A DNA stretch of 54,578 nt from assembly GCA_041744275.1 (NCBI GenBank), contig JBGTLD010000025.1, positions 1 to 54,578 of the forward strand, given 5' to 3'. Shown here in pieces: positions 1-54,578 of the stretch (position 1 is its first letter; each line of letters begins with the position of its first letter). The notes beneath the pieces were generated by a model. That model ran no database searches, was not told the DNA's origin, and saw only the letters and a list, made by a program, of their open reading frames with translations. The translations under genes and the position numbers were made by a program. Source of the DNA: Candidatus Saccharimonadales bacterium (GTDB taxonomy: Bacteria > Patescibacteriota > Saccharimonadia > Saccharimonadales > JBGTLD01).

Positions 1-113
1 TAAGTCTGCGAAATTGTTATCAAGATTTTCATTATTGTTAGCTTCCATGCATTCATAATATATGAAAACTCACTGTTATATCACTGTAATCTGCAAAAGA
101 GGGTTACAAAACT

Positions 114-311
114 TTAATCAAATAGTCCAGCAAGTATCTTACGCAAGTACTCAATGTGTTCAGGCGATTTGTCTGCCTTGGTGCCAGCAGCACCTCGTAA
201 GTTCGCTATCATCTTTTCTGCTGCCGAAGTAGTTGGCGGCTGTATGTGCGACATATCAGGCATTCGTCTGCGCATCATTTCTAAAAGGATAAGTGTTCTT
301 AGGTCTTCCAT
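114..311 (-). CDS. hypothetical small protein (65 aa)
   Basis: ORF only, with no recognisable motif. Divergent from the 453.. operon. Confidence 0.3.
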   Translation of the reverse strand: MEDLRTLILLEMMRRRMPDMSHIQPPTTSAAEKMIANLRGAAGTKADKSPEHIEYLRKILAGLFD

Positions 312-452
312 ATACTAAGTATAAGACGAGTCATATCTGCCCGTATAGGGCTAGTACAGGCGGTTTAAGCTGGTTTTCAGAGCTATTCACAGCAATTGGC
401 GATGCCCCTATTAACCTGTTAAAATAACAGATGATGCGGTGACCGAGAATAG

Positions 453-1484
453 GTGGTAGCTTGCAAAGCTACATACGGCAGGTTAATGTCTGCCTCGCAT
501 CTCCAAATTATTATGACAGCACAAGAATACATACAGACTAAACTTGATGACCTGAAACAGTCCGCAGGTGTTGAAAAGCCAGCCAGTGATGAGCAGCTTG
601 CAGAGGCTATTTTTAAGGCATTTACGTCAAAGAAGTTCCGCAAATATAGCTTAGGGCAAGAACACGCTAACCATATAAAGTCTTCAATAGCCCTAAACAT
701 TAAGAACAAAGAGCCTATTAAAGCCACTCTTGTTTTTGGTGGCTACAAGTTATGGCGACTTGAAGAAACGCCCGAAGTGGATTGGGCGGAATTATTTTCA
801 CTTATCTACTACACCAACTGGATGAAACCTGTGTGCGAATTGTATGAGCCTGGTGTTTGGTTTGATTTCTTCTCTGATGACGTTATCGTTGCCAAGATGA
901 ATAATGTATCACCAGATGACACAAAAGCCTACCAAGAGAGCTTCAAAAAGCTCCTCGCTTTTATAAAGCCATATCAACCAAGTAATTTGAATATGACACT
1001 CAATCGTGTGGGCGACCAATATGATAGTTATGCGGACTTTGAAAAAGACCTAGACGAACAAATTAAAGCTAAGGCAGCTAGTATTGAAGGCGGTCTTCCT
1101 GTGCTTGACGATATTGCAAAAGCAACTCTAGAACTAAATGTAAGAACTACTCCAGAACAAGAAGCTGACCCGCAATGGCGTGAGAAAGTTCAGCTTATGC
1201 ACGACGGTTACGCACAAGTTACTGGCAGGCGACCATATTACCGACAACCCGACAAACTAAACATTATGACCACACCTTTTAACGGAATGTTATCCGTAGG
1301 TACGACTAAAGACAGCATTATGAAGTTTTGGATTGGCGTAGGTATCCTAAGACCAAAAGAAGACAGCTACAGACAGATTGTTATGTCACCCAACCAACTA
1401 GAACAAGCAAGATTTGATGTTGAAGATGTACATTTAAGCGGCTTAGATGGTAAGAACTTTAAAAAAGTTAGGGTTCTGAAATGA
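453..1484 (+). CDS. hypothetical protein, first gene of the SMODS/SLATT operon
   Basis: 343-aa ORF; the start is uncertain (in-frame ATGs at 486 and 513). Its stop overlaps the next start (ATGA at 1481-1484). No firm family. The segment EPIKATLVFGGYKLW..PEVDWAELF..YEPGVWFDFFSDD..VSPDD..Y loosely recalls the DIT1/PvcA-type layout; this comes from memory and is unverified. Confidence 0.6.
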   Translation: MVACKATYGRLMSASHLQIIMTAQEYIQTKLDDLKQSAGVEKPASDEQLAEAIFKAFTSKKFRKYSLGQEHANHIKSSIALNIKNKEPIKATLVFGGYKLWRLEETPEVDWAELFSLIYYTNWMKPVCELYEPGVWFDFFSDDVIVAKMNNVSPDDTKAYQESFKKLLAFIKPYQPSNLNMTLNRVGDQYDSYADFEKDLDEQIKAKAASIEGGLPVLDDIAKATLELNVRTTPEQEADPQWREKVQLMHDGYAQVTGRRPYYRQPDKLNIMTTPFNGMLSVGTTKDSIMKFWIGVGILRPKEDSYRQIVMSPNQLEQARFDVEDVHLSGLDGKNFKKVRVLK

Positions 1485-2149
1485 AGCTTGTTTTATGCTC
1501 CGAAGGCTTTCATACATCTAACACAGTTGAGGCGTGTGTAAAATTAGTCGGTAAACCAAAAGACGAAATATCCATAGGAATTATCAACGAAGCTTTTGCA
1601 GTTGAAGTAGGCGATAAACGCTGGGTGCTAGACAACTTAAACTCGGTTGCTAGTAATTTTAGCGGTGAAATAGATATTGTTGATTTACTCGCACTTTCGT
1701 TGAATGAGGTTGAAGAACGTTTGGCTGACAAAGATGTAATTTTCGTGGTTGGTGGAGACACGGATTACCTAATGAGTGTCTACCAAAAGACTGGTTTTGA
1801 TAAGTTGCTACCTAAACTACTTGAAACAAAGGTCTACGTTGGTAGCAGCGCTGGTTCAATGGTTGTCGGTAAGCGTATTTCTGCTGCTGCGTACAGGCTT
1901 ATCTATGGCGAGGATAGCAAATGGAACATAAATGAGTATGTTGGGCTGGTTGACCTTTCAGTAATGCCACATCTTGACTCGCCACACTTCCCCAATCGCA
2001 AGGAAAGTTTACTAGAGGCAGTTGGTAGCTTTGAGGGCAAAGTCTATGGTCTTCGTGATGATAGTGCTGTAGTTATAGATGACGATAACATTCATACAAT
2101 TGGAAGCGAACCGATTTTTATTGAAAAAGGTAAAATAGTAAGTGGGTGA
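1481..2149 (+). CDS. peptidase S51-like (dipeptidase E / class I glutamine amidotransferase-like fold)
   Basis: VVGGDTDYLM followed by VYVGSSAGSMVVG (nucleophile-elbow Ser) and a downstream His (PHLDSPH). The 222-aa length is typical of S51. Confidence 0.65.
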   Translation: MKLVLCSEGFHTSNTVEACVKLVGKPKDEISIGIINEAFAVEVGDKRWVLDNLNSVASNFSGEIDIVDLLALSLNEVEERLADKDVIFVVGGDTDYLMSVYQKTGFDKLLPKLLETKVYVGSSAGSMVVGKRISAAAYRLIYGEDSKWNINEYVGLVDLSVMPHLDSPHFPNRKESLLEAVGSFEGKVYGLRDDSAVVIDDDNIHTIGSEPIFIEKGKIVSG

Positions 2150-2729
2150 CTTAAAGCAACATATTCTTGAAGTTTCCCCAAAAGTCGGCAATGTCCGTTT
2201 TATTGCTGTTGACGGACACGGTGGTTCTGGCAAATCAACATTGGCTGAAATACTCTCTAAACAACTAAATGCAGAGGTTATACATACAGACGATTTCGCA
2301 GGATGGGATAATCCCGAAAACTGGTGGCCGTTAGTGATTGAGCGAGTATTTGAACCTATTAAGAGAGGGTCTTCTACACTTAGCTACCCACGTTCAAAAT
2401 GGTGGGAAACACATAATCCCAATCCAGTCGTTAATCAGCCTGTTACTGACATAATGATTTTAGAAGGCGTAAGCTCACTGCGCAAAGAGTTTAGGAGCTA
2501 TCTATCACTGGGTGTATTTGTTGATGCGCCTAAAGAGATTTGCTTACAGCGTGGTTTTGAGCGAGATAAGGGTCAGGACGGTAAGTCTGATGATGAAATT
2601 AAGCAGATGTGGCAGCAGTGGTATGAAAAAGAAGAAGTGTATATCACCAGAGATAATCCTAAAGAGGCTGCTGACCTTGTTGTGGACGGTACTGTACCTT
2701 ATGAGGAACAACTGCAAGGAACCAGTTAA
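2142..2729 (+). CDS. P-loop nucleoside/nucleotide kinase-like protein (uridine kinase-like)
   Basis: Walker A VDGHGGSGKSTLAE, then HTDDF and ILEGV segments. A GTG start lies inside the end of the previous gene. Confidence 0.6.
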   Translation: MGDLKQHILEVSPKVGNVRFIAVDGHGGSGKSTLAEILSKQLNAEVIHTDDFAGWDNPENWWPLVIERVFEPIKRGSSTLSYPRSKWWETHNPNPVVNQPVTDIMILEGVSSLRKEFRSYLSLGVFVDAPKEICLQRGFERDKGQDGKSDDEIKQMWQQWYEKEEVYITRDNPKEAADLVVDGTVPYEEQLQGTS

Positions 2730-3614
2730 ATGACTGCCGTTACGACAAAGTTCAAGACATTCTGTAACGACATACTGATTTCTCCTGGAACTAAGAGTAA
2801 TGTATCTTATCGCTATAAACGCATAACTAAGCAGCTTAATGCAGATTTTTGGGGTTCAACTTCTGACACCGACCACAGCTTGTACGTTGGTTCTTACGGT
2901 AGAGATACGGCGATTCACGTTAGCGATATAGATATGCTTATGAAGCTGCCAGTTTCCTATTACCACGATTACGATAAGTATCAGGGCAACGGTCAGTCAG
3001 CACTCCTACAAGCGGTTAGAACTTCACTGCAAAAGACTTATAGCACTACACACCTTAAAGGCGATGGGCAGGTTGTTGTAGTTGCATTTGATGATGGGAT
3101 TAAGTTTGAAATACTTCCTTGTTTCCTCAACAAAGACAATCAAAGTTATACATATCCCGATACACACAACGGCGGCCAGTGGAAAGTTACAAACCCACGT
3201 CCTGAAATTAAAGCCATAAAAGACGCAAACGAAATATGGAACTACAATCTGAAACGGCTATGTAGAATGGCGAGAGCGTGGAAAGACCATTGGAGTGTAC
3301 CTATTGGTGGCTTGCTGATTGACACGTTAGCCTATAACTTTCTTTCACAATGGAGTAATCGGGATAAGACATACGAGTACTACGATTGGATGATGAGGGA
3401 CTTCTTTTTATACCTACATAACCAAAGCTCAACCCAGCAATACTGGCTAGCAATGGGGAGCGGACATCACGTATACCGTGAAGGTAACTTTGAATACAAG
3501 GCTCTAAGATGTTATAACATATCATTAGAAGCAATTACTTTTGAGTCAAATGGGCATAGCTGGTCAGCAAGTCAGAAGTGGAAAGAGATTTTTGGAACAA
3601 AGTTTAGTGGATAA
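2730..3614 (+). CDS. SMODS / CD-NTase-like nucleotidyltransferase
   Basis: Pol-beta NTase active-site pattern YVGSYGRDTAIHVSDIDMLMKLP (GS...DxD), plus a downstream acidic strand VVVAFDDGIKFEILP. The ATG directly abuts the previous TAA (TAAATG). Confidence 0.7.
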   Translation: MTAVTTKFKTFCNDILISPGTKSNVSYRYKRITKQLNADFWGSTSDTDHSLYVGSYGRDTAIHVSDIDMLMKLPVSYYHDYDKYQGNGQSALLQAVRTSLQKTYSTTHLKGDGQVVVVAFDDGIKFEILPCFLNKDNQSYTYPDTHNGGQWKVTNPRPEIKAIKDANEIWNYNLKRLCRMARAWKDHWSVPIGGLLIDTLAYNFLSQWSNRDKTYEYYDWMMRDFFLYLHNQSSTQQYWLAMGSGHHVYREGNFEYKALRCYNISLEAITFESNGHSWSASQKWKEIFGTKFSG

Positions 3615-3615
3615 A

Positions 3616-4188
3616 ATGGATTTAATTAACCTATCAGTAGTAAGACAATCTTTTGCGCAAACTGTATTTACACACCAAGTACAGGAGATAGCTGCTGCCA
3701 ATAAGCGTAAAAAGGTATTTTGGATTAAGTTATCTAATGTCCTGATTGTCAGCCTTGTACTGATATTGCTTGGCATACAGTCCCAAAGCCCTGATAATCC
3801 TATCTACTCTTACTTGGGTGCAGGTTTAACTGTAGCGGAGATAATCTTCCTAATCATTCAGCTTAATTTTGACTTTGAAGGTCAATCACTTCTACATAAA
3901 AATGCTGCACTAAAGTATATGGGCTTACGTGATAGGTACAGACTCTTGATAGCCGACATTATGAACAGCCAAGCACCAAAGAAAGAAATTATTGCTAGAC
4001 GTGATAGCTTGCAGAATGAATACCAGTCCATTTCAGACCTCTCACCAAATACGGGTAAAAAAGAATACGATGCAGCGCAAGTAGCTTTGAACAAAAAAGG
4101 ACTCGTAAAAAGCGAGCAGTTCACTTGGTCAGATAAAGAAATAGACCACTTTCTCCCAGAAGAGCTTCGTTTAACTCGTAAAAAGTAA
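3616..4188 (+). CDS. SLATT-like two-transmembrane effector protein
   Basis: The ATG lies 1 nt after the SMODS stop. Two hydrophobic helices (VFWIKLSNVLIVSLVLILLGI; YLGAGLTVAEIIFLIIQL) are followed by a helical tail (ALKYMGLRDRYRLLIADI..). This architecture and the adjacency to SMODS match the SLATT families. Confidence 0.6.
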   Translation: MDLINLSVVRQSFAQTVFTHQVQEIAAANKRKKVFWIKLSNVLIVSLVLILLGIQSQSPDNPIYSYLGAGLTVAEIIFLIIQLNFDFEGQSLLHKNAALKYMGLRDRYRLLIADIMNSQAPKKEIIARRDSLQNEYQSISDLSPNTGKKEYDAAQVALNKKGLVKSEQFTWSDKEIDHFLPEELRLTRKK

Positions 4189-4391
4189 ATAATTGCTACC
4201 GCAATAGCCCATAAGCCTATTTGATGTATGAGTTAGAGCTAGACTACGCTGTCTGTTTATATCAGTAGATTATAGTTTCAGGCTCTAGTGTACGTGTATC
4301 TAAGTTAGGCACTTTAGATAAGCTGTCAGGTTTGTCCCAGATTTCATACAAAAGTTTAAGGAAAGTATCTATACTTGCACCAAAAAGAGAT

Positions 4392-4419
4392 CCCCACCAT
4401 GTGTGGGGTTTTCTTTTTG
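4392..4419. terminator. bidirectional intrinsic terminator candidate
   Basis: Hairpin CCCCAC-catgt-GTGGGG flanked by an A-run upstream and TTTTCTTTTT downstream. It lies between convergent genes. Confidence 0.5.
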
Positions 4420-4528
4420 GTCTGATGTGCCTCAAATCTCTGCCTAAAAAGGCTAGGGTGAGAAATGCCAGCGGTTCCGCCGGCTGACGGATCGCAAGGA
4501 AACAAACTCTTGAAAACTTGTTTTCAAA

Positions 4529-4580
4529 GATGTTTTTTCGGGCACGTGGAACGTGAGGGGAACCCCACACCCGACCAAAC
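4529..4580 (+). repeat. intergenic repeat family A, copy 1 (about 52 nt)
   Basis: GATGTTTTTTCGGGCACGTGGAACGTGAGGGGAACCCCACACCCGACCAAAC. The second copy is at 6520-6570. It contains a short GC hairpin (GTGAGGGG..CCCCACAC). Confidence 0.7.
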
Positions 4581-4595
4581 TAATTTCTTGTTTTA

Positions 4596-4868
4596 CTAGA
4601 GTAAATCAGCTTCGGCTGCGTCTAGTTCGGTTATATCAAGCTCGTCTACATTGATATCGTTTAGATTGTCTTCTGATGTTTGTAGGTCGTCAGCATTGTT
4701 AATTTCTTCTTGCTGAGAAGTTTCTGGTACTGTTTGGTTTGGATCACTTTTGTTATCTTGTTTGTTTAACACATAGAACCCCGCAAAGCCGATAACCCCT
4801 ATTACTACTAACACTAGCAATACTTCTACAATACTAAATCCAAATTGGTTGTTTCTTTGACGATTCAT
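4596..4868 (-). CDS. type IV pilin-like protein (prepilin N-terminal cleavage/methylation motif) with acidic tail
   Basis: N-terminus NQFG|FSIVEVLLVLVVIGVIGF carries G-F-S-x-x-E followed by a hydrophobic helix. It is coupled to the upstream gene by TAATG. Confidence 0.7.
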   Translation of the reverse strand: MNRQRNNQFGFSIVEVLLVLVVIGVIGFAGFYVLNKQDNKSDPNQTVPETSQQEEINNADDLQTSEDNLNDINVDELDITELDAAEADLL

Positions 4869-5557
4869 TAGTTTGCTCCTTCGGTTTCGGTAGGCGTAGT
4901 TTCAGCTTCAGGCTCTGTTGTCTCGTCCGAGTCGTTACTGGTATCTTCTGACTCATCATCGTTTTGTTGAGGAGCTTCTGCTTTTAATGAGCTAATAAGG
5001 TCAACAAGAGTTGAACGATATGCTTTAAGCGATTCTTTTGCCGCTTGTGCGCTATCACGGTAAGTTGCAACCGTTCCAGCCACGTCAGGATTCTCACAGT
5101 CTACTTCTACGTTGAGTTCGCTAAGCACTGAAGCTTCCAGCGTAGCTGCTGCTTGCGCTTCTGCCACTTCTGCATTTAGCTCATCATAATTGTCGACAGT
5201 CAGCTGACCCTTATCGTAGAATTTCTGCACTCGTTCATAAATCTTATCGAATGTTCCAACATGTTTTGTTGCTTGTGCTGAAATACGAGACATTGCAGAT
5301 GTGATTTTGGCTTGTCGTTTCTCGCAAGCTGCCATGCGAGCTTCTGTTGATTTTACTTGTGCCGTTTCACGCTTTTCCGCAATCATTTCTTTCGTAGCCG
5401 ATTTACGTTCTTCGATACGCTCTGTTACTTCTGCGGGTCGGCCACGCTGTCTATCTTCTTGTTGAGCATTGACAACTCCTGGCAAAAACAATCCTAGTGA
5501 TAAAATCACTCCTGTCATTATTGCTAGCGAGCTTTGTATTCGTGTGTATTTTGTCAT
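4868..5557 (-). CDS. secreted coiled-coil protein, hypothetical
   Basis: Signal-peptide-like N-terminus (..LSLGLFLPGVVNAQQ), an Ala/Glu/Lys-rich helical body and an acidic Thr/Glu tail. Confidence 0.6.
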   Translation of the reverse strand: MTKYTRIQSSLAIMTGVILSLGLFLPGVVNAQQEDRQRGRPAEVTERIEERKSATKEMIAEKRETAQVKSTEARMAACEKRQAKITSAMSRISAQATKHVGTFDKIYERVQKFYDKGQLTVDNYDELNAEVAEAQAAATLEASVLSELNVEVDCENPDVAGTVATYRDSAQAAKESLKAYRSTLVDLISSLKAEAPQQNDDESEDTSNDSDETTEPEAETTPTETEGAN

Positions 5558-5637
5558 TTGTTAAGTGTCCTATTTATGTAGTACTATTTAAGCACAAGAA
5601 CTTCAAAACAAATAATCTGTAAAAGACATAAATCATA

Positions 5638-6324
5638 ATGCATATGCAACAAAATCAAAAAGGATTCGCTCATATATTCATAGTTTTAATTGTAGCAGTT
5701 GTTGGGGTTACAGTTTTTGCAGGGTATAGAATCTATAATAAAAATACTTCAACAACTGAAAGCCCAAGTTCTAGCTTTTCTGCTGAAGAATCTACTACTG
5801 ACGAGCACGAAGAGATGAATGACGAAGAAACTGCTATGGCTACAGAAGATGAATCTAGTGCACCAGATATTAACCAAACTTCTCCATCGACACCTACTAC
5901 TGAGAGTACCAATTCTGCCCCTATCCAAAATACTAATACTAATACTAATACTAATACTAATACAGGTTCAGGCCCGACAGAATCTATCAGTCAGCCACCT
6001 CCAAGTTCAGGTAGCACTCCAACGAGTACAGTAAATAAGAAATCCTTCACCATAGACTCCTTTAGTTTTGGTTATTCTCTAAGCAGTATAAATGTAAGCC
6101 CTGGCGATGAAGTAACACTAAAATTGACTAATAGCGGTGGAAAGCATGATTGGGTTGTTAATGAGATAAGCGGCGCTAGAACTAGTATCATTAGCGGCGG
6201 ACAAACCGATACTATTACTTTTATAGTACCTCAAAGCGCAGCAGGAAAGACTTACAAGTTTTATTGCAGTGTCGGAAATCATAGAGCGCAAGGAATGGAA
6301 GGCAACTTAGTCATTTCTTCGTAA
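5638..6324 (+). CDS. membrane-anchored type-1 (blue) copper protein, cupredoxin domain
   Basis: N-terminal anchor KGFAHIFIVLIVAVVGV (pilin-like, but without Glu5). A Ser/Thr/Pro/Asn low-complexity linker follows. The C-terminal cupredoxin carries ligands H (GGKHDW) and C-x4-H-x4-M (YCSVGNHRAQGM). Confidence 0.75.
   Translation: MHMQQNQKGFAHIFIVLIVAVVGVTVFAGYRIYNKNTSTTESPSSSFSAEESTTDEHEEMNDEETAMATEDESSAPDINQTSPSTPTTESTNSAPIQNTNTNTNTNTNTGSGPTESISQPPPSSGSTPTSTVNKKSFTIDSFSFGYSLSSINVSPGDEVTLKLTNSGGKHDWVVNEISGARTSIISGGQTDTITFIVPQSAAGKTYKFYCSVGNHRAQGMEGNLVISS
5929..5964 (+). repeat. hexanucleotide microsatellite (AATACT)x about 6 inside a CDS
   Basis: AATACT is repeated 5 times perfectly, followed by AATACA. 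It encodes (NT)n in the linker of the cupredoxin protein. Confidence 0.9.
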
Positions 6325-6466
6325 GCCATACCAAGAATGAAACATTTCTTACGCAATTTCTTGTAAATATTTACTACTACATTTGTTTTTTAACCATCGG
6401 AGAATAATTATATAGGAACGAGTGTGTTTTTTGTTATTAGTTTCATTTCTTCAAATTTCTAAGAAG

Positions 6467-6501
6467 TAAAGTTCTACTTTCGTAGCTTATGGCGCACCAA
6501 A
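6467..6501 (+). repeat. intergenic repeat family B, copy 1 (35 nt)
   Basis: TAAAGTTCTACTTTCGTAGCTTATGGCGCACCAAA, identical to 7384-7418. Confidence 0.85.
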
Positions 6502-6519
6502 CAAAGAACGTCCCAAAGA

Positions 6520-6570
6520 GATGTTTTTTCGGGCTCGCGGAACGTGAGGGGAGCCCTCACCCGCACCAAC
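6520..6570 (+). repeat. intergenic repeat family A, copy 2
   Basis: GATGTTTTTTCGGGCTCGCGGAACGTGAGGGGAGCCCTCACCCGCACCAAC. The hairpin GTGAGGG-gag-CCCTCAC carries a change relative to copy 1 that restores pairing. Confidence 0.7.
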
Positions 6571-6622
6571 CATAAGCACTAGTGAAAGATAGTGTTTCTT
6601 ATTTTTGTGAGATAATTAAATA

Positions 6623-7360
6623 ATGAACAAAAAAGTCTCAGTAATAATTCCTTGCTTCAATGACAGCGAATCGATTGATGCTGCATTTACGTCAATAGAC
6701 CATCAAAACTATGAACACATAGAAATTGTAGTAATCGATGATTGTAGCACTGTAAAACTAAATTTATCAGAACTTTCATCGTTGACGAAACATCCTGTTA
6801 AATTGATTAGGAATAAGCAAAACCTTGGAGCGAACATGAGTATTAATGAGGGTTTTAATGCTGCTTCCGGTGAGTATATTTGCATACTCGCAGCTGATGA
6901 TGTATTGCCAACTGACAGCATTTCGCAAAGAGCTAAATTATTGATGAATGGCGCTGATCTTGTTTTAGGAGCAACCCAACAGGTATTCAACAATAATTCA
7001 AAGATAATAAAGAGCGTTGACCTAAAAATAGATGCAGTCATAGAATGGCTTGAGCGAAAAGATGAATTAAAGGGGATAAACAATGCGACAGCTATGTACA
7101 CAAACAACCTCAGGAACAAGACTGGCTATAGGCTTGAGCGCGGAGCAAAAGGAAGCCACGAAGACTATGAATATGTACTTAGATTGTTCTTAAACGCACG
7201 TAATCCGGTTACTACGGAACATGTTTGCTACATTTACTATATGGACGAAAGCAGCACTATGTACACCGAGATTAAAAAAGATAAAAAGCAATGGAATTTA
7301 GCTCTAGCAGATCTAGAAAAAGAGTATATAGAAAAGATAGGTATAGTCCAGAACCTTTAG
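6623..7360 (+). CDS. glycosyltransferase family 2
   Basis: N-terminal VSVIIPCFNDSESI..EIVVIDDCST and a later AADDV motif, typical of GT-A / GT2. Confidence 0.8.
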   Translation: MNKKVSVIIPCFNDSESIDAAFTSIDHQNYEHIEIVVIDDCSTVKLNLSELSSLTKHPVKLIRNKQNLGANMSINEGFNAASGEYICILAADDVLPTDSISQRAKLLMNGADLVLGATQQVFNNNSKIIKSVDLKIDAVIEWLERKDELKGINNATAMYTNNLRNKTGYRLERGAKGSHEDYEYVLRLFLNARNPVTTEHVCYIYYMDESSTMYTEIKKDKKQWNLALADLEKEYIEKIGIVQNL

Positions 7361-7383
7361 AGAATCTGTGATTTTTCAAGTAA

Positions 7384-7418
7384 TAAAGTTCTACTTTCGT
7401 AGCTTATGGCGCACCAAA
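7384..7418 (+). repeat. intergenic repeat family B, copy 2 (35 nt)
   Basis: Identical 35-mer to 6467-6501, located 24 nt after the GT2 stop. Its GCACC part forms the 5' arm of a hairpin that ends in TTTTTT. Confidence 0.85.
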
Positions 7419-7517
7419 TGAGAGATTTCCAGACCTCGGTGTTTTTTCTTTATAGTAGGTTTATTTTAGAGTAGCGTTATAATGATGCAACAACCATCAA
7501 TTTAAAAAGAGATAGTC

Positions 7518-7709
7518 ATGGTTACAGGATACTGCGTTAAGTGTAAGGAAAAAGGCGTTGAATTATCAGCACCAGAAATTCATCAAACCGCTAAAGGTGG
7601 TTTTATGGCTAAAGGGAAGCACCAAGTATGCGGGACTACTGTTTGCGCAATGATGTCTAAAGACAATGCTGAAAAAGCAATTGAAGGTGGCGCAACAAAA
7701 TCTTACTAA
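7518..7709 (+). CDS. DUF5679-like small zinc-ribbon protein
   Basis: GYCVKCKEKGVEL..AKGKHQVCGTTV gives a CxxC...CG pattern at 63 aa. This matches my recollection of the DUF5679 mini-proteins. Confidence 0.6.
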   Translation: MVTGYCVKCKEKGVELSAPEIHQTAKGGFMAKGKHQVCGTTVCAMMSKDNAEKAIEGGATKSY

Positions 7710-7733
7710 TTTGCTAAGCGCACCAAACATAGA

Positions 7734-7759
7734 GTCGAGCACAATGCTCGGCTTTTTAT
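7734..7759 (+). terminator. intrinsic terminator
   Basis: GTCGAGC-acaat-GCTCGGC followed by TTTTT. It is enclosed by an outer GCACCAAA/TTTGGTGC inverted repeat. Confidence 0.65.
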
Positions 7760-7885
7760 TTGGTGCAATATAGCTAATAAAAGCAGCTATATTTAAAATA
7801 TACTGGAAGAGCTACTGATTATAAGTATCTAAGTTCACCGTTGCTTGCTACTATGTATTTATAACAACTAATAAGGTGCATATAC

Positions 7886-8527
7886 ATGATTGGCAAAGCT
7901 AACTCGTACCCTGCTCGTTTAAAAATTACCTATCAAGAAAAGCATGATCGCTTACGATCATTCTTGAGGCTACTGTGGGCCATCCCAATACTGATCGTTA
8001 TGAGCGCACTGACGTCTTCTGGCGATACATTAATGATTAAAGAGATTGGAAACGAGGCGTCATACTCAGGAGGCGGAATAACAGGTGGTTTGTTTTTTGC
8101 CACACTCTTAATGATTGTGTTTCGTCGAAAGTACCCACAGTGGTGGTTTGATTTTGTACTAGAGCTAAACCGTTTTACGACGAGAGTATGGGCATACGTG
8201 CTCTTACTTACCGACCGCTACCCGTCAACTACTGAAGAGCAGTCCGTCAAACTTGAAATTGATTACCCGAATGTTAAGAAAGATCTGAACGACTTATTGC
8301 CGCTCGTAAAATGGCTGCTTGCAATTCCACACTATTTTGCGCTATTTGTACTGGTGTTGGCGGCTATACTTGCAACTGTCTTAACATGGCTATCAATTAT
8401 TTTTACTGGCAAAGCTCCACGTGGTTTGTTTGATTTTGTTGAAGGGGTGCTGCGATGGGGACTTCGGGTTAATGCGTACGCGTTCTTGCTCGTAACCGAC
8501 AAGTACCCACCATTTAGTCTCAAATAA
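7886..8527 (+). CDS. DUF4389 domain membrane protein
   Basis: Duplicated pattern ..LLWAIPILIV.. / ..WLLAIPHYFALFVL.. and RV(W/N)AY..LLTD(R/K)YP(S/P), ending in YPPFSL. Confidence 0.65.
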   Translation: MIGKANSYPARLKITYQEKHDRLRSFLRLLWAIPILIVMSALTSSGDTLMIKEIGNEASYSGGGITGGLFFATLLMIVFRRKYPQWWFDFVLELNRFTTRVWAYVLLLTDRYPSTTEEQSVKLEIDYPNVKKDLNDLLPLVKWLLAIPHYFALFVLVLAAILATVLTWLSIIFTGKAPRGLFDFVEGVLRWGLRVNAYAFLLVTDKYPPFSLK

Positions 8528-8830
8528 CAAAGCCCGCGCTTCAACGCTGGACTTTATACGATCTGAATATCTTTGTATACATGAGCCACATTAGTGGAAA
8601 TAAACCGTATTTAGTCCTTTCATTCCCAAACAGCTTTACTAATCTATACTGTCTGTTTAATGACTTGCAACAGTTGAGCGCTCATTCCATGTATTATCTT
8701 CCGAGTAAGCACACCATGTCTATAAAATATTTTGTTTACACCTGTGTTCAATAGGTATATAGTCATGGTTTCGTCTGAAGCATCAAGAACATTACCGAAT
8801 TGCTAAATAGTTTTTTTGTGAGGAGACTTT

Positions 8831-9274
8831 ATGGAAAAAGATACTGGGCGATTGCCCCGACCTATTAATGCCGCAATAGAGCAGGTGCAGCGAATCGGTA
8901 GCTCTGTTATGCGTACCATTGCTACACGTGAACTGGCAGAACACTTAATGGAGAGAGATGAAAATCAGCTTATAACTCGAGCTCACGCCAATAGGGAAGT
9001 GGCTGTGCAGTTGGATAATCATGATGTTGTACTACATCAGACAAGAATAATTGCGTTCATCCAGGCTTCAAGTCTTGATCGGCGATTACAGTCAGAAGAT
9101 TCATTGATAGGAGACGAAAAGTTCATGATGTTCCTGGAGACCATGAATGAGTTGCCAGCTGGCGAACGGAATTTTAAATCACTTGGACTTGATGATGATC
9201 AAATAGAGCGCATGAGTATATATCCCATACTTAACCAGTGGTTCATAAAAGGTGATTATGACCCTATTGATTAG
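8831..9274 (+). CDS. hypothetical protein (147 aa)
   Basis: ORF with a GAGGAG RBS 6 nt upstream. No motif recognised. Confidence 0.5.
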   Translation: MEKDTGRLPRPINAAIEQVQRIGSSVMRTIATRELAEHLMERDENQLITRAHANREVAVQLDNHDVVLHQTRIIAFIQASSLDRRLQSEDSLIGDEKFMMFLETMNELPAGERNFKSLGLDDDQIERMSIYPILNQWFIKGDYDPID

Positions 9275-9337
9275 CTTGGTATAAATACGTCATCAAACGT
9301 GACCAAATGTTATCATATCTGTTAAGATATGATGTGT

Positions 9338-9411
9338 GGCGCCTTGGCCGAGAAGTTAGGCAGCAGTCTGCAAAACTGCGTAGACGGGAGCGTTACCCGT
9401 AGGTGCCTCCA
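9338..9411 (+). tRNA. tRNA-Cys(GCA) with non-canonical T-loop, CCA encoded
   Basis: Hand fold: acceptor GGCGCCT/AGGTGCC (one G-U pair), U8, A14 and a 3-4 bp D-stem. Anticodon stem GCAGT/ACTGC with loop CUGCAAA. T-stem ACGGG/CCCGU. Discriminator U73 followed by CCA. The T-loop is AGCGUUA instead of UUCRANY, and the D-loop lacks GG. Confidence 0.6.
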
Positions 9412-9420
9412 TATGACAAC

Positions 9421-9456
9421 AAAAAACCGCTCAATTGCTTGAGCGGTTTTGCTTTT
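9421..9456. terminator. bidirectional intrinsic terminator
   Basis: AAAAAA-CCGCTCAA-ttgc-TTGAGCGG-TTTTGCTTTT, lying between tRNA-Cys (+) and the LPXTG gene (-). Confidence 0.7.
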
Positions 9457-9470
9457 CTGTAAGGATATTT

Positions 9471-10241
9471 CTAGAATATGCTCTTACGTCGGTTTCGCAA
9501 GTAGTGCGTTGCACCAGCAGCGATTGTTGTTGCTGCAGGAATCGCTAGTAATGAACCAGCACCAGTGTTCGGGAGTACCTTTGCTGTTTGTACTGGTCGT
9601 TCTACCTCAACTCGCACTTCACGGTCAACAGGAACTTCCACAGGAACCTCAACTCGCACTTCACGGTCAACAGGAACTTCCACTGTTTCGGTGACAGTTA
9701 CAGTTTCTGTTTCAGTAATCACTTCTTGACACGCAGGGTTTGCGATAACAATCGCGTTCATGCGTCGTCCGTCATAGAATGGTCCGTTAGGGAATGGGTG
9801 GCTTGGATCAGCTCTTTGACCGCCTCGTACCAAGTCAATCTGTAAGAAACATTTGTCATCACTTGTTGGAAGTGCAGTTGTAATGTCATGTGTTGCAAAC
9901 GCTTGGTTTGTTTGGGTCGCACGGTTACCAAAGCTTCTAGTCGTTCCATTAAAGAATTCCTGGTCTTGCAATCGCTCACCTTCGTTGTACATCCAAACAG
10001 CGATACTAACTTCAGCAGGAGCACAATTCACATCACCAGAGATACTAAATCGCCCAGTAACAGTGTTATTAGCTTCATTTATAGTAAAACCACCATAATC
10101 ACCACTTACAGCACATTCATTACGTGTTGATGACGTGTCATTTGGACGTGTGAAATGCTGCGCATTCACTACTGGAGCGTACGCGCTAACTCCTAAGGCT
10201 ATAAACGTGCTCGCTGCGAGAGCTTTAAATGCTATCTTCAT
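9471..10241 (-). CDS. LPXTG-anchored surface protein
   Basis: Signal peptide (..GVSAYAPVVNAQ). C-terminal LPNTG, then a hydrophobic stretch, then RNRRK. Internal VEVPVDREVRVE repeats. Confidence 0.8.
   Translation of the reverse strand: MKIAFKALAASTFIALGVSAYAPVVNAQHFTRPNDTSSTRNECAVSGDYGGFTINEANNTVTGRFSISGDVNCAPAEVSIAVWMYNEGERLQDQEFFNGTTRSFGNRATQTNQAFATHDITTALPTSDDKCFLQIDLVRGGQRADPSHPFPNGPFYDGRRMNAIVIANPACQEVITETETVTVTETVEVPVDREVRVEVPVEVPVDREVRVEVERPVQTAKVLPNTGAGSLLAIPAATTIAAGATHYLRNRRKSIF
9605..9683. repeat. 42-bp tandem repeat (2 copies) inside the LPXTG gene
   Basis: CCTCAACTCGCACTTCACGGTCAACAGGAACTTCCAC occurs at 9605 and again at 9647. Confidence 0.9.
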
Positions 10242-10460
10242 AAAATGGTACTCCTTAAACTCTTAACTTAGATTATTATATCACACAATGTAAATAAACG
10301 CAAGCATATTATTAAACCTATACTAATCGTACTATGGCTTACATTTTCAGTTCTTTCTATGAAGTATCTTACCAATTTTTAAATACGCACACTGAAATAA
10401 AAGTATTGTGCAGGCTTGCATATGTAGATAGAATCAATCTTGTTGTTTAATGTTTATCTT

Positions 10461-10547
10461 GGGCGAGTGGCGGAATTGGTATACGCGGTGGACTTAAAAT
10501 CCGCTGACCTAAAAGTCTTGAGGGTTCGAGTCCCTCCTCGCCCACCA
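10461..10547 (+). tRNA. tRNA-Leu(UAA), long variable arm, CCA encoded
   Basis: GGGCGAG..CTCGCCC acceptor, D-arm GCGGAATTGGTATACGC, anticodon loop CUUAAAA, T-arm GAGGGTTCGAGTCCCTC. Confidence 0.9.
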
Positions 10548-10623
10548 CTAAAGTACTGATGTTTTAAAGTCAATATTTTTGATATACTATACGTATATTG
10601 AATAATAGGAGTAATTACCTCAA

Positions 10624-11184
10624 ATGGAACTTTTTATAATACTTGGAATCGTTGCAGTTGTAGCCATTGGCCTCATCTTTATATACAACAGCTTGGTAAA
10701 GCTCAATGTTCGTGTTGATGAAGCGTGGAGTGATATCACCGTACAGCTTAAGCGCCGTGCAGACCTTATACCGAACTTAGTCAATACAGTGAAGGGCTAC
10801 GCATCACATGAAAGTGGTGTGTTTGAGGAAGTTACAAAAGCTCGTAGCGCAGTTATGAACGCGAATGGAGTCCAAGACACTGCAGACGCAGAGAACATGC
10901 TTACTGGGGCGTTGAAGAGCCTTTTTGCGGTTGCTGAAGCGTATCCTGACCTTAAGGCAAACGAAAACTTCAAAGCACTTCAAGACGAGCTTGTAGACAC
11001 TGAAGACAAAATCCAAGCTGCACGCCGATTCTATAACGGTTCAGCAAGAGACCTCAATATTAAGATTCAAGTTTTTCCAAATAACGTGTTTGCGGGAATG
11101 CTTGGTTTTAAATCTCGTGATTTCTTTGAAGTAGAAGAATCAGAAGCTGCAGCTATCGCCCAGCCTACTGATGTTAAGTTCTAA
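10624..11184 (+). CDS. lemA: LemA family protein
   Basis: N-terminal TM helix followed by [33 protein letters not shown]. Confidence 0.85.
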
Positions 11185-11199
11185 GGAGATTATTCTTTA

Positions 11200-12067
11200 A
11201 TGTATCAAGAGATTGCTGCTAATAAGCGGAAGACTGGGTATATGTTGGTTATATTCGTCGCTCTCATAGCGGGTTTAAGCTGGCTACTGAGCCAATACCT
11301 TGGAGAGCCAGTAATCACACCTTTCGTTCTCCTAGGCGCCGGGGCTTACGTACTGATTAGCTACTATGCAGGATCTAAAATGGCGATGGGGTTAAGTGGC
11401 GCAAAAGAGATCCAGAAAAGTGATAACCCTAGATTGTGGCGTATTGTAGAGAATCTCAGTATTACTGAAGGTATGCCAATGCCAAAAGTGTACATTATAG
11501 ATGACCCAGCCCCGAACGCTTTCGCGACAGGTAGAGATCCAAAGCACGCCGTTGTTGGCGTTACGAGTGGCTTGCTAGATATGATGAATGATTCTGAGCT
11601 AGAGGGAGTAATGGCTCACGAAATAGGACATGTAAAAAACTACGATATTAGAGTGTCGTTACTTGCATTTGCGTTGGTCGCAGTAGTGAGTATCCTAGCG
11701 GATATTATGATTCGTGCAACGTGGTTCAGGGGTAGCGACAACAATAACAATAGTGGTGCTTTGTTTATGGTAGCAGGACTGGTGGGTGCGATTCTTGCCC
11801 CTATTGCTGCCGCGTTAATCCAAGCAGCGATTTCTCGGCGAAGAGAGTATTTGGCTGATGCCACTGGAGCTCTGACGACAAGGTACCCTGACGGACTCGC
11901 AAGTGCACTAGAGAAGATAGGTGCGTACGGCTCAACGATGCGCCGTCAAAATGCTTCAACAGCACACTTGTTCTTTGCTAATCCACTGAAAGCTAAGAGT
12001 CTGTCTAATATGTTTAGTACTCATCCTCCTGTGGAGGAGCGAATTAAGCGTCTTCGCAACATGGGGA

Positions 12068-12078
<11 letters not shown>
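11200..12078 (+). CDS. htpX: M48 family zinc metalloprotease HtpX
   Basis: HEIGHVKNYD zinc motif, multiple TM segments and the usual LemA-HtpX pairing. Confidence 0.9.
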
Positions 12079-15033
<2,955 letters not shown>

Positions 15034-15065
15034 GCGTCAAAGATAAATTACCAGACAAACCACAC

Positions 15066-15332
15066 ATAACAAGAGGAATTTATGAACATTACAGTGGTAA
15101 AACCTACGAGCTGTTAAGCATTGTACTTCATAGCGAAACACTCGATTGGTATGTGCACTACAGGCCATTGTACGAAGCGTCGGTTTCCGACTGGATACGT
15201 CCTTATGAGATGTTTTTTGAAGATGTTATCGTGGACGGCTTAACGCGACCGCGATTTCGGATTGTACAAAATATCAGTAGAGGCATTTCTAGTCCTAGCT
15301 CACGAAAGAGCGCTGTAATTGACAATTTTTGA
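15066..15332 (+). CDS. DUF1653-like small protein, start codon unresolved
   Basis: The frame is open from 15006 to the TGA at 15330-15332. It encodes RGIYEHYSGKTYELLSIVLHSETLDWYVHYRPLYEASVSDWIRPYEMFFEDV, a DUF1653-like pattern. There is no ATG/GTG/TTG upstream of the conserved GIY; only ATA (15030, 15066) and ATT (15012) are available. Confidence 0.45.
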   Translation: MTRGIYEHYSGKTYELLSIVLHSETLDWYVHYRPLYEASVSDWIRPYEMFFEDVIVDGLTRPRFRIVQNISRGISSPSSRKSAVIDNF

Positions 15333-15437
15333 TTTTTGATTATGCTTATAAGTATATCGTGCGCTCCATGCGGTGCGTTAAATACAAAGACATAAAATAA
15401 ATATCCACCGCAAGGGTGGGCGCGCACGAAATCAAAA

Positions 15438-15464
15438 GCTACCACTTTTATGGTGGCTTTTGTT
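15438..15464 (+). terminator. intrinsic terminator candidate
   Basis: GCTACCA-cttttа-like loop-TGGTGGC hairpin (one G-U pair) followed by TTTTGTT. Confidence 0.45.
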
Positions 15465-15483
15465 ATACTACCCCATGTTTTAT

Positions 15484-15560
15484 GGGGATATAGCTCAGTT
15501 GATTAGAGCGCCTCGCTGGCAGCGAGGAGGTCCGGGGTTTGAGTCCCCGTATCTCCACCA
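15484..15560 (+). tRNA. tRNA-Ala(GGC), CCA encoded
   Basis: GGGGATA/TATCTCC acceptor with the G3:U70 Ala identity pair, D-arm TAGCTCAGTTGATTAGAGC, anticodon loop CUGGCAG, T-arm CGGGGTTTGAGTCCCCG. Confidence 0.9.
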
Positions 15561-15564
15561 TACT

Positions 15565-15594
15565 AAAAAGATCAGGTACATCCTGGTCTTTTTA
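15565..15594 (+). terminator. intrinsic terminator after tRNA-Ala
   Basis: GATCAGG-tacat-CCTGGTC followed by TTTTT. Confidence 0.65.
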
Positions 15595-15715
15595 GTAGCT
15601 TGCACATCATTGTACATATGAGTCCAAAAGAAGAAATGATCCATGAGCGTGCCGTGGTTTTCCTGATAGTTCCATTTACTGATACAATACCAGTCATGAA
15701 AAGAGGTCTAATTTA

Positions 15716-16591
15716 GTGAAACGAACAATAACGCTGCTAGTTGTTTTTGGGTTAGTGATTTTTGGAGTTAGTGGTGCTGCATATCTTAAGTCTGAACGAG
15801 AAGATCCTCGGAATGTTTTTCAAGCTATGCTTAACAATAACTTACGCACAACGAGTGTTACCCGTTCTGTGTCACAAAACGATGGACAACAGTCGCTTGA
15901 GCAGTATGTGAGATTCCAGCCATCGGGTATGCAAATCGCGTATGCAACGACGATACTGGAGCAACTTGGAGTACAAAGAGCTCGTGTTGTAACCGAGAAT
16001 GTGGGTACTCCATCCACCGATTACGTGCAATATACGTCGATTGAGAGTGACCAAGAAAATGAAGCCGGTGAAACAATAAATTTTGATGAAGTACTAAATA
16101 TGTGGGGTGAGACTGAAGTACAGGATCCGAACGCAACCACAGGTGAGTTGTATAACGAGATAGCGCTCGCAGCAATACCATTTGGTAATCTTTCTGCAAA
16201 TGACAGAAAAGAGTTATTACGATTTATTGAGGACGAATCAGTCTACGTTGTTGATTATTCGGCAGTAAACAAAGTGAACGTAGATGGTCGCCAAGCCTAT
16301 GTATATCCTGTTACTGTACAGCCACAAGCGTATATAGGCCTTTTGCAGCTATATGCGGCTAAAGTGGGGCTTACACAGCTTGAAGGGGTAGACCCAGCAC
16401 TCTACACTCAATCACAGCCACTGCAACTTACGATGTCAATTGATGTATTAACTCAAAGAATAATGAGTATAGCTTACCCAAACGGCAGAGCTGAACAATA
16501 CGGCGGTTACGGCATCCCTGTGTTGCAGCAAATCCCAGAAGAAACAATTCCACTCACTGAGCTACAGTCACGAATTCAATCCTTGCAGTAA
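15716..16591 (+). CDS. membrane-anchored hypothetical protein (291 aa)
   Basis: GTG start with an AGAGG RBS. N-terminal TM helix and an extracytoplasmic body with no recognised motif. Confidence 0.6.
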   Translation: MKRTITLLVVFGLVIFGVSGAAYLKSEREDPRNVFQAMLNNNLRTTSVTRSVSQNDGQQSLEQYVRFQPSGMQIAYATTILEQLGVQRARVVTENVGTPSTDYVQYTSIESDQENEAGETINFDEVLNMWGETEVQDPNATTGELYNEIALAAIPFGNLSANDRKELLRFIEDESVYVVDYSAVNKVNVDGRQAYVYPVTVQPQAYIGLLQLYAAKVGLTQLEGVDPALYTQSQPLQLTMSIDVLTQRIMSIAYPNGRAEQYGGYGIPVLQQIPEETIPLTELQSRIQSLQ

Positions 16592-16607
16592 GTTGTTTTA
16601 TTGAAAT

Positions 16608-17774
16608 GTGATGAAACGAAAAGGCGTGTCGATTATGAAGCCAGATAAAGATGATAATTCTAGCGAAGACAGAAATAGTGACACTCACAGCTCTGAAGAT
16701 CAGAGAGGGCGTACCGAGTTATCTTCAGTGAATGAATCTCATGAACCACGTAATTTCATATCTCGTCTCAAGAAAAGACCAGCAGCCATTACCGCTTTTC
16801 TTGTAGCACTTCTCGCTATTACTGGTTCTGTTATGGCGTACGTAACGTTAATCGTACCAAATCAACCGAATAACGTTATCAGACAGGCGCTCGCAAACAG
16901 TTTCGATGGCGAAGCTTTCGAGCGAGTTAGTTTTGAAGGCGGGTTGACGACAACTTCAAATGATAACCAAACGGGACTGGCTACTACCTTTATTGGTTAT
17001 TCGTCAAAAGATGGAGTTTTTGATTTTTCTAGCTCCACTGACGTTGGTGATTTAACGCTAAGCTTGGACATAAGGCGACCACAAGCACGAGATATTTTTG
17101 CGAGAGTTGGCGGATTGACTGACGCAGATGCGCTTCTTGATGAACTTGGCAGCACTGGGGATTCTCAATCTGCTGTGCTCATTGTTGGATTTATTCAAGC
17201 GTTGAATGATCAATGGCTTGTGTTCGAGGAAAGTCTTATTGATAACATCGGCAACGGTGAGTTACGGATCGGTTTAAGCGATGAAGACAAGAAAATAATC
17301 CAAGATGCGTATCTAGAGCATGAATTTATTGAAGTTGCGAGTCAAGGTGATAACCAAGAGATACACGGAATTGAAAGTATGCAGTATACCGTCTCAATTA
17401 ATAAAGAAAATTTGGTTGCCTTTGCTGACTCTCTTCGCCAACAAAATATCGCTGGACTTGGACAAGTTGACGATCTGCGTGAGATCAATGCCTTTGACTT
17501 TTCAAGTACAAACATACAGTTGTGGGTTTCTAAGGACGATAAATACTTTACGCAGCTTCAATTTGTGTATGAAAAAGAAGATAGACGTTTTGAGGTGCGC
17601 ATTGCGAGTAAAGATATCAATATCGAGCGGCAGGTAGAAATGCCGGAAAATGCTCAATCAGTACTTGATATCCTTGGTGCGCTTGGGCCATTACTTTCTG
17701 GTGGCTCTGGTGATGAGATGATTTTCGAACAAAATACGGGCCAGCAAATGTCTACTAATATGCCGCTTCAATAA
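16608..17774 (+). CDS. membrane-anchored hypothetical protein (388 aa)
   Basis: Charged N-terminus, a single TM helix (AAITAFLVALLAITGSVMAYVTLIV) and a large external domain. Confidence 0.6.
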   Translation: MMKRKGVSIMKPDKDDNSSEDRNSDTHSSEDQRGRTELSSVNESHEPRNFISRLKKRPAAITAFLVALLAITGSVMAYVTLIVPNQPNNVIRQALANSFDGEAFERVSFEGGLTTTSNDNQTGLATTFIGYSSKDGVFDFSSSTDVGDLTLSLDIRRPQARDIFARVGGLTDADALLDELGSTGDSQSAVLIVGFIQALNDQWLVFEESLIDNIGNGELRIGLSDEDKKIIQDAYLEHEFIEVASQGDNQEIHGIESMQYTVSINKENLVAFADSLRQQNIAGLGQVDDLREINAFDFSSTNIQLWVSKDDKYFTQLQFVYEKEDRRFEVRIASKDINIERQVEMPENAQSVLDILGALGPLLSGGSGDEMIFEQNTGQQMSTNMPLQ

Positions 17775-17777
17775 ACT

Positions 17778-19070
17778 ATGAAACAAATTGCACGTACGAT
17801 TATAGTCGCTGTATTGGCATGGCAGGTCCGGCGTTTGCACCGTAAGTATCAGTTTCGGACTATTTGTGTCGTTGGGAGTATTGGTAAAACGAGTACCAAG
17901 CTTTCGATTGCAAAATTACTAGGCTCCAGTATGCGTGTACAGTACCAGGATGGAAACTATAATGATCTTGTAAGTGTGCCGCTTGTTTATTTTGGTCAAC
18001 GCCTCCCAGGTCTCCTAAATCCTTTCGCATGGTTTAAGGCGATTATAAAAAACGAGTTTATTCTCGCAAGAGGATATCCTTATGACGTTGTCGTGCTAGA
18101 AATTGGTACTGACAGGAAGGGTGACATTGCTGCATTCAAAAAGTATGTACATTCAGACATTGCTGTCATAACAGCAATTGCTCCGGAACACATGGAGTAT
18201 TTTGGGACAATTGATGCCGTTGCAAAAGAAGAGTTTGCGGTATCAAATTATGCAGACAAACTTGTGATCAATAATGATCTTGTAGGAGCCCGTTACATTG
18301 ATGAATTTGCTAAAAATTCCAAAGTCACTACATATGGTATTCGTAAGGGTAGTACATATACCCTCAAGGTGAATAAGATTGAAGCTTCTGGCACTGAGTT
18401 TCAATTAACTACTAGTAACAGTAGCTCGGTATCTGGCAAGCACTGGTCTTTTGCAAAATCACAGTTATACTCCCTCACGGCTGCAATGAGTGTTGGTTCT
18501 ATGCTCGGACTAAATATGGAGCAACTACAATCAGGAATTGCACGCATCACTCCAATATCGGGGCGTATGCAGTTGCTTCAAGGCAAAAAACAGACTGTTT
18601 TGATCGATGATACGTATAATGCGAGCCCAGATGCTGTAATTATGGCGTTACAAACGCTTTATGATCACCCTTCATCGCAGAAGATAGCCGTACTTGGAGC
18701 TATGAATGAACTTGGTGATTTTTCGCAAGCAGCACACGAGTCAGTTGGCGATGCTTGCGATCCTCGTTTACTTGCGCTCGTTGTGACGCTTGGGCCAGAT
18801 GCGAACAAGTGGCTTGCCCCTCGAGCGAGGGCTCGGGGATGTACAGTGATATCTGTCGTACATCCTGAGCAAGCAGCGACTGCTGTGCTAGATATTGTTG
18901 AACCAAAAGCAGTCATTCTTGCGAAAGGTTCACAAAATAATGTGTATGCCGAAGAGGTTGTAAAGTTGTTGCTGCACAACAAAGCTGACGCCTCTAAACT
19001 TGTTCGACAAAGTCCTGAGTGGTTGCGCATCAAAGCGAAGAATTTTGCAACAGTGCCACCACAGCAGTAA
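17778..19070 (+). CDS. murF: MurF-like Mur ligase (UDP-MurNAc-tripeptide--D-Ala-D-Ala ligase type), N-terminal domain absent
   Basis: VVGSIGKTSTK P-loop at residue 32, GNYNDLVSVPL, EIGTDRKGDI and DDTYNASPDA, all MurF-type motifs. Confidence 0.7.
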   Translation: MKQIARTIIVAVLAWQVRRLHRKYQFRTICVVGSIGKTSTKLSIAKLLGSSMRVQYQDGNYNDLVSVPLVYFGQRLPGLLNPFAWFKAIIKNEFILARGYPYDVVVLEIGTDRKGDIAAFKKYVHSDIAVITAIAPEHMEYFGTIDAVAKEEFAVSNYADKLVINNDLVGARYIDEFAKNSKVTTYGIRKGSTYTLKVNKIEASGTEFQLTTSNSSSVSGKHWSFAKSQLYSLTAAMSVGSMLGLNMEQLQSGIARITPISGRMQLLQGKKQTVLIDDTYNASPDAVIMALQTLYDHPSSQKIAVLGAMNELGDFSQAAHESVGDACDPRLLALVVTLGPDANKWLAPRARARGCTVISVVHPEQAATAVLDIVEPKAVILAKGSQNNVYAEEVVKLLLHNKADASKLVRQSPEWLRIKAKNFATVPPQQ

Positions 19071-19887
19071 TCTGCGTTTTTTGGCGCGCAGTTTGCTTTT
19101 TAGGAAGTGTCAGCAACGCAATTTTACGGGCAAACGTGAGCCCAGAAATTGCAGTCAGTTCACCTCGTTCAATATATTCTTGTACAAAACGTGTCGGTAG
19201 TAGCGCTGCACCACCAGAATGTAGTACAACCTGGCGAATCAATTCTGGGCTGGTTGACCGAAACGCTACATTGATTTCCACGCCTTGTTCCTTACAGGCA
19301 GCTGCAATGAGCTTAAACGTTGTAGAGTCAGGGTTGTATGTTACAAATTCTGTAATTGAGTAGTTTTTTAGCGACCGAGTTACTGATGTTTCGTGCACTG
19401 GGTTTGCTACAAGCGTAAACGGTTCAGAAAATGCATATTCAATAACCACGGAAGAACTTTCAATCACTGGCGGAAGCGTTACAATTGCAAAATCAAGTTG
19501 CCCAAGCTGAAGCATATGTAATAGACGGGAAGAGTTGTCGACGTGGAGTGTCGTATTTGTCCGAAATTGAGTAGATTGTAATAGCTGCAGCGCAACGCTA
19601 TCTATGGTTCCTATGATAGTTTGTGGCAACTGTTGTGAGCGCGACAGTTTACTTTTCATATTTTCTAAATCAATCCTCATACGTTGCGCAACTTCGTATA
19701 CAAGTTGACCAGCAGCTGTAAGCTGGAGCGGGCGGGCGTTTAGTTCAAAAATCCGTTCGCCTATTTCATTTTCAAGACTTTTTATAGCTACGCTTAGTGC
19801 TGGCTGAGATATATTTGTCACACGTGCAGCTTTTGTAAAGCTCCCATGCTCTACTATGTCTAATAACTTCTTATAACGTTGGTCCAT
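19030..19887 (-). CDS. LysR family transcriptional regulator
   Basis: wHTH segment FTKAARVTNISQPALSVAIKSLENEIGERIFE followed by a substrate-binding domain. Divergent from ino1. Confidence 0.9.
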   Translation of the reverse strand: MDQRYKKLLDIVEHGSFTKAARVTNISQPALSVAIKSLENEIGERIFELNARPLQLTAAGQLVYEVAQRMRIDLENMKSKLSRSQQLPQTIIGTIDSVALQLLQSTQFRTNTTLHVDNSSRLLHMLQLGQLDFAIVTLPPVIESSSVVIEYAFSEPFTLVANPVHETSVTRSLKNYSITEFVTYNPDSTTFKLIAAACKEQGVEINVAFRSTSPELIRQVVLHSGGAALLPTRFVQEYIERGELTAISGLTFARKIALLTLPKKQTARQKTQITAVVALLQNSSL

Positions 19888-19930
19888 AATAAAATATTAT
19901 ACATCAATTAAAACTATATATTTGAGTTAT

Positions 19931-19951
19931 AGCATATAGAAACAGTATGCT
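19931..19951. promoter_or_regulatory. candidate LysR-type operator
   Basis: AGCATA-N9-TATGCT, a T-N11-A style inverted repeat in the lysR/ino1 divergent intergenic region. Confidence 0.35.
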
Positions 19952-19982
19952 TGTATCAGCGAATTAAACAAGGAGACAGGCA

Positions 19983-21107
19983 ATGGCAGGTAAGATTAAA
20001 GTTGCAATCGTAGGGGTGGGTAACTGTGCATCGTCTCTCGTGCAAGGGATTCATTACTACAGAGACGCAAAAGACGATGAGCACATTCCAGGACTTATGC
20101 ATACGAATTTTGGTGGGTATCACATTCGGGACATAGAAATTGTGGCTGCATTTGATGTGAATACAAATAAAGTAGGAGTAGACGTCGCAGAGGCAATCTA
20201 TGCTCGTCCAAATAATACGGCGATATTTGCTGAAGTGCCAAAAATAGGGGTAACAGTGCTTCGAGGTCCAAGGCTAGACGGTGTGAATAAGTACACCGAA
20301 GCAGTTGTTCCTGTTTCTGATGCCCCAGAAGTCGATGTAGTGCAGGTGTTAAAAGATACTGGCGCAGAAGCTGTTATAAACTATTTACCAGTTGGTTCTC
20401 AGGAAGCTACAGAGTTTTATGCACAGGCTTCTATAGATGCTGGGTGCGGTTTCGTAAACTGCATACCGGTGTTTATTGCAAGTAATCCTGTCTGGGCTAA
20501 AAAGTTTGAAGACGCCGGATTGCCAGTAATTGGTGATGATATTAAGGCGCAGGTTGGCGCCACTATTGTGCACCGTACACTTACGAACCTATTCTTAGAC
20601 CGTGGTATGAAAATTGAAAAAACATACCAACTAAACGTTGGCGGTAATACTGACTTTATGAACATGCTCGAGCGAGAGCGACTCACAAGTAAGAAAGAAT
20701 CTAAAACTAAGGCCGTGACCTCAATGATTGAAGCTCGTGGTCAAACCATTCATGAAGAAGATGTACATGTTGGCCCAAGTGACTATGTGCCGTGGCTCAA
20801 AGACAATAAGGTCTGTTACTTGCGGATCCAGAGCAGACATTTTGGTGATGTGCCTATGGATGTCGAGGTGCGTCTTAGTGTTGAAGATTCACCAAACTCA
20901 GCTGGTGTTGCTATAGATTCAATTCGCTGCTTAAAGCTTGCACTGGATCACGGGTTAAAGGGGGCAATTGTAGAGCCCGCTGCTTTCTTCAAGAAACACC
21001 CACCAAAGCAAATAGAAGATCGTCATGCAAAAGAGCTCGTCGAGGCATATATTGTCAAATATGGTAAGAAGCAAGTAGCTCGTAAGAAACAAACCGTCAA
21101 AGCATAG
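19983..21107 (+). CDS. ino1: myo-inositol-1-phosphate synthase (inositol-3-phosphate synthase)
   Basis: [22 protein letters not shown]-terminus and an overall bacterial/archaeal MIPS pattern. GGAGA RBS. Confidence 0.85.
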
Positions 21108-21184
21108 CGCGCTGCTCGACTTGGAGCGTTTCCGATCACTGTCATCACCTGTTAAAATAAGGTGAACTGAAGAGGAATCGATTT

Positions 21185-24067
21185 ATGAAACGCTACAATC
21201 CGAAAGACGTCGAGCCAAAGTGGCAAAAAATCTGGGAAGAGTCACAGCTATACCGGGCTAATGATGTAAGCAAAAAACCGAAATACTACGCGCTCAGCTT
21301 TTTTCCATACCCGAGTGGTGTTGGACTTCACATTGGCCATACTCGAAACTTCACCATTACTGACGTTATTGCGCGCTACAAGAGGCTCCAAGGATATGAG
21401 GTACTTCACCCGATGGGCTGGGATAGCTTTGGGTTGCCAGCCGAAAACTTTGCGATCAAAACCGGCACGCCACCTCAAGTAACTACCAAACAAAACACCG
21501 ATAACTTCCGGGCACAAAGTAAACGACTTGGTCTGTCGATTGATTGGAGCCGTGAGTTTGGCTCAACTGATGCTGATTATTACAAATGGACGCAGTGGTT
21601 TTTCTTATTGCTCCATAAGCGTGATTTGGCGTATCGCAAAGAAAGCCTACAGTTTTGGTGTAATGTTTGTAAAACAGTGCTTGCGAATGAACAAGTCGTG
21701 AATGGCTGTTGCTGGCGCCACGAAGATATACCTGTGACGAAAAAGAATTTGCCGCAGTGGTTCTTTAAGATAACCAACTATGCAGATAGGTTGGCACAAG
21801 ATCTAGATAGTCTTGACTGGCCCGAGGGTATTAAAGCCATGCAACGCAACTGGATCGGCAAAAGTACTGGTGCTGAAGTAGATTTCCAGATTGTGGACTC
21901 AAACGAAAAGCTACGAGTTTTTACGACAAGACCAGACACGTTATACGGTGCGACATACATGGTTGTTGCTCCAGAACATCCTTTACTGAAGGAAATAACT
22001 ACTTCTGAACAAAGGACGAGCGTTGATAGCTACGTCGCAGACGCAATAACGAAGACCGACATTGATCGCATGGACGACTCACGAGAAAAAACCGGCGTAT
22101 TTACGGGCGCTTATGCGGTAAATCCGGTTAATAAAGAACATATCCCAATATGGGTAGCAGATTATGTATTGGCGGGTTATGGTACCGGCGCGATCATGGC
22201 GGTACCGGCACACGATGAACGTGATCATGAGTTCGCGGTTCAATATTCACTGCCTATTGTTCGGGTTGTAGAGCCTACTGCAGGCGAAGCCACTGGCGAC
22301 GACACTCATAAAGAATCTGTTTTTGTGGCGTTACGAAACCCTGCGAATAACACTGTTCTTGTGCTGGACTGGGGTCCACGTCAAGAACGATTCGGTGGTA
22401 AGATGCTGATTGGTGGAGGCGTAGAGGGCGACGAAAGTCACCAAACTACCGCAGAAAGAGAAATTGTAGAAGAAACAGGTTACAAAAACCTTACATTTGT
22501 GAAAGAGACTGACTACAAAGGTCACGGTTATTTCTACTCAAACACGAAGCACAAAAACATGCATGTGAGTGGCAAGGGCTTGTTATTTGATTTGATAGAC
22601 GAAGAGCAGGCAGCTACGAACCTGGATGAAGGTGAAAAGAATAAATTTACCATCGCTTGGGAGCCAATAGAAAAAGTTGCCAACTTGCTAGATGATGGCG
22701 TGCACGAAGCGATGTATCGAGATTTGGTACTTGGCGAGTGCTATCACGACGAAGGTTTGATGGTGAATTCTGGGGAGTATAGCGGTATGAGTTCTAGTGA
22801 CGTCCGCGAAAAGATTGTCGTTGAACTGAATGCGCGTGGAAACGGGGAAGAGAAGATAAACTTTCGGATTCGTGACTGGTTAATAAGTCGCCAGCGCTAC
22901 TGGGGGGCTCCCATCCCGATTATTCACTGTGAAAAATGTGGCACGGTACCGGTGCCTGAAGAACAGTTACCGGTTGTATTACCTGAGCTTGAAGATTTTC
23001 AGCCAAAAGATGACGGCCGTTCACCGCTCGCACATATTGATGAGTGGGTGAACGTCGACTGTCCTGAGTGTAGCGGTCCGGCAACTCGTGAGACAGACAC
23101 CATGGATGGTTTTGCGTGCAGTAGCTGGTATTTTTTGCGGTTTACAGATCCGCACAATGACTCAGTTGCGTTTGGCCGTGAGCTTGCTGAAACATGGATG
23201 CCGGTTGATATGTATGTTGGCGGCGCAGAACATGCGGTAATGCACTTGCTGTACGCCCGGATGTGGACAAAAGTCATGCACGACGTTGGGCTTATTAGTT
23301 TTGATGAGCCATTTAAAGCACTCCGTAATCAAGGCATGTTACTCGCAGAAGACGGAGAGAAAATTAGCAAAAGCAAAGGCAACGATATCAGGCCTGAAGA
23401 AATCATTGACAACGGCTATGGCGCTGATGCGTTGAGGCTCATTGTGTTATTTCTTGCGCCTTATAGTCAGTCAACTCCGTGGAGTAATGAAGGTTTGGGC
23501 GGCGTTTACCGGTTCTTGCAGCGTGCTTGGACAATTACAAACGAATACATAGATGCCAGCGAGCCAACATCTGATACACAATCCTCAGAACTTCTCGTAA
23601 CCCGAAGTAAAGCCGTAAAGAAAGTCACTGAAGATCTTGAAGATATGAGTTTCAACACCGCGATTGCAGCTATGATGGAGTACGTTAACGAGCTCTATAA
23701 ACTCAAGCTTAATATTGCATTCAGCGATACTGCTTGGAAATCAGCAATAGAGGCGCTTGTACTCATGCTTGCGCCGTTTGCGCCGCACATGACTGAGGAG
23801 CTTTGGCAACAGTTAGGGAATAAAACATCAGTACACACTGCTGATTGGCCATCGTGGGACGATCAATTACTTGCTACGGACACAGTCATTGTTGTGGTGC
23901 AGGTAAATGGGAAGGTTCGGGCTGAAATAGAAATAGACAAAAACATGCCTAAGGATGACGCACTGAAGCTAGCATTACAAAACGAAAAAGTGGCCAGCTT
24001 TATAGCTGACCACCCAGTCAAGAAATCTATTTATGTTCCCGGCCGAATCATCAATTTCGTGATCTAG
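21185..24067 (+). CDS. leuS: leucyl-tRNA synthetase with inserted Nudix domain
   Basis: HIGH (HIGHTRN), the CP1 editing region (TTRPDTLYGATY.., AVPAHDERDHEF) and KMSKS (KISKSKGN). At 960 aa it is about 100-150 aa longer than typical. The extra segment at 22277-22753 carries a Nudix box. Confidence 0.95.
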   Translation: MKRYNPKDVEPKWQKIWEESQLYRANDVSKKPKYYALSFFPYPSGVGLHIGHTRNFTITDVIARYKRLQGYEVLHPMGWDSFGLPAENFAIKTGTPPQVTTKQNTDNFRAQSKRLGLSIDWSREFGSTDADYYKWTQWFFLLLHKRDLAYRKESLQFWCNVCKTVLANEQVVNGCCWRHEDIPVTKKNLPQWFFKITNYADRLAQDLDSLDWPEGIKAMQRNWIGKSTGAEVDFQIVDSNEKLRVFTTRPDTLYGATYMVVAPEHPLLKEITTSEQRTSVDSYVADAITKTDIDRMDDSREKTGVFTGAYAVNPVNKEHIPIWVADYVLAGYGTGAIMAVPAHDERDHEFAVQYSLPIVRVVEPTAGEATGDDTHKESVFVALRNPANNTVLVLDWGPRQERFGGKMLIGGGVEGDESHQTTAEREIVEETGYKNLTFVKETDYKGHGYFYSNTKHKNMHVSGKGLLFDLIDEEQAATNLDEGEKNKFTIAWEPIEKVANLLDDGVHEAMYRDLVLGECYHDEGLMVNSGEYSGMSSSDVREKIVVELNARGNGEEKINFRIRDWLISRQRYWGAPIPIIHCEKCGTVPVPEEQLPVVLPELEDFQPKDDGRSPLAHIDEWVNVDCPECSGPATRETDTMDGFACSSWYFLRFTDPHNDSVAFGRELAETWMPVDMYVGGAEHAVMHLLYARMWTKVMHDVGLISFDEPFKALRNQGMLLAEDGEKISKSKGNDIRPEEIIDNGYGADALRLIVLFLAPYSQSTPWSNEGLGGVYRFLQRAWTITNEYIDASEPTSDTQSSELLVTRSKAVKKVTEDLEDMSFNTAIAAMMEYVNELYKLKLNIAFSDTAWKSAIEALVLMLAPFAPHMTEELWQQLGNKTSVHTADWPSWDDQLLATDTVIVVVQVNGKVRAEIEIDKNMPKDDALKLALQNEKVASFIADHPVKKSIYVPGRIINFVI

Positions 24068-24070
24068 AAC

Positions 24071-24337
24071 TTAGATGTACTGATGTAAATCGACTGTACC
24101 TTTCGGTATTTGGACGGGGAATATATTCTCATTCATCCAGTTATAAATTGCACGTCTGCCTATTTCGTTACATGTTTCAGGGCTGATATCTGTAGTTTCA
24201 AAGTTGCCCTTCGGCAGTATATGAACATGAACAGACTCTGGCCCCCAACTACTACCGAGTGTAGAGCGCTGACCTTTGATAGATGCAAGGTTGACTTCTT
24301 TTTCAATACCACTTGATTGTGTGTAAATAGATAGCAT
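24071..24337 (-). CDS. hypothetical protein (88 aa)
   Basis: ORF only. Confidence 0.4.
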   Translation of the reverse strand: MLSIYTQSSGIEKEVNLASIKGQRSTLGSSWGPESVHVHILPKGNFETTDISPETCNEIGRRAIYNWMNENIFPVQIPKGTVDLHQYI

Positions 24338-24353
24338 GAGTAAATATTATATT

Positions 24354-24755
24354 TTAATTCTCTATAGTCAATGTAGGTGGAAGAGCAGGTCTGTGTTGAA
24401 TAGGTACGCCTAGCTCGTTAAACGCACCAGTAATGTTACCCCGTGATAATTCACAGGCTCGTACCTCTTCATATATGGACTGAGGTTTTATAATTCGTTT
24501 CGTATCTGGATGTGCTTGTAGCGTAATTGGATCATCAGGGTTACCTAGAACCCCATTGACACAAACCTCAACACTATCAAGATTTTTTCTATCATTCTCG
24601 TTGATTTGATCTAAAGCATATATGCCAGAAGCGAATACTCCTACAAGCCCTAGCCCTGCAACGACTTTTTTGAGGGGTGGTAAGTGAAGCTCTCTTTTGG
24701 GAACGTTAGTTTCTATTGGTGCTTCTTCTGATGTGGATCGAAAAGGTGATTTCAT
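24354..24755 (-). CDS. membrane-anchored hypothetical protein (133 aa)
   Basis: ORF with one TM helix (VVAGLGLVGVFASGIYAL). Confidence 0.5.
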   Translation of the reverse strand: MKSPFRSTSEEAPIETNVPKRELHLPPLKKVVAGLGLVGVFASGIYALDQINENDRKNLDSVEVCVNGVLGNPDDPITLQAHPDTKRIIKPQSIYEEVRACELSRGNITGAFNELGVPIQHRPALPPTLTIEN

Positions 24756-24809
24756 GATTACATTATATCACTTAAGCTTATATATGTCAATATATTTTAT
24801 GGTTATTAC

Positions 24810-24838
24810 TTGAGTTAACTCTGTATTTACGGTACAAT
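24810..24838 (+). promoter_or_regulatory. sigma70-like promoter upstream of rpmF
   Basis: TTGAGT, a 17-nt spacer, then TACAAT. Confidence 0.5.
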
Positions 24839-24884
24839 AGCATGAAGTTTATTAGTATTAAAACCATAAGGAGCTGGATTTAAC

Positions 24885-25043
24885 ATGGGTAAACCTAAGA
24901 AACGAACCAGTTCACGTAAAACTGGACTACGCCGAAGCCACCTCGTTGTTGAGCTCGCGCGTGCAGTAAATGCGAAATCTCCAGTCAAGGCTTACACAAC
25001 TCGCCGCGAAAGTGGCAAGAAGCTTTCTGCAAAAGCAGAATAG
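24885..25043 (+). CDS. rpmF: 50S ribosomal protein L32
   Basis: Not in the ORF track because it is under 60 aa. Encodes MGKPKKRTSSRKTGLRRSHLVV.., with an AAGGAG RBS 11 nt upstream. Confidence 0.85.
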   Translation: MGKPKKRTSSRKTGLRRSHLVVELARAVNAKSPVKAYTTRRESGKKLSAKAE

Positions 25044-25097
25044 TTTTACGTGTATACTTGATATAGAAGATACAAAACAAGGAATTTAACAACTACA

Positions 25098-25568
25098 ATG
25101 GCATCAAACCGTCACCTCGGTCGAATTATTGCATTACAGACTCTGTACGAACAGGATTTTCGATTGGAGTGTCAAGACACGACGTTTGATGTTGATGAAG
25201 TACTGCAACGTAACATAAAACGATACGCTGCAATGGTAGATGATCGGGAGTTTATTCGCAGTGTTGTTGCTGGTGTAAATAGGAATAAGGAAGAAATCAC
25301 CAAGATTCTTCAGCCAATCGCTCCTGACTGGCCAATAGATCAGATTGCACGCATGGATCGCATTGTACTTTTGATGGGTGCATACGAGTTACTTCACGGT
25401 ACTGATGTGCCGCCGAAGGTCGCGATTAACGAAGCGGTAGAGCTTGCAAAAGCTTTTGGTGGTGAGAATTCGAGTAAGTTTATAAACGGGGTACTCGGAA
25501 CAGTGCTCCGAGACAAAGAACAAGGTAGTGATCAAGCTGCCGGTACAGAATCCAAGGATAAGAAGTAG
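25098..25568 (+). CDS. nusB: transcription antitermination factor NusB
   Basis: RIIALQTLYEQDF.. and ..INEAVELAKAFGGENSSKFINGVLG. Confidence 0.9.
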   Translation: MASNRHLGRIIALQTLYEQDFRLECQDTTFDVDEVLQRNIKRYAAMVDDREFIRSVVAGVNRNKEEITKILQPIAPDWPIDQIARMDRIVLLMGAYELLHGTDVPPKVAINEAVELAKAFGGENSSKFINGVLGTVLRDKEQGSDQAAGTESKDKK

Positions 25569-26070
25569 TTACGTGAAAAGACCAAAGCCGATACAAGGTT
25601 TAAAGAAGTTTGTGAAGCGCCGCCCAGCTATTAGTGAGGTCGTGCGTGAGCCTACTGCTGGTGGGGTTATTTTTCGGCGTAACAAGCAATCAAACGAAAT
25701 AGAAATACTTCTTATTCAGGACGCAAAGGACAGGTGGACTATTCCTAAAGGCCATATCGAAGAGGGTGAAAAGTCGCGCGAAACTGCAGAGCGTGAGATC
25801 CGTGAAGAAACTGGCTTGAAAGAAATGAAAGTACTCAACTGGCTTGGTAAAATAAACTTCAGATACCGACGAGTTTCTAGTTTGGTACTTATGACAACCG
25901 AGATATTCCTTGTGCGTGCACTGGGTGATACCGATGATTTAACACCAGAAGATTGGATGAACGGTATCCAGTGGTTTACCGCAGCAGAAACGCTCGATAA
26001 AATCGAGTACGAAGACATTGGTAAGATTATACTTTTAGGGCTTAAAAAAATACGGAGTGAGCAGTTGTAG
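25528..26070 (+). CDS. NUDIX hydrolase
   Basis: Nudix box GHIEEGEKSRETAEREIREETGL. The real start may be the GTG at 25573, just after the nusB stop. Confidence 0.85.
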   Translation: MIKLPVQNPRIRSSYVKRPKPIQGLKKFVKRRPAISEVVREPTAGGVIFRRNKQSNEIEILLIQDAKDRWTIPKGHIEEGEKSRETAEREIREETGLKEMKVLNWLGKINFRYRRVSSLVLMTTEIFLVRALGDTDDLTPEDWMNGIQWFTAAETLDKIEYEDIGKIILLGLKKIRSEQL

Positions 26071-26072
26071 CT

Positions 26073-26768
26073 ATGGATTCAGAGAAGTATCAAGAATTTG
26101 CTGAATTAACTCTTGGTGGTCGATTTCATAATGTAGATCTACTTATGACAGCATTCACGCACCGATCGTACGTGAACGAGCACAGAAAAACTGCCAAAGA
26201 ACACAACGAACGGCTTGAGTTTCTTGGTGATGCGGTGTTGGAATTGGTCGTTACTCAATATTTATACGGTAATTTTACTGATCCGGAGGGCGTGCTGACG
26301 AACTGGCGGAGCGCGTTAGTGCGAACCGAAAGTATTGGCGACGCTGCCATGCGCTGCGAGTTTGAGCCACTCCTTCGTTTGAGTCGTGGTGAAAAACGTG
26401 GCACGGACAGGGCTCGAGCACAGATTCTTGCGAATGCATACGAAGCTGTTATTGGTGCGTTGTACCTTGATCAAGGCTACGACAATGCGAAAGAATTTAT
26501 CGAAAAGACGCTACTTATTACGTTTCAGGAAATCCTTAAAACTGGTTCATGGATGGATCCAAAGTCACATCTGCAAGAAATTGTGCAAAGCCATGAAGGC
26601 CATACGCCGCATTATAAAGTGATTGAAGAAACTGGCCCTGATCACGACAAGAACTTCACGGTTGGTGTGTTTGTTGATGGAAATCTGAAAGGGACAGGAC
26701 AAGGTCCAAGTAAGCAAGCTGGGCAAGTCGCTGCTGCTGAAGCTGCGCTTTTAACATATAAAGATTAG
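26073..26768 (+). CDS. rnc: ribonuclease III
   Basis: ERLEFLGDAVLELVV signature plus a C-terminal dsRBD. Confidence 0.95.
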   Translation: MDSEKYQEFAELTLGGRFHNVDLLMTAFTHRSYVNEHRKTAKEHNERLEFLGDAVLELVVTQYLYGNFTDPEGVLTNWRSALVRTESIGDAAMRCEFEPLLRLSRGEKRGTDRARAQILANAYEAVIGALYLDQGYDNAKEFIEKTLLITFQEILKTGSWMDPKSHLQEIVQSHEGHTPHYKVIEETGPDHDKNFTVGVFVDGNLKGTGQGPSKQAGQVAAAEAALLTYKD

Positions 26769-26797
26769 GCGCTTCGTCGTAACCTCGAGGTGATTAT

Positions 26798-26826
26798 TTG
26801 ACAACAGGGGTGATTACCGGTAAAAT
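26798..26826 (+). promoter_or_regulatory. sigma70-like promoter upstream of rpsP
   Basis: TTGACA, a 17-nt spacer, then TAAAAT. Confidence 0.55.
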
Positions 26827-26865
26827 ACAACGGTATTAAATAACCCTAACAGGGAAGGAAATAGA

Positions 26866-27270
26866 ATGTTAGTCATTCGTATGCAGCGAACTGGCCGTAC
26901 CGGTCACGCTCAATTCCGCGTAGTCGTTCAAGATTCACGCCGGACCCCTACAAGTGGTCGCGTTGTAGCTGCCCTCGGTAGTTATAACCCTCACACAAAA
27001 GAATCAACACTTAACAAAGAAAAAGCTGCGTTGTATCTAAGTAATGGCGCACAGCCGTCAGACCGTGTCATTCGACTCTTGCAGGCTGAAGGCGTAAAGC
27101 TACCTGATTGGGTAGAAGTACCCGACCAAAAACAGCGTAAAACGAAGAACGTTGAGAAATTACGTAAGAACCGACCAGCTGAAGAGCCGGTTACTGAGGC
27201 GGCACCTGAAGAGGTCGAGTCAGTCGAACCTGCAGATTCTACTGAAGAATCTGCAAAAACAGAAGACTAA
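26866..27270 (+). CDS. rpsP: 30S ribosomal protein S16 with acidic C-terminal extension
   Basis: MLVIRMQRTGRTGHAQFRVVV..GSYNP. Confidence 0.95.
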   Translation: MLVIRMQRTGRTGHAQFRVVVQDSRRTPTSGRVVAALGSYNPHTKESTLNKEKAALYLSNGAQPSDRVIRLLQAEGVKLPDWVEVPDQKQRKTKNVEKLRKNRPAEEPVTEAAPEEVESVEPADSTEESAKTED

Positions 27271-27294
27271 GTGTAATATCTCACACCTATCAAT

Positions 27295-27323
27295 AAAAGC
27301 CCTTAAGCTCAGGGCTTTTTTTG
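27295..27323 (+). terminator. intrinsic terminator / attenuator after rpsP
   Basis: AGCCCT-7 nt loop-AGGGCT followed by TTTTTTT. Confidence 0.65.
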
Positions 27324-27357
27324 ATATACTAATAAGGCACATCTGTAATTTGGAGGC

Positions 27358-27756
27358 ATGTCAGTCATGAGTAGTATCGACCAACAGTTTGTCGAGTTCA
27401 TAGTAAAGTCACTTGTAGGTAACCCCGATGCGGTACACATAGAACGTCGTATAGATGAGAAGGGTGTTTTGTTAGAACTCACCGTAGACGGCGAAGATCT
27501 AGGCAGGGTTATTGGTAAAAGAGGAGCTACTGCCCAAAGTTTGCGTACGCTCTTAAGGGCGCTTGGTACAAAAAACGACGCAAGATATAATCTTAAAATC
27601 ATTGATCCAGAGAACGCGAACGGGCAACCATATTCTAGTTCGTCTAGCTCATCAGATGATTCAAGCAACGATCTCAGCACAATAGCAGATCAACCCAGTG
27701 ATAATTTATCTAAAACTAGAAAAGAGCTTGAAGAATTAGACGATCTTGACGTATAA
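27358..27756 (+). CDS. KH domain RNA-binding protein (YlqC/UPF0109 type) with Ser-rich tail
   Basis: VEFIVKSLVGNPDAV..GRVIGKRGATAQSLRTLL (GxxG KH motif). It occupies the usual rpsP-KH position. Confidence 0.85.
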   Translation: MSVMSSIDQQFVEFIVKSLVGNPDAVHIERRIDEKGVLLELTVDGEDLGRVIGKRGATAQSLRTLLRALGTKNDARYNLKIIDPENANGQPYSSSSSSSDDSSNDLSTIADQPSDNLSKTRKELEELDDLDV

Positions 27757-27867
27757 TAGTGAAGTTATCGGCTGAGACTGATTCAGCGATAAAACAAATA
27801 TAAAAACATTCTTAAGCTCTGCGAGCCATTCACCTTCGTGGTGATTGGGAGCTTTATGTGACAGACG

Positions 27868-27897
27868 GAACCGGTTACCCCGGTTCTTTTTGTTTTT
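27868..27897 (+). terminator. intrinsic terminator
   Basis: GAACCGG-ttacc-CCGGTTC followed by TTTTTGTTTTT. Confidence 0.65.
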
Positions 27898-27935
27898 GAT
27901 AGATATGAATATAAAATATTGATATAATAATTACA

Positions 27936-28586
27936 ATGAAAATTCAAATTATTAGTTTGTTTCCTGAAATGTTCGCCCCCGTGCTCGAGACAAGCATGCT
28001 CTGGAAGGCAAAAAACAAAGGGATTGTTAGTTACGAGTACATAAATTTACGTGATTTTGGTTTAGGTCAACGCAAAATGGTTGACGATACGCCCTATGGT
28101 GGTGGCGATGGTATGCTACTGAAACCGGAACCCTTGTTCGCTGCAATCGAAACGGCAAAAGATTCAGACCCTTCCGCCATAACGTATTTAATGACACCCC
28201 GAGGTGAGCGCCTGCGTCAGCCACGTGTGCAAGAGTATGCCGAAGAAGCCAAGGGGATGATAGTTGTGTGTGGCAGGTACGAGGGGTACGACGAGCGAGT
28301 CACTACGTTGATAGATCGTCAGGTTAGCATAGGTGATTTTGTGCTTACGGGCGGCGAGCTGCCTGCGATGACACTTATAGACGCGGTGGTGCGACTGTTG
28401 CCTGGAGTGCTTGGTGGTGCGCAAAGTGCAGAAATTGAAAGTTTTAGCGACGGAGAGTCATTAGAGTTTCCGCAGTATACTCGACCGTCTGATTTTCGAG
28501 GTATGAAAGTGCCAGATGTACTACTAAGCGGAAATCATGCTGAAATTGAAAAGTGGCGTAGCGAGCAATCTCGTCTGCAGCGCTAA
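27936..28586 (+). CDS. trmD: tRNA (guanine37-N1)-methyltransferase
   Basis: IISLFPEMF.., DDTPYGGGDGM, VCGRYEGYDERV. Confidence 0.95.
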   Translation: MKIQIISLFPEMFAPVLETSMLWKAKNKGIVSYEYINLRDFGLGQRKMVDDTPYGGGDGMLLKPEPLFAAIETAKDSDPSAITYLMTPRGERLRQPRVQEYAEEAKGMIVVCGRYEGYDERVTTLIDRQVSIGDFVLTGGELPAMTLIDAVVRLLPGVLGGAQSAEIESFSDGESLEFPQYTRPSDFRGMKVPDVLLSGNHAEIEKWRSEQSRLQR

Positions 28587-28654
28587 CGTGCCAGATAGTT
28601 CACCTTTGTCTGTGAGCTTACCTGGTACAATACTAGTATAAGAGGAGTATATTT

Positions 28655-29035
28655 ATGTTTTCAATCAAACCAGTATTTGCACATTGTGATCTACCATGCG
28701 GAGTCTATAATCCACTTCAAGCACGTATCGAAGCAGAATCAATTCATAAGATTTTGTCTGAGAAACTAGACAGCCTTGACGATCACAATAAGACACGAGC
28801 GGTCATTATTAAAGAAGAACGAGCAGAGCTCGTAAAGCACCACCTTTGGGTGCTATGGACTGACTACTTTAAGCCCGAGCATCTTGAAAAACATCCCAAT
28901 ATTCACGAGCTTTTTTGGAAGGCAACGAAACAAGCGGGGAGTATTAAGAAGACTATCGATCCAACTGAGTCTCAAAAGCTACTCGACATGATAGATGAGA
29001 TCTCGGAAGTGTTTAACGCAACTAAAACGGGGTAA
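28655..29035 (+). CDS. sodN: nickel superoxide dismutase precursor
   Basis: A 9-residue leader followed by the Ni-hook HCDLPCGVYNP. GAGGAG RBS. Confidence 0.9.
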   Translation: MFSIKPVFAHCDLPCGVYNPLQARIEAESIHKILSEKLDSLDDHNKTRAVIIKEERAELVKHHLWVLWTDYFKPEHLEKHPNIHELFWKATKQAGSIKKTIDPTESQKLLDMIDEISEVFNATKTG

Positions 29036-29036
29036 G

Positions 29037-29354
29037 ATGCTTTTTGTGCGCAGGGTTCATGGCAGTAGTATGTTGCCATCATTTAATGATGGCGATGTCT
29101 TATTGCTTTTCAAGGGTCGCCGTAAGGGTTTAAAGCGTGGTGATATTGTCATGTTTCGACACCAAGGTATTGAAAAAATTAAACGAATTGTGAGCATCAG
29201 GAATGAATTGCTTTGGCTTGAGGGTGACAATAAAGCAGCGAGCACTGATAGCAGAGATTTTGGATCTGTGCCAATTGAGCAAGTGATTGCTAAAGTAGTT
29301 GCGCCAATATGTAGAAACAAACGTACCGGAGGCGTTAAGCGTTTATTTTCTTAG
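29037..29354 (+). CDS. sodX: NiSOD maturation protease (S24/S26 signal-peptidase-like, SodX)
   Basis: The ATG lies 1 nt after the sodN stop. Motifs VHGSSMLPSFNDGD..GDNKAASTDSRDFG. Confidence 0.8.
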   Translation: MLFVRRVHGSSMLPSFNDGDVLLLFKGRRKGLKRGDIVMFRHQGIEKIKRIVSIRNELLWLEGDNKAASTDSRDFGSVPIEQVIAKVVAPICRNKRTGGVKRLFS

Positions 29355-30543
29355 AGTTGTTGTCTATACAAACCGGGCATGTTTCTTCGTGTTCTTCTTC
29401 AGCCAAGAATCTCGGCAATGCTGATCGGAAGGGTTCATAATCGTGATAAGCAATGAGGTCTGCGAGTCTTCTTAGCCACCACCCACTTCGACCATAGATT
29501 CGTATATTTCCCCATAATACAGCAGCCCAATGTGGGCCAGCTGGCATGACATAAATCGGTTTCTTTGCTTTGTAGGGTTTCGGGTCTTTATTATCTGCCA
29601 TTCGTATCATATTTTTAGCCACAAAGTGACCATCATATAGCGCAGTCTGGGCCATGCCACTATAAGGAGTGTCTGCGTTATCGCCGAGCACGTATATACC
29701 TGGCTCTGCTTGGAGAAATTGATCAACCCTTACTTTTCTCGTTGATGATATTTGGAAGTTATTTTCATCAAAGAAAGGGTTATTCGACATGCCTGCGGTC
29801 CATATGACAGTATGACTGCGAATCGGTTTGTTGTTAACCATCAGTGCGTCGACTGTTTGGGCCTGTACACAGGTTTTTGTGTAGACTTTGATACCTTGCT
29901 TCTTGAGTTGGTTTGTCACCGTTCTTGAAATGTCTTTTGGCATCCGTGGAAGAATTCTGGGTGCTGCTTCTACGAGATCGACGTGGATTTTTCTGTCACC
30001 AAGGCCATGATGCTTGGCTATTTCACGTATGTACGATGGTAATACCCCCGCTAACTCAACTCCTGTTGGCCCACCACCCACAACAACGTAATTAAGATCA
30101 GGTTTATGATCTGCTGCGATTTGTGCGTGAAGATGTTGCTTGAGCTCTTCTGCCTCTTCTAATGATTTAATACCGTAAGAGTACTCTTTTAAACCCTTAA
30201 TATTAAAGTAGTTAGTCACAACTCCAACTGCAATTATTGCAGCATCGTAGTGAAGTGTGTGATTTATTTCTGTATGTATAATTTTTTTCTGACGGTCGAT
30301 CTTTGTCGCTTTGTCATGGAGTATGTGAACTGGCTTGTCTTTAAATATGTGAGAAAGCGCAATACTAGATATTTTCCGGGTACCACCGGTTGCAGTTTTA
30401 TAGAGTGCTCCGTAAATTCTAAAATCAGTGGTAGTGCTAATGAGCGTTACGTGGAACCGAGGATCTTCGCATAGTTCAAGAGCCGCTTTTACTCCTGCGA
30501 AACCTGATCCAATAATAACAATTCGATGTTTGTTTTGAGACAT
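29335..30543 (-). CDS. ndh: type II NADH dehydrogenase (NDH-2)
   Basis: Two dinucleotide folds, IVIIGSGFAGV and VVVGGGPTGVELAG. 402 aa. Confidence 0.85.
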   Translation of the reverse strand: MSQNKHRIVIIGSGFAGVKAALELCEDPRFHVTLISTTTDFRIYGALYKTATGGTRKISSIALSHIFKDKPVHILHDKATKIDRQKKIIHTEINHTLHYDAAIIAVGVVTNYFNIKGLKEYSYGIKSLEEAEELKQHLHAQIAADHKPDLNYVVVGGGPTGVELAGVLPSYIREIAKHHGLGDRKIHVDLVEAAPRILPRMPKDISRTVTNQLKKQGIKVYTKTCVQAQTVDALMVNNKPIRSHTVIWTAGMSNNPFFDENNFQISSTRKVRVDQFLQAEPGIYVLGDNADTPYSGMAQTALYDGHFVAKNMIRMADNKDPKPYKAKKPIYVMPAGPHWAAVLWGNIRIYGRSGWWLRRLADLIAYHDYEPFRSALPRFLAEEEHEETCPVCIDNNSKKINA

Positions 30544-30616
30544 ATATAAGAAGTGTACTAAACGTTTATGCTTACTGTAAACTTTTTATGCTTTTTGCTA
30601 TATACTTGATGATATT

Positions 30617-32269
30617 ATGCAATCAATAAAAAAAGATATAGCTCGGTTTTTTAAAGGCGAGCTTCATGATAGTAGGCGTGTGCGTGATGAGTTCAGTCAC
30701 GACGCGAGTATGTTCGAATTAGTTCCTGAACTCGTGGCAGCACCAAAAGACTCTAAGGATATTCAAGAGCTCGTAAAGTATGTCAGTGCAAAAAAGTCTA
30801 CATATCCGAAGCTTTCGATCACGCCTCGAAGTGCAGGTACAGACATGAGCGGTGGTGCAATTGGTGAGTCAATTGTACTTGATATGAAAAAACACCTAAA
30901 CACTATATTTGAGGTGTCTGCAACCGAAGCACACACACAGCCAGGTGTTTTCTATCGTGATTTTGAAGCAGCCACTCTTGAGCACGGTGCATTAATGCCT
31001 TCATATCCTGCGAGTAGGGATCTGTGTACTGTTGGTGGTATGGTTGCAAATAATTCTGGTGGTGAAAAGTCACTTGAGCACGGTAAAACCGAAAAATTTG
31101 TCACTGAACTAAAGGTGATTTTCAGTGATGGGCATGAATATACTGTTAAGCCGCTAAATAAAGCCGAACTTAAGTCTAAGATGAATCAAAAGGATTTCGA
31201 GGGCAAGGTCTACAGAGATGTTTTTACGCTCCTCGAAGATAACTACGATGCAATCAAGGCAGCTAAGCCGCACGTAAGCAAAGATTCTACCGGCTATCAC
31301 ATGTGGAATGTGTGGGATCGAGAAACTGGTGTGTTTGATCTTACTCAAATGATCGTTGGATCGCAAGGTACGCTTGGAATTGTAACTGACATTAGATTTC
31401 GATTAGTACCGGCACCAAAGCACTCTGGTACACTTGTGGTGTTTCTTAGAGATATAAATGATCTAGGGCATATAATTAAGAAAGTTGTACGTCAAAATCC
31501 GGCTACTTTCGAAGGTTTTGACAACTATACTCTAATGCTCAGCTTTAAGCTTTTTCTATTTTTTCATAAAAAACTTGGATGGTTTGGTCTTGCAAAGCTC
31601 GGAATACAGCTAATTCCAGATGCTTTTATGCTGTTCCGAGGTATCCCCAAAATGGTATTACTCGTAGAATTTAATGGTGAGACGCCCGAAGAAGTTAAGC
31701 AAAAAGTTCATGCATGTCGACTAAGCCTCGGGTCTTTTGCAAAGCACGCTCTTTTTGAAGAAGATGAAACAGAAGCAAAAGCTCGTAAGTTTTGGATTAT
31801 GAGACGCGAAAGCTTTAGTTTGCTACGACAAAAAGTGAAAGACAAGCACACCGCACCGTTTATAGATGACCTTGTTGTAAACCCAGAACATTTGCCTAAG
31901 TTCCTTCCAGAACTACGAGAAATACTTAATAAATATAAACTACTTGCAACAGTGGCCGGCCATATGGGCGATGGAAATTTCCATGTTATTCCACTTATGA
32001 AAATTGAAGATGCGCTAGAGCGTATAAAAATCGCTCCTGTCATGAAAGAGGTGAATGAGCTCGTACTTAAGTATGACGGTAGTCTGAGTGGTGAGCACAA
32101 TGATGGTATGTCTCGTGGTCCTTGGTTATACCAAATGTATAACCCAGAGATAATGGCACACTTTAGGAGCGTCAAAACTATTTTTGACCCACAGAACATA
32201 TTTAATCCTCATAAAAAAACCGATGCTGACTGGGCATATTCGATGGCAAATTTGCGACAGCACTTTTAG
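30617..32269 (+). CDS. FAD-linked oxidase (GlcD / D-lactate dehydrogenase-like)
   Basis: PCMH-type FAD-binding segment PRSAGTDMSGGAIG.., GGMVANNSGG and a C-terminal GEHNDG. Confidence 0.75.
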   Translation: MQSIKKDIARFFKGELHDSRRVRDEFSHDASMFELVPELVAAPKDSKDIQELVKYVSAKKSTYPKLSITPRSAGTDMSGGAIGESIVLDMKKHLNTIFEVSATEAHTQPGVFYRDFEAATLEHGALMPSYPASRDLCTVGGMVANNSGGEKSLEHGKTEKFVTELKVIFSDGHEYTVKPLNKAELKSKMNQKDFEGKVYRDVFTLLEDNYDAIKAAKPHVSKDSTGYHMWNVWDRETGVFDLTQMIVGSQGTLGIVTDIRFRLVPAPKHSGTLVVFLRDINDLGHIIKKVVRQNPATFEGFDNYTLMLSFKLFLFFHKKLGWFGLAKLGIQLIPDAFMLFRGIPKMVLLVEFNGETPEEVKQKVHACRLSLGSFAKHALFEEDETEAKARKFWIMRRESFSLLRQKVKDKHTAPFIDDLVVNPEHLPKFLPELREILNKYKLLATVAGHMGDGNFHVIPLMKIEDALERIKIAPVMKEVNELVLKYDGSLSGEHNDGMSRGPWLYQMYNPEIMAHFRSVKTIFDPQNIFNPHKKTDADWAYSMANLRQHF

Positions 32270-32284
32270 GTTGTAAATACTGAT

Positions 32285-33259
32285 CTATCTAAGAAGGTTG
32301 TTGTGTTGGTTGACATAGTAATTATGCTGGTTTTTGATACTTTGACACCGAGACCTATCTTTCTCGATTACTCGATTAAAAAATAGATCATCAACACCAA
32401 GCGTAGCTTGCTTGTTGCGCACCGTACGTATACATATTTGATATTGGCTATTGAGAAGTGTTACGCGGTCTTGAAGGTCGCGTAATTCAGAACTTGAAGG
32501 TCGTGGTTGAAATAGTAAAATAACGGATAAAAATATAATAACTACCACAGACACTATACCAATGACTCGTGTGATATATTGCAATCTGTAAGATTTTTTT
32601 AATTCTACCACTGACGGGATATAGGCGCGATGGTTATGTAGCTTACCTAGTTTAAAAAACGACTCAGTACGCGGTGTAATGTAGGGTTTCCAGACGGTGT
32701 CAACAATTGCATGCTGGCTTGTGAAATGGTTAAAATATTGAAAATATTCTTTCGGTGTTACGTCCATTATCGCTTCTTGGTTTTTTGGTAGAGAGTTTAG
32801 GATCACAATACCAAAGCCAATTTCCACTGTGGCAAATGTGAGCACCTCGTCACTCATCATCTGCGTTATTTTTGTATCTGCGTGTCTTGTCAGAATAACA
32901 TACTTGGTTACATGCCTTGCAAGAATGGCCGCTGTTGTTGGTGCATCTTGGAGAGATTGTAGGCCTAATCTTAGGGTGTAGCTTTTCTTGGTATCATCGT
33001 AGTGGGAAACTGCTGCGTGGACACTACTATCTACGACAACATCAAAGCTCGCATGCTTTATTCCAAGCCATGCAAATAAGAGTTTTGCCATGATATGAAC
33101 GTCATCAATTTGGAGTAGTCGGTTAAAATAAATTGGTGGAGGTAGAAGAATATCGGAGTCACGTCTATAAACAGAGAGAACATCTCGAAGTATATCTGTT
33201 GTGGCTTGGGTTGTCACAGGGTAACTAGTGTCGGTGCCTGAAACTGAACTACTCTTCAT
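32285..33259 (-). CDS. hypothetical protein with one TM helix (324 aa)
   Basis: ORF; TM helix IGIVSVVVIIFLSVILLF. No family recognised. Confidence 0.55.
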   Translation of the reverse strand: MKSSSVSGTDTSYPVTTQATTDILRDVLSVYRRDSDILLPPPIYFNRLLQIDDVHIMAKLLFAWLGIKHASFDVVVDSSVHAAVSHYDDTKKSYTLRLGLQSLQDAPTTAAILARHVTKYVILTRHADTKITQMMSDEVLTFATVEIGFGIVILNSLPKNQEAIMDVTPKEYFQYFNHFTSQHAIVDTVWKPYITPRTESFFKLGKLHNHRAYIPSVVELKKSYRLQYITRVIGIVSVVVIIFLSVILLFQPRPSSSELRDLQDRVTLLNSQYQICIRTVRNKQATLGVDDLFFNRVIEKDRSRCQSIKNQHNYYVNQHNNLLR

Positions 33260-33326
33260 AGTTCTATAGTAATTCGATTATGCTTAAAATGCCATGAAAA
33301 AGCAAAGTAACTCTATAGACCGTGTG

Positions 33327-33440
33327 CTAAATGGTAGCAAATGTGTCGGTCAACTGAAATATCTCTTTCGAATCTCTTGATGGATTTGAAAGTGATCTAA
33401 ACTGATTTGAATTTACTGCAAATCGCTTCTGGTTGTACAT
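33327..33440 (-). CDS. possible 37-aa small protein
   Basis: ATG preceded by AAAGGAG at 6-nt spacing, encoding MYNQKRFAVNSNQFRSLSNPSRDSKEIFQLTDTFATI. RBS quality is the only support. Confidence 0.25.
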   Translation of the reverse strand: MYNQKRFAVNSNQFRSLSNPSRDSKEIFQLTDTFATI

Positions 33441-33489
33441 CTTAAACTCCTTTGGTACACACTAATAATAAATCTCTTAGTGATAATAT

Positions 33490-33532
33490 GCTGTGAACTA
33501 GCTTGCACACAGCGTGTAAAAAAAGTTACAAT
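33490..33532 (+). promoter_or_regulatory. candidate promoter with overlapping palindromic operator upstream of the crp-like gene
   Basis: GCTGTG-N12-CACAGC (33490-33513) contains TGTGA. TTGCAC (33503), an 18-nt spacer, then TACAAT (33527). Confidence 0.35.
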
Positions 33533-33587
33533 TCTCGCACCATGACCCAAAGCAATTTAGTACAGTTATGGTTATGAGGATTTTACA

Positions 33588-34250
33588 GTGCTTCTAAATG
33601 AAGAACTAATAGCGTATTTTAAGAAATTCCCAAGTAGAAAATATCGCAAAGATAGCATCGTGCTTTATCAGGGGGAGGTCGCGCGGTCGGTGTACTACAT
33701 TGTGAGTGGTGCGCTCAAAGCCTACAGTATCAATACACAAGGCGAGGAAAGAATTGTTCTATTTTATTCCAAGGACGATTTATTTCCAATTCCTTGGTCA
33801 GTTGGTTCCCGTGCAAATGCGCAGTATTATTTTGAGGCGCTCACAGAGAGTGAGCTTATAATTATCCCACAACATGATTTAAAGTCATTTACGCAGAGCA
33901 GACCACAAGCTATGCAGTCGATTGCCGATTATTACATTCATGCTCACACCACTGCAATGATGCGTATCAATGCACTAGAGCAAGCGAAGGCCAGTGAAAA
34001 GCTGACATATACTATTTTTTACTTACTACAGGGATATGGGCAGGAAATACATGAGGGGGTGTATAAAATAAACATCTCTTTAACGCAGCAGATGATTGCT
34101 TCTTTAATTGGCTTAACTCGAGAAACGACAGCGAATGAATTATTGGCACTTAAGAAAAAAGGCGTACTTTCTTATAAGTCTCAAAGGTACATGGTGAACA
34201 GGCAAAAACTATTAAAACTTATGGGTGAAGAAAGTTTTAATGAATTATAA
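33588..34250 (+). CDS. Crp/Fnr family transcriptional regulator
   Basis: cNMP-binding beta-barrel pattern plus a C-terminal HTH SLTQQMIASLIGLTRETTANELLALKKKGVL. There is no N-terminal Cys cluster, so it is not FNR-type. Confidence 0.85.
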   Translation: MLLNEELIAYFKKFPSRKYRKDSIVLYQGEVARSVYYIVSGALKAYSINTQGEERIVLFYSKDDLFPIPWSVGSRANAQYYFEALTESELIIIPQHDLKSFTQSRPQAMQSIADYYIHAHTTAMMRINALEQAKASEKLTYTIFYLLQGYGQEIHEGVYKINISLTQQMIASLIGLTRETTANELLALKKKGVLSYKSQRYMVNRQKLLKLMGEESFNEL

Positions 34251-34267
34251 GCACAGTTAACAGGGAT

Positions 34268-34696
34268 TTACTGTGTTACTTTCTCGGGTTTTAAGATATT
34301 TTTTACGAGTTGCACGAGTTCTTTTGGTGTTGCCCATGCCTTTAGGACGTATTTATGTGCCCCAAGTTTGTACGCTTCATCAATCTCTTTTTGCATATCA
34401 AGGTTGCTAAATATAATTACTTTGACGTCTGGATGATCAGTCGATAAGTTGTAATTTTTAAGGAATTCAACGCCTCCCATTTTAGGCATTCTTAGATCTA
34501 ATAATATTAGATCTGGTTCTAAGTCTTGAGTTATTTCTAGCGCCTCAGTACCGTCAAATGCCGTAAAAGTATCATGACCTTGTTTTTCAAGTATCATTTG
34601 ATATGCGCGATTAAGATGTCTCTCATCTTCGACTACGAGGATTTTTGCCACAAGCAAGCTCCGATTACAGTTCTTCAAACATTCACGAGTATACAA
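34268..34696 (-). CDS. single-domain response regulator (REC)
   Basis: KILVVEDE.., DLILLDLRMPKMGG, ..KYVLKA. The real start is probably the in-frame GTG just before AKILVVED. Confidence 0.85.
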   Translation of the reverse strand: MYTRECLKNCNRSLLVAKILVVEDERHLNRAYQMILEKQGHDTFTAFDGTEALEITQDLEPDLILLDLRMPKMGGVEFLKNYNLSTDHPDVKVIIFSNLDMQKEIDEAYKLGAHKYVLKAWATPKELVQLVKNILKPEKVTQ

Positions 34697-34817
34697 GTTA
34701 CTACTGCTATGTATCTGTAATATATATTACCTTATAAGTTCAATCAGGGGTAATAAAAAGTGCTAGCTTAGTTCGTTTTTGTTTGCCCCATGATCGTTCG
34801 TTGTCATTGTGTTGTTA

Positions 34818-35987
34818 TTAAGATACGCAACGGCTTGTACCAACGGAGTTCTCTGTACGTTCTGCTTCTGCTATGAGCGGCAAAATAACATCAGAAGTAA
34901 TGGCGTATCCAATGTTAGGGTCTGTTTGAGATTTTGCGAATATGACACCGATGACTGTGCCGTCGGTGAGTACCACCGGTCCCCCAGAGTTACCCGAATT
35001 AACTTGTGTTTGTAAAATGAACACAGATCTATCTACCACTCCGCGATTATAGATATTTCGTCCACGCGCTGTTATTGCACGTAACACTGCTGCTGGGTCA
35101 GCTTCTAAAGGCCCACCCCCTGGATATCCAAGCGTAATTCCTTGAACGCCTCTGTCGGCACGTGTGGGAAGAATCCGCAAGGGCTCACCCGCAAGGCCTT
35201 CAGTTCTTAGGATTGCAATATCTAGATCTGGGTCAAAGTACACCACACGTGCACTGCGACTGCCATCAACATCTACAACCGATGGGTCTGTAGCGCCAGC
35301 AACAACGTGGGCATTGGTTACAACTAGGTCTGGTGCGCCTACAAATCCTGAACCAAACAATCGGCCACCACATCCAGCAGATTCAATTCTGACCGTTGAT
35401 TTACCAGCAGTTTCAAGCGCTGCAGCAACTTCCGCTGATGATGGTTGCGTCACCGGTTCAATTTGCTGAGGCTCAGGACCTATAAAAACTTGTGGGAATA
35501 TAGACGGATTAATAACTGAAGATAATCTACCGAGAATCTCGGGTGCCGGTGGAAGGGATGTCGAGAGTTTCCTGATAGTGAACGAGTTTGCTATGCGCTT
35601 ATTTAAATCAGGAAATGGTGTCGTAGACAGCACTGAAGCAAATAACCATACCAAAATTAATGATAATCCAACACCAAATGTTGCACCAAATAACCGGTCT
35701 GCACGGTTTAGTTTTGCCCAATGAAGTGCTTTCGCAAGCTTGTTACCGATAGTTTGACCAACAACACTGAGTAGTGACCCACTTATAAAAATAATTGCCA
35801 AAATAACAGTAAGTCGCACGAATGGATCTGTGATTTGTTCTCCAGCAACTGGACTCACAAATGTACCAATAATGAGACCTAGCCAAAATCCTGCTAGTGA
35901 GAAAAAACCCCTAGAAAAGCCGTGCGAATACCATCGACGTGCTTGTATCAGTAGAAATATGAATATAAAAATATCTACAATATTCAT
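34818..35987 (-). CDS. MarP-like CvpA-domain / trypsin-like serine protease fusion
   Basis: An N-terminal 4-TM CvpA-like region followed by S1 triad motifs TNAHVVAG, DLDIAILR and GNSGGPVV. Confidence 0.8.
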   Translation of the reverse strand: MNIVDIFIFIFLLIQARRWYSHGFSRGFFSLAGFWLGLIIGTFVSPVAGEQITDPFVRLTVILAIIFISGSLLSVVGQTIGNKLAKALHWAKLNRADRLFGATFGVGLSLILVWLFASVLSTTPFPDLNKRIANSFTIRKLSTSLPPAPEILGRLSSVINPSIFPQVFIGPEPQQIEPVTQPSSAEVAAALETAGKSTVRIESAGCGGRLFGSGFVGAPDLVVTNAHVVAGATDPSVVDVDGSRSARVVYFDPDLDIAILRTEGLAGEPLRILPTRADRGVQGITLGYPGGGPLEADPAAVLRAITARGRNIYNRGVVDRSVFILQTQVNSGNSGGPVVLTDGTVIGVIFAKSQTDPNIGYAITSDVILPLIAEAERTENSVGTSRCVS

Positions 35988-35992
35988 AAAAA

Positions 35993-36610
35993 TTAGCCGA
36001 TAATAGGAGCTTCTTTAATGTAGGTATTGTTTTCGAGCACTTCTAATGCAGCTTGAGCAACTTCTGCTCTTGATACGAAAAGTTTACCTGGTCCGTGATT
36101 TTTAAGGGTAAAATCTTTTGGTTTTTGGTTCGTAAGTTTTAGTACTCGCAGTAATGTCCAGTTTAAATCGGATGACTGCAAGAGTTTCGCATGAGTAACG
36201 CCGTCGGAGATTCTTGCAGGATCTATCTGTTTTATTGTTGCGTTAAGTATCCTGTCGATAATAGGAATGATGTCTCCAGGAAAACGGACACCAGTACCGG
36301 TAAGGCTCACAAATCGTTTTATACCAATTTCTTGCATACAGCTCAGAATAGTTGCGGTTGCTTTTGTCTGAACATCTGCTGGCGAGTTCTTTGTGTGGCC
36401 TATGAACGACACAACGGCGTCTTGCTGTGCAAGTAAGCGATGCACGTCATCTTTGTTTGTTGCGTCACATGGAATACATACAAGGTTCTTTGTGTTCGGA
36501 AATGGGTTGCTATGATGTGTTCCGGCGGTTATTTCATGGCCAGCATCAAGTGCGGCGTACACGAATGCTCGTCCTGACTTTCCATTGGCGGCAATAACGG
36601 CTATTTTCAT
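35993..36610 (-). CDS. NAD(P)H-binding oxidoreductase (atypical SDR)
   Basis: MKIAVIAANGKSGRAFV Rossmann N-terminus. Confidence 0.7.
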   Translation of the reverse strand: MKIAVIAANGKSGRAFVYAALDAGHEITAGTHHSNPFPNTKNLVCIPCDATNKDDVHRLLAQQDAVVSFIGHTKNSPADVQTKATATILSCMQEIGIKRFVSLTGTGVRFPGDIIPIIDRILNATIKQIDPARISDGVTHAKLLQSSDLNWTLLRVLKLTNQKPKDFTLKNHGPGKLFVSRAEVAQAALEVLENNTYIKEAPIIG

Positions 36611-36696
36611 ACTCTTATCTTTTCATTTAAAAACGTAAATACAAGTTAATTTACTCTCACATTCAGTAAACATTATAAAGTATACTTCATAACACT

Positions 36697-37017
36697 ATGA
36701 GTATAGTACGCAATGTAAAAAAAATTATCTCGGCAGTTATTGGGTTTCCTTTGTTAGTTATAGGAATCATTCTAATTCCACTGCCAGGGCCAGGGTTGCT
36801 TATTAGTATTGTTGCACTGTATGTTTTGTCCTTAGGTTTTAGCTGGGCAGATGAAAAACTGCAGTCTTCCCTTAATTTATGTAAGAAAATATATAGAGAC
36901 GCAGAAACGCGAGCCGATAGGGTTGAAGAGTCATTAAATAAGCGCTGGGAAAAACGACAGCTACGAAAGAAAGTCGATAAAGGTACGGCTCAGTATGATA
37001 CAGATGCTCCAAAGTAG
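36697..37017 (+). CDS. PGPGW-motif small membrane protein
   Basis: LIPLPGPGLLISIVAL motif and two TM helices. Confidence 0.6.
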   Translation: MSIVRNVKKIISAVIGFPLLVIGIILIPLPGPGLLISIVALYVLSLGFSWADEKLQSSLNLCKKIYRDAETRADRVEESLNKRWEKRQLRKKVDKGTAQYDTDAPK

Positions 37018-37812
37018 TAAAACTCCGAGGGAAGAGCGAAACATCAACTTGCCATATGGAATTGCGTCTAGGTTCCTGTTTTTGATCGCAAGTGCTGTCC
37101 AATAAATGCTTACAAGTGATAATGTAACGCTGTAAAATATGCCAAGATTTGCAACCATTCCAAGCGAAACGGTGCTTAGTAAAAACATTATAGAATATAA
37201 AATCATACTGATTTTTGTTCTTTTCACGCCTCGCACTATGGGTAGTAGCGGTACCGAAGCGCTCGCATATTCACTTTTACGAAACAATGCAATCCCATAG
37301 AAATGAACCATTTGCCAACTTATCAGGATCAAGAGGAGTAATAGGCTAATGAAATCTAATCCGTTACCGGCGGCAACGTACCCCACAATAGGCGGTAATG
37401 CTCCAGAAAGACTGCCAACTAATGTACTAGCACTCGTGGTGCGTTTTGCATACCCATACACTACTATGTAGAGGACCATGCCAGTTAAGGATAATAATAA
37501 CGTGAGTAAGCTCGTGGTCAGTAGTAATAAAAGACTACCCATTAGCGCGAGTACTACTGCAAACATCCAGGCATGAGAAAGAGGTATCCTGCCTGTAACG
37601 AGCGCTCGTTGCTTTGTGCGTTCCATAAGCGCATCAATCGAACGATCGATGATGTTATTTATGACACAAGCTGAGGCGATAATCAGTGCAAGTCCTACGC
37701 TCATACTGATAAGGAGTTTTGGCTGAAAGATGGCAGAGCCAACAAAGAAGCCAGCCCATGCGCTCACGAGATTGCCGCGTATTATACCTGGCTTAATAAG
37801 TTGAAGATACAT
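36961..37812 (-). CDS. cyoE: heme O synthase (protoheme IX farnesyltransferase)
   Basis: UbiA-family motifs LIKPGIIRGNL, NNIIDRSIDALMERTKQRALVTG, and about 8 TM helices. Confidence 0.85.
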   Translation of the reverse strand: MYLQLIKPGIIRGNLVSAWAGFFVGSAIFQPKLLISMSVGLALIIASACVINNIIDRSIDALMERTKQRALVTGRIPLSHAWMFAVVLALMGSLLLLLTTSLLTLLLSLTGMVLYIVVYGYAKRTTSASTLVGSLSGALPPIVGYVAAGNGLDFISLLLLLILISWQMVHFYGIALFRKSEYASASVPLLPIVRGVKRTKISMILYSIMFLLSTVSLGMVANLGIFYSVTLSLVSIYWTALAIKNRNLDAIPYGKLMFRSSLGVLLLWSICIILSRTFIDFLS

Positions 37813-37953
37813 GTTTTTTATCGCATAACTCTTTCTTCAATAATAAGTACATAGATTATTTACAGATAAAATCATATTTTATGAGCATTGTGTATGATTC
37901 TAAAACTATAGCATAGGAATGACTCTAGGTCCTTATAGTGGTTTACTCGGTGT

Positions 37954-39075
37954 CTACGCATTCGGGCTCCCGTTCCTGGTGTTGGGGCATTTTTTCTGAC
38001 ATTGCTTCCAAAATGACATGAATGATTGGTACGGTTTATTTGGTATGCCTGGAAAAAGTTTTGGTACGGTATCAGCCTGGATGTTCCACTCCCGAGTGTA
38101 TATATGCTGCATGGTCGTTGCTTTCTCTTGATTGATATTCAGTGACTCTACACTGCCAATATGAATTTGCATGCCAGGTATATCTAATGCGAGGTTCACG
38201 ATAAAATCAGTAACCTTCTCACTTATAGGCCATAACTCAAACCATTTTGGTTCAAGAACCAGGACTCTATTACCGTCCTTACCTGCGTGCCAATTTGGGT
38301 TAATCCACCATGGATGATACAAATATGTGTGCTTCGTAGAGTCTACTAGTGCCGGTGCTACGTCAGGTTTTTTCCACGTAAATGCAGCTTCACACCGAGA
38401 AGTAAGCTTTTCTGGGACGGGCATTGTGGCAAGCTCGTCATATGAATGGTCAATAATTGTGTTGCTCTGCGTTGAGCAAGCAAATTCGTTAATGTTACTT
38501 TGCGAGGGCAGATATTTTTTAGAAGAAAACGTTCCTGCTACCCATTGCCATGAAAGGCTATTAGACGCTACATCACCGTCTAGAAGGTGATAGTACATCC
38601 ATTTTGAGGGCTGCCACCAATGTGTTTGAGCGATATTGCAAACAAGCCCCGCGATCCATAAGCGCTCATGATTATGTAGATAACCTGTTTCATAAAACGA
38701 CTCGATCGCATTATCGATATGGTTAATACCAGTTTCTGCACTCTGTACGGATTGTGGTAATTGCATTGATACCACACGTTCTTGAGTTCGTTTAATGTCT
38801 TTATATATAGCATCTCCACGCATAGCCCATTCATGCTGCCAATATTCTCTCCAGGCAAGTTCAAAAATTAGCTTTTGTGACTTTTCATGCCCATATTTCT
38901 CAACAACAAAATCTCTAACTTCTGGTAATGTAAGCGAACCTCTTGTTATGTAAGGGGATAGCATCGTGCTTTCACCAACATAGTTGCGTCGTGAACTATA
39001 GTATTGGGGTTCTACTAAAGCGAGTCTCGCGCGTGCTGCACTGTGGCTTGTAGGAAATTCTAAAACTACTCCCAT
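37954..39075 (-). CDS. photolyase/cryptochrome-related FAD-binding-domain protein with atypical domain order
   Basis: LSPYITRGSLT, ELAWREYW, TGYLHNHERLW and SNSLSWQWVAGT are photolyase C-terminal helical-domain motifs. Here they lie in the N-terminal two-thirds of the protein and are followed by an extra region of about 150 aa. Confidence 0.65.
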   Translation of the reverse strand: MGVVLEFPTSHSAARARLALVEPQYYSSRRNYVGESTMLSPYITRGSLTLPEVRDFVVEKYGHEKSQKLIFELAWREYWQHEWAMRGDAIYKDIKRTQERVVSMQLPQSVQSAETGINHIDNAIESFYETGYLHNHERLWIAGLVCNIAQTHWWQPSKWMYYHLLDGDVASNSLSWQWVAGTFSSKKYLPSQSNINEFACSTQSNTIIDHSYDELATMPVPEKLTSRCEAAFTWKKPDVAPALVDSTKHTYLYHPWWINPNWHAGKDGNRVLVLEPKWFELWPISEKVTDFIVNLALDIPGMQIHIGSVESLNINQEKATTMQHIYTREWNIQADTVPKLFPGIPNKPYQSFMSFWKQCQKKCPNTRNGSPNA

Positions 39076-39986
39076 ACACTGGTATCTGCTTGTTTGAAAG
39101 AATCAACGAGTGATCGAGGACGTATATTTGGAAATAGATTCCTCGCGGTATCGTTTGTAACCACCATTGAATTAGAAAGACTATGTACCATAATTTTTCC
39201 AACCTTGGCATGTTTTTGTGGTGTAAAAATATCAAGCCATCTACCCGCAATTGATTCCGGTAAAAACGGCACGCGAACAAGTAGTGGGTTCTTTCCTACC
39301 CACCGTGCGTACAGTTTGTACAGTTCTTTATATGTCACAACGTCAGATCCACCTATCTCAATAATCTGGTGATGAGGGGTACGAATAGTTGCACTTGCGA
39401 CAAGATAATCAAGGGTGTCTGAAAGTGCAATTGGTTGTGTCTTTGAAATAGACCATCTCGGGAGAGTCATGACGGGTAATTTTTTTACTAAGTTATCTAT
39501 AATGTCGAACGAAACACTTCCGTGGCCAATGATCATTGAGGCCCGTAATTCAATTACAAGCGGTAGTTGTTCACGAAGGATCGTACCAGTGTTGTGTCGG
39601 CTTTCAAGGTGCTCAGATAATTTTTCTGTATCATTCCCTAGACCGCCTAAAAAGACCACCCTTTTTACACCTGCTGCTTTCGCGCTGGCGGAGAAGCGGT
39701 GGGCGGCCAGGGACTCTTGATTATAAAAGTCGGTCTTTGATCTGGCCATCATATGAATGAGATAATATACGACATCGCAGCTTTCAAGCGCGTTTGTCAT
39801 AGTCGACTCGTCAAAGACATCTGCGTTGAAGGCAATAAAACGATCATTGCCATTATATTTACTTCTGAGCTTCGTAGCAGTCGGTGCTACTGCGGTGATG
39901 GTATGATTTGTTTTGTGTATAAAATGGTGGGTAAGATTCTGGCCAATATATCCAGTGGCGCCAACAATTCCTATATGCATACACAT
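39066..39986 (-). CDS. NAD(P)-binding SDR/NmrA-like protein
   Basis: IGIVGATGYIGQNL Rossmann motif. It overlaps the downstream photolyase-like gene by 10 nt. Confidence 0.75.
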   Translation of the reverse strand: MCMHIGIVGATGYIGQNLTHHFIHKTNHTITAVAPTATKLRSKYNGNDRFIAFNADVFDESTMTNALESCDVVYYLIHMMARSKTDFYNQESLAAHRFSASAKAAGVKRVVFLGGLGNDTEKLSEHLESRHNTGTILREQLPLVIELRASMIIGHGSVSFDIIDNLVKKLPVMTLPRWSISKTQPIALSDTLDYLVASATIRTPHHQIIEIGGSDVVTYKELYKLYARWVGKNPLLVRVPFLPESIAGRWLDIFTPQKHAKVGKIMVHSLSNSMVVTNDTARNLFPNIRPRSLVDSFKQADTSVWE

Positions 39987-40004
39987 AGTATAATCGATTT
40001 ACAG

Positions 40005-40463
40005 CTAAGAAAAATTCTTTTGCAGCGTAATAAAGTCTTTATGAAGTGTTGATGAGTCTTGAGTCATGGATATAACAAAGCTTGTTCGTCGAGAAGGTCT
40101 TACGACATCTCTTATAACCCGAAACAGTAATATAAACGTTGGCGTTTTTGCAACTTCGGATACGCGTGTGAGTTTATCAACAAAATCAGAAACCAATTTC
40201 TTTTGAGTAGCTGTAACGTCAACCGAAAAGGTATGTAGCACGTACCACGCAGCTATTAAAAGAATCGTACATATAAAAACAATAAATAATATGGGTGTGA
40301 ACATGACTAGCCACCACTCACTTTGCCGGACAAGTAAAATCGCAACTATTATAAGAATAGTTGCGATAATAATTCCAGCTAATGCAACGGAACGAAGACT
40401 TCTACGAATATATTCGATGCTAATTGCTTTCACTGCATAAGCTGAAGGTTTCATGATGTTCAT
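40005..40463 (-). CDS. membrane protein, hypothetical (152 aa)
   Basis: Two long TM helices; no family recognised. Confidence 0.5.
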   Translation of the reverse strand: MNIMKPSAYAVKAISIEYIRRSLRSVALAGIIIATILIIVAILLVRQSEWWLVMFTPILFIVFICTILLIAAWYVLHTFSVDVTATQKKLVSDFVDKLTRVSEVAKTPTFILLFRVIRDVVRPSRRTSFVISMTQDSSTLHKDFITLQKNFS

Positions 40464-40519
40464 TCTAATAGAATGTTGATTTAAGTGCAGTAGTAAAATT
40501 AGCTTTTAACACGAATTGA

Positions 40520-41323
40520 TCAGTAAATGTACTGGAAATTACTTGCAGGGACGACACGCGTACTTACTATGTATAGGCCTTTGTAGTTCATTTCACTCAC
40601 GAGTACTGTTCCGTCATCGTTTACTTGCTCAATGTATACAACGTGCATTCCTTGTTGGCCAATTGCACCAACTCTTGGTGTTGATCCTGTTGCAATACCT
40701 TGTGCGCGAGCTCGGGCAACCCATGTATTTGCATTACCTAGGTTATTAGGCAAATCTGGACGCTTTGCCTTGGCGTACCATGTGCAATAACCTTGGGTGT
40801 ATGTGTTCCCACTTGAGCTTGCACGGGGAACTGCAACTTGCTGGACAGGTTGCTGTACCGTTGCAGGGCTGCTCGCTGCTGCACGATTTCTAACTGGCGC
40901 AGCTGGCTGAGGAGCTGGCGGTACTGGCAGTGGCCGCTCAAGTAAATCCTCATTGGGTTCTGGTATTACCAATGATACTCCAACCTTGATAGTGTTTGGA
41001 TCGTCAATATCAACGTTTTTGGCATATATTCGCTGCCATGTTGTTTCATATGTCGATGCAATATCGCTCAACGTTTCATTTGGTGATATAACGTGAGTTT
41101 TCGGTTCTTTTGATTCTACTTCTTCTACGGTGATTTGTTGTTCTTGTAATTTTTTGTTATTTGTCTCGATAGTATCGAGTACTGCTAACAATGATTTTGC
41201 TGGATTAACAGATTGACTGCTACCCAGCTCGAACGAATCAGGCTCTTCAGCACTGACCTTTGGGCTACCTACATTCATAATTACTATGCATGCAAACAAA
41301 CCCGCTAATGCGGTTAAACGCAT
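40520..41323 (-). CDS. secreted LysM + CHAP peptidoglycan hydrolase
   Basis: Signal peptide. LysM domain (HVISPNETLSDIASTYETTW..VGVSLVIP), a Pro/Ala linker, then CHAP (GYCTWYA.. Cys and ..GMHVVYIEQV His). Confidence 0.8.
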   Translation of the reverse strand: MRLTALAGLFACIVIMNVGSPKVSAEEPDSFELGSSQSVNPAKSLLAVLDTIETNNKKLQEQQITVEEVESKEPKTHVISPNETLSDIASTYETTWQRIYAKNVDIDDPNTIKVGVSLVIPEPNEDLLERPLPVPPAPQPAAPVRNRAAASSPATVQQPVQQVAVPRASSSGNTYTQGYCTWYAKAKRPDLPNNLGNANTWVARARAQGIATGSTPRVGAIGQQGMHVVYIEQVNDDGTVLVSEMNYKGLYIVSTRVVPASNFQYIY

Positions 41324-41715
41324 ATTTGTATACCTCCGTTTGCTATAGAAAACCTAAAAACCATATATATAGTGTTTAGGGTTGTGGCTTATACCTCACA
41401 TATAGTCTCTCAGGCTATAGTTCAATAAGACACAAGAACTAATCTTACAGGCTTATGGATTTATGTCAACACGAGCGTAACCATAAAAGGTATAAATTAT
41501 GACATTTTGTACTTTTCTACGAATATAATCACCAAATTCTTATAATGTTGTAAAAATTGCTAAATGTTCATTTGCGAAGCTCGTAGTTTAACCTTAATTA
41601 TGGTATGCTTAAGATTGATTGTTATTAATTTCTCGTTTGTAGTTTCAATCAGCATCGGCATATATCTCGTCATTCTGAATTTGAATCTATCCGTATAACG
41701 TACGTAATAGTTTAC

Positions 41716-42792
41716 TTGCAATTAAATTTAATACGTAAGATTGGTGTTTGCATGTTCCTTAAATCAATATCTATAGAAATTGTAAGTTCAAACATACGTG
41801 CACTTAGTTCTATGGGCACCCGTTCGCGGGAAGCTGCCAATAAGTCATTATCCAAAAATTTTAATACTAGAATTACAACTGTTAATAATGCTTCTGATCT
41901 CGAACAGCTGATAAAGAGAAAACCTGACTTGGTATTTCTTGGTATGAAATTTTTACCAGTATCTAACAAAAATAATGTACTTGACGCAGACAAAATGTGG
42001 ATGAGTGAAGTGCTTGATAGTTACGACATTGCTCATACTGGTTCTAGTTGGTTTGCGCATCACCTAGAGCTCAACAAGCCGCTTGCAAAAAAGCATATTA
42101 TGAGGGCTGGGTTTTCTACCGCGCCGTTTTACGTTCACGAAAGAGGAAGTGCTACATATCCTGAAATTGACTCTAATATGTTTCCTGTATTTGTAAAACC
42201 TACAAATCTCGGAGGAGGAGCTGGGATTGATAGTCAGTCAGTTGCATATTCATCTCACGAAATGCGCACAAAAATAAAGTCCCTTTCAGATAATTTTGAA
42301 GCAGACTCACTAGTAGAGTCATACCTTCCCGGGCGTGAATTTAGCGTAGCGGTATTGAGGAAAGAATGCTCGGCTGACTATTCTGTGATGCCGATAGAGC
42401 TCATTGCTCCCAAGGATAATGCAGGTATCAGGATGCTAAGCAGCCGAGTTAAGTCTGGTGATCAAGAGACTGTGTCTATAGTTAATGACGGGGTCCTGCG
42501 AGATAAAATAAACAAGCTTGCTATGGGCTCTTTCATAGCACTTGGTGCCCGTGATTACGGACGAATTGATATTCGATTAGATGAAAAAGGGGAGCCACAA
42601 TTTCTCGAAGCAAATCTCATTCCGAGTATTATCGAAGATTACGGATCATTCCCGAAATCATGTTTGTTGAACAAAGGTATAAGTTATAGTTCAATGCTCA
42701 ATAGCGTTGTAAACCTTGCTCTGCATAGGAAAAAACAATCCAAAAATGGCTATGAAAGCCTAACACTCAGTCCTTTACCTGCAAACGTTTGA
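41716..42792 (+). CDS. ATP-grasp enzyme, D-alanine--D-alanine ligase-like
   Basis: FPVFVKPTNLGGGAGID, EFSVAVL and GRIDIRLDEKGEPQFLEANLIPS. The start is uncertain (TTG at 41716, ATG at 41752) and the N-terminal domain is divergent. Confidence 0.7.
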   Translation: MQLNLIRKIGVCMFLKSISIEIVSSNIRALSSMGTRSREAANKSLSKNFNTRITTVNNASDLEQLIKRKPDLVFLGMKFLPVSNKNNVLDADKMWMSEVLDSYDIAHTGSSWFAHHLELNKPLAKKHIMRAGFSTAPFYVHERGSATYPEIDSNMFPVFVKPTNLGGGAGIDSQSVAYSSHEMRTKIKSLSDNFEADSLVESYLPGREFSVAVLRKECSADYSVMPIELIAPKDNAGIRMLSSRVKSGDQETVSIVNDGVLRDKINKLAMGSFIALGARDYGRIDIRLDEKGEPQFLEANLIPSIIEDYGSFPKSCLLNKGISYSSMLNSVVNLALHRKKQSKNGYESLTLSPLPANV

Positions 42793-43529
42793 CAAATATA
42801 CACAGGAGCATTTTCTGTACTCATTGTTTTGTCGTATGTGTATCCAATATCACTGAAGTTTTTTAATAATGATCGGTTTAAAATTTTATTTGTAATGATC
42901 CAGTTCGCAAAAGCACCTCGGGCAATTTTGGCGTGCACTACTACAAACGTGGGCTCATTTGTTTTAGGGCTGATTGTTAAAAACTGTGGCGTAATAATCT
43001 TGCCTGGGTCAAGGTAGGGAATCACTACTTTGCTGTATTCATTTGCAGCTAAATTGAGTATTGTTTCGCTGTCTGGCAATGCTTTAGCTATGGTATCGCT
43101 CCAATATGTATATAAGTTTTTATAAGGGTCATCGGGTAGTCGGTAGCCCATTTCAAGCCGGTAAGGTGCAATTGCATCCATAGGTTTTAATATCCCGTAT
43201 AATCCACTTAAAATTCTGAGATTGTTTTGTGCAAAGTTGCGTTGAGCCTCGGTCCATTTTGCGGCTTGCAGGCCGCTGTAAATATCTCCCAAAAATGTAT
43301 CTACCGCAGCTGAAGGAATTTTTTGATTTGCACCCCACTCATGGATTATTTCATGGACGTCTTCTGTAAGCGTCTCTGAAACTTTCATACTTCGTGAAAT
43401 TTGATCTTTACTTAGTGTTTTCAAGTATGACGACAGAATAGATGATTTTGTTAGTAATTCAGGGACTGTGCATGCATGATGGGTAGTCTTAGGCCGCATG
43501 GTTTTTGATGAATGAAGTAGAATAAGCAT
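42750..43529 (-). CDS. yaaA: peroxide stress protein YaaA (DUF328)
   Basis: MLILLHSSKTM.., YSGL.., LRILSGLYGILKPMDAIAPYRLEM. Confidence 0.85.
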   Translation of the reverse strand: MLILLHSSKTMRPKTTHHACTVPELLTKSSILSSYLKTLSKDQISRSMKVSETLTEDVHEIIHEWGANQKIPSAAVDTFLGDIYSGLQAAKWTEAQRNFAQNNLRILSGLYGILKPMDAIAPYRLEMGYRLPDDPYKNLYTYWSDTIAKALPDSETILNLAANEYSKVVIPYLDPGKIITPQFLTISPKTNEPTFVVVHAKIARGAFANWIITNKILNRSLLKNFSDIGYTYDKTMSTENAPVYICQTFAGKGLSVRLS

Positions 43530-43612
43530 GCCATTACAATATCAAAGGTTATCAGTGATAGATATATTATTCACACTGCAGCACTACGGATTGATGCTAT
43601 AATACAAAGCTC

Positions 43613-44320
43613 ATGATTCGTCAAAAATTATTTTCACACAAAGCAGTATGGTTTTTATTAGGGATTTCACTTGTGCTATTTGTTGTGCATGTGGTACTAA
43701 AGTATGTAAGCATAGTAATTTTTGACGAAAAGCATGGCTTTTTATTTGAATTATCAAACAGATTTGATGTAAACGATGAAAACAGCGTACCGCAATGGTT
43801 TTCACAAATGTTATTTTTGCTTATTGGCGTTACGGCGCTTTTAGCAGGTTTTATGGAGAAAGTACGGGATACAAAAAAGCTCTGGTATATTTTGGCGGTT
43901 GTTGGATTTGTACTATCACTCGATGACGTCGCAACGCTACATGAGTTTATCCTGCAGTCGATACACAACACATACTTGTTAGACACACAGCCAACTTTTT
44001 TACTCAGTGCATGGTGGGTATTATTGCCGCTAGTTTTACTGGGAAGCGGGTTTTTGGCTTGGCGAGCGTGGACAACCTTGCCACGTAGGACGGTAATGCT
44101 CATGATTGCTGGCGGTTTATTATTTGTGATTGGTAAAACGATAACCGATTCATTCGCCAACAATGTTTCTGATCTTTTCATGGAAAGAGGCGTCGTACAG
44201 GGATTAGAGAAAGTATTTCAGTATACGGGAAGTATTCTTGTACTATTTGCAAACCTGGACTATTTAGAGCGTTATCGTACCAAAAGTATTACCGCAGCAA
44301 TGAACGCGTTAAAGAAGTAA
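43613..44320 (+). CDS. polytopic membrane protein, hypothetical
   Basis: About 6 TM helices; no motif recognised. Confidence 0.55.
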   Translation: MIRQKLFSHKAVWFLLGISLVLFVVHVVLKYVSIVIFDEKHGFLFELSNRFDVNDENSVPQWFSQMLFLLIGVTALLAGFMEKVRDTKKLWYILAVVGFVLSLDDVATLHEFILQSIHNTYLLDTQPTFLLSAWWVLLPLVLLGSGFLAWRAWTTLPRRTVMLMIAGGLLFVIGKTITDSFANNVSDLFMERGVVQGLEKVFQYTGSILVLFANLDYLERYRTKSITAAMNALKK

Positions 44321-44371
44321 TCGAACTGTCAGTAGTGGTGAAATTAGGCTACCTACAGTACTATAAATAAT

Positions 44372-44785
44372 ATGAATGTACTCTCACAACAAAAGATTGT
44401 TATTGTTGAAGATAATCCAAGCCTCAATGAAATATACAAAGCTCGCTTAGAAGCAATTGGTTATCAATGTTTTTCTGCGTACGATGGCGAAGAAGCTTTG
44501 CGTATTATTGCAGATGAGATGCCAAATCTTGTGCTGCTTGACATGATGGTTCCAAAAATTGCAGGTGATCAAATCCTTGCACAGATGCGTCAGTCTGAGT
44601 GGGGAAAGGATATACGAGTGCTCGTTATATCTAACCTGAATGAAATTGACGCCCCTGCAGGTATTAGAGACTACGGTATTGAAGGCTATGCAGTTAAGGC
44701 AAATCTTTCAAACGACGACCTCGATCGACTCGTCGACAAGATTCTTATACCAGAAGATCAAGATGAAGCAGTCGTACTAGAGTAG
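44372..44785 (+). CDS. single-domain response regulator (REC)
   Basis: KIVIVEDNP.., NLVLLDMMVPKIAG, ..GYAVKA. Confidence 0.85.
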   Translation: MNVLSQQKIVIVEDNPSLNEIYKARLEAIGYQCFSAYDGEEALRIIADEMPNLVLLDMMVPKIAGDQILAQMRQSEWGKDIRVLVISNLNEIDAPAGIRDYGIEGYAVKANLSNDDLDRLVDKILIPEDQDEAVVLE

Positions 44786-44819
44786 TATACATTTACGGGA
44801 ATTTGCTATACTCCTAAAC

Positions 44820-45383
44820 ATGGCTATTAAAAATAAAAATAATCAAGTATCTGATAAAAATATAATTTCCGTAGTAAAGACTGCACGGATACACATGTGG
44901 TTGGTTGGTATATTTATGCTGGCAACCATATTGTTTGATTCAGGCAATTTAATAACCCACGAACTAGTTGCGTGGCGCTGGACAGCGGCTGGTTTGCTCC
45001 TAGGTCTTTCGATATTAGTTTGGTACTTTGCGCGGCTGCTCTCGGTTCGATGGGTTCCGTTTTTGGTGAGTGCATTGATCATCGGCGACATTGCATTTGC
45101 GACGTTTAATGTATACACCCAGCGTGGCATGGCAAGCAAAGCCGTTATGTTGTTCGTGATACCAATTATCGTGAGCTTATTGTTGCAGCGGACAAGCGCG
45201 GTGCTTGCAACGACGGGACTTTGTGTAGCCGCTTATTCAGTCGCTGCAGTGCGATATTTCCATATTTACTTTGGAGAAGGGTATCGTGTTGAGCTATATG
45301 GAGAGGTAGGATTCTATAGCGCGCTCATGTTTGTTATAGCTGGGCTATTAATCGCAACCAACAGAAGTACACTCAAGACATAA
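44820..45383 (+). CDS. membrane protein, hypothetical (187 aa)
   Basis: 5-6 TM helices. It lies between the REC gene and the cyo operon. Confidence 0.55.
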   Translation: MAIKNKNNQVSDKNIISVVKTARIHMWLVGIFMLATILFDSGNLITHELVAWRWTAAGLLLGLSILVWYFARLLSVRWVPFLVSALIIGDIAFATFNVYTQRGMASKAVMLFVIPIIVSLLLQRTSAVLATTGLCVAAYSVAAVRYFHIYFGEGYRVELYGEVGFYSALMFVIAGLLIATNRSTLKT

Positions 45384-45487
45384 GTATTATTCCTTGAGGC
45401 TTTATTAGTTAGTAGCTAACAGTTTATGTAGAGATTTGAGAAAAATTGTTGTAATGGTTATGTATATATAGTGATAAACTGAACATA

Positions 45488-46405
45488 ATGAAAAAAAGCA
45501 AACAAAAAAACAGTGAGGGTACGTCTGCAGCCTTTGTTTTGTTTGGCCTCATATGTCTTGGACTGCTTGTCGCAGTGTTACTGAGCGGAAAAGACATAGC
45601 ACTTTTTAATCCGAAAGGTGTTATTGCGCAGGAACAATATAGCTTGATGCTCTATTCAATGGCAATAATGCTCCTAATTGCCGTTCCGGCTGTAGCGCTC
45701 TTGTACTACTTTGGCTGGAAATACAGAGAGACTAATACAAAGTCTATGTATAGCCCTAATATGCGTCAGGGGAAACTGTTTGAATTTGGTTTGTGGGCAA
45801 TCCCAAGTTTTTTTATGATTGTCCTTGCATTCATAATGATACCTGCAACGCATAGACTTGAGCCACAAAAGGCTATTGCGTCCGACAACGAAGAGATTAC
45901 TATTCAGGTTATTGCGTTACGCTGGAAGTGGCTCTTTGTGTACCCTGAGCAAAATATAGCAAGTGTAAATTTTGTTCAGATTCCGGTTGATACGCCAGTC
46001 AGATTTGAATTGACAGCAGACGAAACGCCCAAGAGCTCTTTTTGGGTACCACACCTTGGCGGTCAACTATATGCAATGACTGGTCATGTGAACCCACTGT
46101 ATCTTATGGCTGAGGACGTCGGGGATTATCCAGGTAGCTCTGCCGAGATAAACGGAGCTGGATATGCAGGTATGAAGTTTACGGCTCGTGCCACAACAGA
46201 AGCTGACTTCAATAAATGGGTGCGTGACACACAAAAATCATCTAATCTTTTAGACCCTGCGGAATATGAAAATCTTTTGATTCCTTCCGAAAGAAACTCA
46301 TTCGCAACGTATTCATTAGACTATCCAGATCTGTATGCTAAAATGCTTATGAAATACGCAGGTTCGCATAGTCACCAACCACAGATATACCATACGGAAC
46401 ACTAA
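45488..46405 (+). CDS. cyoA: cytochrome o (bo3-type) quinol oxidase subunit II
   Basis: Two N-terminal TM helices plus a cupredoxin fold without CuA ligands (..FWVPHLGGQLYAMTG..). It sits directly upstream of cyoB. Confidence 0.85.
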   Translation: MKKSKQKNSEGTSAAFVLFGLICLGLLVAVLLSGKDIALFNPKGVIAQEQYSLMLYSMAIMLLIAVPAVALLYYFGWKYRETNTKSMYSPNMRQGKLFEFGLWAIPSFFMIVLAFIMIPATHRLEPQKAIASDNEEITIQVIALRWKWLFVYPEQNIASVNFVQIPVDTPVRFELTADETPKSSFWVPHLGGQLYAMTGHVNPLYLMAEDVGDYPGSSAEINGAGYAGMKFTARATTEADFNKWVRDTQKSSNLLDPAEYENLLIPSERNSFATYSLDYPDLYAKMLMKYAGSHSHQPQIYHTEH

Positions 46406-48492
46406 TGAAAGAATTACTACTTGGAAAATTGGACTGGAGTGCTTTACCGCATGAATGGTTCACAATTGCCGGCACAATACTCACGATAATCGCATCGATA
46501 TTTTTTATTGTGGCGATGTCTCGTGCAAAGCGCTGGAAGTGGCTATGGAATGACTGGCTGACGACTGTTGATCCGAAAAAAATTGGAATCATGTATTTCC
46601 TTGTGGGTGGTTTCATGCTTCTTCGTGGAGGGTTAGATGCGGTCATGATTTGGCTGCAGCAAGCGGTTGCTGTTGACAGCTCACAGGGATACTTGACCGC
46701 TGATCACTTCCAGCAGATATTCACTGCACACGGCAATATTATGGTCTTTTTTGTGGCCATGGCCTTTGTTTTTGGCCTTATAAATTACATTGTACCGCTA
46801 CAAATTGGTGCACGCGATCTGGCATCTCCTTTTTTGAACACCTTGGGCTTCTGGCTATACGTAGCTGGCGTTATTATGGTCAATATATTTTTCTTGTTTG
46901 GCGGCGAATATGCTGCTACCGGCTGGCTAGCAATCGCACCTTTGAGCGGGCCCGAATTTAGCCCTGGTGTTGGTGTTGATTATTTAATATGGAGTCTACA
47001 GATTTCAGGTATTGGAACAACTTTAGGCGCGATTAACTTTATTATGACAATACTGAAGATGCGTGCGCCTGGGATGACTCTCATGAAAATGCCTTTGTTT
47101 ACCTGGGGTTCCTTGTGTAGTATGGTCATGGCCGTTACGGTATTTCCACTCCTCACAATGACACTTTTCTTACTGTTTTTTGACCGTTATATAGGCACAA
47201 ACTTCTTCACCATTAGTGGGGGCGGTAATCCTATGATGTACACGAATCTTATATGGATGTGGGGCCATCCTGAGGTGTATATTCTGATGCTTCCATCATT
47301 TGGGGTGTTCTCGGAAATAGTCACAACCTTTAGCCGTAAACGTATTGCAAGTTACGTATCGAATGTAGCGGGTATGATTGGCGTTTCGTTGCTTGCGCTT
47401 TTGGTATGGCTTCACCATTTCTTTACAATGGGAGCTGGTGCGAACGTAAACGCCTTCTTTGGGGTTATGACAATGATAATTGCCATACCTACTGGAGTAC
47501 TGGTGTTTACCTGGATTGCCACAATGTACAAGGGCCGAATACGGTTCGATACACCGATGCTCTGGTTTATGGGTTTTATTGGCACGTTTACAGTCGGTGG
47601 TTTGACAGGCGTACTCTTAGCCATACCGCCAGTTGATTTCCAGCTTCATAACAGCTTATTTTTGGTAGCACACTTCCATACTATGGTTATCGGTGGCGTA
47701 CTGTTCGGTATTTTTGCAGGATTATCATACTGGTTCCCAAAAATGACTGGTGTGAAATTAAACGAGCGTATTGGTAAATACGCATTTTGGACTTGGCTTG
47801 TTGGTTTTGTTATGGCGTTTACTCCGCTCTACATACTTGGCCTTATGGGGGCTACGAGAAGACTTGATAACTACGATTCATCTACTGGGTGGCAGCCGTT
47901 TTTTATCATGGCGTTCATTGGAGGGTTGATCATTTGTCTTGGAGTAATTTTGCAAATAATACAAATTATCGCGAGTTTGATCCAGAAGAGGCATCTACTC
48001 GATACAACTGGCGATCCGTGGGATGGGCGAACGCTCGAATGGGCCACGCCGTCACCGCCACCATTTTATAACTTTGATGTCATTCCAAAAGTTCGGTCTC
48101 GTGAAGCATTTTGGGAAATGAAGCATTTACACCATCCTAAATTAGTATACGAAGACATTCTTATGCCAAAAAACACAGCTTCCGGCATCTATATATCTGG
48201 TTTTGCCTTCTTAGCTGGCTTTGGCTTTGTGTGGCATATCACGTGGCTTATCATCGTGTCATTGATTGGTATTGTTGTGTGTGCAATTATGCGCACATTC
48301 AACGAAGATACAGAGTATGTTTTGACTGCTGCTGAGGTAGAAAAAATCGAGCAAGCCAGAAAGAAAAAAATGCAAGTCGCACTCTCAAATAAAGACAAGG
48401 GCTCTGGTGAAGATATGAAACTACAAGAGTTTATTGTGATTGTGTACAAGTGGGCTGTGAACGCTATAAGGAAGAGACAATGGCGCACTTAG
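46405..48492 (+). CDS. cyoB: cytochrome o quinol oxidase subunit I
   Basis: Heme-copper oxidase motifs (WMWGHPEVYIL, HHFFTMG, HFHTMVIGG). 695 aa. Confidence 0.95.
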   Translation: MKELLLGKLDWSALPHEWFTIAGTILTIIASIFFIVAMSRAKRWKWLWNDWLTTVDPKKIGIMYFLVGGFMLLRGGLDAVMIWLQQAVAVDSSQGYLTADHFQQIFTAHGNIMVFFVAMAFVFGLINYIVPLQIGARDLASPFLNTLGFWLYVAGVIMVNIFFLFGGEYAATGWLAIAPLSGPEFSPGVGVDYLIWSLQISGIGTTLGAINFIMTILKMRAPGMTLMKMPLFTWGSLCSMVMAVTVFPLLTMTLFLLFFDRYIGTNFFTISGGGNPMMYTNLIWMWGHPEVYILMLPSFGVFSEIVTTFSRKRIASYVSNVAGMIGVSLLALLVWLHHFFTMGAGANVNAFFGVMTMIIAIPTGVLVFTWIATMYKGRIRFDTPMLWFMGFIGTFTVGGLTGVLLAIPPVDFQLHNSLFLVAHFHTMVIGGVLFGIFAGLSYWFPKMTGVKLNERIGKYAFWTWLVGFVMAFTPLYILGLMGATRRLDNYDSSTGWQPFFIMAFIGGLIICLGVILQIIQIIASLIQKRHLLDTTGDPWDGRTLEWATPSPPPFYNFDVIPKVRSREAFWEMKHLHHPKLVYEDILMPKNTASGIYISGFAFLAGFGFVWHITWLIIVSLIGIVVCAIMRTFNEDTEYVLTAAEVEKIEQARKKKMQVALSNKDKGSGEDMKLQEFIVIVYKWAVNAIRKRQWRT

Positions 48493-49079
48493 CAAAACAT
48501 CACGGAGAAAGCCATGAAGAGGCAGCAAACGACCGAGTAATGTTTGGATTCTGGGTGTACCTCATGACCGACTTGTTAATGTTTGCCATACTTTTTGCCG
48601 TCTATGCAGTGCTTAGAAACAGCACAATGGGTGGTCCATCTGGTCGTGAATTGTTTGACTTATCGTTGGCGCTACAGGGTACGCTCGTGCTTCTTACGAG
48701 CAGTTTTACGTGTGGTGTGGGTATGATTGCTGCCCGTAAAGGCAAAGTCAATCAGACTTTGATCTGGTTTGGCATTACGTTTTTACTTGGTCTACTGTTC
48801 TTGGGGATCGAATATAAAGAATTTGCCGAACTCCTACACGAAGGCTTTACATGGCAAAGTAATGCGTTCTTATCATCGTTCTTTGTTCTTATAGGCACGC
48901 ATGGACTGCATATTATTTTCGGCCTACTCTGGCTGGGCATCACACTGGCATATGTAAAAGCTCGTGGTCTCACAAAACACATGGTTCGTAAGCTTGCGCT
49001 GCTGAGTTTGTTTTGGCACTTTTTAGATATTGTTTGGATATTTATCTTCACCATAGTCTACCTAGGGGCTTACGTATGA
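48480..49079 (+). CDS. cyoC: cytochrome o quinol oxidase subunit III
   Basis: ATG at 48480 with an AAGGAAG RBS, overlapping the end of cyoB by 13 nt. Five TM helices and FWHFLDIVWIFIF. Confidence 0.9.
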   Translation: MAHLAKHHGESHEEAANDRVMFGFWVYLMTDLLMFAILFAVYAVLRNSTMGGPSGRELFDLSLALQGTLVLLTSSFTCGVGMIAARKGKVNQTLIWFGITFLLGLLFLGIEYKEFAELLHEGFTWQSNAFLSSFFVLIGTHGLHIIFGLLWLGITLAYVKARGLTKHMVRKLALLSLFWHFLDIVWIFIFTIVYLGAYV

Positions 49080-49780
49080 GTTCAAAACACACTCACCAAA
49101 TCAAAAATCATGACGAACACGGAACCATAGGGTCTTACGTTACTGGTTATGTGCTGTCATTGATATTCACAGCAATCCCATACTACATGGTGGTCAACCA
49201 AGTTATTACTGGCACTGCGCTACTAGCAGTTATTTTGGCTATTGGTGTTTTACAGATGATTATCCAAATAGTTTTCTTCCTGCACCTAGGAAGAGGCCCA
49301 AAACCGCTCTACAACATTGTATTCTTCATCTCAACCATAGGTATTATATTGCTGGTTGTTGTTGGCTCACTTTGGATCATGCACCATCTTAATAAAAATA
49401 TGACACCCAGAGAAATGTCTACAAAACTGATAGAAAAAGAGGGCATATACCAAATAAACGGTCAAAAAACAGGCGCATGTCAGGGTGTTCACACAAAACA
49501 CAAAGTGTTTATTAGTGATGGCAGGGTGAGTCCTTTGTATACTGCAGCTAATGTGTGTGACAGGTTGTTGTTTATTAATCAAGACGGTTCAACCCGTGAA
49601 ATAGTTTTCGGAGTGCATCCCCAGCAAGAAACATATGCCGGTGAGTACCTACTGAGTGTCAGCAGGGGACGAAGCAGAACTGTAATATTAGGCAAAGAAG
49701 GCACGTATCAGTTCTACGACCGCCTCGATCCCTCAATAAAAGGCGTCTTTACAGTGTTACCGAGCAATGGTGATGAATAA
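49076..49780 (+). CDS. cyoD: cytochrome o quinol oxidase subunit IV fused to a C-terminal cupredoxin-like domain
   Basis: ATGA overlap with the cyoC stop. Residues 1 to about 118 are CyoD-like (GSYVTGYVLSLIFTAIPYY, three TM helices). Residues about 119-234 form a beta-rich extension. Confidence 0.85.
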   Translation: MSSKHTHQIKNHDEHGTIGSYVTGYVLSLIFTAIPYYMVVNQVITGTALLAVILAIGVLQMIIQIVFFLHLGRGPKPLYNIVFFISTIGIILLVVVGSLWIMHHLNKNMTPREMSTKLIEKEGIYQINGQKTGACQGVHTKHKVFISDGRVSPLYTAANVCDRLLFINQDGSTREIVFGVHPQQETYAGEYLLSVSRGRSRTVILGKEGTYQFYDRLDPSIKGVFTVLPSNGDE

Positions 49781-49794
49781 GGCCTGATTTACTT

Positions 49795-50253
49795 ATGTCG
49801 CAAACAAAAAGCGTTAGTCACTCCGTATTCGTACCTGCCCCTCAGGCAGATGTTTTTATTGCTGTGACCAATTGGGGTACGCAAAGTAAGTGGATTCCAT
49901 TCACCAAGGTTCAAGGGGTTGGCAAAGATTCGCATGTACTACACGGTAAGCTGGAGGCCTACACGGGTATTGGCCGCATAGGTTTTCTAGACACCATGAC
50001 CATCACGAAGTGGGATCCACCACACCACTGCGAAGTTGTTCATACGGGTAAATTTGTAAAGGGGTCTGGTCTGTTTGAAGTTTCACCAAACGCAAAAGGA
50101 TCAACGTTTACATGGACAGAGCATTTCGAAATGCCTTCCGGAATACCAGGAAACATACTATGGGCTGTACTATGGCTGCCCACTAAGTTAGGTCTAATAT
50201 TATCGATACATACCTTCTCGCGGCGGTTTAAGAAAATAAGCCAAGTGTCATAA
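49795..50253 (+). CDS. SRPBCC (START/polyketide cyclase-like) family protein
   Basis: VFVPAPQADVFIAVTNWGTQSKWIPF.. pattern. 152 aa. Confidence 0.6.
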   Translation: MSQTKSVSHSVFVPAPQADVFIAVTNWGTQSKWIPFTKVQGVGKDSHVLHGKLEAYTGIGRIGFLDTMTITKWDPPHHCEVVHTGKFVKGSGLFEVSPNAKGSTFTWTEHFEMPSGIPGNILWAVLWLPTKLGLILSIHTFSRRFKKISQVS

Positions 50254-50292
50254 ATATAATAATCAAAGCAAGCCGTAGGGTGTGTTCAAGGT

Positions 50293-50323
50293 AAAAAAAG
50301 AGGCACATATTGTGCCTCTTTAA
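50293..50323. terminator. bidirectional intrinsic terminator
   Basis: AAAAAA-AGAGGCAC-atatt-GTGCCTCT-TT. Confidence 0.6.
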
Positions 50324-50593
50324 ATCTAGGGAAGACTCGCACCCACAGATGTGACCTACGAACTAACAAACTTCGAACTAAACTTACTAACTTGAGCGGT
50401 CACATATTGTCTAATGTGCTGTATCACTTGGTCTTCCATAACCAAAATATCAAACCAAATTACTGCTGTCAATATGTTTTTGAATAGAGGGGGTGATGTG
50501 ATCTAATATCTGGGGTGCAGCACAGGATTACTTTAGATTAACAAGGTGTTGAGCATGTGGTTAAGCCACATATTTTATGTGTCTCGATACGTA

Positions 50594-51535
50594 TTACTTT
50601 TCTACAATTGGAGAAATCTTTGTTCCGAAAATTTTTGATACTTCTTCGGTATAACTTGCAATATTGTCTTTGAAATAATGTGGGTAAGCCTTTTGAATTT
50701 GCGCAACGAGAAAGTATCCAACTGCCATCATCGAGCCATAGTCAGCTCCATCAGGAAGGGGGATATGTAGTCGGTTCTCCCGCTTACCCCACGTAGTATT
50801 TTCATTGCCGAAACTAATAAACAGTTCGTTGGATGGTGCAACGGTAGTTGCGTGCGCGACATATTCATCGGTTTCAACATCTCGAGCTATGTTTCGACCA
50901 AAGAGCTCAATAAACTTTACCTGTAGCATTCTAATAATTCCCGAGAACTTAGCTGGTACTATTAGGTAGTATTTGTCGAACGTAGAAAAATCGGGATATG
51001 CTGCCCCTAACATGGTATCTTCTATGAAGCGCTTTATCATAGTCGGGTCTTCACCTGTAGAGCCGAGTATCATCCCTAGATACGTCGATGTATTGTACGT
51101 GTAGGGTTCACGATTTTTAGGAAATACGAATGCATTGTTTTCTTGAGTGGCATCTAATTCACTGTGAGCTGGGGACTCTGGTGTGTTTGTAATGAGCGTA
51201 ACGCGTTTTCCAAGCTCACGAGATTTCTTAGCAATTATAGGAGCGTGTTTGCCACCGGATGCAGATATGAGCACCACTCCGTCAATACTCTCAATTGTCT
51301 TTAGCTTTTCTTCAAAGTTACTTTCAGAAGCAAATAATGCAGCTGTTTTTTCAAACATGATACGACCGGTTGCTTCGGCATTACCTGACCCGACAATTAA
51401 AGGGTGTTTGTAAGCCGATACATCGATTTTTGGCAGTTTGTTTTCCTGAAATAATTCTAACGCTCCAAGTACTACAACATCTAAATTTGGCAATGTGGTG
51501 ATGTCAAAAGTATCTAACTTATTCATAATATCCAT
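50594..51535 (-). CDS. SIS (sugar isomerase)-like domain protein, tentative
   Basis: IVGSGNAEATG.. and ..VVLISASGGKHAPIIAKKSRELGKRVTLITN resemble SIS phosphosugar-binding motifs. Confidence 0.45.
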   Translation of the reverse strand: MDIMNKLDTFDITTLPNLDVVVLGALELFQENKLPKIDVSAYKHPLIVGSGNAEATGRIMFEKTAALFASESNFEEKLKTIESIDGVVLISASGGKHAPIIAKKSRELGKRVTLITNTPESPAHSELDATQENNAFVFPKNREPYTYNTSTYLGMILGSTGEDPTMIKRFIEDTMLGAAYPDFSTFDKYYLIVPAKFSGIIRMLQVKFIELFGRNIARDVETDEYVAHATTVAPSNELFISFGNENTTWGKRENRLHIPLPDGADYGSMMAVGYFLVAQIQKAYPHYFKDNIASYTEEVSKIFGTKISPIVEK

Positions 51536-51660
51536 ACTTTCCTAACCCTTCCTGTGCTTAATAGTACATATATGACGTCAAATAACGTATCTTTAGGAGA
51601 CGCTTCTGCTTAATCAGAGTAGCACAGAGAAAGTGAATTAAGTGGAAAGTTATTGGAGGA

Positions 51661-51698
51661 ACGAATGATTGGTTGTCCTTAGTGTACGCTCTTCGCAA
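51661..51698 (+). repeat. cassette-junction repeat R1 (degenerate copy)
   Basis: ACGAATGATTGGTTGTCCTTAGTGTACGCTCTTCGCAA matches the R consensus at about 27 of 38 positions by eye. Confidence 0.55.
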
Positions 51699-51710
51699 AT
51701 TAATGCACCG

Positions 51711-52013
51711 TTAAGAGTGAATTTTCAAGGCTGCAATAATTAATATATCAACAATTAGCCAAAGTGCATTTGTAATTATCATAGGTGTGATCTTATGTAC
51801 AACGCCATAGGTAAAAAATAGGATCGCAAAAGCAGCAAAGCATATCCAGGATTAAAGAGATACACCAGCAACGTTTCCATTAAATACTTGTACTACCTGA
51901 GGAATGCCACTAAAGGGATACACAAAAGATGCTACAACTACAGTTTTATCGAAAAAATTAATGCGTTTCTTTTTGCTTATGTGAAAATGAAGTATGTGGT
52001 TGTGACGTGACAT
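51711..52013 (-). pseudogene. SemiSWEET / PQ-loop transporter interrupted by an in-frame TAA
   Basis: Translates as MSRHNHILHFHISKKKRINFFDKTVVVASFVYPFSGIPQVVQVFNGNVAGVSL*SWICFAAFAILFFTYGVVHKITPMIITNALWLIVDILIIAALKIHS. It has the PQ motif and three TM helices. The in-frame stop is at 51852-51854. Confidence 0.6.
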
Positions 52014-52073
52014 ATTTACTGCAAGTGTACACGCATATGCTTATAACTAAAAAACTTTTAAACACAAAACAAT

Positions 52074-52111
52074 GCTTATGCTTGGCTGCCCTTAGCGCAT
52101 GTACTTCGCAA
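52074..52111 (+). repeat. cassette-junction repeat R2
   Basis: GCTTATGCTTGGCTGCCCTTAGCGCATGTACTTCGCAA. Confidence 0.85.
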
Positions 52112-52187
52112 AAACATTATTCGAGCAGATGAATACTGTGATCAATCAGAATAAGTATATAATCACTATTTGAGATAGTTATATACT

Positions 52188-53294
52188 TCAGTCTTTGTTT
52201 CGCGAGTAGCTATACTTCACAGACTTTTCTAATTGCTCTTTTCTGATTTTTATTCCAAAATATGTAACTAGCATGAACATAAATGCTATCAGAATTCCGA
52301 TTATCATATTTCGGGAAGTGATGTCTGTAAAACTTGATAGGATCACAAAAACTGGTAACAAAGTAATAAAAATATCTCTAGGACTATAACGTTTTTTATA
52401 CTTTAATGAAATTCCATTACTATTGACCAATGAGTTTGCTTGTAATTCATTTTCAGAAGTAAAAATGTTTGAATCATTTAACTTACGGCCTATTTTATTA
52501 AGTAAATGCGATGTTGTTTCAAAGTAGGTTTCGTACCGCTCTTTTGATACAAGCGATTTTGGCCAATACAAATACAATTTATCTTTAATAATTTCAACAT
52601 CACATAAGTACGTACTTTCAAGTAAAGTAATCATCACATCTGGAGCGAGTACTGTTAACGCGCTAGTACTGTAGTTGTCAGGTGCATACAAATTAAAATA
52701 TTTATTAAAATCACCTTCAAGTTCTATCTTTTGGGACTCGTCAAAGTTAATCGGAAGTGTTGACAAGCCATCATTGCCAGTTTCTACTAATGAGTCAATA
52801 ACCATGTGCGGTAAATACCGCTTAAGTTCAACTTGCATAACTGCAATATTTTTATTTCTTGAATGCTTAAGATTAAAAAAAGTAAAAGCATATCCATCGA
52901 TTGATCCATGTACAGAGTGTGTTATCAATTGATCAGTAAAGTTCATAAATAATGAGCCGTTCAGTAAGATAGGATCAATTGTTGAAGGTTTTTGTAGTTC
53001 AAACGAATTATCAATTGAGAACTGACGTAATCCGTTATTAATACTCTTGTTGCGTTTGTATGATTGATAAAATCCAAAGCAGGTTAAGAGGGTGATGGGA
53101 ATGAAAGTAATAAACAAGAAATAAGCCCTTTGAGTAAACGAACCTACATCGACCATAATTACTAAGCATATGTACAATAGTAATAAAATAAGAGCGGCCA
53201 AAACGTTATTCCAACTAGCATCAAATATTTTTGATTTTGTATAAGGTAAATTATCGTAGTTGATGCCCAAGGCTTCGCCGTTAGTTTTTTCCAT
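52188..53294 (-). CDS. membrane protein, hypothetical (possibly DUF3137-like)
   Basis: Two N-terminal and two C-terminal TM helices. The central region FNKYFNLYAPDNYSTSALTVLAPDVMITLLE loosely resembles DUF3137. AT-rich. Confidence 0.55.
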   Translation of the reverse strand: MEKTNGEALGINYDNLPYTKSKIFDASWNNVLAALILLLLYICLVIMVDVGSFTQRAYFLFITFIPITLLTCFGFYQSYKRNKSINNGLRQFSIDNSFELQKPSTIDPILLNGSLFMNFTDQLITHSVHGSIDGYAFTFFNLKHSRNKNIAVMQVELKRYLPHMVIDSLVETGNDGLSTLPINFDESQKIELEGDFNKYFNLYAPDNYSTSALTVLAPDVMITLLESTYLCDVEIIKDKLYLYWPKSLVSKERYETYFETTSHLLNKIGRKLNDSNIFTSENELQANSLVNSNGISLKYKKRYSPRDIFITLLPVFVILSSFTDITSRNMIIGILIAFMFMLVTYFGIKIRKEQLEKSVKYSYSRNKD

Positions 53295-53341
53295 TATTAT
53301 TCAATTTTAAACCTGTAACGTCATTTTTTGCAAATAATACC

Positions 53342-53379
53342 GCTTATGTTTGGCTGCCCTTAGTGCATGTACTTCGCAA
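53342..53379 (+). repeat. cassette-junction repeat R3
   Basis: GCTTATGTTTGGCTGCCCTTAGTGCATGTACTTCGCAA. Confidence 0.85.
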
Positions 53380-53400
53380 CTCTCAGTTCAGTCTAAGTAA

Positions 53401-53874
53401 TCAATTTGTTCCTTCAAAATCTTGAAGAATTTTAAGATATTTCTTTTGTAAGTCGTCAGAGATTTGCGAGTGACGTAAAGGTTCCATCTCACCTTTATTC
53501 TCTACTATAGAATTGACTTCACCAAAATAAAAACCTTCAAGAGTCGCGACGAAAAGGTATGAAGGATTCCACGATTTAGCCATTCTTTTCCCATAACTTA
53601 AGGTAAATTTCGAATTCATGCGACGTAAGTACTTTACTTCGATAAGGTGGACTTTTTTAGTTTCTTGATTTATTACTGCAAAATCAGGGGCAGATCTTAA
53701 TGTCTCAATGACACCATTATCTTCTGGGTACCCATGCTGAACTAATTCAGGAATTATCTTTTCATATCCAAATTCTAGAACCGTAAAAGTCTTTGTCTCA
53801 CGGAGCATTTGAGCAAACACAGTTTCAGCTATCTTGCCTTTAACAAGATTTCGGGCAAATTCAAGGTTATTCAT
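53401..53874 (-). CDS. PD-(D/E)xK nuclease-fold protein
   Basis: GKIAETVFAQML.. helix, then ..APDFAVIN..KVHLIEVKY. The D and E-x-K spacing is typical of the restriction-endonuclease-like fold. Confidence 0.55.
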   Translation of the reverse strand: MNNLEFARNLVKGKIAETVFAQMLRETKTFTVLEFGYEKIIPELVQHGYPEDNGVIETLRSAPDFAVINQETKKVHLIEVKYLRRMNSKFTLSYGKRMAKSWNPSYLFVATLEGFYFGEVNSIVENKGEMEPLRHSQISDDLQKKYLKILQDFEGTN

Positions 53875-53902
53875 AAATGGATTGTATCATTTACTGTGAA
53901 AT

Positions 53903-53940
53903 GCTTATGCTTGGCTGCCCTTAGTGTCTGTACTTCGCAA
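53903..53940 (+). repeat. cassette-junction repeat R4
   Basis: GCTTATGCTTGGCTGCCCTTAGTGTCTGTACTTCGCAA. Confidence 0.85.
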
Positions 53941-53943
53941 CCT

Positions 53944-54393
53944 TTAGCTTCTCTGAAGCGTTATATTTGTAATTTCTTGACCCCGTTTATCAAATACAGA
54001 TCTTTCGTCGTTGCCTTCAAAAAAGCCTACAAGATACTCGCCTTTGTATAAACTTTCCCAGCTGGCAGTAAAGCCGTTTGTCTGCTTTTGAACTGGGTTT
54101 TGTTCGCGTGTAGTCCATTTTCCCGAGCCATGTAAGCTGAAGTTGACTGGCTCAACAAATGACCCGTCTGGGCTAATAGCGCTTAAGGTGCCCTTTGGCC
54201 AAGTGCCTTCCGGGTCTTCAATAATGAAAGTATAGTTCCATGCCTGTTCACCTGCCCCAGTAGTAATTGTTAGTATGTCACCAGCTTCAAGTTCAGATAA
54301 TCTGAGTTGCTCTAGTTGCTCACCGCTGCTTTGTAGTTGATCAATCATATGATTATAATCTCTTAGTTCATCTGTGGTTGCAAGCATAACCAA
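53944..54393 (-). CDS. hypothetical protein (about 147 aa)
   Basis: ORF; the likely start is the ATG at 54387 (MLATTDELRD..). No family recognised. Confidence 0.5.
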   Translation of the reverse strand: MVMLATTDELRDYNHMIDQLQSSGEQLEQLRLSELEAGDILTITTGAGEQAWNYTFIIEDPEGTWPKGTLSAISPDGSFVEPVNFSLHGSGKWTTREQNPVQKQTNGFTASWESLYKGEYLVGFFEGNDERSVFDKRGQEITNITLQRS

Positions 54394-54421
54394 ATAAGAT
54401 TCTTAATAGGGTTTCTATACT

Positions 54422-54453
54422 GCTTATGCTTGGCTGCCCTTAATGTCTGTACT
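54422..54453 (+). repeat. cassette-junction repeat R5 (3' end diverged)
   Basis: GCTTATGCTTGGCTGCCCTTAATGTCTGTACT, after which it diverges. Confidence 0.8.
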
Positions 54454-54578
54454 GAAACGATTAATTTAAAAGCTAAACACTTTACACACACTTGTAACCA
54501 TGAAATAGTATAAATATGAGCACCCACAAAAGTTCACCTGATCTAAATGATAATCAACCATGGCATGGAGAGCCAAGT

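Follow-up and report, generated by a model that had tools for sequence, protein, structure and literature searches.

It has been described that type I operons pairing a CD-NTase with a SLATT effector, such as EcCdnF04-SLATT6, restrict phage at least 10,000-fold (bioRxiv 10.1101/2023.05.21.541620), and two-gene CBASS of this kind is already well known. In the window (the whole 54,578-nt stretch of DNA analysed here), five ORFs follow one another on a single strand (+). Positions 2730-4188, which hold the last two of them, very probably represent a self-contained two-gene type I CBASS, with genes 1-3 being unrelated residents (Table 1).

Table 1. Features of the locus, with positions in the window
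Feature	Position	Strand	Description
Small divergent ORF	114..311	-	65 aa, motif MPDMSHIxPPT / MPDMSHxxPPT; context marker, outside CBASS
Sigma-70-like promoter match	396..425	+	TTGGCG-18-TAAAAT with TG, upstream of gene 1; consensus scan only
Structured 5' leader of gene 1	434..502	+	Candidate cis-regulatory RNA; outside CBASS
Gene 1	513..1484	+	Resident Saccharibacteria protein, predicted fold resembling PvcA/IsnA (isonitrile synthase); outside CBASS
Gene 2	1481..2149	+	Peptidase_S51 family protein (GSSAGS), resident gene
Gene 3	2142..2729	+	P-loop PRK/uridine-kinase-family protein, resident gene
Gene 4	2730..3614	+	CD-NTase (SMODS), putative signal synthase of type I CBASS
Gene 5	3616..4188	+	SLATT_4 two-transmembrane protein, putative effector of CBASS
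Intrinsic terminator hairpin	4379..4421	bidirectional	19-nt arms, A-tract and T-tract

The GS/DxD nucleotidyltransferase signature and third acidic residue that had been read in gene 4 are borne out by an alignment of 27 homologous sequences, in which G54, S55, D66, D68 and D122 are invariant; the pol-beta NTase motif is present as YVGSYGRDTAIHVSDIDML. The protein matches Pfam SMODS (PF18144) at 183.3 bits (cutoff 26.5, E 5e-54) and the PADLOC cyclase PDLC00786 at 2e-136, covering residues 3-293 of 294. Its score against NCBIfam CBASS_cyclase_b (106.5 bits) is under the equivalog cutoff of 200, and gene 4 therefore does not belong to that exact subfamily. A profile of its homologs aligned end to end with CdnD of P. 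aeruginosa (PaCdnD, 6p8u; E 2.5e-16), D66 and D68 falling on the DID motif of the latter (D62/D64). The AF2 model (pLDDT 88.4) has the bilobed cGAS/DncV-like fold, consisting of an NTase core and a C-terminal helical lobe. It gave 69 PDB matches at E<=0.001, the top 50 listed all being CD-NTases, and the best by Foldseek was PaCdnD 6p82 (TM 0.78), whose low identity to gene 4 (~21%) makes it the nearest structure and not a clade assignment.

Gene 5 was matched to SLATT_4 by Pfam (PF18186; 96.7 bits, cutoff 27, E 1.5e-27) and by NCBIfam (107.9 bits, cutoff 55), as well as to the PADLOC 2TM effector PDLC00696 (1.5e-34, residues 6-188 of 190). Hydropathy analysis identified two hydrophobic segments (residues ~34-54 and ~63-85), in line with the SLATT_4 organisation, in which a helical cytoplasmic tail follows two transmembrane helices. 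No solved structure was detectable for it by sequence. The SMODS and SLATT pairing suggested in the earlier note is thus upheld, by Pfam and PADLOC profile matches for both genes and by NCBIfam for gene 5. By analogy with established CBASS, phage infection would trigger gene 4 to build a cyclic di- or tri-nucleotide signal from NTPs; this signal would activate the SLATT_4 protein, which would then disrupt the membrane and abort the infection. No account of how SLATT_4 effectors sense the nucleotide signal was found in the literature searched.

The effector gene starts 1 nt past the cyclase stop, which is the adjacency of type I systems. Accessories of type II (Cap2 E1/E2, Cap3 JAB), type III (HORMA, TRIP13) or type IV (QueC/TGT/OGG-like) CBASS were not identified near the pair, genes 1-3 being searched with Pfam, PADLOC and NCBIfam, and the flanks (six downstream ORFs to position 9274 and the small upstream ORF) with Pfam and PADLOC. 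It had been stated previously that genes 1-3 are not known CBASS accessories and, with no match to Cap2/Cap3 or HORMA/TRIP13, this holds.

The closest cyclase loci (L056, 97% aa identity; L057, 79%; L058-60, 75%; L061, 73%) all carry a cyclase and a SLATT gene, the latter always 3' of the former. Their upstream genes are unrelated, and gene 1, 2 or 3 was not found at any of L056-L061. Nucleotide homology to L056 begins at window position 2728, essentially the cyclase start; the CBASS pair of L056 is preceded directly by an intergenic stretch of ~137 nt and a homologue of the small divergent ORF. Among nine species-representative genomes (Sulfurimonas, Sphingobacteriaceae, Limnohabitans, Aquimarina), genes 1-3 are absent near the cyclase, and a recognisable SLATT gene lies 3' of it in two only (L005, L006). 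Plasmids p1 of Microcystis aeruginosa NIES-2481 and pF39_1 of Enterococcus faecium carry an annotated nucleotidyltransferase and SLATT pair with overlapping genes, these cyclases being 54-58% identical to gene 4. Cyclase-SLATT adjacency is kept in L005, L006, L056-L061 and the plasmids, and gene order indicates that these two genes move together as a unit, both across several phyla and on plasmids. In GC and GC3, genes 4-5 fall inside the range of the window, showing no compositional mark of recent transfer.

Re-reading of the sequence and of the ORF list of the window placed the five ORFs and their junctions where the earlier note had them, the start of gene 1 excepted. Genes 1 and 2 overlap by ATGA (1481-1484), the GTG start of gene 3 (2142) gives an 8-nt overlap with gene 2, whose stop codon is 2147-2149, the TAA of gene 3 (2727-2729) abuts the ATG of gene 4, and a single A separates the TAA of gene 4 (3612-3614) from the ATG of gene 5. 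Four consecutive gaps of <=1 nt leave no space for a promoter dedicated to CBASS, and the five genes are therefore probably co-transcribed in this genome. Since the CBASS pair begins immediately after the stop codon of the kinase gene, its transcription is probably by read-through from upstream. This read-through is an outcome of compaction and not a sign of shared function. The tight coupling had been regarded as unusual; however, among the 39 pairs of neighbouring ORFs that share a strand in the window (counted with maximal-ORF starts), 16 are separated by <=5 nt or overlap, making it routine in this genome. Downstream, the terminator hairpin closes the gene string on the + strand as well as the genes that converge on it from the - strand. 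The ~400 nt described there as non-coding repeat and terminator DNA (4189-4595) are indeed non-coding and contain the terminator, but the repeats are inverted ones, with the single exception of an 11-nt direct match in two copies that is at chance level.

The start of gene 1 is most likely ATG 513 (323 aa), in agreement with most of its homologues, and not GTG 453, from which a protein of 343 aa had been proposed; the apparent conservation 5' of position 513 is due to the conserved RNA leader located there. Its 1024 homologues are, where the source is named, from Saccharibacteria/Patescibacteria. The AF2 model (pLDDT 88.6) shows a fold related to PvcA/IsnA, with PIsnA 9dhm and PvcA 3e59 the best Foldseek matches (TM ~0.6, E 1e-11 to 1e-8, 16% identity), a similarity that bears on the fold and not on enzymatic equivalence. 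The protein scored 16.7 bits against Pfam DIT1_PvcA, under the cutoff of 26.4, and its profile matched PDB PIsnA (E 9e-4) over ~115 residues only. The leader is predicted to fold into a closing stem (GAUGCG/CGCAUC) enclosing a short 3-bp helix and two hairpins. It is near-invariant in five loci whose gene 1 proteins share only 55-92% identity, with compensatory changes at 4 of 22 predicted pairs, and has no Rfam match at E<=1. Promoter-like matches in the region are no more numerous than the shuffled expectation. This leader RNA, preceding a PvcA/IsnA-fold gene found Saccharibacteria-wide, may merit study more than the CBASS.

The S51 peptidase-like and P-loop kinase-like assignments made earlier for genes 2 and 3 were confirmed at the family level. 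Gene 2 scored 94.1 bits against Pfam PF03575 (cutoff 23.9) and was under the NCBIfam cyanophycinase and PepE equivalog cutoffs. Gene 3 (P-loop GHGGSGKST) scored 47.7 bits against Pfam PRK PF00485 (cutoff 22) and was under every NCBIfam equivalog cutoff; its 590 homologues are often annotated as uridine kinase in Saccharibacteria. Small enzymes flanking S51 orthologues of ~90% identity mostly differ from contig to contig, the immediate neighbours including SDR, cupin, SET, NUDIX, deaminase, Ham1 and hydrolase genes, several joined by 4-nt overlaps. In the closest S51 and kinase relative, L066, the two genes overlap by 8 nt as they do here, window positions 1480-2713 being matched at 85% nt identity, and occur without CBASS. 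As judged from gene neighbourhoods, genes 1, 2 and 3 are widespread Saccharibacteria genes, each with its own shifting neighbours; same-strand genes lie edge to edge in the genome and are reshuffled between relatives.

The earlier note had taken all five genes as one conflict system, in which the products of genes 1-3 (here PvcA-like, S51 and kinase) could serve as novel CBASS accessories, either by sensing infection or by generating, modifying or degrading the signal. This would agree with their common strand, with junctions that overlap or abut, with the lack of any notable terminator between the genes, with the membership of gene 3 in a nucleoside/nucleotide kinase family, with weak PADLOC matches confined to the P-loop (e.g. 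VakA, 1e-6 over 30 residues) and with defence-like genes near some homologues (an AAA_15/AAA_21 ATPase gene 3' of the L066 kinase; RM genes in L062). However, ~65 comparison loci were examined in all, many of them short contigs, and synteny of genes 1-3 with the pair was seen in none, from either direction. The other four genes are absent around gene 1 homologues of 55-92% identity (0/4 distinct arrangements, 6 loci), genes 1, 4 and 5 near gene 2 homologues of 41-93% identity (0/42 metagenome loci), the cyclase or SLATT around gene 3 homologues (0/4 distinct arrangements, 5 loci, L066 among them), and genes 1-3 at other cyclase loci (0/17 loci or plasmids). Furthermore, the 97%-identical cyclase stands without genes 1-3, these genes have no full-length PADLOC match, each is widespread in Saccharibacteria and has hundreds to a thousand homologues, and tight junctions are a general trait of this genome and its relatives. 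The synteny test has already largely refuted the five-gene model, which we regard as extremely improbable; as far as comparative data alone go, functional cross-talk may occur in this one lineage.

Other readings concern the pair itself. That it is a remnant carried along in the genome, decayed or without a part in defence (the NTase serving another role, or the effector being inactive), would fit the missing promoter region and a very small genome in which abortive infection might be costly. It is nevertheless highly unlikely: both ORFs are intact and, compared with the family models, of full length, the catalytic residues of gene 4 are invariant, the cyclase is under purifying selection relative to that of L056 (dN/dS 0.02, dS 0.81), and the SLATT protein keeps 128 of its 132 comparable residues at dS ~0.8. 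There is similarly little likelihood that the pair lost its own promoter and was welded onto the resident operon, with expression tied to the upstream promoter and riboswitch-like gene 1 leader and the kinase affecting the CD-NTase nucleotide pool; if true, an ultra-small epibiont would possess a CBASS gated by metabolism. A further possibility, tentative but less remote, is that the pair is an old resident and that genes 1-3 were inserted between it and the small ORF, or lost in the relative, at a recombination hotspot for variable cargo. Homologues of the small ORF, which has no Pfam or PADLOC match, do occur in three arrangements: L056 has one 5' of the CBASS pair, L004 one 5' of a gene 1 homologue and a 1066-aa helicase, and L062 one next to RM genes. 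Against this, L004 and L056 are represented by short contigs only, and the ORF may belong to a multi-copy family, leaving the orthology of the three sites unproven. This is a refinement compatible with the two-gene CBASS explanation and no competitor to it on function. The small MPDMSHxxPPT protein adjoining variable cargo may also merit study more than the CBASS.

On the two-gene explanation, a Saccharibacteria-like genome holds an intact type I CBASS (CD-NTase and SLATT_4) that is subject to strong purifying selection; no paper linking CBASS with Saccharibacteria was found in the literature searched. In compact Patescibacteria genomes, genes that are unrelated and freely reshuffled stand in operon-like strings with ATGA-type overlaps, and translational coupling by itself is poor ground for functional linkage when defence accessories are proposed.

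Among known systems, the closest solved structure to gene 4 by both profile and fold belongs to a type III CBASS, PaCdnD of P. aeruginosa ATCC27853 (PDB 6p82, 6p8j, 6p8u), whose HORMA and TRIP13 partners have no counterpart at this locus. The Microcystis and Enterococcus plasmid pairs are alike in having a cyclase followed by an overlapping SLATT gene, with transposase, recombinase, JAB-domain, methylase or helicase genes as flanks and no S51, kinase or PvcA-like genes. EcCdnF04-SLATT6 and EcCdnF05-SLATT6 (bioRxiv 10.1101/2023.05.21.541620) share with the present pair an adjacent cyclase and SLATT-family two-TM effector, in that order, and the lack of a signature accessory. The effector here is of the SLATT_4 subfamily, whereas those of the tested E. 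coli operons are SLATT6, and the host is Saccharibacteria-like (Patescibacteria). Compared with known type I CD-NTase and SLATT/2TM CBASS, the pair described here is without an intergenic region of its own and directly abuts a resident kinase gene.

The layout on which a five-gene conflict system had been proposed, namely five same-strand ORFs with tight junctions, is borne out by the ORF listing and by direct reading of the sequence (see table). Genes 1 and 2 overlap by ATGA (1481-1484), the GTG start of gene 3 (2142) lies 8 nt ahead of the end of gene 2, the stop codon of gene 3 (TAA, 2727-2729) is followed immediately by the ATG of gene 4 (2730), and a single A separates the stop codon of gene 4 (TAA, 3612-3614) from the ATG of gene 5 (3616). 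The start of gene 1 had been placed at 453; most homologs begin at the equivalent of ATG 513, which is almost certainly the correct start and gives a predicted protein of 323 aa (MTAQEYIQ...). Such tight coupling had also been regarded as unusual, a view that does not hold for this DNA, as 16 of the 39 same-strand neighbouring pairs across the whole window overlap or sit ≤5 nt apart (maximal-ORF starts used).

Coordinates of the five genes, the gene 1 leader and the small upstream ORF in the window and in comparison loci (L numbers)
Feature	Position	Strand	Basis or remark
Gene 1, PvcA/IsnA-like fold	453/513-1484	+	ORF listing and direct sequence reading
Gene 2, S51 peptidase family	1481-2149	+	ORF listing and direct sequence reading
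Gene 3, PRK/uridine-kinase family	2142-2729	+	ORF listing and direct sequence reading
Gene 4, CD-NTase (cyclase)	2730-3614	+	ORF listing and direct sequence reading
Gene 5, SLATT_4 protein	3616-4188	+	ORF listing and direct sequence reading
Leader, window	434-502	+	Upstream of gene 1
Leader, L004	~1213-1290		Upstream of gene 1 homolog
Leader, L003 and L001	~6922-7000		Upstream of gene 1 homologs
Leader, L067	5919-5995		Upstream of gene 1 homolog
Small ORF, window	114-311	-	Motif MPDMSH(I/V/L)KPPT..A..(K)MI.NL
Small ORF, L056	6-131	-	Same motif
Small ORF, L004	946-1131	-	Same motif
Small ORF, L062	5239-5382	+	Same motif

Gene 4 encodes a CD-NTase. It matches Pfam SMODS (5e-54) and, end to end, the PADLOC CBASS cyclase model (2e-136), and a profile built from 27 of its homologs (6824 in all) matched PaCdnD of P. 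aeruginosa over the full length (E 2.5e-16); the profile was required, a single-sequence PDB search with the cyclase giving no match. CD-NTases account for all of the 50 top PDB matches listed for its AlphaFold model (pLDDT 88.4), the best being PaCdnD (TM 0.78), and residues G54 and S55, D66 and D68, and D122 are invariant in the alignment with its homologs. An exact-sequence look-up of the window cyclase returned no record. Gene 5 scores above both the Pfam and the NCBIfam SLATT_4 cutoffs, matches the PADLOC 2TM effector model (1.5e-34) and possesses two hydrophobic segments; a single-sequence PDB search with this protein gave no match. The assignment of the pair as SMODS + SLATT is therefore upheld by the Pfam, PADLOC and NCBIfam matches, the CD-NTase fold and the invariant catalytic residues. 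Comparison with the pair of locus L056, whose cyclase is 97% identical at the amino acid level, gave a dS of 0.81 and a dN of 0.017 for the cyclase (dN/dS 0.02) and four differences over 132 comparable residues for the SLATT protein, indicating strong purifying selection. A phage collection yielded two partial cyclase matches only, both in Listeria phages, and so nothing points to a prophage origin.

Gene 2 (Peptidase_S51 family) and gene 3 (PRK/uridine-kinase family P-loop protein) score above their Pfam cutoffs and under every NCBIfam equivalog cutoff. The PADLOC matches of gene 3 (VakA, PDC-M51B, PifA and others) were rejected as a defence assignment, being limited to the ~30-residue P-loop and generic. 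For gene 1, no family was matched significantly; its model is confident (pLDDT 88.6) and lies nearest to two isonitrile synthases, PIsnA and PvcA (Foldseek E ~1e-11, TM ~0.6, 16% identity), with class I aminoacyl-tRNA synthetase (TyrRS-like) cores as more distant structural matches. Homologs of genes 1 and 3 number 1024 and 590, respectively, and their named sources are MAGs of Saccharibacteria, Saccharimonadales and Patescibacteria. The earlier note was right that genes 1-3 are not known CBASS accessories, nothing beyond the P-loop-only PADLOC matches being found; scans of these genes and the adjoining ORFs turned up neither Cap2/Cap3 nor HORMA/TRIP13, nor an accessory of any other CBASS type.

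The further proposal, that genes 1-3 belong with the pair as new accessories, fails on co-occurrence, its defining feature and a refutation test named in the note itself, as judged from gene neighbourhoods: no locus examined combines any of genes 1-3 with cyclase and SLATT, whether searched from gene 1, 2, 3 or the cyclase. Homologs of gene 1 (92%, 80%, 76% and 55% identity) occur in four distinct arrangements (L004, L003, L001/L002 and L067/L068), with genes 2, 3, 4 and 5 absent within 6-8 kb in each; a gene for a 1066-aa helicase comes after the 92% ortholog. Gene 1, SMODS and SLATT are likewise absent from 42 metagenome loci bearing gene 2 homologs (41-93% identity). Around the ~90%-identical S51 orthologs (L014-L054, L066), upstream and downstream genes mostly vary by contig, few contigs sharing a neighbour; these neighbours include SDR, cupin, SET, NUDIX, DUF5680, P-loop kinase, serine hydrolase, cytidine deaminase, Ham1 and EEP genes, several of them linked to the S51 gene via 4-nt overlaps. 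Small enzyme genes seem, from these neighbourhoods, to be shuffled like cassettes in S51-bearing genomes. Genes 2 and 3 occur together in locus L066 (kinase 83% aa), the nearest S51 + kinase relative, where the 8-nt overlap is identical and window 1480-2713 is matched at 85% nucleotide identity. An NAD_binding_2 dehydrogenase lies before the two genes there, and after them comes an AAA_15/AAA_21 ATPase rather than a cyclase. The other gene 2 loci hold just four distant kinase paralogs (25-33%), positioned elsewhere, and in the remaining kinase loci the kinase follows a peptide deformylase or precedes a thymidylate-kinase-like gene. The L066 ATPase gene (4022-4855, +; OLD/ABC-like) sits where the window has its CBASS pair. 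ATPases of this type are frequent in defence systems, and its position points to a site behind the kinase that accepts variable defence cargo.

From the cyclase side, the closest loci carry cyclase and SLATT_4 with unrelated upstream genes: L056, L057 (79%), L058-60 (75%) and L061 (73%). A weak Abi_alpha-like gene lies ahead of the cyclase in L057 (1257-1967, +), and Peptidase_M78 and HTH_3/HTH_31 genes come right after the SLATT gene in L061 (8441-9435, -), a pair which resembles the CapP/CapH regulators; the window has neither the M78 + HTH pair nor the Abi_alpha-like gene. Genes 1-3 are also absent near the cyclase in nine species-representative genomes (Sulfurimonas, 64%; Sphingobacteriaceae, 59%; Limnohabitans, 59%; Aquimarina, ~40%), of which just two (L005, L006) have a recognisable SLATT after the cyclase. 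An annotated 'nucleotidyltransferase + SLATT' pair is also present on Microcystis and Enterococcus faecium plasmids, beside methylase, helicase, transposase or recombinase genes. Over all comparisons, the string consists of three juxtaposed modules, formed by gene 1 plus its leader, by the S51 and kinase genes, and by the CBASS pair. A C-terminal 'QGTS' extension of the kinase was considered as a kinase/cyclase fusion scar and rejected, since homolog C-termini differ in length and some end alike (...QLQGAD). Nothing in GC, GC3 or skew marks genes 4-5 as recently transferred; all five genes fall within the range of the window (GC 41.5%), so that composition speaks neither for nor against a mosaic origin.

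The most informative comparison is with L056, which aligns to the window at the nucleotide level (88.6%) only from 2728 onwards, essentially the cyclase start. Directly upstream of its pair are ~137 nt of intergenic DNA and then a divergent small ORF, a stretch corresponding to window 230-370, which covers the small ORF and the intergenic DNA before gene 1. A relative thus has this CBASS pair beside an anchor of the same kind and lacks genes 1-3 there. The intergenic motif AAGACGAGTCATAT, single-copy in the window, had no exact match in the fetched loci because the L056 copy differs by one base. Homologs of the small ORF are conserved (41-65 aa), and have no match in Pfam or PADLOC. Their neighbours are variable or resemble defence genes: L056 has the CBASS there, L004 has gene 1 together with a large helicase, and L062 has a type III-like RM system. 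The ORF could be a recombination hotspot marker or a small regulator. Insertion or deletion of genes 1-3 at one orthologous hotspot is plausible, and is held at that strength because the small ORF may be multi-copy.

No gap separates the kinase stop from the start of the cyclase, whose only Shine-Dalgarno-like sequence (AAGGA, 2716-2720) falls within gene 3; transcription of genes 4-5 thus probably reads through from upstream or begins at a promoter within gene 3. A promoter-like site is present at 396-425, and the earliest convincing terminator at 4379-4421. The ~70-nt leader ahead of gene 1 is nearly invariant, the downstream proteins being just 55-92% identical. It is predicted to fold into a closing stem (GAUGCG/CGCAUC) enclosing a short 3-bp helix and two hairpins, with compensatory changes in 4 of 22 predicted pairs, and is a candidate riboswitch-like cis-regulatory RNA. 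A functional coupling peculiar to this lineage, with the leader gating expression or the kinase acting on nucleotide pools, is considered very improbable. The leader with its PvcA/IsnA-fold protein was judged more interesting than the CBASS, as was the cassette-like, ATGA-overlap shuffling of small enzyme genes.

The 407-nt spacer after gene 5 (4189-4595) had been described as repeat and terminator DNA. A bidirectional terminator hairpin (4379-4421) and a long-range inverted-repeat pair are indeed present; no direct repeat family was found there, beyond a single 11-nt two-copy match at chance level. The inverted repeats (4401-4429 and 4561-4579) close a predicted ~180-nt structure (4395-4590, +; MFE -67.5 kcal/mol, z -3.3, 0/200 shuffles as stable) that matches nothing in Rfam and lacks a homolog in the fetched loci. 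Neither spacer nor leader matched an Rfam family (gathering thresholds over the whole window; E≤1 over 1-4900). Elsewhere, the window shows dense same-strand gene packing and pilin-like N_methyl proteins, among them a short type IV pilin-like protein convergent to the CBASS (4596-4868, -); a membrane-anchored cupredoxin of the plastocyanin/azurin type, whose long S/T/N/P-rich linker is of low complexity, is encoded nearby (5638-6324, +). Both ARAGORN and Rfam found tRNA Leu-TAA and Ala-GGC; tRNA-Cys(GCA) (9338-9411, +) was called by ARAGORN and went unreported by the Rfam tRNA model at its gathering threshold.

Wherever a defining trait of type I CBASS with a SLATT/2TM effector could be tested, genes 4-5 show it. 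An infection cue would activate the CD-NTase, the cyclic oligonucleotide it produces would be sensed by the SLATT_4 protein, and the latter would compromise the membrane and abort the infection. Among the top literature results, no paper combined CBASS with Patescibacteria/Saccharibacteria. In type I operons the enzyme mostly belongs to clade D, E or F and the effector has 2 or 4 TM segments, and CD-NTase + SLATT operons have been reported to restrict phages at least 10,000-fold in E. coli (bioRxiv 10.1101/2023.05.21.541620). Set beside these systems, the pair is mildly new only in its host lineage and in having entirely lost an intergenic region of its own.

Follow-up and report, generated by a model that had tools for sequence, protein, structure and literature searches.

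The window, i.e. the whole stretch of 54,578 nucleotides that was analysed, carries a leucyl-tRNA synthetase gene, leuS, whose product contains a complete Nudix domain within its editing domain (Table 1). The source is a Saccharibacterium (Saccharimonadales, candidate phyla radiation), whose housekeeping LeuRS hosts the domain. This protein scores 1042.7 bits with the bacterial model TIGR00396 (leuS_bact) compared to a cut-off of 548.4, its CP1 editing domain is matched by PF13603 at 223.6 bits, and it has both zinc motifs and a C-terminal domain. The AF2 model of the full-length protein has a pLDDT of 90.8 and was aligned by Foldseek to the E. coli LeuRS-tRNA complex with TM values of 0.79/0.88. 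Residues H49, G51 and H52 of the HIGH signature, T247, T248 and T252 of TTRPDT (which have an established editing role in LeuRS), H343, D344, R346 and D347 of the AHDERD segment, and S728, K729 and S730 of KISKS are invariant among 92 homologues. Having kept its synthetic and editing motifs, the enzyme presumably still charges and proofreads tRNA-Leu.

Compared to solved bacterial LeuRS structures (T. thermophilus 1H3N/2BTE and E. coli 4AQ7/5OMW), the protein belongs to the same family, with 40% identity to the T. thermophilus enzyme, and differs from the latter as follows. The leucine-specific domain, which is common among bacterial LeuRS and not universal, is missing: in the alignment to 1h3n, query residues 722-726 span Tth 580-637. 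Relatives having no insert are also devoid of this domain, and their length of 813 aa corresponds to 960 minus about 147. A further difference is the Nudix module of about 150 aa, which replaces a CP1 hairpin turn of about nine residues (Tth 364-374).

Table 1 Features of leuS and of its nested Nudix module. Coordinates are counted from the first nucleotide of the window. Residues are numbered in LeuS.
Feature	Coordinates	Strand	Basis
leuS, 960-aa leucyl-tRNA synthetase hosting the Nudix insertion	21185..24067	+	ORF list, TIGR00396, AF2 model, Foldseek
HIGH signature, synthetic site, residues 49-52	21329..21340	+	motif search
TTRPDT, Thr-rich CP1 editing motif, residues 247-252	21923..21940	+	motif search
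AHDERD editing-site segment, residues 342-347	22208..22225	+	motif search
Nudix module, residues ~365-516, in place of CP1 beta-hairpin turn	22277..22732	+	1h3n alignment gap, split PF13603, insert-less relatives, AF2, Foldseek
Pfam PF00293 NUDIX match, residues 375-511	22307..22717	+	41.9 bits vs gathering score 21.1
Nudix box G411-Y433, GX5EX7REUXEEXGU	22415..22483	+	strict pattern match
K455, invariant Lys outside the box, candidate phosphate ligand	22547..22549	+	column K94, alignment A2
E484, invariant Glu, 54 residues past the box, loop before last strand, candidate extra metal ligand or general base	22634..22636	+	column E123 of A2; predicted secondary structure
W492, invariant Trp, last beta-strand of the module	22658..22660	+	column W131 of A2
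KISKS = KMSKS signature, residues 726-730	23360..23374	+	motif search

The borders of the insertion were located in several ways. In the 1h3n alignment, query 1-364 corresponds to Tth 1-364 and query 517-722 to Tth 374-580, about 152 residues of LeuS occupying the place of about nine. The PF13603 match is split in two, and its first stretch ends at residue 372 (profile position 150 of 185). Relatives without the insert read VV-xPxxPTEG-C(F/Y)xGEG at the junction, and because they define the borders we obtain a net insertion of about 150 aa, whose start lies approximately 17 residues past the end of the AHDERD segment. The original prediction had placed the insert at 22277-22753. Its start agrees with ours, whereas its end falls too late, the last seven residues (ECYHDEG) belonging to the host. 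There is no compositional break, the GC content being 0.450 in the insert and 0.466 in the rest of leuS.

The insert is a genuine, independently folding Nudix domain nested in a CP1 beta-hairpin turn. PF00293 matches the whole of LeuS with an E-value of 1.2e-10, and the excised 159 aa with 8.9e-12 (45.6 bits). The Nudix box, GGVEGDESHQTTAEREIVEETGY, lies exactly where it had been predicted and holds the metal-binding/catalytic glutamates E426, E429 and E430. The strict pattern has two matches in the six-frame translation of the window, one in the LeuS insert and one in a separate gene downstream (25528-26070), and none in 200 shuffles. The fold is the alpha/beta/alpha sandwich of Nudix enzymes, having the box in its loop-helix-loop. 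The box sits on a helix in both AF2 models, at 419-431 in the full-length model, where the pLDDT of the insert region is 86-96, and at positions 58-70 in the domain-only model, which has a pLDDT of 93.5 and a pTM of 0.88. The original prediction of a complete domain is thus borne out by the Pfam score, by the fold and by Foldseek, in which the best 50 listed matches of the domain-only model were all Nudix structures, with 465 matches at E<=1e-3. It had also allowed for a lineage-typical insertion without a Nudix fold; the segment has that fold.

The placement of the domain among Nudix families is less specific than its fold. The top structural match is 2azw, an uncharacterised E. faecalis protein (E 5.8e-12), followed by NudI, E. 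coli RppH, the Aquifex Ap4A hydrolase 3i7u, NudB and the human Ap4A hydrolase. Foldseek gave TM values of 0.60-0.66 against RppH, the Ap4A-bound form 7sp3 included, and a TMt of 0.77 with an rmsd of 2.9-3.3 against 3i7u; structures of NudI, NudB and MutT1 score similarly to RppH and the Ap4A hydrolases. A search of the PDB with the insert profile additionally matched the lupin Ap4A hydrolase and the decapping effector AvrM14. The domain shares the fold, the catalytic box, a conserved downstream Glu, a basic residue and a similar size of about 150 aa with 2AZW and with the RppH/NudH and Ap4A hydrolase types (RppH 4S2X/7SP3, Aquifex 3I7U, human NUDT2 4IJX). It differs from all of them in showing only 15-23% identity, in being nested in another enzyme instead of free, and in motifs of its own, namely WG...GG before the box and SNxKN and EKxKFxxxW after it. 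No curated Nudix subfamily cut-off was reached, and there was no MutT, NudC or ADPRase equivalog: the best RppH model gave 20.3 bits compared to a cut-off of 116, the MutT 8-oxo-dGTPase model TIGR00586 did not match, and MutT1 matched weakly at 12.8 bits. The assignment of a substrate is therefore weak, since no curated subfamily was matched and the top structural match is without known function.

The presence of the module in Saccharimonadales LeuS is lineage-wide. The survey of LeuS orthologues that the original prediction had proposed found the insert in 113 of the 120 best matches, which come from independent assemblies and leave no place for the assembly chimera that it had also considered; more than 100 independent Saccharimonadales LeuS clusters share it. 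A scan of GTDB with subtype alignment A3 returned 23 genome loci carrying the insert, a taxonomic picture that is a lower bound because A3 samples only the insert subtype of the window. In 33 diverse inserts (alignment A2) the mean per-column identity is only 46%, with G411, R425, E426, E429, E430, T431, G432, K455, E484 and W492 invariant, including the conserved positions of the box. The strict box is kept in 129 of the 164 module copies of the representative set and is missing from 35 (about 21%); most LeuS having multiple copies keep at least one copy with the strict box while others decay. Raw pN/pS is 0.37 in the insert compared to 0.36 in the LeuS body; with synonymous sites saturated throughout the 105 pairs (pS about 0.83), these values yield no usable dN/dS.

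Within this lineage, relatives gain, lose, swap and multiply the module like a cassette. A leuS allele of 97-99% identity lacks it and shows a recombination tract at the junction. We take the module to be exchanged between leuS alleles by homologous recombination; one natural allele pair consists of P0040, with the module, and P0107, without it. Different insert subtypes were found in LeuS hosts that are 93% identical, and LeuS without the insert are interspersed in the LeuS tree at no fewer than five positions. The near-identical allele and these interspersed insert-less LeuS indicate that the module is dispensable. The LeuS of relatives carry one to three Nudix copies at four insertion sites, and 92 of 95 mapped copies lie in CP1 or at its start. 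Nudix is not the only guest, since serine-hydrolase, HAD and nucleotidyltransferase domains are also nested in related LeuS, and over LeuRS or IleRS of relatives the nested domains comprise HAD, His_Phos_1, NTP_transf_5 and Ser_hydrolase. Insertion within CP1, lineage-wide occurrence and an exchangeable, multi-copy nature are points beyond the original prediction.

As to its origin, the module goes back to a distinct family of standalone Nudix proteins of about 155-170 aa, its true relatives, and was captured by leuS. An exhaustive profile search was used to find them. An index of 5.8 billion proteins, whose word index is too insensitive here, gave no match with the insert alone as query and only four standalone matches with the insert profile. 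In three of the five distinct contexts sampled, members of the family directly adjoin class Ia synthetase genes: one lies 13 nt after argS, one 4 nt before a valS-like gene, and one 2 nt before a leuS that itself has a nested copy. Two further members follow ndk. A HIT-family gene was also seen 7 nt after a leuS with two Nudix copies, at locus L030. Locus L033, considered as a split LeuS, was rejected, its neighbours being a TsaD fragment and a ValRS-like gene. The original prediction had instead suggested the Nudix gene at 25528-26070 as the source, which does not hold, as the two resemble each other at the box only (14/29 identities). With the insert profile this gene scores 29.9 bits, compared to 107 bits for a genuine standalone relative and 236 bits for the insert itself, and it is conserved in a nusB-Nudix-rnc position in related genomes.

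Our preferred explanation is that LeuS contains a nested, active Nudix pyrophosphohydrolase acting on an adenine nucleotide linked to aminoacylation, e.g. Ap4A, and as a whole we hold it to be evenly balanced between right and wrong. The invariance of the box suggests that the domain is probably active; Mg2+ would be bound by E426, E429 and E430, with help from E484 and K455. More tentatively, the putative substrate class is an adenine-nucleotide by-product of aminoacylation, which the domain would hydrolyse. The likeliest substrates would be dinucleoside polyphosphates (e.g. Ap4A or Ap4N), whether free or present on RNA as 5' caps, and nesting would tie their clean-up to the enzyme class producing such nucleotides. 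A link to aminoacylation is supported by the standalone members beside argS, the valS-like gene and leuS, by the HIT-family gene at L030 and by the members following ndk. The dispensability of the module counts against our explanation, and its several insertion sites make a strict geometric coupling to any one active site less likely. The neighbourhoods of the standalone genes are moreover not specific for Ap4A, because ArgRS, encoded by one of the neighbours, is to our knowledge no Ap4A producer.

Two other readings leave the chemistry of LeuRS aside or dispense with catalysis. A generic house-cleaning Nudix, acting for example on damaged NTPs, may simply have been parked in leuS, where, the genome being tiny and poor in regulators, it would be co-expressed with an essential gene and uncoupled from LeuRS chemistry. 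This would agree with a dispensable module found in several surface loops, with the nesting of unrelated small enzymes (Ser hydrolase, HAD, nucleotidyltransferase) in LeuS homologues, with the two standalone members adjoining ndk, and with NudI, NudB and MutT1 among the structural neighbours. However, nesting recurs although it is mechanistically harder than an end-to-end fusion, and the mapped copies are concentrated, as noted, in or at the start of CP1. The standalone members directly beside class Ia synthetase genes also speak against it, as does the dominance of LeuS as host (110 of the top 150 representatives, a count biased by a search profile built from LeuS inserts), and we regard this reading as unlikely. 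Quite unlikely, in our view, is a non-catalytic Nudix fold that senses nucleotides or binds tRNA or a partner and in this way tunes editing or aminoacylation, possibly making up for the absent leucine-specific domain. The copies without a strict box would fit it, as would the absence of that domain and the nature of CP1, a mobile domain in contact with tRNA. On the other hand, REx2EE and E484 are invariant in all single-copy inserts examined, which is unexpected for a pure scaffold, and no pattern of compensation emerges because the insert-less relatives lack the leucine-specific domain too.

The remaining readings involve conflict or artefact. A Nudix located on the domain that binds the CCA end may remove a pyrophosphate-type lesion from the tRNA end, such as the 3'-pyrophosphorylation by toxic small alarmone synthetases, the phosphatases, nucleotidyltransferase and hydrolase nested in relatives performing complementary repair steps. 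The position in CP1, the nested HAD, His_Phos_1, NTP_transf_5 and Ser_hydrolase domains of relatives, and fast gain, loss and swapping, as typical of conflict genes, are consistent with this, but the evidence is entirely circumstantial and we judge it distinctly improbable. The toxSAS toxins do pyrophosphorylate the tRNA CCA end and hydrolases can reverse it, yet the reversal is credited to SAH enzymes only, with Nudix unmentioned (10.1101/2021.04.30.441581). A Nudix cut would also leave a 3'-phosphate and require a second enzyme, which the LeuS of the window does not have. Neither the insert nor its standalone relatives matched a PADLOC defence family, no toxSAS or other toxin was seen nearby, and PHROGs returned generic Nudix families only. 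Still less probable is a built-in immunity to aminoacyl-adenylate mimics (the toxic moiety of agrocin 84, microcin-C-like compounds, sulfamoyl-adenosines) from neighbouring or host bacteria, the inhibitor being destroyed at its target. LeuRS is a known target, with LeuRS-TM84 and Leu-AMS complexes in the PDB, the cassette-like turnover would suit such a role, and the GNAT, serine hydrolase and HIT modules in or beside these synthetases resemble the known microcin C immunity classes MccE, MccF and MccH. Nevertheless, Nudix enzymes cleave pyrophosphate linkages whereas the mimics are joined by acyl-sulfamate or phosphoramidate bonds, neither a biosynthetic nor a transporter context was seen, and the literature yielded no experimental precedent. 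An artefact or selfish element is practically negligible, even though a presence/absence polymorphism and several insertion sites could bring one to mind. Assembly chimera, intein and mobile element were rejected on the same in-frame architecture in more than 100 independent assemblies, the even GC content, a Nudix fold that accounts for the whole insert with no endonuclease or splicing domain, and the ordinary homologous-recombination tract at the polymorphic junction. Searches of phage records, of IMG/VR contigs and of plasmids agree with this, as the first two gave no relatives and the plasmids gave only two remote Nudix proteins, both on non-mobilisable plasmids.

On a broader scale, class Ia synthetases of Saccharibacteria and other CPR, LeuRS among them, might be docking platforms for exchangeable small-enzyme cassettes that protect translation where it is most vulnerable, either by repairing the acceptor end (e.g. 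by removal of a 3'-pyrophosphate) or by destroying adenylate mimics, and would form an immunity layer shuffled by recombination. We consider this generalisation quite improbable. The cassette types that it would cover are Nudix in one to three copies, serine hydrolase, HAD or histidine phosphatase, nucleotidyltransferase and GNAT.

A nested, exchangeable Nudix domain in LeuRS is apparently new. Neither a description in the literature nor a family model was found for LeuRS with a Nudix domain, and none of the solved LeuRS structures has an enzyme domain nested in CP1. In a survey of domain insertions from 2026, the editing domain of LeuRS figures solely as a guest module, with Nudix unmentioned. 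That a class Ia synthetase may have an extra small-enzyme domain is recognised in annotation by NF040702 (ileS_w_GNAT), by its model name an IleRS with an N-acetyltransferase, which is a precedent for the architecture with another host and another guest. The logic of our preferred explanation, the removal of adenylated by-products of aminoacylation, is likewise that of free-standing HIT/Hint, ApaH, YqeK and Nudix Ap4A hydrolases. HIT/Hint proteins act on aminoacyl-adenylates and the other three on Ap4A. These are separate proteins, whereas the hydrolase of LeuS is covalently nested and its substrate putative.

Few enzymes are as conserved as the aminoacyl-tRNA synthetases, whose architecture in bacteria is usually regarded as nearly fixed. 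Here an entire second enzyme lies inside the proofreading domain, and an order of ultra-small epibiotic bacteria has conserved it throughout. The same module may nevertheless differ in presence between near-identical alleles, is swapped between subtypes and reaches three copies. Since leuS is a common marker gene, nested domains are relevant to phylogenomics and annotation, and they also bear on the design of antibiotics targeting LeuRS. The P0040/P0107 pair offers a ready-made natural experiment. If the Nudix domain does act on a product of aminoacylation or on tRNA, it would represent a new form of quality control or defence wired into a synthetase, and would open the physiology of CPR bacteria, so far poorly understood, to concrete biochemical study.

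The window leuS gene encodes a leucyl-tRNA synthetase of the bacterial type (TIGR00396, 1042.7 bits; cut-off 548.4). Its full-length AlphaFold2 model (mean pLDDT 90.8) matches bacterial LeuRS, the best match being the E. coli LeuRS-tRNA aminoacylation complex (TM 0.79/0.88, rmsd 3.9 Å), and no solved LeuRS in this comparison with PDB structures has a nested Nudix domain. Since the HIGH and KISKS signatures, the Thr-rich editing motif and the editing Asp residues are all invariant (see Table), the host enzyme looks fully functional. Unlike T. thermophilus and E. coli LeuRS, it has no leucine-specific domain, which is likewise missing from insert-less LeuS relatives. In the alignment to T. thermophilus LeuRS (Tth, 1h3n), the window LeuS is collinear over residues 1-364 and picks up again at residue 517 (Tth 374), so that about 152 residues stand for a Tth segment of about nine. 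Pfam NUDIX covers residues 375-511 (41.9 bits against a gathering score of 21.1) and also matches the excised segment by itself. The Pfam editing-domain model PF13603 matches in two pieces, of which the first stops at residue 372 (profile position 150 of 185), and this places the insertion point within the CP1 editing domain. From the junction in insert-less relatives, VV-xPxxPTEG-C(F/Y)xGEG, the net insertion is estimated at about 150 aa, about residues 365-516 (nt 22277-22732). The original prediction had put the insert at 22277-22753; its start agrees with this estimate, whereas its final seven residues belong to the host, as the insert-less relatives show. The Nudix box lies exactly where it had been predicted. 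Translated in six frames, the window contains just two instances of its strict form; 200 shuffles contain none. In GC content the insert (0.450) is in line with the remainder of leuS (0.466).

In the full-length model, 10-residue blocks of the insert have pLDDT values of 86-96; the order of its strands and helices closes with two helices, and the box falls on helix 419-431. The excised domain folds alone (pLDDT 93.5, pTM 0.88). Foldseek searches of the insert against PDB returned Nudix proteins, headed by the uncharacterised E. faecalis protein 2azw (E 5.8e-12, TM 0.68/0.75) and followed by NudI, E. coli RppH (including its Ap4A-bound form), Aquifex Ap4A hydrolase (TMt 0.77), NudB, human Ap4A hydrolase and MutT1. 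Together with the alignment gap and the Pfam score, the fold prediction bears out the claim of an independently folding Nudix domain inside LeuS, and we regard the domain as real with near certainty. Residues G411, R425, E426, E429, E430, T431, G432, K455, E484 and W492 are invariant across 33 diverse inserts, and E417, A423, Y433 and H507 nearly so. Such a set is the pattern expected of a catalytically active Nudix enzyme with an extra downstream Glu (putatively E484) and a basic phosphate ligand (putatively K455). Mean pairwise identity among insert-bearing LeuS is 47% for the insert versus 63% for the body; dN/dS is uninformative because synonymous sites are saturated.

Features of the window and of related loci and proteins. 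L-handles are contigs or loci of relatives; P-handles are related proteins.
Feature	Location	Remarks
leuS	21185..24067, +	ORF, 960 aa
HIGH signature	LeuS residues 49-52	Invariant among 92 homologues
Thr-rich editing motif	LeuS T247, T248, T252	Invariant among 92 homologues
Editing Asp residues	LeuS D344, D347	Invariant among 92 homologues
Nudix box G411-Y433	22415-22483	Strict pattern match
Leucine-specific domain gap	23348-23362 (LeuS residues 722-726)	Opposite Tth ~580-637
KISKS signature	LeuS residues 726-730	Invariant among 92 homologues
nusB - Nudix (25528-26070) - rnc - rpsP block	25098-27270; L001 9639-13774	Conserved downstream of leuS
Third Nudix kind (231 aa, DUF7347 + NUDIX)	L001 5269-5964	36 nt upstream of leuS, P0040/P0107 population
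Two-Nudix leuS	L030 4249-8933	Upstream Exo_endo_phos gene overlapping 4 nt; HIT-family (PF01230) gene 7 nt after
IleRS-like 1167-aa synthetase	L028 6386-9889	Nested histidine phosphatase (PF00300)
141-aa Nudix gene	L028 9891-10316	Begins 2 nt after IleRS-like synthetase
Serine alpha/beta-hydrolase (PF06821/PF00561)	P0181, P0188, P0079, P0046 (~res 240-440)	Nested near residue 240
HAD phosphatase (PF13419)	P0206, P0238 (~640-808)	Nested near residue 631
Uncharacterised nucleotidyltransferase (PF14907)	P0260 (815-940)	Nested near residue 663

The nested Nudix domain is lineage-wide in Saccharimonadales and no artefact. In a full-protein search, 113 of the 120 best matches have the same LeuS architecture (110 have lengths of 919-987 aa, the other three being longer), with 55-63% identity and precomputed PF00293 matches, and they come from NCBI, JGI, ENA and Logan assemblies, which rules out an assembly chimera. 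Nearly all named ones are Candidatus Saccharimonadales or Saccharibacteria. Scanning GTDB species genomes for the insert subtype of the window gave 23 loci, nearly all in Saccharibacteria MAGs and including Ca. Saccharimonas and Ca. Microsaccharimonas; this breadth is a lower bound because the scan peptides were subtype-specific. A few of these loci (L018, L022, L024, L025) have a Saccharibacteria-type Nudix-bearing leuS but belong to MAGs labelled Limnocylindria, Nomurabacteria, Acidoferrum and Gammaproteobacteria, some of which are probably mis-binned; the Nomurabacteria-named contig could reflect a wider CPR distribution. The window also encodes subunit I of a haem-copper oxidase (COX1, 695 aa, 46405-48492) and, immediately upstream of leuS, a myo-inositol-1-phosphate synthase (19983-21107); in a small-genome lineage the two hint at an aerobic, environmental Saccharibacterium.

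The module's behaviour is that of an exchangeable cassette. Insert-less enzymes (813-832 aa) stand at no fewer than five separate places amid insert-bearing ones in the LeuS-body tree, and the closest body relative of the window LeuS (P0017, 72% identity) is without insert. Two LeuS proteins, P0040 (970 aa) and P0107 (814 aa), share their gene neighbourhood and are 97-99% identical outside the junction, a near-strain presence/absence polymorphism of the module. Their DNA (L001 7053-7839 versus L004) differs at about 0.5% of sites over 8 kb, with about 55 differences, mostly third-position, in the approximately 260 nt directly 3' of the 468-nt indel. Such clustering marks a tract of homologous recombination by which the module was gained or lost. 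Between hosts of 93% identity the inserts can share just 28-29%, and between hosts of 52-56% identity they can share 77-80% (window LeuS versus P0097: host 53%, insert 77%), the two identities being weakly correlated (r = 0.44). No insert relatives were found in the phage genomes or IMG/VR contigs searched, and a plasmid search gave remote generic Nudix matches only, so exchange appears to proceed by ordinary recombination between leuS alleles and not by a mobile element.

The standalone Nudix gene 25528-26070, 3 kb downstream, had been proposed as the source of the insert. This proposal fails, as the likeness is confined to the box (14 of 29 identities) and the gene scores 29.9 bits against the insert profile (positions 42-85 only), compared to 236 for the insert and 107 for a genuine standalone relative. 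It is a separate Nudix, kept between nusB and rnc in related loci, of a different subfamily whose best weak similarities are MutT1 and RppH; a weak PADLOC PDC-S07 match was also seen. Read from its mechanical GTG start it overlaps nusB by 41 nt, and it may therefore really begin further downstream. In L001 the block runs on into KH-domain and trmD genes, and the 231-aa Nudix of that locus reaches 17 bits only against the insert profile. When 1.84 billion representatives were searched exhaustively with the insert profile, 356 proteins reached E<=1e-10; 110 of the best 150 are LeuS or LeuS fragments, a predominance inflated by a profile made from LeuS inserts. The remaining 40 are mostly free-standing proteins of 143-200 aa with proper Met starts and the family's own motifs, and this standalone family is the plausible source.

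Of the module copies mapped in representatives, 77 occupy the canonical CP1 hairpin and 15 lie around residues 205-245 at the CP1 entry, where tandem pairs are frequent; a further two are placed at ~620-635 and one at ~580-590. Counting only LeuS representatives of 900 aa or longer, 30 have a single copy, six have two and three have three. The strict box is kept in 129 of 164 copies; most multi-copy LeuS retain at least one strict-box copy, with the extra copies decayed. Three-copy proteins are P0121, P0122 and P0139, and two-copy proteins are P0128, P0130, P0131, P0132, P0134, P0142, P0160 and P0193; multi-copy LeuS use up to four loops (~205-245, 364/517, ~585, ~625-634), and some extra copies have lost the box. 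Besides the Nudix, other enzymes are nested in LeuS relatives, and one in an IleRS-like synthetase (see Table). The module also colonises a non-synthetase host, P0154 (1318 aa, ENA contig), an M17 (leucyl) aminopeptidase with two GNAT and two same-family Nudix modules in its N-terminal 1050 residues.

We took six standalone relatives of the insert in rank order and inspected their neighbourhoods. One lies 13 nt downstream of argS (L028 3279-5498), another ends 4 nt ahead of a valS-like gene, and another ends 2 nt ahead of a leuS with its own nested module. Two share a bacA-ndk-Nudix arrangement, and one has neither. Class Ia synthetase genes therefore adjoin them in three of five distinct contexts. 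As a rough inference on this small sample, that is far above the few per cent that about 20 synthetase genes per genome would lead one to expect. HIT enzymes, one of which is encoded beside the two-Nudix leuS of L030, hydrolyse aminoacyl-adenylates and ApnA.

In the reading that has most support, the nested domain would be a working Nudix pyrophosphohydrolase whose substrate is an adenine-nucleotide by-product tied to aminoacylation. Catalytic activity itself is likely. Since RppH and Ap4A hydrolases are the closest neighbours by structure among characterised proteins, Ap4A or Ap4N, whether free or in the form of RNA caps, would be the leading candidate substrates, but a substrate linked to aminoacylation, such as Ap4N, is a tentative proposal that we think may well be wrong. 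It is weakened by the uncharacterised nature of the best structural match and by the fact that ArgRS does not make Ap4A; none of the curated Nudix subfamily models searched matched the insert above cut-off.

A generic house-cleaning enzyme that is merely co-expressed with leuS seems unlikely, and a non-catalytic regulatory or binding role quite unlikely. Repair of toxin-modified tRNA acceptor ends could be compared to the pyrophosphorylation of the CCA end by toxSAS (10.1101/2021.04.30.441581), and we give it a low probability; destruction of adenylate-mimic inhibitors is very improbable. Conflict-related functions would be expected to show this cassette-like turnover and this range of nested hydrolases, although neither a defence-family match (PADLOC) nor a toxin context was found.

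Full-text literature searches returned no description of the LeuRS-Nudix architecture, and in a 2026 survey of domain insertions the LeuRS editing domain figures solely as something inserted and never as a host, with no mention of Nudix. Public databases already contain insert-bearing proteins, labelled for example leucine--tRNA ligase or class I tRNA ligase family protein and with PF00293 matches assigned automatically. An NCBIfam model for IleRS with a GNAT domain is an annotation-level precedent for nested enzymes in class Ia synthetases; none was found for LeuRS with Nudix. The component families are known, and what is new is their nested, exchangeable arrangement.

Follow-up and report, generated by a model that had tools for sequence, protein, structure and literature searches.

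A 54,578-nt stretch of DNA from a Candidatus Saccharimonadales bacterium (hereafter the window) carries near its end an array of minus-strand genes, with copies of one conserved repeat in the short gaps between them. In gene sense the array opens with a gene for a 149-aa protein (53944..54393; 147 aa if the ATG at 54387 is the start), an ORFan for which a comparison with 5.8 billion proteins returned no homolog apart from itself. The next gene (53401..53874) encodes a 157-aa protein in which P63-D64...E79-x-K81 is invariant and whose Foldseek matches are all PD-(D/E)xK nucleases, consistent with the predicted nuclease fold that the initial annotation had proposed. Its family is widespread and uncharacterized, and elsewhere occurs in defense or mobile-element neighborhoods from which the repeat is absent; the idea that this cassette moves as a unit was rejected, since homologs in other genomes have no flanking repeat. 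The third gene (52188..53294) encodes an unknown 368-aa protein with hydrophobic segments at both its N and its C terminus, and the fourth is a SemiSWEET/PQ-loop pseudogene (51711..52013); it had been described as a broken SemiSWEET, and broken it is, by one in-frame stop (51852-51854) and not by a frameshift. Intact cassettes in the window thus number three, one each for the ORFan, the nuclease-fold protein, and the unknown protein, which is membrane-like; exact-protein look-ups with these three returned no record. The distal border of the island is formed by a minus-strand gene for a 313-aa protein (50594..51535). Pfam gives no support for its earlier description as SIS-like; it is a core gene conserved in Saccharibacteria and no cassette, in relatives usually the final gene of a pgl-gnd-zwf operon, and in one contig (L144) placed after a tRNA-Gln island. 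An SRPBCC (Polyketide_cyc2) gene on the plus strand (49795..50253) converges with the array.

Five copies of the repeat, sharing a single orientation, are packed into 2.8 kb and are absent from the remaining 51.7 kb of the 54.5 kb scanned. Three minus-strand copies are full repeats, namely R4 (53903..53940), R3 (53342..53379), and R2 (52074..52111), with 0, 1, and 0 mismatches, respectively, to the cross-genome consensus over its 32 specified positions; R5 has six mismatches and R1 eight. The six in R5 (minus strand, 54422..54459; nhmmer 54417-54453, E 1.6e-9), which opens the series of junction repeats in gene sense, are exactly its first six bases, for which CGTTTC is substituted; its right part, AGTAC-AGACAT-TAAGGGCAGCCAAGCATAAGC, has been preserved, so that R5 resembles a hybrid end site. 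The degenerate distal copy R1 (minus strand, 51661..51698; nhmmer E 5.5e-5) retains the left arm TTGCGAAG, and its right part is identical at 15 of 21 positions. These results bear out an initial description of five 38-bp copies, near-identical in R2-R4, degenerate in R1, and divergent at one end of R5. With up to three mismatches allowed, a 16-nt core was observed five times in the window against 0.37 expected, a count that none of 100 shuffles reached. An nhmmer profile made from 13 copies of several genomes recovered the same five (E 3.5e-15 to 5.5e-5), the next match having E = 5. Each copy lies, as first noted, in a short gap between consecutive minus-strand genes, with distances from stop codon to repeat of 3, 21, 76, and 12 nt (R4 to R1) and from repeat to next start of 28, 28, 47, 60, and 125 nt (R5 to R1). 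R4 accordingly begins 3 nt past one stop and ends 28 nt ahead of the following ATG, and this latter gap holds a -10-like box, TGATACAAT. The array is AT-rich, as had been remarked, with a G+C content of 0.32-0.35 vs 0.415 window-wide.

The repeat first described as a 38-bp unit is real; the conserved unit is longer, about 45 nt, since 3-4 nt ahead of the 38-mer and 5 nt behind it are conserved as well. In gene sense it reads aAAG-TTGCGAAGTAC-RTnnAC-TAAGGGCAGCCAAGCATAAGC-AnTAT, an 11-6-11-like layout in which a variable hexamer stands between two conserved blocks. Thirteen copies, from nine contigs and the window, are near-invariant, with variation only at positions 12, 14, and 15 and with sharp borders. 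Folding of four copies on both strands (eight folds) gave z-scores of +0.27 to +1.77, all worse than shuffles; a search for inverted repeats within the repeat units found none, and the dyad symmetry usual for tyrosine- or serine-recombinase core sites is absent from the repeat. No Rfam family was matched, and a consensus scan placed neither a sigma-70 promoter nor a terminator within the repeat. Identity as a sigma-54 or sigma-70 promoter was rejected on a spacing misfit by eye together with the negative scan, and identity as a tRNA-like RNA on a 3' part without T-arm capacity, an excess length of 5-6 nt, and the lack of an Rfam match.

Nine other Saccharimonadales contigs carry the same element with 0-2 mismatches, in one to five copies per contig, while their core proteins are 47-82% identical to those of the window. 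Scanning 185,579 species genomes produced a single match, a Saccharimonadales MAG, and a metagenome scan gave 12 stretches; L003 and L005 were dropped, as their 20-mer matches arose by chance in unrelated GC-rich DNA. Decay alone does not explain a conservation of the repeat this extreme. The cargo behaves otherwise: proteins encoded between the repeats are unrelated between loci and differ completely between genomes, in agreement with the heterogeneous cargo noted at the outset and with the expectation that cassette content would vary while repeats are conserved. Units are AT-rich, about 0.4-1.6 kb in size, and mostly contain one gene, and a site of its own stands at almost every gene junction. 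Synteny of the flanks is seen with L012, which shares the SemiSWEET and the SRPBCC gene, the latter flanking its array in the same relative position, and with L144, which shares the 313-aa core gene. Among the closest homologs of that core gene (L139-L152), contexts mostly lack tRNA-Gln and the repeat, and L144 is the sole informative one. In five relatives (L006, L008, L010, L012, and L013) a conserved predicted intrinsic terminator, AAAGACTTCTTCGGAAGTCTTTTT, comes after the repeat together with a putative -10 box, TGnTAnAAT, so that repeat, terminator, and box together make up 85-100 nt of common sequence. This pair does not follow R2-R4 of the window, where the terminator is absent or decayed and only about 45 nt are shared.

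The array has a consistent neighbor in its relatives. tRNA-Gln is the sole tRNA found on L001, L007, L010, L012, and L144, where it precedes the repeat by 0.5-6.8 kb in the same orientation. In alignment, the repeat corresponds to the tRNA-Gln segment from T-loop to CCA plus the trailer AGCATAAGC, with the 14-mer CAGCCAAGCATAAG in common, which establishes, at the level of sequence comparison, that the two are homologous. Forms intermediate between repeat and tRNA-Gln 3' end occur in L004, L011, and L012, and genuine partial tRNA-Gln fragments, carrying trailer and terminator, are found at other island junctions (L004, L007, L010, L011, L012, and L013). The Cys, Leu, and Ala tRNAs of the window are without the trailer. 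The repeat could not replace a tRNA acceptor stem and is therefore not simply a displaced tRNA end. No tRNA-Gln is visible in the window, which ends 119 nt upstream of R5; these 119 nt, past which the initial annotation placed a possible recombinase, hold the start of a divergent plus-strand ORF and no continuation of the array.

Comparison of the junctions points to a single core. Breakpoints are clustered and flank CAGCCA on both sides, and around this fixed core left and right arms occur in all four combinations. A tRNA left arm joined to the trailer B' as right arm constitutes the empty site, on one contig (L001), vs filled sites on three (L010, L012, and L144), in which the tRNA arm is joined to an unrelated right arm. 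The left repeat arm P with an unrelated right arm is seen at L011-2287, and an unrelated left arm with B' in three cases and in R5 of the window. Filled islands end in a P-O-B' site in L010 and L144 and in a partial-tRNA-B' site in L012. Two IMG/VR phage contigs (L154 and L153) have a PF00589 tyrosine integrase adjoining a 31-32-nt 3' fragment of tRNA-Gln(ctg) identical to that of L010, L012, and L144. The arrays themselves gave no such gene: neither PF00589 nor another recombinase was found among 53 tested window ORFs, no integrase upstream of the arrays in L001, L007, L008, L012, and L144, no recombinase within several kb of any related array, no remnants by tblastn with the phage integrase, and no integrase or replication module inside the arrays holding the 45-mer. 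In IMG/VR, searches using the right arm, both arms, or the 14-mer core turned up no match or chance matches only, and no free element with the repeat; matches in phage and plasmid collections were limited to the generic terminator hairpin. The left arm is absent from the viral, phage, and plasmid sequences searched, so no free attP is known.

Repeats derived from a tRNA-Gln 3' end that stand between unrelated single genes argue for serial insertion at a tRNA hot spot rather than for a classical integron. We think it probable, with some reserve, that the locus is an additive genomic island seeded at tRNA-Gln, in which the junction repeats are att-type sites and small pieces of foreign DNA were inserted serially by site-specific recombination. 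Site-specific capture, as the initial annotation proposed, is still the best reading; the origin of the repeat in tRNA-Gln had been missed, and the integron-like part of the proposal fails on the lack of an attC fold, the shortness of the unit, and the lack of an integrase. Under the island reading, strand exchange would take place within or beside CAGCCA, and the left arm, TTGCGAAGTAC-N6-TAAGGG, would be part of the incoming DNA. A unit would then consist, in order, of AGCATAAGC, its own -10-like box, the gene, the stop codon, and the left arm, and a recombinase would act in trans on each unit, supplied by a phage, a helper element, or a gene elsewhere in the genome. That the repeat is nearly identical in divergent genomes may reflect horizontal circulation of the elements, selection by the recombinase, or both. 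The units may be single-gene cassettes that move as such, in the manner of integrons, or trimmed remains of larger elements. In a more specific form, which we offer tentatively as one possibility, Saccharimonadales would possess a cassette system with integron-like working in which single genes with their own promoter travel as small circles, carry a sequence-conserved, non-palindromic site of about 45 bp derived from the tRNA-Gln 3' end, are inserted at tRNA-Gln or at resident sites by a recombinase encoded elsewhere, and spread horizontally among divergent members of the group.

Other accounts have to be weighed against the tRNA-seeded island. The repeat might belong to a conserved junction module, comprising a pseudo-tRNA end, trailer, terminator, and promoter, across which genes are shuffled or captured by homologous recombination, for instance after natural transformation, with no dedicated recombinase. 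The 85-100 nt that relatives share through the AAAGACTTCTTCGGAAGTCTTTTT terminator and the TGnTAnAAT box would suit such a process, as would the failure to find a recombinase nearby, and there is a precedent in the PeSL cassettes, which flank single ORFans and form mini-circles (PMC2839356). The window, however, with its terminator absent or decayed, shares only about 45 nt, which is very short for homologous recombination; moreover, the borders of similarity are sharp, breakpoints cluster at CAGCCA and are not spread over the repeat, and neither the homology to tRNA-Gln nor the existence of phage integrases directed at this tRNA would find an explanation. We regard this account as unlikely. 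The repeat might alternatively function in regulation or at the RNA level, either as a protein operator or as a processing signal of 3'-UTR or tRNA-like type, and be kept by selection after each island gene, its likeness to the tRNA-Gln trailer being incidental. Near-invariance across genomes with core proteins only 47-82% identical, and a fixed place right after stop codons in gene sense, are what selection of this kind would produce. Yet neither strand has a stable or conserved structure (z +0.3 to +1.8), neither Rfam nor the consensus scan for sigma-70 promoters and terminators assigned it a function, the repeat is confined to the island, and the hybrid sites, partial tRNA fragments, and empty/filled pair find no explanation, which makes this proposal quite improbable in our judgment.

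An assignment of the array to the classical chromosomal integrons or to the CALINs, with attC sites recombined by IntI as folded single strands, is suggested by co-oriented, mostly single-gene units with heterogeneous cargo and a repeat at every junction. We nevertheless consider it very improbable: the unit measures 38-45 nt, below the roughly 57-141 nt of attC, and has no imperfect palindrome or fold, both points already made in the initial annotation, the latter sustained by folds worse than shuffles; intI is absent from the window and the related loci; it is sequence and not structure that is conserved; and the cassettes appear to have -10-like boxes of their own. A generic dispersed repeat of REP/BIME type, or an ordinary promoter or terminator motif clustered by chance, would likewise be short, intergenic, and repeated, and the initial annotation had itself raised this counter-reading. 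It too has very little to recommend it, given that the five copies within 2.8 kb contrast with none in the other 51.7 kb, that related contigs have one to five copies and no tRNA other than tRNA-Gln, and that the repeat, unlike REP/BIME elements with their many genome-wide copies and imperfect palindromes, is non-palindromic.

How genes are acquired by Saccharibacteria and other CPR bacteria, whose genomes are tiny, is little known, and a literature search on integrons, genomic islands, and tRNA integrases in Saccharibacteria/Patescibacteria found no description of such an array. The locus offers a concrete, sequence-defined hot spot at tRNA-Gln where accessory genes accumulate singly, and its signature, tRNA-Gln plus the 45-bp repeat, can be used to query any CPR assembly. 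Should the units move as single-gene cassettes, the problem solved by integrons would have been solved a second time and independently in evolution, here with a double-stranded, tRNA-derived site, and genetic tools for a group that is otherwise intractable would gain a starting point. Should they instead be what is left of larger elements after trimming, the locus would bring the CPR under the model of tRNA-seeded islands known from marine cyanobacteria with streamlined genomes.

Features of the array recur, in differing combinations, in several known systems. The dif/Xer site is 28 bp long, a 6-bp center separating its XerC arm from its XerD arm, and its chromosomal copy lies at the terminus. 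Against the dif consensus, the repeat matches by eye at 4-6 of 11 positions per arm, with no convincing XerC/XerD likeness, and the inner CATAA/TTATG symmetry of dif is missing from it. The idea of a dif site or terminus was set aside: at the array the cumulative G+C skew does level off, but related loci show no consistent switch. Like the IMEX arrays at dif and the pdif modules of Acinetobacter plasmids, the units are small modules without their own recombinase, with short conserved borders and a recombinase presumably encoded elsewhere; unlike in those systems, the sites are direct repeats rather than alternating, and the G+C skew bears no sign of a terminus. Integrons carry an IntI-type tyrosine recombinase gene, attI, and the Pc promoter beside the array. 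Their attC sites are imperfect palindromes (R''-L''/L'-R') of about 57-141 nt that fold as single strands, and CALINs are cassette arrays without an adjacent integrase. With these the Saccharimonadales array shares co-oriented single-ORF cassettes, heterogeneous and often unknown cargo, and one recombination-type repeat per junction, but it has no attC fold or palindrome, no IntI, and no attI; its site is conserved in sequence, derived from a tRNA 3' end, and tied in location to tRNA-Gln, and its cassettes seem to carry their own promoters.

A PeSL cassette combines a strong promoter with a stem-loop terminator. In T4-type phages these short conserved modules are found on either side of single ORFans in hyperplastic regions, where they bring about modular shuffling (PMC2839356). 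The repeat resembles them in being joined, in relatives, to a terminator and a -10 box; PeSLs, in contrast, use homologous recombination in phage genomes and are unrelated to tRNA, whereas the internal window copies have no terminator and the breakpoints point to one core. The genomic islands of Prochlorococcus are built by tycheposons, are seeded at tRNA genes, and contain partial-tRNA att repeats (bioRxiv 10.1101/2020.12.28.424599). Tandem accretion of integrative elements at tRNA genes is a further case of this kind. In common with those islands, the arrays of the relatives lie directly downstream of a specific tRNA gene, here tRNA-Gln; partial tRNA 3' sequences that would serve as attachment sites are scattered inside; new arrivals appear to displace older ones distally; related genomes differ in their cargo; and an intact element or integrase is absent from most islands. 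The array differs from them in that the analysis saw no element equipped with modules for integration and replication, nearly every junction has its own site, and units of about 0.4-1.6 kb mostly carry one gene. The dominant site is a derived 45-mer, no longer compatible with a tRNA and better conserved than core proteins, and the host belongs to the Saccharimonadales (CPR), with tRNA-Gln as the target.

Five copies of a repeat had been placed by the initial annotation at 51661, 52074, 53342, 53903 and 54422 (R1-R5), and this was confirmed; all have one orientation, on the minus strand. A 16-nt core allowing ≤3 mismatches matched the window five times against 0.37 expected, a count reached in none of the shuffles, and a profile built from 13 copies from several genomes recovered the same five sites (E 3.5e-15 to 5.5e-5) and no other in the whole 54.5 kb. 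With the repeat restricted to R1-R5, a dispersed REP element was ruled out. A consensus scan identified neither a promoter nor a terminator in the repeat, and it matched no Rfam family. Because all flanking genes lie on the minus strand, the repeat is described in the gene sense, in which it reads aAAG-TTGCGAAGTAC-RTnnAC-TAAGGGCAGCCAAGCATAAGC-AnTAT, with free variation limited to positions 12, 14 and 15. R2, R3 and R4 carry 0-1 mismatches to the consensus; R5 is intact from AGTAC onward with its first six bases exchanged for other sequence, while R1 retains its left arm and has decayed on the right. The distance from the preceding stop codon to a copy is 3-76 nt, and that from a copy to the next start codon is 28-125 nt. 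The AT-richness reported for the array also holds (G+C 32-35%, against 41.5% for the window).

The repeat is linked to tRNA-Gln. Wherever a tRNA gene was found on a related contig carrying the repeat (L001, L007, L010, L012 and L144) it was tRNA-Gln, and the repeat followed downstream at a distance of 0.5-6.8 kb, in the same strand. In L001 the tRNA ends in ...CCCCAGCCA, followed by AGCATAAGTGCAATG and the terminator AAAGACTTCTTCGGTAGTCTTTTT; the 14-mer CAGCCAAGCATAAG is common to this region and the repeat, and in many loci the same trailer and terminator follow the repeat. Alignment equates the repeat with tRNA-Gln from the T-loop (GTTCGAA, in the repeat GTTGCGAA) to CCA, plus some five additional bases. 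L004, L011 and L012 contain intermediate forms, and genuine partial tRNA-Gln 3' fragments, beginning within the T-loop or close to it and with the trailer and terminator behind them, occupy other gene junctions of the same islands. The window tRNAs (Cys, Leu and Ala) lack the tRNA-Gln trailer; the tRNA-Cys at 9338-9411 (+) was called by ARAGORN and was not reported by the Rfam tRNA model at its gathering score.

A 21-mer of the repeat searched against 185,579 species genomes had a single match, the Candidatus Saccharimonadales MAG L001. A metagenome scan yielded 12 stretches; after removal of two duplicate pairs and one chance match, and with L001 and L144 added, nine independent contigs were available (L001, L004, L006, L007, L008/L013, L010, L011, L012 and L144). 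Across a core gene block present in both, amino-acid identity between L007 and the window is 47-82%. Intergenic DNA is expected to be unalignable at such divergence. The L007 repeat is nevertheless identical to the consensus, indicating strong constraint or horizontal spread.

Units between repeats usually hold a single gene, and its orientation is almost always the same. Those of the window encode an ORFan, a PD-(D/E)xK-fold protein of a large uncharacterised family, an unknown 368-aa protein and a SemiSWEET pseudogene (51711-52013, -); those of L012 encode a NUDIX protein, two AAA_18 proteins, a small membrane protein, an Rce1-like protein, a HAD hydrolase and DUF6953, then SemiSWEET. No cargo protein was common to the loci compared; across these divergent genomes the repeat is conserved and the cargo differs. 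The loci do agree on their distal side: the window has SemiSWEET and a convergent SRPBCC gene in common with L012, and with L144 a 313-aa core gene (50594-51535, -) that adjoins R1 and has hundreds of homologues at 65-78% identity, those named belonging to Candidatus Saccharibacteria or other Patescibacteria. In relatives (L139-L143) this gene ends a pgl-gnd-zwf(-HAD) operon, suggesting a sugar-phosphate isomerase role for the product earlier termed SIS-like; in the window it is separated from that operon and adjoins the island. In L144 (Candidatus Saccharibacteria MAG GCA_020427965.1) the island from tRNA-Gln to the 313-aa gene (1608-10945) encodes an inovirus-type Rep (PF23343) and a Schlafen AlbA_2 protein, content wholly unlike the window's at the same locus. 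Past the terminator in L006, L008, L012 and L013, and at 53875-53902 in the window, a TGnTAnAAT box lies ~7 nt 5' of an ATG; these genes lack a Shine-Dalgarno sequence, and the arrangement suggests leaderless or near-leaderless transcripts.

The PD-(D/E)xK protein (157 aa; 53401-53874, -) matched nothing in Pfam, NCBIfam or PADLOC. Of its 775 homologues, the best 120 are 66-80% identical and include Patescibacteria and Bacteroidota; PD...ExK is invariant in the family, and the protein's AF2 model (pLDDT 85) matches only PD-(D/E)xK nucleases (Hjc, RecU, BpuSI, PA-N). Close homologues in other phyla are not accompanied by the repeat and occur among restriction, defence or conjugation genes, with MmeI, Schlafen helicase/PIN and TraG/relaxase among the neighbours; the protein likely represents a mobile nuclease or defence family that has no name. 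Elsewhere in the window, a SMODS nucleotidyltransferase (PF18144, E 5e-54) followed by a SLATT_4 two-TM effector (PF18186) at 2730-4188 (+) gives this Saccharibacteria genome a CBASS-like defence pair. A leucyl-tRNA synthetase at 21185-24067 (+) has a NUDIX domain (residues 375-511) inserted behind the editing domain, and its orthologue in L007 is 47% identical. A Ni-superoxide dismutase (28655-29035), a photolyase-like FAD protein (37954-39075) and a cyo-type quinol oxidase operon (45488-49780) together make up a gene set for oxygen handling, here in a CPR genome.

When every site was sorted by the sequence left and right of the core CAGCCA, all four left/right combinations were present. A tRNA left of trailer (L001) is read as an empty site and a tRNA left of unrelated sequence (L010, L012, L144) as a filled one; most copies join repeat arm to trailer, read as internal or distal junctions, and hybrids are read where repeat arm meets unrelated sequence (L011-2287) or unrelated sequence meets trailer (three cases and window R5). 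In L010 and L144 the island following the filled tRNA closes with repeat arm-CAGCCA-trailer (degenerate in L144), and in L012 the first insert closes with a partial tRNA-Gln fragment, trailer and terminator, the pattern expected from insertion by strand exchange at or beside CAGCCA. Independent support for site-specific recombination comes from two IMG/VR phage contigs, each with a 31-32-nt copy of the lineage's tRNA-Gln(ctg) 3' end rather than a full tRNA. In L154 (region 8393-9386) 128 nt separate this copy from a tyrosine integrase gene (PF00589, E 2.8e-39), and in L153 (1125-2926) ~1 kb separates it from a homologue 40% identical to that integrase; thus integrases using this tRNA end exist in the lineage's phages. 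Both contigs also encode holin/M23, SLT lysozyme, YqaJ and their own tRNA-Asp and tRNA-Asn, and are probably temperate Saccharibacteria phages integrating at tRNA-Gln.

On balance we favour, with reasonable though far from full confidence, the view that the array is part of an additive island seeded at tRNA-Gln, with the repeats as att-type sites, where strand exchange within or next to CAGCCA would let in the inserted DNA. The integron-like layout first proposed stands as regards co-oriented, mostly single-gene units, but an integron itself was ruled out: the site is too short, conserved in sequence and devoid of an attC-type fold, and no integrase was found in the 53 window ORFs tested, alongside related arrays or in the form of a remnant. 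Within a tRNA-Gln-seeded island, the ~45-mer may be the site used by a family of single-gene cassettes, with the recombinase that inserts them provided in trans; this would suit the mostly single genes in more than a dozen units, their tidy packing, the -10-like box of each unit and the unusually high conservation of the site; however, neither an enzyme for the site nor a free form is known, and the site lacks dyad symmetry. Alternatively, the units may be trimmed leftovers of larger elements. Homologous recombination between junction modules is a weaker rival, which we regard as improbable.

Our literature search returned no report of a CPR bacterium with a gene-by-gene array bounded by such a derived and strongly conserved pseudo-tRNA site. 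Islands linked to tRNA genes and containing partial-tRNA repeats are already known; the trimmed remains would resemble the tycheposon islands of Prochlorococcus (bioRxiv 10.1101/2020.12.28.424599), and recombination between junction modules would resemble that of the T4 PeSLs (PMC2839356).
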